Part shown: positions 1 to 43,418 of the stretch, piece by piece
How the letters are laid out: every line of letters begins with the position of its first letter
Position numbering within the stretch: the first letter of the stretch is position 1
DNA from: Eledone cirrhosa
Taxonomy: Eukaryota
Direction: 5' to 3'
DNA: 43,418 nt
NCBI GenBank assembly: GCA_964016885.1
Contig: CAXHJY010001516.1
Coordinates: forward strand, 1 to 43,418
Notes under the pieces: generated by a model
The model's database searches: none
What the model saw: only the letters and a program-made list of their open reading frames with translations
Told to the model about the DNA's origin: nothing
Program-made: the position numbers and the translations under genes

Positions 1-245
1 TATCCCAGTACAACCTGTCTCATGGTCGGGTCGTTGGCGACTAAACTGGCAACCCCACCAAGGTTTCTTGGTGAGGAGGGTGACTTTGGACATCCTGCAG
101 GACTAAAAACAAAACCTGTCAAAGGGCAAAGGAGCTCTTAAGAGTCAATGGCCATCCAAAATCACCGGGAGAGATGACCCCTTAGCCTTTGTCAAGGCAG
201 AATTCTAGGAGAAGGAAAACTCTGATATAACACCTGCAACTCTGA
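1..245 (+). mobile_element. possible 5' UTR fragment of an RTE-clade LINE
   Basis: Contains TCTAGGAGAAGGAAAACTCTGA (~203-224), which I recall as typical of RTE 5' UTRs. No coding support. Confidence 0.3.
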
Positions 246-576
246 TGGTATCCAATGATGTTGACTTGTTCTTCTTTTTGGTAAATATCATCTTGGTTAA
301 GAGAGTTGGACTGGCTTTGTTCAGTGCCTTTGCTCGCTATAAAAGGTTCACGGCACAGGCATTGCTTTATATCTGGAGATCTCTCTGCACTTGTCGTCAC
401 ATGGTACCATGGGCCCAGCACTATGTGTCAATAATTGTCACAAGTGTAGTGTTTGTACCAGAGTTTTCAAGTCGCTGGCTGGACTAAAAAGTCACACTCG
501 TTCAGTGCATCATTAGGGGTTCTTCTACATGGATATAAAGTAGTGGCCGTACTCGAAAACGAGTTGTCAGCCACCA

Positions 577-639
577 TGTATGTATGTATGTATGTATGTA
601 AAATCATGTATGTATATGTGTGTATACGTACATGCATAT

Positions 640-728
<89 letters not shown>

Positions 729-739
729 GAGAGATATAT
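577..739. repeat. (TATG)n/(CA)n/(TA)n microsatellite
   Basis: Directly visible. Confidence 0.95.
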
Positions 740-1052
740 GTGCGTAGCTCGGAGCTCGGAGATCGGAGAGTTACTCCAGGTAGAGCCATACTTCTCCAGA
801 TTGAGAGATCACATCTCCGATACTACGGACATGTGGTTAGAATGTCTCAAGAAAGAATCGCTGGCCAGATTTTACGGGCAAAACTAACTGGCAAGAAATC
901 CAGGGGTTTACTCCATGAACTTGGCTGGTCTTGTTTGGGGATCCAGCCGGATCAGTTGGAGATGGGTGTTCCTGGTAGGGCCCTTAGGATGGCATGATTG
1001 AGGCCTCTGCCCCCACTACTCTCTCAGGAATCAGTGGGCGTCGAAAAGAAGA
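740..1052 (+). mobile_element. degenerate 3' end of RTE-clade (Expander/Rex3-like) LINE
   Basis: Frameshifted translation RSSEIGELLQVEP / LLQIERSHLRYYGHVVRMSQERIAGQILRAKLTGKKSRG..LGWSCLGIQPDQL matches the RTE C-terminus pattern. Homologous to 35669-35870. Confidence 0.8.
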
Positions 1053-1149
1053 TACATATATACGTCTGTGTGTCTGCCTGTATGTGTATATGTATATATG
1101 TATGTGTGTGAGTGTATATATATATGTACACACACACACACAAACACAA

Positions 1150-1196
<47 letters not shown>

Positions 1197-1197
1197 A

Positions 1198-1241
<44 letters not shown>

Positions 1242-1298
1242 ACACACACACACACATACACACACACACACACACACAAACACAAATACACACACACA

Positions 1299-1338
<40 letters not shown>

Positions 1339-1365
1339 TACACACACACACACACACAAACACAA

Positions 1366-1405
<40 letters not shown>

Positions 1406-1428
1406 ACACACCCTCATATATATATATA
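1053..1428. repeat. (TG)/(CA)n compound microsatellite
   Basis: Directly visible. Confidence 0.95.
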
Positions 1429-1797
1429 AGCTTGTTTCATTTATACATTGCTTGAAATTACAGAAAGCAAATGGAGACTATGACTATCAATGTAGCAATG
1501 CCAGGAAAGGGAAGAGAGAAAACATAATAGCAACGGAATCGGAATTACCTTAGAAATATTTGTTCCTTATATTTCAGGTAAAATTTCCCTCGACGAAGGA
1601 AAACAATAATAATGGATTTCAAGAGAGTGGAATTATGCTTTTCAGCTTGGTCATTTTTTTTATCAAAATGTGGTAATTAACTTTTTTTTTTATTCAACAA
1701 ATTTCAGTTGAACTATATCAGGTTGGCAATGGAAAATTGAAAATAAAAATAGAAAAACAATTAAATAGTGAAAGGTAAAACTGTGAAGGGGCGATAT

Positions 1798-4700
1798 ACT
1801 CTACACCCCAGTCTAGGTGGTATATCTAAGCTGTGGTAGAGAGTGACAGACTTTACACCACAGTCTAGGTGGTATATCTCAGCTGTGGTAGAGAGTGACA
1901 GACTCTACACCCCAGTCTAGGTGGTATATCTCAGCTGTGGGAGAGTGTGACATACTCTACTCCCCAGTCTAGGTGGTGTAATCTCAGCTGTGGTAGAGAG
2001 TGACAGACTCTACACCCCAGTCTAGGTGGTATATCACAGCTGTGGTAGAGAGTGAGAGACTCTACACCCCAGTCTAGGTGGTATATCTCAGCTGTGGTAG
2101 AGAGTGACAGACTCTACACCCAGTCTAGGCGGTATATCTCAGCTTTGGTAGAGTGTGACAGACTCTACACCCAAGTCTAGGTGGTATATCTCAGCTTTGG
2201 GAGAGTGTGACATACTCTACTCCCCAGTCTAGGTGGTATATCTCAGCTGTGGTAGAGAGTGACAGACTCTACACCCCAGTCTAGGTGGTATATCTCAGCT
2301 GTGGTAGAGAGTGACAGACTCTACACCCCAGTCTAGGTGGTATATCTAAGCTGTGGTAGAGAGTCACAGACTCTACACCCCAGTCTAGGTGGTATATCTC
2401 AGCTGTGGTAGAGAGTGACAGACTCTACACCCCAGTCTAGGTGGTATATCTCAGCTGTGGTAGAGAGTCACAGACTCTACACCCCAGTCTAGATGGTATA
2501 TCTCAGCTGTGGTAGAGAGTGAGAGACTCTACACCCCAGTCTAGGTGGTATATCTCAGCTGTGGTAGAGAGTGAGAGACTCTACACCCCAGTCTAGGTGG
2601 TATATCTCAGCTGTGGTAGAGAGTGACAGACTCTACACCCCAGTCTAGGTGGTATATCTCAGCTGTGGTAGAGTGTGACAGACTCTACACCCCAGTCTAG
2701 GTGGTATATCTAAGCTGTGGTAGAGAGTGACAGACTCTACACCCCAGTCTAGGTGGTATATCTAAGCTGTGGTAGAGAGTGACAGACTCTACACCCCAGT
2801 CTAGGTGGTATATCTAAGCTGTGGTAGAGAGTGACAGACTTTACACCCCAGTCTAGGTGGTATATCTCAGCTGTGGTAGAATGTGACAGACTCTACACCC
2901 CAGTCTAGGTGGTATATCTAAGCTGTGGTAGAGAGTGACAGACTTTACACCACAGTCTAGGTGGTATATCTCAGCTGTGGTAGAGTGATAGACTCTACAC
3001 CCCAGTCTAGGTGGTGTATCTCAGCTGTGATAGGGAGTGATAGACTCTACACCCCAGTCTAGGTGGTATATCTCAGCTGTGGTAGAGAGTGACAGACTCT
3101 ACACCCCAGTCTAGGTGGTATATCTCAGCTGTGGTAGAGTGTGACAGACTCTACACCCCAGTCTAGGTGGTATATCTCAGCTGTGGTAGAGTGATAGACT
3201 CTACACCCCAGTCTAGGTGGTATATCTCAGCTGTGGTAGAGAGTGAGAGACTCTACACCCCAGTCTAGGTGGTATATCACAGCTGTGGTAGAGAGTGAGA
3301 AACTCTACACCCCAGTCTAGGTGGTGTATCTCAGCTGTGATAGGGAGTGACAGACTCTACACCCCAGTCTAGGTGGCATATCTCAGCTTTGGGAGAGTGT
3401 GACATACTCTACTCCCCAGTCTAGGTGGTGTAATCTCAGCTGTGGTAGAGAGTGACAGACTCTACACCCCAGTCTAGGTGGTATATCACAGCTGTGGTAG
3501 AGAGTGAGAGACTCTACACCCCAGTCTAGGTGGTATATCTCAGCTTTGGGAGAGTGTGACATACTCTACTCCCCAGTCTAGGTGGTATATCTCAGCTGTG
3601 GTAGAGAGTCACAGACTCTACACCCCAGTCTAGGTGGTATATCTCAGCAGTGGTAGAGAGTGACAGACTCTACACCCCAGTCTAGGTGGCATATCTCAGC
3701 TGTGGTAGAGAGTGACAGACTCTACACCCCAGTCTAGGTGGTATATCTCAGCTGTGGTAGAGAGTGACAGACTCTACACCCCAGTCTAGGTGGTATATCT
3801 CAGCTGTGGTAGAGAGTCACAGACTCTACACCCCAGTCTAGGTGGTATATCTCAGCTGTGGTAGAGAGTGAGAGACTCTACACCCCAGTCTAGGTGGTAT
3901 ATCTCAGCTGTGGTAGAGAGTGAGAGACTCTACACCCCAGTCTAGGTGGTATATCTCAGCTGTGGTAGAGTGTGACAGACTCTACACCCCAGTCTAGGTG
4001 GTATATCTAAGCTGTGGTAGAGAGTGACAGACTCTACACCCCAGTCTAGGTGGTATATCTAAGCTGTGGTAGAGAGTGACAGACTCTACACCCCAGTCTA
4101 GGTGGTATATCTAAGCTGTGGTAGAGAGTGACAGACTTTACACCCCAGTCTAGATGGTATATCTCAGCTGTGGTAGAATGTGACAGACTCTACACCCCAG
4201 TCTAGGTGGTATATCTAAGCTGTGGTAGAGAGTGACAGACTTTACACCACAGTCTAGGTGGTATATCTCAGCTGTGGTAGAGTGATAGACTCTACACCCC
4301 AGTCTAGGTGGTGTATCTCAGCTGTGATAGGGAGTGACAGACTCTACACCCCAGTCTAGGTGGTATATCTCAGCTGTGGTAGAGAGTGACAGACTCTACA
4401 CCCCAGTCTAGGTGGTATATCTCAGCTGTGGTAGAGTGTGACAGACTCTACACCCCAGTCTAGGTGGTATATCTCAGCTGTGGTAGAGTGATAGACTCTA
4501 CACCCCAGTCTAGGTGGTATATCTCAGCTGTGGTAGAGAGTGAGAGACTCTACACCCCAGTCTAGGTGGTATATCACAGCTGTGGTAGAGAGTGAGAAAC
4601 TCTACACCCCAGTCTAGGTGGTGTATCTCAGCTGTGATAGGGAGTGACAGACTCTACACCCCAGTCTAGGTGGCATATCTCAGCTTTGGGAGAGTGTGAC

Positions 4701-6445
4701 ATACTCTACTCCCCAGTCTAGGTGGTATATCTAAGCTGTGGTAGAGAGTGACAGACTCTACACCCCAGTCTAGGTGGTGTAATCTCAGCTGTGGTAGAGA
4801 GTGACAGACTCTACACCCCAGTCTAGGTGGTATATCACAGCTGTGGTAGAGAGTGAGAGACTCTACACCCCAGTCTAGGTGGTATATCTCAGCTGTGGTA
4901 GAGAGTGACAGACTCTACACCCCAGTCTAGGCGGTATATCTCAGCTTTGGTAGAGTGTGACAGACTCTACACCCCAGTCTAGGTGGTATATCTCAGCTTT
5001 GGGAGAGTGTGACATACTCTACTCCCCAGTCTAGGTGGTATATCTCAGCTATGGTAGAGAGTGACAGACTCTACACCCCAGTCTAGGTGGTATATCTCAG
5101 CTGTGGTAGAGAGTGACAGACTCTACACCCCAGTCTAGGTGGTATATCTCAGCTGTGGTAGAGAGTGAGAGACTCTACACCCCAGTCTAGGTGGTATATC
5201 TCAGCTGTGGTAGAGAGTGAGAGACTCTACACCCCAGTCTAGGTGGCATATCTCAGTTGTGGTAGAGAATGACAGACTCTACACCCCAGTCTAGGTGGTA
5301 TATCTCAGCTGTGGTAGAGTGATATACTCTACACCCCAGTCTAGGTGGTATATCTCAGCTGTGGTAGAGAATGACAGACTCTACACCCCAGTCTAGGTGG
5401 TATATCTCAGCTGTGGTAGAGAGTGACAGACTCTACACCCCAGTCTAGGTGGTATATCTCAGCTGTGGTAGAGAGTGACAGACTCTACACCCCAGTCTAG
5501 GTGGTGTATCTCAGCTGTGGTAGAGTGTGACAGACTACACCCCAGTCTAGGTGGTATATCTCAGCTGTGGTAGAGAGTGACAGACTCTACACCCCAGTCT
5601 AGGTGGTGTATCTCAGCTGTGGTAGAGTGTGACAGACTACACCCCAGTCTAGGTGGTATATCTCAGCTGTGGTAGAGAGTGACAGACTCTACACCCCAGT
5701 CTAGGTGGTATATCTCAGCTGTGGTAGAGAGTGACATACTCTACACCCCAGTCTAGGTGGTGTATCTCAGCTGTGGTAGAGTGTGACAGACTACACCCCA
5801 GTCTAGGTGGTATATCTCAGCTGTGGTAGAGTGATAGACTCTACACCCCAGTCTAGGTGGTGTATCTCAGCTGTGGTAGAGAGTGACAGACTCTACACCC
5901 CAGTCTAGGTGGTATATCTCAGCTGTGGTAGAGAGTGACAGACTCTACACCCCAGTCTAGGTGGTATATCTCAGCTGTGGTAGGGAGTGACATACTCTAC
6001 ACTCCAGTCTAGGTGGTATATCTCAGCTGTGGTAGAGAGTGACAGACTCTACACCCCAGTCTAAGTGGTGTATCTCAGCTGTGGTAGGGAGTGACATACT
6101 CTACACTCCAGACTAGGTGGTATATCTCAGCTGTGGTAGAGAGTGACAGACTCTACACCCCAGTCTAGGTGGTATATCTCAGCTGTAGTAGAGTGATAGA
6201 CTCTACACCCCAGTCTAGGTGGTATATCTCAGCTGTGGTAGAGAGTGACAGACTCTACACCCCAGTCTAGGTGGTATATCTCAGCTGTGATAGGGAGTGA
6301 CATACTCTACACTCCAGTCTAGGTGGTATATCTCAGCTTTGGTAGAGAGTGACATACTCTACACCCCAGTCTATGTGGTATATCTCAGCTGTGGTAGAGA
6401 GTGACAGACTCTACTCCCCAGTCTAGGTGGTATATCTCAGTTGTG
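1798..6445. repeat. 52-bp minisatellite array, ~89 copies
   Basis: Unit ACTCTACACCCCAGTCTAGGTGGTATATCTCAGCTGTGGTAGAGAGTGACAG; first units start at 1798 and 1850. Confidence 0.98.
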
Positions 6446-6566
6446 ACCCGCGAACAAAAAGGGTGATGGTATTGCTGTGGAGCACAACCAGTGATATCTG
6501 CTGGATCACTCCATCTGACGGGAGCTCCCATCTCGGTGACCGGCACTATTTATTTTTTTTTTTTTT

Positions 6567-6580
6567 GTAGTAGTAGTAGA

Positions 6581-6644
<64 letters not shown>

Positions 6645-6648
6645 ACAC

Positions 6649-6683
<35 letters not shown>

Positions 6684-6715
6684 CTAGTAGTAGTAGTAGT
6701 AGTAGTGACACTAGA

Positions 6716-6749
<34 letters not shown>

Positions 6750-6798
6750 GTAGTAGTAGTAGTAGTAGTACTAGTAGTAGTAGTAGTAGTAGTGACAC

Positions 6799-6838
<40 letters not shown>
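6567..6838. repeat. (AGT)n microsatellite with three GACACTAGAA interruptions
   Basis: Directly visible. Confidence 0.95.
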
Positions 6839-6914
6839 TCACAATGAAACAATTTATTTACGGCTAATAAGCGTCTAATGACTTTTGCTATGGATATTTC
6901 CAAATACCTACCGC

Positions 6915-7773
6915 ATTGTGGTGGAGTGGTGGGGTGGGTGGTAGTGTGGTGGGGAGTGGTGGAGTGGGTGGTGGCGTGGTGGTGTGGTGGGGGTGGGGGG
7001 GGGAGTTGGGGGGGGGGGGGTGAAGCGACGAGGGGTGTGGTATTGTGGGATGGTGGAGTGGTGTGGTGGGTTGGTGGGATGGTTGAGTGGTGGAGTGGCG
7101 GTTGTGTTGTGGGAGAGTGGGGATGGGGGGGAGGGGGAGGTTGAGTGGGGGGTTGTGGGAGAGAGAGATACAAGGGATTACATATAGTCTGCTGATGGTA
7201 CTGGTGCTAGTAGCGGTTGTGGTGGTGGTGGTGGTACTGGTGGTGGTGGTGGTGGTGGTGGTGGTGGTGGTGGTGGGGGTACTGGTGGTAGTAGCGGCGG
7301 TGGTGGTGATTGTGGTGGTTACGGGATGTCAACAATGTGTGTGTGTGTGAGAGAGCGAATGTGTGTATCAATGTATACACGAGTGTGTATATGTGTGTAT
7401 ATATATATGCATGTGTGAGTGTGTATAAATATGTATATGTGAGTGAATGTATGTGTATATATATGTCTATGTGTGTGCGTGTATATGTGTGTGTGAATGT
7501 ATATATGTGTGTGAATATGTTTGTGTATGTATATATGTGTGTGTATTTATGTGTATGTATATGTGTGTATATATATATATGAGCGTATGTATTTGTGTAT
7601 ATATATATATATGTGTGTATGTATATTTATATATGTATATGTGTATTTATATGTGTGTATGTGTGTAAATATATGTGTGTATATATATGTGTGTGTATGT
7701 GTAGGTATATATATATGTATGTGTGTGTGTATATTTATTTATGTATATGTGTATTTATATGTGTATATGTGTC

Positions 7774-7812
<39 letters not shown>

Positions 7813-7864
7813 AGTTATATATATGTATGTGTGTATGTATATATATATATATATATATATATAG
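6915..7864. repeat. G-rich (GGT)n low complexity followed by (TG/TA)n
   Basis: Directly visible. Confidence 0.9.
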
Positions 7865-7929
7865 TTAATAAATGAAATGAAAAAATACACAGTTATATTA
7901 GGTTGACGCTTGGAGGAAGTAGAGGGGGG

Positions 7930-7963
7930 TTCAACGTTTCGGACAGAAGTCCTTCATCGGGAA
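7930..7963 (-). ncRNA. degenerate minimal hammerhead-like motif, possibly a PLE pseudo-LTR remnant
   Basis: Minus strand: UUC-CCGAUGA-A-GGAC(uucu)GUCC-GAAA-CG-UU-GAA. Core has U4->C and stem I is only 3 bp. Confidence 0.45.
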
Positions 7964-8044
7964 AGTTTGGATAAGGAGAGAACAGGTAGATTTATGAGTA
8001 GTGTGTGAGGGTTCAGAAAGGAAGCTGGGAAAATGAGGTTTGGA

Positions 8045-8145
8045 AGGAGGTGATAGGTATGGGGTGGGAGGTGATAGGTATGGGGGGGGGAGGTGATAGG
8101 TATGGGGAGGGGGTGATAGGTATGGGGAGGGAGGTGATAGGTATG
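8045..8145. repeat. ~21-bp G-rich tandem repeat (GGAGGTGATAGGTATGGGG..) x5
   Basis: Directly visible. Confidence 0.85.
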
Positions 8146-9247
8146 GCCCGGGTTAAAGTGGAGGGTAGAGTGATGTCTTGGGTGTGGTTGTGTGTTCCGA
8201 AGGGAAGACATTGGTAGATGTGCGTGGCTTTAGTCCGTGTGTGTGTGTGTGTGTGCGTGGAGACGTGGTGTGTATACTGGTATGTGTGTGTATATTTACA
8301 TGTGTGTGTATATCAGTGAGTTCTTGTTTTGGCGTGTGTGTATGTGTGTGTATATTTACATGTGTATGTATATATGTTTGAGCGTGTGTTGGCTTATATT
8401 ATCTGTAGAAAGAAGCTTTTGTGTGTGTGTGTGAGATTTTGCATATACATACACACAAACACAAACACACACACACACATATATATATGCATGTATATAC
8501 ATTTAAATGTATGAATATTTATATACAGACATATATCTCTCTCTCTATATATATATGTGTATGCGTATATATATATTATATATGTATGTGTATAAATATA
8601 TGTATACATATATATGTGTGTCTGTGTGTGTATGTATGTGTGTGTGTGTATGTAAATGTGTGTGTGTTTATGTATGTATGCATGTGTGTGTATGTGTGTA
8701 TGTATGTATGTAAGTGTGCGTGTGTGTGTATGTAAGTGTGTGCGTGTGTGTATGTAAGTGTATGTATGTATGTATGTATGTAAATATGTGTGTATGTAAG
8801 TGTGTGTGTGTATGTATGTAAGTGTGTGCGTATGTATGTAAGTGTATGTGTATGTATGTATATGTGCGTGTGTATGTATGTGTGTGTGTATGTATGTGTG
8901 TGTATGTAAGTATGTGTGTATGTATGTAAGTGTGTGTGTGTGTGTATGTAAGTCTGTGTGTGAGTGTGTATGTAAGTGTGTTTGTGTGTATGTATGTAAG
9001 TGTATGTAAGTGTATATGTATGTATGTAAGTATGTAAGTGTGTGTATGTGTGTGTGTAAAAAGGGATTATAGAAACGTCAACTCCGGAATCAAATTTCCC
9101 TGCCTCTCCCCCGTCCCCTCACACATCCAGAAAAAATATAAAAATATACAAATATACAACTGACATATACACAGATACACACACACACACATATATATAT
9201 ATATGTCTTCTACCCCCCCCCCCACACATATATATATATCTATATAT

Positions 9248-9423
9248 AACGAAGGAAGTGTGGTAAGGAACCAGGTGGACCATAACGCACCAGAGTACTC
9301 AATACTTAGGGTAGTAGAGTGGGTAATAGGAAAATGTTTAACCCCGACGGCAGAGCTCAAGCCGTTTCTAAATAGCCGTCGAAACGGCTTGAGCTCTGCC
9401 GTCGGGGTTAAACATTTTCCTAT
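9248..9423. mobile_element. family A palindromic PLE-like terminus in (TA)n
   Basis: Inverted arms 9326-9368/9381-9423, left arm extended by a tail. Arm reads GAAA-CGGC-loop-GCCG-UC (hammerhead 3' half). Homologues at 16564, 17531, 32451, 33681 and 40125. Confidence 0.7.
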
Positions 9424-9505
9424 ATATATATATATATATAATGTATATATACATCTATCTCTCTATATATATTTATTCATATATAATTATATGTATTTAT
9501 ATATA

Positions 9506-9585
9506 CAGGATATCCCCCCCAAAAAGTATATACACTTTTATAAGAATGCTGTGGAAGTATGTATATATTTTGGGGAGACACCCTG
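9506..9585. mobile_element. 80-bp Tc1/mariner-type MITE remnant
   Basis: TA-CAGGATATCCCCCCCAAAA...TTTTGGGGAGACACCCTG imperfect TIRs. Confidence 0.6.
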
Positions 9586-9655
9586 CATATGTCTATATGC
9601 TTATATATATATATACACATAGATACAAATATACATATTTACATACAGACAAACA

Positions 9656-9747
<92 letters not shown>

Positions 9748-9868
9748 AGGTGAGTTTTATTGTAGTACAATAAAGCAATGCAGATATCGGATAAGAAGCA
9801 CTCTACAGTTTGTAGGACTGGAGTATACATAATATATAAGAACAAAAGATGGTTAAAGGAGTTCCATG

Positions 9869-9939
9869 TATTTTATTATGCGCATTTCAAAAACAAACAT
9901 CATCATGCAATAATATTTGTGTTTTCATCAGATAAAACA
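9869..9939 (-). ncRNA. type I minimal hammerhead ribozyme (mirror copy)
   Basis: Reverse complement of 10038-10108. Confidence 0.8.
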
Positions 9940-10037
9940 GGAAGACATGATATGAAGATTAAAAAACACTTGTGGATAGTGCAGTTTTAAAACTGCACTA
10001 TCCACAAGTGTTTTTTAGCCTTCATATCATGTCCTCC

Positions 10038-10108
10038 TGTTTTATCTGATGAAAACACAAATATTATTGCATGATGATGTTTGTTTTTGAAATGCGCATA
10101 ATAAAATA
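10038..10108 (+). ncRNA. type I minimal hammerhead ribozyme
   Basis: Stem I UGUUUUAU/AUAAAAUA; CUGAUGA at 10046; ~15-bp stem II; GAAA at 10089; palindromic stem III UGCGCA; AUA cleavage triplet. Confidence 0.85.
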
Positions 10109-10136
10109 CATGGAACTCCTTTAACCATCTTTTGTT

Positions 10137-10176
<40 letters not shown>

Positions 10177-10179
<3 letters not shown>

Positions 10180-10290
10180 ATAATAATAAATTTGAAGACT
10201 AAAATCCAAAGAGGGCTCGATAAGGATAAATATATATCAAATATATAAGAACCGTAGAGCAAATATTTATTAAAATCTGTTATTTTAATA
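10177..10290 (-). mobile_element. dispersed repeat, probable PLE tail (copy 1)
   Basis: Near-identical to 35173-35275, TA-flanked, carries the GCUC..UC-GAGC hairpin. Confidence 0.55.
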
Positions 10291-10520
10291 TATATATATA
10301 TATATGTATATATACACATACATATATATATATATACCTACATAGATATGTGTGTATAAATATACAAGTATGTTACTCACACCGGTGTCTCGTCCTACTC
10401 CAATTCATGATGGAATGAACCCTCCACACTTCTGCCAAGTGGATAAAGTAGAAAGATGAAGAATGAAAGGGCCGAGCCGATTCCGTACGGCGTGGATGTG
10501 AACCTGTATGTGGGTAGTTC

Positions 10521-10985
10521 TGTAACGAAGGGTATTTGTAATGAGTGTTAGATAGAATAACAAGAATGGCTGATTTACTTTATATATAAAAAGGTTTACC
10601 TCACTTCAGTCAAAAAGAACAATAAATAAATTACCACGAGTTGCGAAGGTTGACAATGTTATTTTGTTGTTGGTTTATGAGGCTGGTATAGTCTGAGACC
10701 AGGAGAGAGAGAGAGAGAGAGAGTAATGGTCTGTGGTTGACTGTAGACCTCAGAGGCCTGTAGTAGGCGGTGAATCTTTACATAGCTTGTCTATAGAGTA
10801 CGGCTCCGACCTCTGTGTGTGTAAAACGTGGGAAAATATAGGCTTTATATACCTGTCGCTTTCTGTCTCCCTGCCTCGAGGCATCGCCCACGCATGAACC
10901 TGTCCACGCCGAAAAGGATGGTGACCTAAAATTTGACTTCCAGGGTATCACCCAAGATTCAAGGCGTGGGGCAGATTTCGCTACA
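10521..10985. mobile_element. solo LTR (465 bp), probably Gypsy-type
   Basis: TGTAACGAA...TTCGCTACA termini; 4-bp TSD GTTC (10517-20, 10986-89); uninterrupted twin of the target at 11020-11088. Confidence 0.85.
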
Positions 10986-11192
10986 GTTCTGGTAGATGTC
11001 CTACCTAGCATGACTAGGGTCCGTACGGCGTGGATGTGAACCTGTATGTGGGTAGTTCTGGTAGATGTTCTACCTAGCACGGCTAGCTAGCTACCCATTC
11101 TTATTCTGTTGATTCATAAAAGAAAAGAAAAAAACAAAATGAAAGCTGAAACATTTGTGTTCGTTCTTTGAAAGCGAGGTAAGATCCGTAAT

Positions 11193-11294
<102 letters not shown>

Positions 11295-11326
11295 CGATAT
11301 GTGTGTGTGTGGATATATATATATAC

Positions 11327-11521
11327 GTTATTCCGGGTTGAATCGGAGGTAACCACAGTAAGTAAGGTACTCAATACATTGCAGAGTATAAAAGTTTTAA
11401 TATAGATGAGATTCTACAGGACTAGAACTGTTTCATTCTTTAGAAATCATCAGGAATCTCTGATGATTTCTAAAGAATGAAACTGTTCTAGTCATGTAGA
11501 ATCTCATCTATATTAAAACTA
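11327..11521. mobile_element. palindromic PLE-like insertion with hammerhead
   Basis: Arms ~11393-11452/11460-11520, tail on the left, TA flanks. Confidence 0.7.
11408..11460 (-). ncRNA. type I hammerhead ribozyme (weak stem II)
   Basis: Stem I GAGAUUC/GAAUCUC; CUGAUGA; UUUCUAAAGAAU (U-U at the base of stem II); GAAA; stem III CAG..CUG; GUA triplet. Confidence 0.65.
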
Positions 11522-11534
11522 TATATATATATAT

Positions 11535-11766
11535 ATATTGTTATACTTGGGGAGGGTCATATTTGCGTAATATTGCCAGAATTAATAACAGAACACACTC
11601 ACTGTTTGGTTGGTTTTCGCTTCTAAGCGAAAACCAACCAAACAGTGAGTGTGTTCTGTTATTAATTCTGGCAATATTACGCAAATATGACCCTCCCCAA
11701 GTATAACAATATCTGTTTCGACACACGATTTCATATAAAAAACCTCGCAAAACTAATTCATCGCCG

Positions 11767-11770
<4 letters not shown>
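11535..11770. mobile_element. perfect 88-bp-arm palindrome plus tail in (TA)n
   Basis: Arms 11535-11622/11625-11712 with a 2-nt loop; right arm extended to 11768. Confidence 0.65.
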
Positions 11771-11798
<28 letters not shown>

Positions 11799-11801
<3 letters not shown>

Positions 11802-12166
11802 GGAAAACGAAAAATCAGTGATGCATCGGAACTCAATTTATTGTGTGTTGCAATTGTTTCCCCGGCGAACAGCTCGAGGTTCGATCTGTGTGTGGATCGA
11901 CCTGACTCTAGACTTGCAGGTTCCTTGGACACGTCTATTGATTTCGGAACAAGCTCCGAAATCAATAGACGTGTTCGAGCTGATATATAGAAATCAATAG
12001 ACGCGCCTCGAGCTGTTCGCCAGGGAAACAATTGCAACACACAATAAATTGAGTTCCGATGCATCACTGATTTTTCGTTTTCCATTCTATAATACTCCGC
12101 TCCGTAGGAGCATAGAGTTCTCAACCGGCATACCGCCTATGGAAGCATCTTAGCTACCATTAGACA
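11799..12166. mobile_element. palindromic PLE-like insertion with rearranged centre
   Basis: 81-bp arms 11799-11879/12006-12086; nested hairpin 11929-11974; tail with ACUC/GAGU hairpin 12094-12118. Confidence 0.65.
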
Positions 12167-12356
12167 TATATATATATATATCATAAATCATGTCTATAGA
12201 ATCATCAGATATTAAAATATATACTATTTCTTCTTCTAATTAGCATAATTAACCATATACAAAATCAAATCTAGCAAGCTTTAAGAATAAATTTTCTTAT
12301 GGGGAAATCTCTGACAAACAATTGATCGTAGCCTCTTCGCGGCAGCCCCGTTCCAT

Positions 12357-12469
<113 letters not shown>

Positions 12470-12470
12470 A

Positions 12471-12550
<80 letters not shown>

Positions 12551-12553
<3 letters not shown>

Positions 12554-12826
12554 GAAGTTATATTTAATTTGTTGGGATACAACAAGCAAATATTTTTATA
12601 ACTGATATAAAGCACTCAACAAATTTTTGGAGTAAAAATACAATATATTATGGAGCTTCCAACCGACATGGTTGCATTCTTTAAGGGTCAATATTTGTTT
12701 ATAAAACTGATCTATATTATATTTTATCTGATGAAAGCGCACCATAATTTGCTTTGGTGTCCTTGAAATATGTATAATGAAATAAATATGGTTTTATAAA
12801 TATAGTTTCCATTTGTTAATATATTG

Positions 12827-12830
<4 letters not shown>
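12551..12830. mobile_element. PLE-like insertion (inverted tail + hammerhead arm)
   Basis: 13-bp inverted remnant 12638-12650/12817-12829; homologous to 15137-15419 in the opposite orientation. Confidence 0.75.
12720..12784 (+). ncRNA. type I minimal hammerhead ribozyme
   Basis: Stem I UAUUUUAU/AUGAAAUA; CUGAUGA 12728; stem II AAG-c-GCACCA..UGGUGU-c-CUU; GAAA 12765; UAUGUA; AUA triplet. Confidence 0.85.
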
Positions 12831-12890
<60 letters not shown>

Positions 12891-12895
<5 letters not shown>

Positions 12896-12935
12896 AATAT
12901 GGTTTTATAAAGATATTTTACGTTTATTAATATTC

Positions 12936-13030
<95 letters not shown>

Positions 13031-13067
13031 TTATACATTTATATATATATTTATACATTTATATATA

Positions 13068-13110
<43 letters not shown>

Positions 13111-13159
13111 TTATATATATATTTATATATTTATATATATATTTATATATTTATATATA

Positions 13160-13199
<40 letters not shown>

Positions 13200-13263
13200 G
13201 AATATATATATATATATAAAATAAATATGGTTTTATAAAGATATTTTACGTTTATTAATATTC

Positions 13264-13270
<7 letters not shown>
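12891..13270 (+). mobile_element. two ~50-bp terminal fragments related to the 12551 family, within (TA)n
   Basis: AAATAAATATGGTTTTATAAAGATATTTTACGTTTATTAATATTCTTAAT at ~12891 and ~13219; inverted remnant ATTAAGAATAT at 13195. Confidence 0.55.
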
Positions 13271-13319
<49 letters not shown>

Positions 13320-13494
13320 CACCACCACCACCACCACCTCCACCACAACCACAACCACCACCACCACTACCACCACCACCACCACCGCCTCCACCACAAC
13401 AATAACAACAGTAATCCTGTTTTTAATTATAAAAACAACAAAGTCAATGTTTCTATGTTTATTTGTACATATATTGTTTCACGTGTAATTACTG

Positions 13495-14560
13495 TACATA
13501 CACATATATACACACACATACATATACACACACATACATATACACACACATGCACACACATACACATACATACACACACATACATATACACACTCATGCA
13601 CACACATACACATATATACACACACATACATATACACACTCATGCACACACATACACATATATACGCATATATACATATACACACTCATGCACACACATA
13701 CACATATATACGCATATATACGCATATCCACACACATACACACATACACATAGATACATATGCACATGCACACACACATAGACAAATATATACACATATA
13801 CACACACATACACATATATACACACACATACATATACACACATATATACGCATATATACGCATATCCACACACATACACATAGATACACATACACATAGA
13901 CACACACACATAGACAAATATATACACATATACACACATACACATATATACACATATACACACACGCACACATACACATATGTACACATATACACACACA
14001 TACACACACATACATACACATAGATACACATATACACACATACACACACATACATATAGACACATACACACACACACACATACACATAGACAAATAAATA
14101 CACATATGCATATACATACTTACATATAAACACATACGCACACACATACACATATATACACATATATACACATATACATACACACACACACACACACATA
14201 GATACATATATACATACTCACATATAAACACATACGCAGACACATACGCATAGACACACATATACATACATATACACATATACACATAGACACATAGATA
14301 CTCATATACATACTTACATATACATATAGACACATACACACACACACACACGCATAGACAGATAAATATATACGTACATACTTATATATATACACACACA
14401 TACATACACACACATCCTCTCTCTCTCTATCTCTCTCTCTCTCTCTCTCCTTTATGCACATTAAGAGAGATAGCTATAAAACGGATAGATACATACGTAT
14501 ATGTACATGTATACACACACACACACATATGCATACACACATACTCATATATATATATAT
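13495..14560. repeat. degenerate (CA/TA)n low-complexity tract
   Basis: Directly visible. Confidence 0.9.
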
Positions 14561-14562
14561 TC

Positions 14563-14800
14563 TAAGGCGGGTAAAATTCCCGAGATCCATGGACGAGTTC
14601 TCTCCAGCGGTCTCTGTCCCTCATTATCGCTGCCATGTCCTGCGTCTCCAACAGACCAGTGTCTGTTGTCTTTAGGGCATCAACATACGTTAACCTTGGT
14701 CTTCCTCTTCCAGTGTGTCCATGTTGTGACTAGTGCTTCCTTCACTCCCAAACAAGCATGCATGCGCGCTTCGCTGGGATGCTCAATCTTGGCTTGGCAG
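14563..14800 (-). mobile_element. 3' end of RTE/RTEX-type LINE
   Basis: Minus-frame translation SQHGHTGRGRPRLTYVDALKTTDTGLLETQDMAAIMRDRDRWRELVHGSREFYPP*, a typical RTE-group C-terminus. Confidence 0.75.
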
Positions 14801-14865
14801 CCGTTGAGAATGGAGCTCCCGTTGAACGCTACCGCCAAGTGCGAATTTCGCGCAGTTATTATATA

Positions 14866-15100
14866 CGAGGGCAATCCCAAAAGTAAGGTCTCCTTCCGAG
14901 GAAAACACGCGTAAAGATCGGCGGATCACTCTGGATGCTCTCTGCATTTTTGTTCCTCAGGTTCCCTGAAGCACCATCAACAGGATTTTAATGGAAAAGT
15001 TGCAATATCGGAAGTTGCAATATCGGAAGTTGCAATATCGGAAGTTGCAATATCGGAAGTTGCAATATCGGAAGGAGACCTTACTTTTGGGATTGCCCTC

Positions 15101-15101
<1 letters not shown>
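14866..15101. mobile_element. mariner-type MITE (236 bp)
   Basis: Perfect 34-bp TIRs CGAGGGCAATCCCAAAAGTAAGGTCTCCTTCCGA, TA flanks, internal 15-bp unit AAGTTGCAATATCGG x5 (14997-15071). Confidence 0.9.
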
Positions 15102-15136
<35 letters not shown>

Positions 15137-15138
<2 letters not shown>

Positions 15139-15415
15139 GATATTAAACAAATGGAAACTATATTTATAAAACCATATTTATTTCGTTATATATATTTCTG
15201 GGATATCATATTAAAAATATGGTATGCCTTCCTCAGAGAAAATACAATACATAAGCTGTTTTATAAATAATTTGACATACCTTATAATAATGCAACTTCC
15301 ATTTAAAAAGTTGATTTGTTTAATATCGTAAACCTACTCCAGAAACTGTTGAGTGCTTTTATATCAGTTATAAAATATTTACTCGTTGTAACCCAACAAT
15401 TTTAAATAAAACTTT

Positions 15416-15419
<4 letters not shown>
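15137..15419. mobile_element. PLE-like insertion, sister of 12551-12830
   Basis: Inverted 17-mer 15137/15314-15330; tail hairpin 15336-15354. Confidence 0.7.
15179..15244 (-). ncRNA. degenerate type I hammerhead
   Basis: CUGAGGA..GAAA-UAUAUA-UA; stems I and II carry mismatches. Confidence 0.6.
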
Positions 15420-15477
<58 letters not shown>

Positions 15478-15765
15478 CTTATGTGATACAAGTGAGAGTA
15501 AAGAATTGTGGCTTGCTTAATTAGACATTTATATACGCTAAATTTGACGGTGAGAGGTTGTTGAGGTCGCCTTGCTGTAATAACTACAGTGGCTGTCCAG
15601 TATGCAACAGAAATGTGGTTCGATTCCTGTAGAAAGTTCAGTCTTTTCTCTTATCTGTGAATATATTGAATTTTATCATATCAATTATAAATAATCTTAT
15701 AATTATTCTCTCTCTCTGTCTCTCTCTGTCTGTCACTCTCTCTGTTGGATATATATATATATATC

Positions 15766-15814
<49 letters not shown>

Positions 15815-15827
15815 ATATATATATATA

Positions 15828-15872
<45 letters not shown>

Positions 15873-16026
15873 ATATATATATGTGTGTGTATGTATGTAT
15901 GTATGTATCATATTTAAAACCATATTTAAAATCGTGGAGAGAACAACAAAGATTTATGAATACATGTATATATTTAATGGCTGACAAGTTGTTTCAAATA
16001 TTGCACAGTATGAATGGACATATATG

Positions 16027-16089
<63 letters not shown>

Positions 16090-16563
16090 CTTTCATATAA
16101 TTGTTCTGCATTCACCTGCATAGAACCACATAGGTACTAAGACATAACTTATATATTTGCTAGCATGAGTGTACATCTGTACACATATGTTGGTAGATGT
16201 ACTAATTCTCTCTCTCTCTCTATATATATGTATGTATATATGTATATATGTATATATATATAAATATATGCATATACGCATACACCTACATATACGCATA
16301 CACCTACATACGTATATATATATATATATATATATGATGTTGACCAGTTCTCCTTTACCGCTAGTGTTTTTGATGCTCGGAGAGTGGGATTGGTCGAGTG
16401 CAAGGCCTTTCCCACCTTAAAAAACCTCCACAGCACAGGCATTACTTGTACAGGATATGTTACAGATTCGTGTGGCTGGCCATAGCTTAAAAGTGCACCA
16501 TTTTCTGTAATCTGACAAGCGACTGCAATACTCTTAGCAGAGTTTGCAGCCATCATATATATA

Positions 16564-16689
16564 TAAAATCAGGGTGGAGGCTGTAAAAACCAGTTAGACC
16601 ATTATTCACCTGAGTAATTGATACTTGGGGTAGTAGAGTGGGTAATATGAAAAATTCGGGACCCCGACGGCTGAACTACGGCCGTTTCA
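16564..16689 (-). mobile_element. family A single arm plus tail
   Basis: Homologous to 9248-9368. Confidence 0.65.
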
Positions 16690-16774
16690 CACACACACAT
16701 ATATATATATACACACACACGCATACATATATACATACACATACATATATACAAATAAACGCACACGCACACGC

Positions 16775-16856
<82 letters not shown>

Positions 16857-17256
16857 AAACACATATATACACACATACACACACACGTATACAGCTGTCT
16901 TCTTTATCACTGACTTCCCATGTCGAATCTGGTGTCTTTAACATCCCACCTTGTAACACAAACCATTAAACTACCCTCTCGATGGCGATTCCATAATATC
17001 TCTTCCAAAATAAACTAACTTTAACGAACTTTAACGACTTCCATCATAAAAGCAGACGACACCATTAATCAAATAGCAGACGACCGATTATTCGACACTG
17101 AATCAAACAGAAACTCTTTAATAACCGACCTAATAGTTCCCTTTTATCTCTTGTCACTTGAATTTGGACAAAATTGTTCTTTTAAGTGGTGTCCCCCGCC
17201 CTCTCCGCACCCTCTCTCTCGCCACCTTCGTCTCTCTGCGTGTATTGGTTCGCATG

Positions 17257-17314
<58 letters not shown>

Positions 17315-17489
17315 CGGGGGAGAATGGGCAGAGAGAAAGGGAGAGAGATATGTGAAATCCCAACCGCGGTGCCATGCGGTTTCGCCAAGCAGTGTCTATA
17401 CCAACTCTACATCTCCCCGTGAATCGAGTACTCAGATGATTAGTGTTCATCCAGGTCTCAGCACCGCAGACTCCCCCCCCCCCCACCAA

Positions 17490-17530
<41 letters not shown>

Positions 17531-17532
<2 letters not shown>

Positions 17533-17735
17533 ACAGACTAGGTGTGGTAACAACCAAGTAGACCATAACCCACCAGACTACCTCGATACTTGGGGTAGTA
17601 GAGTGGGTAATATGAAAGATTCGGGACTCCGACGGCCGAGCTCTGGCCCTTCCGACAGCAAGATCCAAACAGTTCGGATCTAGCTGTCCAAACGGCCGGA
17701 GCTCGGCCGTCGGAGTCCCGAATCTTTCATATTAT
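17531..17735. mobile_element. family A palindromic copy
   Basis: Imperfect palindrome ~17608-17735 plus left tail. Confidence 0.65.
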
Positions 17736-17745
17736 CTTTCATATA

Positions 17746-17963
17746 AGGCGTGTGGCTGAGTGTTTAGAGAATTGGATTCGCAATCGTAAGGTTGTGAGTT
17801 CGATTCCCGGACCAGGCGATGCGTTATGTCCTTGAGCAAGACACTTTATTTCACGTTGCTCCTTCTACCTGGAGTTGCGACCGATAGATAGTATTAGCAA
17901 TTGGAAAGACCAACGGAAACATTGTTCCCTCGGTCCGATTTAACGAAAGTCGATCGTTCCTTT
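17746..17963 (+). mobile_element. tRNA-derived SINE
   Basis: A-box TGGCTGAGTG, B-box GTTCGATTCC, then TGTCCTTGAGCAAGACACT core; near-identical copy at 34917-35134. Confidence 0.85.
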
Positions 17964-17990
17964 ATATATATATATATATCTATATATATA

Positions 17991-18070
<80 letters not shown>

Positions 18071-18104
18071 AATGATGAGAACGAGTGAGATACTGATAGA
18101 TAGA

Positions 18105-18457
18105 TTTCTTTATTTGCCACAAGGACGCACAAGAAAAGGGGACAATACAAGGTCATATGCCGGGGATTTTACATACAGCCGTGTAAAAAATTGAAATAAA
18201 CAATTATAACAATAGGGGGGAGACGCCACAAATGGGTTGTTTAATACCCCGTCGATAGAACAACCCTCAACTTCAGGAGCGTGTTGTGCAAGTGCTCCTT
18301 TCTTCGTTTTGCTCTCTTCTTCAACCTACAGGCTTATAAACAGAGAAGGACCAATCACTCGGACCATTTTTGCCACATTCAGCCACCTTTCAGTAAATTT
18401 ACTGGGGTGCAGTGCCTCTCTCTCCACTCCGATTCTCCTTCTAAAGTGGTACCTAAA
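18105..18457 (-). mobile_element. 5'-truncated Tx1-like LINE 3' end (sister family B) in (GATA)n
   Basis: Degenerate RRIGVEREAL..ORF2 end plus 3' UTR; homologous to 31497-31851. Confidence 0.85.
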
Positions 18458-18489
18458 GATAGACAGATAGACAGATAGATAGATAGATA

Positions 18490-18877
18490 TGTTTCTTTAT
18501 TAGCCACAGGGGCACAAAAGAAAGGGACAAATACAAAGGGGGAAGTTTACATACAATAAAAACGTGTAAAATGTTATCACAAATGCAATTTAAAAAAATA
18601 GTCGATTTTCCCCAATAGGGGGAGACAGTTTATATGGGTAACACATACCCCCGAAAAAATGTGAAACCCTCATCTCCAGGAGTACGAAGAGTTTGTACTC
18701 CTTTTCTCTCCTCCTCCTTTTCCTCAACCTACAGGCTGATATAGAGAGAAGGCCCATTCACTCGGGCCATTCTCGCCACTTTCACCCACCTTTCATAAAA
18801 CTTGCTGGGGTACAGCACCTCTCTCTCCATCCTGATTCTTCTTCCAAAGTGGTATTTAAAAAAAAGAATCAGTTGTT
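18490..18877 (-). mobile_element. 5'-truncated Tx1-like LINE 3' end (family C) in (GATA)n
   Basis: QLILFFKYHFGRRIRMEREVLYPSKFYERWVKVARMARVNGPSLYISL*; near-identical to the 3' part of 38120-38639. Confidence 0.9.
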
Positions 18878-18895
18878 GATAGATAGATAGATAGA

Positions 18896-18957
18896 TTTCT
18901 TTATTAGCCACAAGGGCGCAACAAGAAAAGGGGACAATACAAAGACATGCCGGGGAT
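18896..18957 (-). mobile_element. 62-bp extreme 3' fragment of family B in (GATA)n
   Basis: Reverse complement matches 31790-31851. Confidence 0.85.
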
Positions 18958-18993
<36 letters not shown>

Positions 18994-19289
18994 AAATTCA
19001 TATCCCATCATACAACCAAAAACACGCAATACATATTAATAGAAAAGTAAAAGTCAGCGTCACACCCCTCCCCAGGGCAATTACAACAAACGGCTGAGAT
19101 GATGGTGGCGGTGGTGGAAAGAGACTCCTCTCATCCTTCTAATGGGGGTTCTCTATGAAGAAACACCACCCTCCCCACCGAAATCTCTTCCCAAATTCTA
19201 CCCCGTAGTTTCATTTGTCTTATGGATCTCCGTCGTTTTCGACAACGAGCGTCCCCGTACTTTGATTAACGGAAAAAAAAAAACTTGCT

Positions 19290-19410
19290 TCTGAAATTAA
19301 CGCGTAAGTGGTTGAGCATTCCACAATCACGTGCTTCCCTAATGCATTTCTCAGGGAGATTCAGCATGGCACAGTGTGAGAGGCAACAGACCCTTTGAAT
19401 GACAGATATA
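19290..19410 (+). mobile_element. degenerate SINE/LINE-tail fragment
   Basis: TAAGTGGTTGAGCATTCCAC..TTCTCAGGGAGATTCAGC..CCCTTTGAA, recalled from cephalopod-type repeats. Confidence 0.4.
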
Positions 19411-20243
19411 AACTCGTCTTTCCAAAGTTGATATCTCACCTCCACTTCCCCGTTCCCCGGGCGTTCACTCTACCCCTCCCAGGAACACAACACGCTCCAG
19501 AAGAGTTGACCTCACCCCGCCCCCAGGATCTCAAAACCGCCCCCCTCCAGCGCTCCCTAAATACAGTTTCACTTACCATTAAGCTAGTCAAAAAAAGTAA
19601 TCTTTCAAATGGTGGTCCTTTATGGAAACTCGTCTCCTTCTTTCCCTCTTTTCCCCGACTCTCTGGAGCTCCCACCATCCTCCAATAGCAGACCCCCTCA
19701 CCCCATCACCACCCCGGTTTGCTCCCCCACCGCCGCCTATGTAGTTTCACTTACCATTAAGCTGGCCAACCAACTAAAAAGGCTTTCTCTGTTGTTTTAA
19801 CATGGCGGCCGCTTCGAATTCACAAAATTGAACAAAACATTCGTTTATTTGTATTGCTACACAACACTATGTTACCCCACACTACACCACACCACACTAC
19901 ATCACCCCCACACTACACCACACCACACTACATCACCCTACACTTCACCACACCAGACTATACTACACCAAACCACATCACACAACGCCAGACACATGTG
20001 CCTGTGAGTTCATATCTACCTATCTATCTATCTATCTATCTTGATAGAGTAAGACACGCTTCGCATCGGCTCCGCTATTCCATCGGGATTTACCCTTACT
20101 ATTGTAAGTACCGGATAAAATTTTTAGTGCAACACATTTGGAACACTAACCCCTGTTATTTAGGGAAACATTTTTGCATTTACCCCCTTTTTAGGGGGTA
20201 AAATAAATATCTATTTTTGCCGAAAAATTTCTTTCTTGGCAGC

Positions 20244-22079
20244 ATGGCGGAAAAGATGGCAGACATGTCTGCCATTAGCTCTGCCACGCCCCCCAAGTCT
20301 GAAGAACAAAAAATAATTACAACAAAATTAGACATTGAAACAAACAAACAAAATGAAAAAACAAATGTTAAGGAAAATGAGCAAACAGAAAACAAACAAA
20401 CAGAAAATAATACAAATAACGACAGGGCAACTTTCGCCCAGAAAACAAAGCAATCCATTACATACACACCAATTGACCTAACTGCCGCCAGAGAAAAACT
20501 GGCCGAAGCAAAGAAACATATTGTTTTGGGAGAGAACGGAATGTTTTCCATTAACTCCCCCCCAGAATTCAAGAAAGCCAGAGAAGAAAACACAGTTATA
20601 TACAGAACTATACTAAACCAGTCAAGAAAGCCAGCACAGCCCAGCCAAATGGAAATAGAGTTAGTCCTAAAAGACTATATGAAGAATATTCTCTTCATAC
20701 GAAAGGACCGACTCTATGGCAGCATTTCGGTCCTAACAAGAGACAAAGAAACGGCGGTTCAGCTTTCCCTAAGCCCACTCTCGTCGACAACATATAGCTT
20801 CTATCCCTCCTACATGGGTAGAAGAACACAGAGGGTAAAAGTAAAAACAATGCTGCCCACAATGGACTTCTGGTGGGCTATTGCTGGCTTCATTGATATG
20901 GGCGAAGACACTATGCTGTCAATGGGGAAGGCAACTGGAGATGCGTTCCTGGGAATGGGCCTCGACATACTAGTCCAAATGAGGCCCGAAAGAATAGCAC
21001 AAATCCCGGATCGCATCTGGCTGGATGACCTTACCCCAATAGACATAATTGTAGAGGGGAGAAGACCAGCATGCTATTTATGCATGGAAAGGGGACACGT
21101 TAAGGCTAACTGCCCGAAACGTATCCCCCAAAAAGGACTATTGCCCACACCCACCACAAACAGTACACCAGCACCACCCACCTCCAAAAATACACTAATA
21201 CCACACACAGCAAACAAAATACAGACACCACCAACCACAAACACAACACAAACATCACCACCACCAGCACCAAACACAAGCACGACACAAAAATCACCAC
21301 CACCAACCACAACACAAACATCACCACCACCATTACCAACCACAAGCACGACACAAACATTACCACCACCACCACCACAAAACCCATTCCAAACAAATAA
21401 TAAAAAAAACAGTAACAAATCTACCCCTCCCGCAAAAAAAAAACAACCACACAACACGTCCCTCCCACCTAGCGCTGAAGAGTTTCCCCCAACTTCTGAA
21501 GAAGAAGGAGGAGAAGCCTTCAGACAAGTTAAAAGAAAAAAAAGAAAACACACACCCAGCACACCACAAATAACCCACACACAAACACCAACTCCAATCA
21601 AAAACACCCCACCCTCAACAAACAAAAATAAATCTGCGCCTCCCCTCTCCGAAACATTGACAGCATCACAAAAAAAGACGTTGCAATACACATATATAAA
21701 TAAAGAAAACAAAAAACTGGTTAAATTAATAAACAATAACCCTATGGTGCAGACCGAAGGGCCAAACTTTATCTCAACAGAGAACTTCACCCATTTAAAA
21801 ATGATAAAGGTCCCTCTGGACCTTTATCGTTCCTTAAAAGAACAATTTAGACGGGACGTGAGCCCCCCCTGTTTAAAACCGTTGAATCGCGTCCTCTTGA
21901 AAGATTTCCCCATAACCGCCCCTCTCCCTGACACAACTCCAAATACCCCAACCCCACCACACACGTGTACCCCCACACCACCACAAAACATCCCTCCACC
22001 CAACACACCTGATGCCATGGAAATTACGCAACCCGGAGAGGTAAGTGCTTTTCTTTCTTCACTTTCAACACCAAAATAG
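20244..22079 (+). CDS. LINE ORF1 (gag-like, CCHC zinc knuckle, Pro/Thr-rich), intact
   Basis: ATG in GCAGCATGG context; CYLCMERGHVKANC = CX2CX4HX4C; basic KRKKRK; 611 aa. Confidence 0.9.
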   Translation: MAEKMADMSAISSATPPKSEEQKIITTKLDIETNKQNEKTNVKENEQTENKQTENNTNNDRATFAQKTKQSITYTPIDLTAAREKLAEAKKHIVLGENGMFSINSPPEFKKAREENTVIYRTILNQSRKPAQPSQMEIELVLKDYMKNILFIRKDRLYGSISVLTRDKETAVQLSLSPLSSTTYSFYPSYMGRRTQRVKVKTMLPTMDFWWAIAGFIDMGEDTMLSMGKATGDAFLGMGLDILVQMRPERIAQIPDRIWLDDLTPIDIIVEGRRPACYLCMERGHVKANCPKRIPQKGLLPTPTTNSTPAPPTSKNTLIPHTANKIQTPPTTNTTQTSPPPAPNTSTTQKSPPPTTTQTSPPPLPTTSTTQTLPPPPPQNPFQTNNKKNSNKSTPPAKKKQPHNTSLPPSAEEFPPTSEEEGGEAFRQVKRKKRKHTPSTPQITHTQTPTPIKNTPPSTNKNKSAPPLSETLTASQKKTLQYTYINKENKKLVKLINNNPMVQTEGPNFISTENFTHLKMIKVPLDLYRSLKEQFRRDVSPPCLKPLNRVLLKDFPITAPLPDTTPNTPTPPHTCTPTPPQNIPPPNTPDAMEITQPGEVSAFLSSLSTPK

Positions 22080-22084
22080 ATCAA

Positions 22085-25000
22085 TTGAGAGTTGGCTGTT
22101 TGAACGCGCGTGGCCTGAGCTCAGCTTGGAAGCAAGCAAAGCTTCTAAGTGACCTCAGGTCACAAAGTATAGATGTGATGGTTGTTTGCGAGAGTCGGAT
22201 CAGCAGCGTGAGACAGCTGGCGCCCGCCTTCGATGACTTTGAGATGCACGCATCTCTCTGTCAACCCGGAGGCGGGGGGGGGAGTTGCCGTACTGCTGGA
22301 TAAACGTCTAACTCTCGACGTACAGATTGTTCACTCGGACCCGGGGGGTCGATTACTGGTGCTGGACGTCGGAGGTGGTGAAGGCGGGGCTTTCAGACTG
22401 GTCGGTCTTTATGCTCCCTTCGGGGCGGAGAGAGCCGACTTCTTCCAACGTCTGGAGACTTTTCTAGGAACGTCGCGTTCCCTGCTTTTAGTGGGGGACT
22501 GGAATGGAATCCTAGATGCGCGTTGGGACTATGCAGGGGCATGTCCCGATAGAGGGGGGTGTAGCAGCCTCAAGGGGTTACTCGATCGATTCGACCTGGT
22601 CGATAGATTTCGACTAGATTGTCCAACTGCGCCAACCTGGACCTGGGCAAACCGCAGTGGACAATCTAGATCGTACCTAGATAGGTTTTTGGTTAGGAGT
22701 AAGGATAGGGACGTATTTAGTTGTCCAGAACTGATCATGGTTGGCTATTCAGATCACAAATTAGTGACCTGCGTGGTCAACCTTGATAGAACGCATAGAC
22801 AGGGTCCCGGTTACTGGAAGATGAACTTGTCCTTACCGACAAAGAAAGATTACAGAAACCGGATTAGTAGCTTAGTTAAGATGCGGTTGACGGGAGCGAT
22901 CGTCAACAGTAGGTGGTGGATATCTCTAAAGAGAGAGATTAGAGTAAGTTCGATAGGTTACAGTAAGGAACTAGCGGCGAATAGAAATAGGAGGGAAAGG
23001 GAGTTAACAGATAAACTAGAAGAGGCGATTAGGAGCGGAGACGTAGCCAGAGTGTTAGCGACGAGAACGGCATTGAGCCAGTTCTTTGACACGAAGCACG
23101 AAGGCTGCGTTGTCCGAAGTAAAATACGTGCTTTAGGAAACGAGGGGACCAAAGCTGTTAGCTGGGCCCGCGTGACAGAAGCCAAGAGTGGGATTAAATC
23201 CACCATTCGGTCTTTGCGAGACCAGGATGGACGGGTGATCCTTGAACCTGAGCGAATGTGCGAGACCTTTCAAAGGCACTTTGCTCGACTGTTCGGAGGT
23301 GGCGGGGGGCCGGACGGGGATGTGGACTTCGGTCCATACCTCGACGGTCTACCGCGTCTTTCGAGCGGCGAAGCGGAGTGCTGCGAAGGGCCAATCACAG
23401 CCACTGAAATCGGGGAAGCGCTCAGCCAATGCAGCAGACGCAAATCCCCGGGTCTCGATGGTCTACCATACGAACTTTATTTAGCTATGCCGGTCTTGTT
23501 CTCCGAACTCCTCGAGGCTGTCTATTGCAACTGGCAACAGAACGGGAGAATTCCCTGTTCTGTGACCAAGGGCGTGGTCACGCTAGTGAGGAAGGACGAG
23601 AGCAAGGGGGACGACTTAAGTAACTTTAGGCCCATAACTCTGCTGAATGCAGAGTTACAGATTTTGGCCAAGGTGTTGGCGAAGAGGTTGGCGCTTGTGG
23701 TGGGTGGTTTGGTGGGAGACGCGCAGACATGCGCTATCCCGTCCAGGTCCATTCACGACAACCTCCACCTCATGCGATACATCATAGAGAGGGTTGGCTA
23801 CGAACCCGGCTTTGGTGGGGCCCTGATCAACTTGGATCAATCTAAGGCGTTCGATAGGGTCGACCATGGTTACCTGGATGCGGTGCTAGCGGCGGCGGGC
23901 TTCGGACCCGTTTTCAGGGGCTGGATTTCTGCCATGCACAGTGGCAACATCTACTCTAGGATTAAAGTAAACGGCTACCTCTCGGAGCCGTTTCAAATCA
24001 CCCGATCCATCAGACAGGGGTGCCCCCTCTCCTCCCTTCTGTACGTATTGACTCTCGAGCCACTGCTGCGGAAGTTGGAGTTGCTGCGGGGCATACCCCT
24101 GGAACCGGGATTGCACAAAGCGGTCTCGGCCTATGCCGACGACGTAACAGTAATGGTGGCGGACGCCTCGGAAATCGGGGCGATCGCCACCCTACTGGAG
24201 GAATACGAAAGGCTGACGGGGGCTAAGCTGAACCAGGACAAGTCAGTCGGTTTGCAACTCGGAACGTGGAGGGGCAAACCGATGCCGTTAGACGGTGTCG
24301 TCGGGCGGTGGACGGAGGGCCCGGTGAAGCTGCTCGGGGTCTGGTTCGGACCGGACCTCCAGGTGGAGAAGAATTGGGGCGAGGTGACGAGCAGGGTGTT
24401 TGCGCTGACCCAGAAGTGGGCCAAGTGCAAACTATCACTGAAAGGTCGGGCGGAGGTGACGAACGCTTACATAGCGTCCGTCATCTACTACCGCCTGACC
24501 GTCGTGCCTTGCCCCAAGGAAAAGCTCACCATCATGGAACGCATGCTCTTCCAGTTCCTCTGGAAGAAGCGGCCTCCCATGGTGAGGAGATCCATCTGCT
24601 GCCAGCACCCTTCGAAAGGAGGGCTGGGTATGCCGTGGCTGTTGATGCGTAGGCACGCATTGAGGCTACGGCATCTACAGGTATTCCTCAACGGTCAGCC
24701 GGTGTGGGCCCCGTTTGTGAGGCGAGCCTTCCCACAGCTCGTCTCGCTCACCGAACTGCAATCCTGGGTGAAGCAAAGACCGAGAAAACTGGGCAACTGG
24801 CACACTGAGTGTGCCCAGGCGCTCACGGCTATCTGGCAAGCGGACCCGACTGTCAGTGGAGAATCCACCTCGACATTCTATAGAGGGTTGGTGGCTAGCA
24901 GGGGCGACGACACCCTTGGAGAGTCGCTAGGCATGGAGGAGGACGAACTGGCCAGCCTGTTCGGTAGAACTTTCGGCCCGGGACCCATGGACAACTTCCA

Positions 25001-25514
25001 GAGGTCCCTAGCCTGGCAGTGTTACCGGGGGGCTCTGCCCGTTCGAGAAAAGCTCTACAGACACGGGCGCCCGGGCAGGGATCCCGCGAAAAAGATCTGT
25101 CCCAGATGCGTGCGCGACGAGGAAACCGTTGCGCATGCACTGGTACACTGCCCGGGCGTTGCCGATCTGTGGGGCTACGTCGAACGACTGCTGTCGCGTG
25201 TGGCGCCGATTCGATTAACCGCCGAGTCTGTGGTGAACATCAAGCCGCCTCCTCCCTTCAGAAATGAAGCAGAGGCGGTCTTTCTGTGCGTAATAGCCAT
25301 GATGAAAGAGGTTGTGTGGTGGACGCGCCTGAAAGGTCTGAGGTCGGGTGACTTTCTCTCCGGCCATCACCTGGTTTACTTCTTCCGATACCACTTCGGA
25401 AGAAGAATCAGGATGGAGAGAGAAGTGCTTGGTCCCAGACAGTTTTATGAAAGGTGGGTGAAAGAAGCGAGAATGGCCCGTGTAAATGGGCCTTCTCTCT
25501 ACATTGTTCTGTAG
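22085..25514 (+). pseudogene. LINE ORF2 (APE-RT-Zn), copy 1, +1 frameshift in G-run 22274-22282
   Basis: G9 versus G8 in copy 2; otherwise the same protein. The frameshift may be a homopolymer sequencing error. Confidence 0.8.
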
Positions 25515-25957
25515 GTGAAGAAGTGAAGAGGAAAGGGGGAGCGCCTCCTCTCTGGGCTTCCCCCGCGAAAAGAGTTGCACACTTTTCGGGGGTATGTGCA
25601 ATCCCCAACACGCCCCCTCCCTTTTGAGGACTTTTTATTGTTATATTATTATTGTTATTCCTTTTTTCTTTACTCGATTTATGTAAACTCCCCCACTGTG
25701 TAAATGTCCCCTTCTTTTGTGCCCTCGTGGCAAATAAATAGAAATTTATCTATCTTGATAGAGTAAGACACGCTTCGCATCGGCTCCGCTATTCCATCGG
25801 GATTTACCCTTACTATTGTAAGTACCGGATAAAATTTTTAGTGCAACACATTTGGAACACTAACCCCTGTTATTTAGGGAAACATTTTTGCATTTACCCC
25901 CTTTTTAGGGGGTAAAATAAATATCTATTTTTGCCGAAAAATTTCTTTCTTGGCAGC

Positions 25958-27794
25958 ATGGCGGAAAAGATGGCAGACATGTCTGCCATTAGCTCTGCCA
26001 CGCCCCCCAAGTCTGAAGAACAAAAAATAATTACAACAAAATTAGACATTGAAACAAACAAACAAAATGAAAAAACAAATGTTAAGGAAAATGAGCAAAC
26101 AGAAAACAAACAAACAGAAAATAATACAAATAACGACAGGGCAACTTTCGCCCAGAAAACAAAGCAATCCATTACATACACACCAATTGACCTAACTGCC
26201 GCCAGAGAAAAACTGGCCGAAGCAAAGAAACATATTGTTTTGGGAGAGAACGGAATGTTTTCCATTAACTCCCCCCCAGAATTCAAGAAAGCCAGAGAAG
26301 AAAACACAGTTATATACAGAACTATACTAAACCAGTCAAGAAAGCCAGCACAGCCCAGCCAAATGGAAATAGAGTTAGTCCTAAAAGACTATATGAAGAA
26401 TATTCTCTTCATACGAAAGGACCGACTCTATGGCAGCATTTCGGTCCTAACAAGAGACAAAGAAACGGCGGTTCAGCTTTCCCTAAGCCCACTCTCGTCG
26501 ACAACATATAGCTTCTATCCCTCCTAGATGGGTAGAAGAACACAGAGGGTAAAAGTAAAAACAATGCTGCCCACAATGGACTTCTGGTGGGCTATTGCTG
26601 GCTTCATTGATATGGGCGAAGACACTATGCTGTCAATGGGGAAGGCAACTGGAGATGCGTTCCTGGGAATGGGCCTCGACATACTAGTCCAAATGAGGCC
26701 CGAAAGAATAGCACAAATCCCGGATCGCATCTGGCTGGATGACCTTACCCCAATAGACATAATTGTAGAGGGGAGAAGACCAGCATGCTATTTATGCATG
26801 GAAAGGGGACACGTTAAGGCTAACTGCCCGAAACGTATCCCCCAAAAAGGACTATTGCCCACACCCACCACAAACAGTACACCAGCACCACCCACCTCCA
26901 AAAATACACTAATACCACACACAGCAAACAAAATACAGACACCACCAACCACAAACACAACACAAACATCACCACCACCAGCACCAAACACAAGCACGAC
27001 ACAAAAATCACCACCACCAACCACAACACAAACATCACCACCACCATTACCAACCACAAGCACGACACAAACATTACCACCACCACCACCACAAAACCCA
27101 TTCCAAACAAATAATAAAAAAAAACAGTAACAAATCTACCCCTCCCGCAAAAAAAAAACAACCACACAACACGTCCCTCCCACCTAGCGCTGAAGAGTTT
27201 CCCCCAACTTCTGAAGAAGAAGGAGGAGAAGCCTTCAGACAAGTTAAAAGAAAAAAAAGAAAACACACACCCAGCACACCACAAATAACCCACACACAAA
27301 CACCAACTCCAATCAAAAACACCCCACCCTCAACAAACAAAAATAAATCTGCGCCTCCCCTCTCCGAAACATTGACAGCATCACAAAAAAAGACGTTGCA
27401 ATACACATATATAAATAAAGAAAACAAAAAACTGGTTAAATTAATAAACAATAACCCTATGGTGCAGACCGAAGGGCCAAACTTTATCTCAACAGAGAAC
27501 TTCACCCATTTAAAAATGATAAAGGTCCCTCTGGACCTTTATCGTTCCTTAAAAGAACAATTTAGACGGGACGTGAGCCCCCCCTGTTTAAAACCGTTGA
27601 ATCGCGTCCTCTTGAAAGATTTCCCCATAACCGCCCCTCTCCCTGACACAACTCCAAATACCCCAACCCCACCACACACGTGTACCCCCACACCACCACA
27701 AAACATCCCTCCACCCAACACACCTGATGCCATGGAAATTACGCAACCCGGAGAGGTAAGTGCTTTTCTTTCTTCACTTTCAACACCAAAATAG
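25958..27794 (+). pseudogene. LINE ORF1 copy 2, disrupted
   Basis: TAC->TAG at 26525-26527 and A9 versus A8 at 27116-27124. Confidence 0.85.
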
Positions 27795-27799
27795 ATCAA

Positions 27800-30700
27800 T
27801 TGAGAGTTGGCTGTTTGAACGCGCGTGGCCTGAGCTCAGCTTGGAAGCAAGCAAAGCTTCTAAGTGACCTCAGGTCACAAAGTATAGATGTGATGGTTGT
27901 TTGCGAGAGTCGGATCAGCAGCGTGAGACAGCTGGCGCCCGCCTTCGATGACTTTGAGATGCACGCATCTCTCTGTCAACCCGGAGGCGGGGGGGGAGTT
28001 GCCGTACTGCTGGATAAACGTCTAACTCTCGACGTACAGATTGTTCACTCGGACCCGGGGGGTCGATTACTGGTGCTGGACGTCGGAGGTGGTGAAGGCG
28101 GGGCTTTCAGACTGGTCGGTCTTTATGCTCCCTTCGGGGCGGAGAGAGCCGACTTCTTCCAACGTCTGGAGACTTTTCTAGGAACGTCGCGTTCCCTGCT
28201 TTTAGTGGGGGACTGGAATGGAATCCTAGATGCGCGTTGGGACTATGCAGGGGCATGTCCCGATAGAGGGGGGTGTAGCAGCCTCAAGGGGTTACTCGAT
28301 CGATTCGACCTGGTCGATAGATTTCGACTAGATTGTCCAACTGCGCCAACCTGGACCTGGGCAAACCGCAGTGGACAATCTAGATCGTACCTAGATAGGT
28401 TTTTGGTTAGGAGTAAGGATAGGGACGTATTTAGTTGTCCAGAACTGATCATGGTTGGCTATTCAGATCACAAATTAGTGACCTGCGTGGTCAACCTTGA
28501 TAGAACGCATAGACAGGGTCCCGGTTACTGGAAGATGAACTTGTCCTTACCGACAAAGAAAGATTACAGAAACCGGATTAGTAGCTTAGTTAAGATGCGG
28601 TTGACGGGAGCGATCGTCAACAGTAGGTGGTGGATATCTCTAAAGAGAGAGATTAGAGTAAGTTCGATAGGTTACAGTAAGGAACTAGCGGCGAATAGAA
28701 ATAGGAGGGAAAGGGAGTTAACAGATAAACTAGAAGAGGCGATTAGGAGCGGAGACGTAGCCAGAGTGTTAGCGACGAGAACGGCATTGAGCCAGTTCTT
28801 TGACACGAAGCACGAAGGCTGCGTTGTCCGAAGTAAAATACGTGCTTTAGGAAACGAGGGGACCAAAGCTGTTAGCTGGGCCCGCGTGACAGAAGCCAAG
28901 AGTGGGATTAAATCCACCATTCGGTCTTTGCGAGACCAGGATGGACGGGTGATCCTTGAACCTGAGCGAATGTGCGAGACCTTTCAAAGGCACTTTGCTC
29001 GACTGTTCGGAGGTGGCGGGGGGCCGGACGGGGATGTGGACTTCGGTCCATACCTCGACGGTCTACCGCGTCTTTCGAGCGGCGAAGCGGAGTGCTGCGA
29101 AGGGCCAATCACAGCCACTGAAATCGGGGAAGCGCTCAGCCAATGCAGCAGACGCAAATCCCCGGGTCTCGATGGTCTACCATACGAACTTTATTTAGCT
29201 ATGCCGGTCTTGTTCTCCGAACTCCTCGAGGCTGTCTATTGCAACTGGCAACAGAACGGGAGAATTCCCTGTTCTGTGACCAAGGGCGTGGTCACGCTAG
29301 TGAGGAAGGACGAGAGCAAGGGGGACGACTTAAGTAACTTTAGGCCCATAACTCTGCTGAATGCAGAGTTACAGATTTTGGCCAAGGTGTTGGCGAAGAG
29401 GTTGGCGCTTGTGGTGGGTGGTTTGGTGGGAGACGCGCAGACATGCGCTATCCCGTCCAGGTCCATTCACGACAACCTCCACCTCATGCGATACATCATA
29501 GAGAGGGTTGGCTACGAACCCGGCTTTGGTGGGGCCCTGATCAACTTGGATCAATCTAAGGCGTTCGATAGGGTCGACCATGGTTACCTGGATGCGGTGC
29601 TAGCGGCGGCGGGCTTCGGACCCGTTTTCAGGGGCTGGATTTCTGCCATGCACAGTGGCAACATCTACTCTAGGATTAAAGTAAACGGCTACCTCTCGGA
29701 GCCGTTTCAAATCACCCGATCCATCAGACAGGGGTGCCCCCTCTCCTCCCTTCTGTACGTATTGACTCTCGAGCCACTGCTGCGGAAGTTGGAGTTGCTG
29801 CGGGGCATACCCCTGGAACCGGGATTGCACAAAGCGGTCTCGGCCTATGCCGACGACGTAACAGTAATGGTGGCGGACGCCTCGGAAATCGGGGCGATCG
29901 CCACCCTACTGGAGGAATACGAAAGGCTGACGGGGGCTAAGCTGAACCAGGACAAGTCAGTCGGTTTGCAACTCGGAACGTGGAGGGGCAAACCGATGCC
30001 GTTAGACGGTGTCGTCGGGCGGTGGACGGAGGGCCCGGTGAAGCTGCTCGGGGTCTGGTTCGGACCGGACCTCCAGGTGGAGAAGAATTGGGGCGAGGTG
30101 ACGAGCAGGGTGTTTGCGCTGACCCAGAAGTGGGCCAAGTGCAAACTATCACTGAAAGGTCGGGCGGAGGTGACGAACGCTTACATAGCGTCCGTCATCT
30201 ACTACCGCCTGACCGTCGTGCCTTGCCCCAAGGAAAAGCTCACCATCATGGAACGCATGCTCTTCCAGTTCCTCTGGAAGAAGCGGCCTCCCATGGTGAG
30301 GAGATCCATCTGCTGCCAGCACCCTTCGAAAGGAGGGCTGGGTATGCCGTGGCTGTTGATGCGTAGGCACGCATTGAGGCTACGGCATCTACAGGTATTC
30401 CTCAACGGTCAGCCGGTGTGGGCCCCGTTTGTGAGGCGAGCCTTCCCACAGCTCGTCTCGCTCACCGAACTGCAATCCTGGGTGAAGCAAAGACCGAGAA
30501 AACTGGGCAACTGGCACACTGAGTGTGCCCAGGCGCTCACGGCTATCTGGCAAGCGGACCCGACTGTCAGTGGAGAATCCACCTCGACATTCTATAGAGG
30601 GTTGGTGGCTAGCAGGGGCGACGACACCCTTGGAGAGTCGCTAGGCATGGAGGAGGACGAACTGGCCAGCCTGTTCGGTAGAACTTTCGGCCCGGGACCC

Positions 30701-31228
30701 ATGGACAACTTCCAGAGGTCCCTAGCCTGGCAGTGTTACCGGGGGGCTCTGCCCGTTCGAGAAAAGCTCTACAGACACGGGCGCCCGGGCAGGGATCCCG
30801 CGAAAAAGATCTGTCCCAGATGCGTGCGCGACGAGGAAACCGTTGCGCATGCACTGGTACACTGCCCGGGCGTTGCCGATCTGTGGGGCTACGTCGAACG
30901 ACTGCTGTCGCGTGTGGCGCCGATTCGATTAACCGCCGAGTCTGTGGTGAACATCAAGCCGCCTCCTCCCTTCAGAAATGAAGCAGAGGCGGTCTTTCTG
31001 TGCGTAATAGCCATGATGAAAGAGGTTGTGTGGTGGACGCGCCTGAAAGGTCTGAGGTCGGGTGACTTTCTCTCCGGTCATCACCTGGTTTACTTCTTCC
31101 GATACCACTTCGGAAGAAGAATCAGGATGGAGAGAGAAGTGCTTGGTCCCAGACAGTTTTATGAAAGGTGGGTGAAAGAAGCGAGAATGGCCCGTGTAAA
31201 TGGGCCTTCTCTCTACATTGTTCTGTAG
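27800..31228 (+). CDS. LINE ORF2: AP endonuclease + reverse transcriptase + C-terminal CCHC finger, open
   Basis: APE motifs LNARG, CES, YAP, GDWN, SYLDRF, SDH; RT motifs KSPGLDG, FRPITLLN, DQSKAFDRVDH, RQGCPLS, YADD; CPRC..H..C; Tx1-like LSLKGR and GGLGMP. TTG start. Confidence 0.95.
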   Translation: MRVGCLNARGLSSAWKQAKLLSDLRSQSIDVMVVCESRISSVRQLAPAFDDFEMHASLCQPGGGGGVAVLLDKRLTLDVQIVHSDPGGRLLVLDVGGGEGGAFRLVGLYAPFGAERADFFQRLETFLGTSRSLLLVGDWNGILDARWDYAGACPDRGGCSSLKGLLDRFDLVDRFRLDCPTAPTWTWANRSGQSRSYLDRFLVRSKDRDVFSCPELIMVGYSDHKLVTCVVNLDRTHRQGPGYWKMNLSLPTKKDYRNRISSLVKMRLTGAIVNSRWWISLKREIRVSSIGYSKELAANRNRRERELTDKLEEAIRSGDVARVLATRTALSQFFDTKHEGCVVRSKIRALGNEGTKAVSWARVTEAKSGIKSTIRSLRDQDGRVILEPERMCETFQRHFARLFGGGGGPDGDVDFGPYLDGLPRLSSGEAECCEGPITATEIGEALSQCSRRKSPGLDGLPYELYLAMPVLFSELLEAVYCNWQQNGRIPCSVTKGVVTLVRKDESKGDDLSNFRPITLLNAELQILAKVLAKRLALVVGGLVGDAQTCAIPSRSIHDNLHLMRYIIERVGYEPGFGGALINLDQSKAFDRVDHGYLDAVLAAAGFGPVFRGWISAMHSGNIYSRIKVNGYLSEPFQITRSIRQGCPLSSLLYVLTLEPLLRKLELLRGIPLEPGLHKAVSAYADDVTVMVADASEIGAIATLLEEYERLTGAKLNQDKSVGLQLGTWRGKPMPLDGVVGRWTEGPVKLLGVWFGPDLQVEKNWGEVTSRVFALTQKWAKCKLSLKGRAEVTNAYIASVIYYRLTVVPCPKEKLTIMERMLFQFLWKKRPPMVRRSICCQHPSKGGLGMPWLLMRRHALRLRHLQVFLNGQPVWAPFVRRAFPQLVSLTELQSWVKQRPRKLGNWHTECAQALTAIWQADPTVSGESTSTFYRGLVASRGDDTLGESLGMEEDELASLFGRTFGPGPMDNFQRSLAWQCYRGALPVREKLYRHGRPGRDPAKKICPRCVRDEETVAHALVHCPGVADLWGYVERLLSRVAPIRLTAESVVNIKPPPPFRNEAEAVFLCVIAMMKEVVWWTRLKGLRSGDFLSGHHLVYFFRYHFGRRIRMEREVLGPRQFYERWVKEARMARVNGPSLYIVL

Positions 31229-31459
31229 GTGAAGAAGTGAAGAGGAAAGGGGGAGCGCCTCCTCTCTGGGCTTCCCCCGCGAAAAGAGTTGCACACTTTT
31301 CGGGGGTATGTGCAATCCCCAACACGCCCCCTCCCTTTTGAGGACTTTTTATTGTTATATTATTATTGTTATTCCTTTTTTCTTTACTCGATTTATGTAA
31401 ACTCCCCCACTGTGTAAATGTCCCCTTCTTTTGTGCCCTCGTGGCAAATAAATAGAAAT

Positions 31460-31496
<37 letters not shown>

Positions 31497-31499
<3 letters not shown>

Positions 31500-31851
31500 A
31501 GAAGGAGAATCAGGGTGGAGAGAGAGGCACTGCACCTCAGTAAATTTACTGAAAGGTGGGTGAATGAAGCGAAAATGGCCCGAGTGATTGGGCCTTCTCT
31601 GTTTATAAGCCTGTAGGTTGAGGAAGAGAGCAAAATGAAGAAAGGAGCACTTGCACAACACGCTCCTCGAGTTGAGGGTTGTTCTATCGACGGGGTATTA
31701 AACAACCCATTTGTGGCGCCTCCCCCCTATTGGGGATTTCGATTGTTGAAATTGTTTGTTTTTATATTTTTTACACGACTGTATGTAAAATCCCCGGCAT
31801 GTCTTTGTATTGTCCCCTTTTCTTGTTGCGCCCTTGTGGCTAATAAAGAAA
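31497..31851 (+). mobile_element. family B LINE 3' fragment between (TATC)n tracts
   Basis: Homologous to 18105-18457; ends AATAAAGAAA then TCTATCTATC. Confidence 0.85.
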
Positions 31852-31875
31852 TCTATCTATCTATCTATCTATCTA

Positions 31876-31911
<36 letters not shown>

Positions 31912-32155
31912 ATATATATATAGATATATATATATTATATATATATTATATATATATATATTATATATATATATAGATACTATATTATACATTAATATAC
32001 ATATATATATATATATTAAAGTGTTAAACGATATTCAATGATTATATCAAAGAATGAGTTTTACAGTAGATTGGAAGCACTCTACAAAAAAATAATTTTC
32101 CGGAGTTATTAATATTAAAATATAAATATTAATAAAATAGATGTTCTTTTGATCA

Positions 32156-32218
32156 ATTACATTTTATTATACATATTTCGGAGGTACAACAGTACGTCCT
32201 CATCAGACAAAATATAAT
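32156..32218 (-). ncRNA. type I minimal hammerhead (mirror copy)
   Basis: Reverse complement of 32319-32381. Confidence 0.8.
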
Positions 32219-32318
32219 GATATATGACATACCCTGAGATGTTAAATGGTTAAGATTTAATCAAGGTAGTTGATTAAATCTTAACCATTTAACATCTCAG
32301 GGTATGTCATGTATCATC

Positions 32319-32381
32319 ATTATATTTTGTCTGATGAGGACGTACTGTTGTACCTCCGAAATATGTATAATAAAATGTAAT
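32319..32381 (+). ncRNA. type I minimal hammerhead ribozyme
   Basis: 12-bp stem I AUUAUAUUUUGU/AUAAAAUGUAAU; CUGAUGA 32331; stem II GGAcGUAC(uguu)GUACcUCC; GAAA 32358; UAUGUA; AUA triplet. Confidence 0.88.
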
Positions 32382-32416
32382 TGATCAAAAGAACATCTAT
32401 TTTATTAATATTTATA

Positions 32417-32450
<34 letters not shown>

Positions 32451-32454
<4 letters not shown>

Positions 32455-32645
32455 AACGAGTAGGACCCCGACGGCTGAGCTCAAGCCGTTTCGACGGCTA
32501 ATTCAGTCCAGAATTAGCCGTCGAAACGGCTTGAGCTCAGCCGTTGGGGTCCTACTCGTTCCTATTACCCACTCTACTACCCTAAGTATTGAGTACTCTG
32601 GTGCGTTATGGTCCACCTGGTTCCTTACCACATTTCCTTCGTTAT
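32451..32645. mobile_element. family A palindromic copy
   Basis: Arms ~32451-32504/32511-32565; tail to 32644. Confidence 0.7.
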
Positions 32646-32648
32646 ATA

Positions 32649-32715
<67 letters not shown>

Positions 32716-32761
32716 GAGTTAAACAAGATTCAATGAGTGCATCAATATATGTGTGTGTGTG

Positions 32762-32799
<38 letters not shown>

Positions 32800-32898
32800 C
32801 ACACACACATATATATATATATATGTGTGTGTATGTATACATATATATATATCTATGTATACATACACACATATATATTTATATCTGTATATATATAA

Positions 32899-32968
<70 letters not shown>

Positions 32969-33039
32969 ATTTATATATATACACATATATATATATAATA
33001 TATATATATATTTGTATATACATATAATATATATATAAC

Positions 33040-33089
<50 letters not shown>

Positions 33090-33092
33090 TAA

Positions 33093-33143
<51 letters not shown>

Positions 33144-33278
33144 TATACACATATATAAATATATATATATATATGTCTATCGTTTCATATATATATATGA
33201 AACGATAGACAAGTACTGGGTGTGGCTGAGAGCGAAACGAGTTACGATTTACGGCAGTAATAATACTTAGGTCTAATG

Positions 33279-33449
<171 letters not shown>

Positions 33450-33550
33450 TAGAATTGGAGTATATATAATGTATTGCAAAATACATTATATATACATCCA
33501 TATATATATATGTATGTATATATATATATATATATTCATATATATATATT

Positions 33551-33632
<82 letters not shown>

Positions 33633-33680
33633 CATATATATATATGTATGTATGTATATGTATATATATATATATATATA

Positions 33681-33835
33681 TAGGAAAAAGAGTCTCAGTT
33701 CCCCGACGGCTGAGCTCCGGCCGTTTCGACAGCTAGATCCGACCCTTTTCCTATTAACCACTCTACTACTCTATGTATTGAGTACTCTGGTGCGTTATGG
33801 TTCACCTGGTTCCCTACCACACTTTCTTTGTTATA
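33681..33835. mobile_element. family A copy (inverted arm + tail)
   Basis: Homologous to 32451-32645. Confidence 0.65.
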
Positions 33836-33910
33836 TATACTCTTTTACTCTTTTACCTGTTTCAGCCATCCGGCTGAGGCCATGCTGGGGCATATATATA
33901 TACATATATA

Positions 33911-33954
<44 letters not shown>

Positions 33955-33956
33955 TA

Positions 33957-33996
<40 letters not shown>

Positions 33997-34024
33997 TATA
34001 TATGTATATATATATATATGCATA

Positions 34025-34075
<51 letters not shown>

Positions 34076-34498
34076 GCATGTATGTATATACAGACTCATA
34101 GATAGACTAACATATACTTATACAGTTAAATAGATAGGTAGGTCTACGTATATATACATATGTGTGTGTATGTATATATATATATGCATATATATATATC
34201 TCGAGAGAGAGAGAGAGAGAGATAGAGGTGATAGGTGGAGGTCGATGATGATGATGATGATGATGATGATGTTGAGGAGGAGGTGGGGGGGGGGGGGAAG
34301 GGAGAAGTGGCTAAATATATATGAATATATCGGGTTAAATATGAAAACACCCTTAATGGAGAGAAGGGTCAGCTCTTACAAGCAAATGGGTGCGGCGCTG
34401 TTGTTGTGCTTTTTGAGTGTTTCAACCCGAGCCTGGTCATTAAAAGCCATTCACGGGTAACCCACTGACCGAATTCTCATCTATATTATACACAGAAC

Positions 34499-34532
<34 letters not shown>

Positions 34533-34559
34533 GATGAATAAATGTATGGATGCATGTGA

Positions 34560-43418: not shown

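Follow-up and report, generated by a model that had tools for sequence, protein, structure and literature searches.

A Tx1-like LINE lineage of the L1 group in an octopod appears, and we hold this with moderate confidence, to insert into (TATC)n/(GATA)n microsatellites by a real, relaxed preference that is led by its own endonuclease. The sample is a single window, the whole 43,418-nt stretch of Eledone cirrhosa contig CAXHJY010001516.1, which is microsatellite-rich animal DNA. Seven copies of one lineage were found in it by blastn and tblastn, and an ORF2 profile run over the six frames re-found the lineage as seven domains from six copies, the 66-nt copy C3 having no coding part. Two copies (A1 and A2) are full length and the remaining five (C2, B1, C3, C1 and B2) are 5′-truncated. 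Their division into three families, A, B and C, is upheld by 3′ identities over long alignments of 71–73% between A and B, 64–74% between A and C and 69–73% between B and C, with 97% identity within B and 88–100% within C. The first-pass annotation of this DNA had described six insertions from three related families lying in GATA-type tracts. All six are present, with boundaries shifted by 1–2 nt, but the set was incomplete, a seventh copy (B2) having been overlooked.

Six copies occupy two tract loci only, 1 kb apart, where they form head-to-head clusters. The left cluster lies on the minus strand. It begins with a (GATA)2 (18095–18102) that forms the 3′ flank of C2, a family C copy of 355 nt made up of the end of ORF2 and the 3′ UTR (18103–18457). 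A degenerate GATA/GACA tract (18458–18489) then runs from the 5′ end of C2 to the 3′ end of B1, a family B copy of 388 nt (18490–18877). B1 is separated by a 16-bp (GATA)4 spacer (18878–18893) from C3, a 3′ stub of family C (18894–18959), and the outermost 5′ flank of the cluster is a (GATA)8 (18960–18991). The right cluster, on the plus strand, has as its outermost 5′ flank a tract made up of degenerate repeats plus (TATC)5 (20013–20041). This is followed by the full-length family A copy A1 (5,705 nt, 20042–25746), a TATC spacer of 8–9 nt (25747–25755) and, in tandem, the full-length copy A2 (25756–31460), which is 99.93% identical to A1. A (TATC)9 (31461–31497) leads from A2 to C1, a family C copy of 356 nt (31498–31853), whose 3′ flank is a (TATC)6 grading into (TA)n (31854–31877). 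The seventh copy, B2 (about 520 nt, 38120–38640, plus strand), lies outside TATC tracts in a (TA)-rich site. Its ends are marked by an exact 18-bp direct repeat at 38102 (38102–38119) and 38640 (38640–38657), the downstream copy being 17 bp long if its first A belongs to the element, and there is TATC at neither end.

The 1-kb spacer between the two clusters (18992–20012) is unexplained, and element homology is not detectable in it. We considered it as a fourth, decayed family and rejected this: Pfam returned no family from three minus-strand frames, two ORF2 profiles gave it −0.3 and −3.0 bits, where shuffled sequence reached at most −0.6 and 0.9, and 12/12 nucleotide alignments fell at or below the shuffled maxima. 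An 8-bp direct repeat is present at 18997 and 20009.

The two full-length copies are complementary in their coding content. In A1, ORF1 is open (ATG at 20244, stop at 22079) and ORF2 is frameshifted at a G run near 22274. In A2, ORF1 is broken by a stop at 26527 and, near 27116, by a frameshift within a run of A, and ORF2 is open (27791–31228, about 1,145 aa), with no ATG upstream of the endonuclease. This ORF2 encodes an APE endonuclease at about 27797–28500, a reverse transcriptase and a zf-RVT domain, matched in Pfam by Exo_endo_phos (1.8e-11), RVT_1 (5.6e-24) and zf-RVT (2.9e-5, below the cut-off for that family); no RNase H family was reported by Pfam. The motifs CLN, CES, LYAP, GDWN, YLD and SDH are legible, and the catalytic motifs of the endonuclease look intact. 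The best relative of ORF2 among solved structures is L1 ORF2p. The hairpin loop of the endonuclease (ANRSGQS) is shorter than the loop of Tx1L origin in the chimera 2v0r; it varies among relatives and yields no prediction of specificity. In ORF1, zf-CCHC was the sole family match (E = 0.019, weak and below the cut-off), and the knuckle is also kept in the ORF1s of the sister lineage described below. Tx1 elements carry a CCHC knuckle in ORF1 in place of the domain found in vertebrate L1 ORF1. No homologue of ORF1 was detected among 1,879 candidates from the protein set.

Comparison of the ORF2 product with other proteins makes membership of the Tx1 clade likely, and the label "Tx1-like" seems a reasonable one. 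ORF2 scored 288–325 bits against all four of the TX1- or YTX2-named proteins and 171 bits against L1 ORF2p, and among 77 matches its nearest named protein is from Argonauta hians (64%), in agreement with an octopod host. Two trees were computed, one with FastTree (78 rows, 5 dropped for low coverage) and one with IQ-TREE (50 rows, 1 dropped), both midpoint-rooted and built without Repbase references or an L1 outgroup. Their deep branching is unstable: FastTree places the lineage beside fish proteins (1.00, on a branch of 0.05), a position that IQ-TREE does not recover. A profile-free search of representative proteins gave 2,789 relatives and no information on targets, and relatives on plasmids were not found. 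Conserved RNA folds were not seen at the 3′ or 5′ end (4/4 stretches with z between +0.12 and −1.28), nor were tRNA genes; Rfam gave a single marginal match, to mir-181.

The relation of the copies to the repeat is visible at their junctions. TATC is present at both junctions in 6/7 copies, so that in the sense of the element the order is 5′-(TATC)n-element-(TATC)n-3′. In particular, TATC was said to occur at the 5′ junction of truncated copies, and this is the case for 4/4 truncated copies in tracts, whose truncation points differ. Tract and element overlap by 1–2 nt at the 5′ junctions of B1, C1 and C3. All seven copies end with AATAAA..GAAA-NN followed by TAT, and poly(A) is absent in 7/7. 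In a common register, the last bases before TATC are GAAATT in family A, GAAACA in B and GAAATC in C. B2 also begins its 3′ flank with TAT, like the tract copies. Tx1 elements have been called microsatellite-specific when the repeat is found on both sides in more than 20% of flanks (PMC4494074), and within the window this share amounts to 6/7 copies.

A different origin of these tracts was considered, in which the element itself would append a tail of (TATC)n, in the way that 3′ repeats are made by RTE, CR1 and L2 elements, and later copies would nest in such tails at a local hotspot, the tracts being the product of insertion and not its target. This would agree with the clustering of six copies within 14 kb and with the fact that AGAT-class tracts of at least 12 nt adjoin an element in 6/6 cases, none being free. 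We nevertheless regard it as improbable. B2 matches B1 at 97% identity, and its 3′ end is intact and without TATC; in each cluster a TATC tract precedes the 5′-most copy, with 1 kb behind it in which no element homology can be recognised; and a tail of this kind is missing from the sister lineage. Element-encoded tails would leave TATC on the 3′ side only, with random 5′ flanks; in the window it stands at 6/7 of the 5′ junctions, which sets the lineage apart from LINEs of the RTE, CR1 and L2 type. The TATC at all truncated 5′ junctions in tracts, the element-free tract upstream of each cluster, the tail-less B2 and the common 3′ register together support a target preference over an element-encoded tail.

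This preference does not simply reflect the availability of the repeat. Outside the elements, AGAT-class tracts of at least 8 nt number 16 and cover 248 of 30,323 bp (0.8%), and other repeats are far more abundant: (AT)n forms 106 tracts over 2,690 bp and (AC)n covers 1,166 bp. Eight of the 16 AGAT-class tracts adjoin elements and the eight free ones are only 8–9 nt long, so the window holds no long empty GATA target for comparison, and the presence of tracts and that of elements are not separable in it. The binomial probability of the association with TATC is 2e-12 when copies are counted (6/7) and 2e-4 when loci are counted (2/3), both values being optimistic, since it was this feature that led to the choice of the window and target duplications lengthen tracts. 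The proposal that the lineage targets (TATC)n/(GATA)n therefore stands insofar as the preference exceeds chance, and has to be relaxed insofar as B2, one of the two family B copies, landed outside the tracts. Since B2 lacks TATC, there is neither a fixed element-encoded tail nor an absolute specificity. In this one window and at its two tract loci, the preference for (TATC)n is real but relaxed.

The number of independent events is smaller than the number of copies, and we asked whether local duplication or an assembly artefact could account for the arrangement, with A1/A2 as a tandem or false duplication, the inverted clusters as copies of one ancestor, and hence too few events to speak of a preference. 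A1 and A2 differ at only four positions in 5.7 kb (two substitutions and two homopolymer indels), the spacer between them is shorter than the usual duplication, and they possibly represent one event; moreover, C1, C2 and B1 (355–388 nt long) have truncation points that lie no more than about 35 nt apart. As a general explanation this is very unlikely. Even with A1/A2 counted once, five tract events are left, C1 and C2 are 88% identical and have unlike 5′ ends, and the family content differs between the clusters. An inverted segmental duplication was ruled out as the origin of the two clusters, their outer flanks having (TA)n alone in common.

A strict orientation had been claimed, and the three minus-strand copies do lie in plus-strand (GATA)n and the three plus-strand copies in plus-strand (TATC)n; the point was overstated, as these are non-independent copies at only two loci. 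The probability of such concordance is 0.03 for six independent events and 0.06 for five. A fixed orientation is in any case to be expected when insertion is target-primed and the repeat is asymmetric, all tract copies facing the same way because one strand of the repeat is nicked, and it has no separate novelty.

The duplications flanking the copies are of similar length: 16 bp for B1, where the duplicated sequence is (TATC)4, 16 bp for the spacer between C3 and B1, and 17–18 bp for B2. Exceptions are the A1–A2 spacer (8–9 nt) and C2, for which a long duplication is gone (the longest is 7 nt). LINE insertion proceeds by target-primed reverse transcription, with the endonuclease as the main determinant of the site (PMC4494074). 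On this basis, the ORF2 endonuclease of the lineage would nick the GATA strand, probably between A and G, and reverse transcription would be primed at the nick from a poly(A)-less transcript that is copied only from a point a few bases past AATAAA. A cut in the other strand about 16 bp along would yield the duplication of about 16 bp. Such an insertion would regenerate its target, which would let copies accumulate in head-to-tail order. (TA)-rich sites offering TAT at the junction would be used occasionally, as by B2, and most of the preference would be supplied by the endonuclease. In the left cluster the most likely order of growth is C2, B1, C3, each new copy having entered upstream of the previous one. 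This order is suggested by the divergences, C2 being 88% identical to C1, B1 97% identical to B2 and C3 100% identical to C1; the distance from C3 to B1, upstream of which it lies, is exactly the length of one 16-bp duplication.

A scan of genome contigs for relatives gave 46 loci, of which 40 are on CAXXMW01 contigs (L001–L038, L042 and L046) and belong to a sister lineage; the six others are distant and were left outside the junction count. The CAXXMW01 contigs bear the title of a bacterial MAG and have eukaryote-like content. The sister ORF2 is 41–43% identical to that of A2 and the sister ORF1 is homologous (27%). In both trees these elements form the sister clade of the clade that unites the window lineage with Argonauta (FastTree 0.99, IQ-TREE SH-aLRT 99.6). 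They resemble the window copies in a similar GTGCC..AATAAA 3′ end, in spacers of about 16 bp and in their tandem arrangement, and differ in forming long, homogeneous head-to-tail arrays with array-specific, non-repetitive spacers. A 3′-end pattern applied to the 40 loci gave 47 distinct junctions. (TATC)2 or more follows the 3′ end at 0/47 of them, a single TATC beginning one, and four further junctions that the pattern had missed are also without a TATC tract. Each array has its own spacer of 14–18 nt, with eight classes among the 47 junctions and a ninth among the extra four. As there is one spacer per array, the 51 junctions are by no means independent observations. The spacer is repeated at the outer 5′ edge of an array (16 bp, L028) and before 5′-truncated copies (twice in L021 and once in L007), and thus appears to behave as a target duplication would, with re-use of the site. 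To judge from these arrays, the tail-less 3′ end, the duplication of about 16 bp and the tandem piling are traits of the whole lineage, and TATC is seen only in the branch of the window.

The endonucleases of sister arrays with unrelated spacers are 90–96% identical. To credit the APE domain by itself with the preference would thus seem overstated, and room is left for guidance by the RNA flank. In such a scheme the endonuclease would be loosely specific, nicking after ATA, and a read-through (UAUC)n in the transcript would pair with the nicked GATA strand and so fix both site and orientation, the target being inherited from the flank of the donor. We regard this as a possible, tentative alternative. 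Nine spacer classes served by nearly the same endonuclease, the apparent re-use of sister sites at the L028 edge and before the truncated copies of L021 and L007, and the missing poly(A) at all window 3′ ends would fit it. There are also precedents: read-through pairing raises R2Ol insertion (PMC6530143), pairing raises the accuracy of SART1 (PMC7265360), and the 3′ repeats of RTE elements correlate with the cut site (PMC6007223). On the other hand, TATC is common to three families that have diverged by about 30%, a fact that is easily accounted for by a stable specificity of the protein, and B2 could have paired over 3 nt at most. The sister arrays may stem from unequal exchange of one tandem pair, as dimers can (PMC5932611), and their tail-to-internal junctions are few, three in number of which two are distinct. 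The further idea that it is the 3′ flank of the donor, and not the endonuclease, that passes on the target, each sub-lineage homing to its own kind of site by pairing of poly(A)-less read-through RNA with the nicked strand, (TATC)n in the octopod and unrelated sequences of about 16 bp in the sister arrays, seems to us doubtful. Guidance by the flank and an endonuclease-led preference are not mutually exclusive. The endonuclease-led preference is the reading that we retain.

Among known systems, SART, TRAS, Waldo and Mino belong to the R1 clade and Dong to the R4 clade, and in this they differ from the window lineage. They share with it strand-specific insertion into simple repeats and the fixed orientation that results (PMC7265360 for SART and TRAS, PMC3812793 for Waldo, Mino and Dong); pairing between RNA and target contributes in SART1, which, unlike the window copies, has a poly(A) tail (PMC7265360). 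Closer parallels are found among Tx1 elements, which target (TC)n, (TTC)n, (TTCC)n and (TTTC)n (PMC4494074), units from which TATC is distinct. The teleost elements Kibi, on (TC)n, and Koshi, on (TTC)n, are likewise APE-type, with a microsatellite target and a pyrimidine-rich unit ending in C (PMC4494074, PMC3812793). They differ in host and unit, the window lineage using TATC in an invertebrate, and the likeness rests on the mode of insertion. The crocodilian Tx1 group on (TTCC)n/(TTTC)n has a tetranucleotide target and a preference that is not absolute (PMC4494074), and (TATC)n is one base off (TTTC)n; unit and host differ again, and the Alligator "transposon TX1" scored only 288 bits against the window ORF2. 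Head-to-tail copies around one duplication, as at C3–B1 and in the sister arrays, are known for SINEU-3 (PMC4494074) and for R1, jockey and P dimers (PMC5932611), the difference being that in the window three diverged families have a microsatellite as their common site.

A Tx1 family targeting GATA, TATC or AGAT was not found in the literature searched. GATA, TATC and ATCT are absent from the main text of PMC4494074, whose supplements list targets and could hold one, and the target list in PMC3812793 (ACAY, AC, TC, TTC and TAA) does not include (TATC)n/(GATA)n. The Octopus vulgaris annotation, whose library was deposited with PMC13282606, counts 80 L1-Tx1 families, 13 of them recently active; the portions of it that were examined contain no target analysis of these families. 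We provisionally consider (TATC)n, judged outside Repbase/Dfam, to be a new target for microsatellite-targeting Tx1-like LINEs.

As a bare extra target unit this would be of specialist interest only. Few microsatellites are known as targets of APE-type LINEs, and (GATA)n would nevertheless add to them a very common repeat and bring in cephalopods; the open ORF2 of A2 provides an endonuclease with which to ask how one scaffold shifts among (TC)n, (TTTC)n and (TATC)n. With the sister arrays, the choice between endonuclease and RNA pairing in site selection becomes testable inside one lineage. If the target were indeed inherited from the flank, these elements would be natural APE-type LINEs retargeted by RNA, and could offer a route to new sequence specificities.

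The 5′ end of family A, one of three related Tx1-like LINE families in the window, opens with an inverted copy of its (TATC)n/(GATA)n target, and the junction sequence reads TCTATC-TT-GATAGA in both full-length copies (20036-20049 in A1; 25750-25763 in A2). The fold at this junction was no stronger than that of shuffled sequences. The start of ORF2 (22013-22185 in A1; 27728-27900 in A2) is also peculiar: no ATG is present upstream of the endonuclease, the first methionine lying inside the endonuclease domain, whereas ORF2 of the relatives carries a methionine at its start. The ORF2 frame of family A overlaps the stop of ORF1. This organisation implies that translation of ORF2 would depend on a start codon other than AUG, on re-initiation or on frameshifting. 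In this region, the junction is preceded by a pyrimidine tract as well as by a donor-like GTAAGT.

Three of the five truncated copies, belonging to two families, are 355-388 nt long, and their 5′ ends (C2, 18457; B1, 18877; C1, 31498) fall at element positions at most about 35 nt apart, near the end of ORF2. It is possible that reverse transcription has a preferred stop near the end of this frame. The 1-kb sequence separating the inverted tracts (18992-20012) is flanked by an 8-bp direct repeat (18997 and 20009), contains a 27-bp repeat and a CCACA-type array, and may be an unrelated insertion at a (GATA)n-(TATC)n junction.

Other repeats occur in the window. A near-perfect 324-bp palindrome (32107-32430; arms 96-98% complementary), MITE- or foldback-like, lies shortly beyond the right cluster of insertions, and a satellite with a 52-bp unit occupies 1798-6445 (about 90 copies, 93% matches). 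Several families of short dispersed repeats (17741-17964 and 34916-35140; 10140-10276 and 35137-35273; 9228-9450, 17515-17718, 32422-32663, 33377-33740 and 39292-39705), with copies 75-98% identical to each other, are probably SINEs. One of these families contains an internal (GATA)2 (17883, 34990) that was not used as an insertion site. The Rfam match to mir-181 at 11583-11665 (46.9 bits, threshold 45.5) is probably a chance hairpin.

Eukaryote-type LINE tandem arrays of a sister lineage (L001-L038, L042 and L046), with units of 6.4-6.9 kb, make up most of the CAXXMW01 contigs on which they lie. These contigs are titled as an Arenicella MAG, and the arrays are probably host contamination. In one array subfamily, the 15-nt spacer between copies takes about seven forms; despite this variability, the 3′ UTR is nearly constant (0-3 differences over 600 nt at 10 of the 11 junctions compared).

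A more distant relative (L039, 27% ORF2 identity; contig CBDHHR010000099.1, 3036-10137) adjoins a gene for U1 snRNA. AATAAA and a short A run close the element's 3′ end, and U1 sequence follows from about its nucleotide 35; a complete U1 gene lies directly upstream of the element, and 157 bases are identical across both flanks. The arrangement of this single copy suggests a Tx1-like element with U1 as its putative target.
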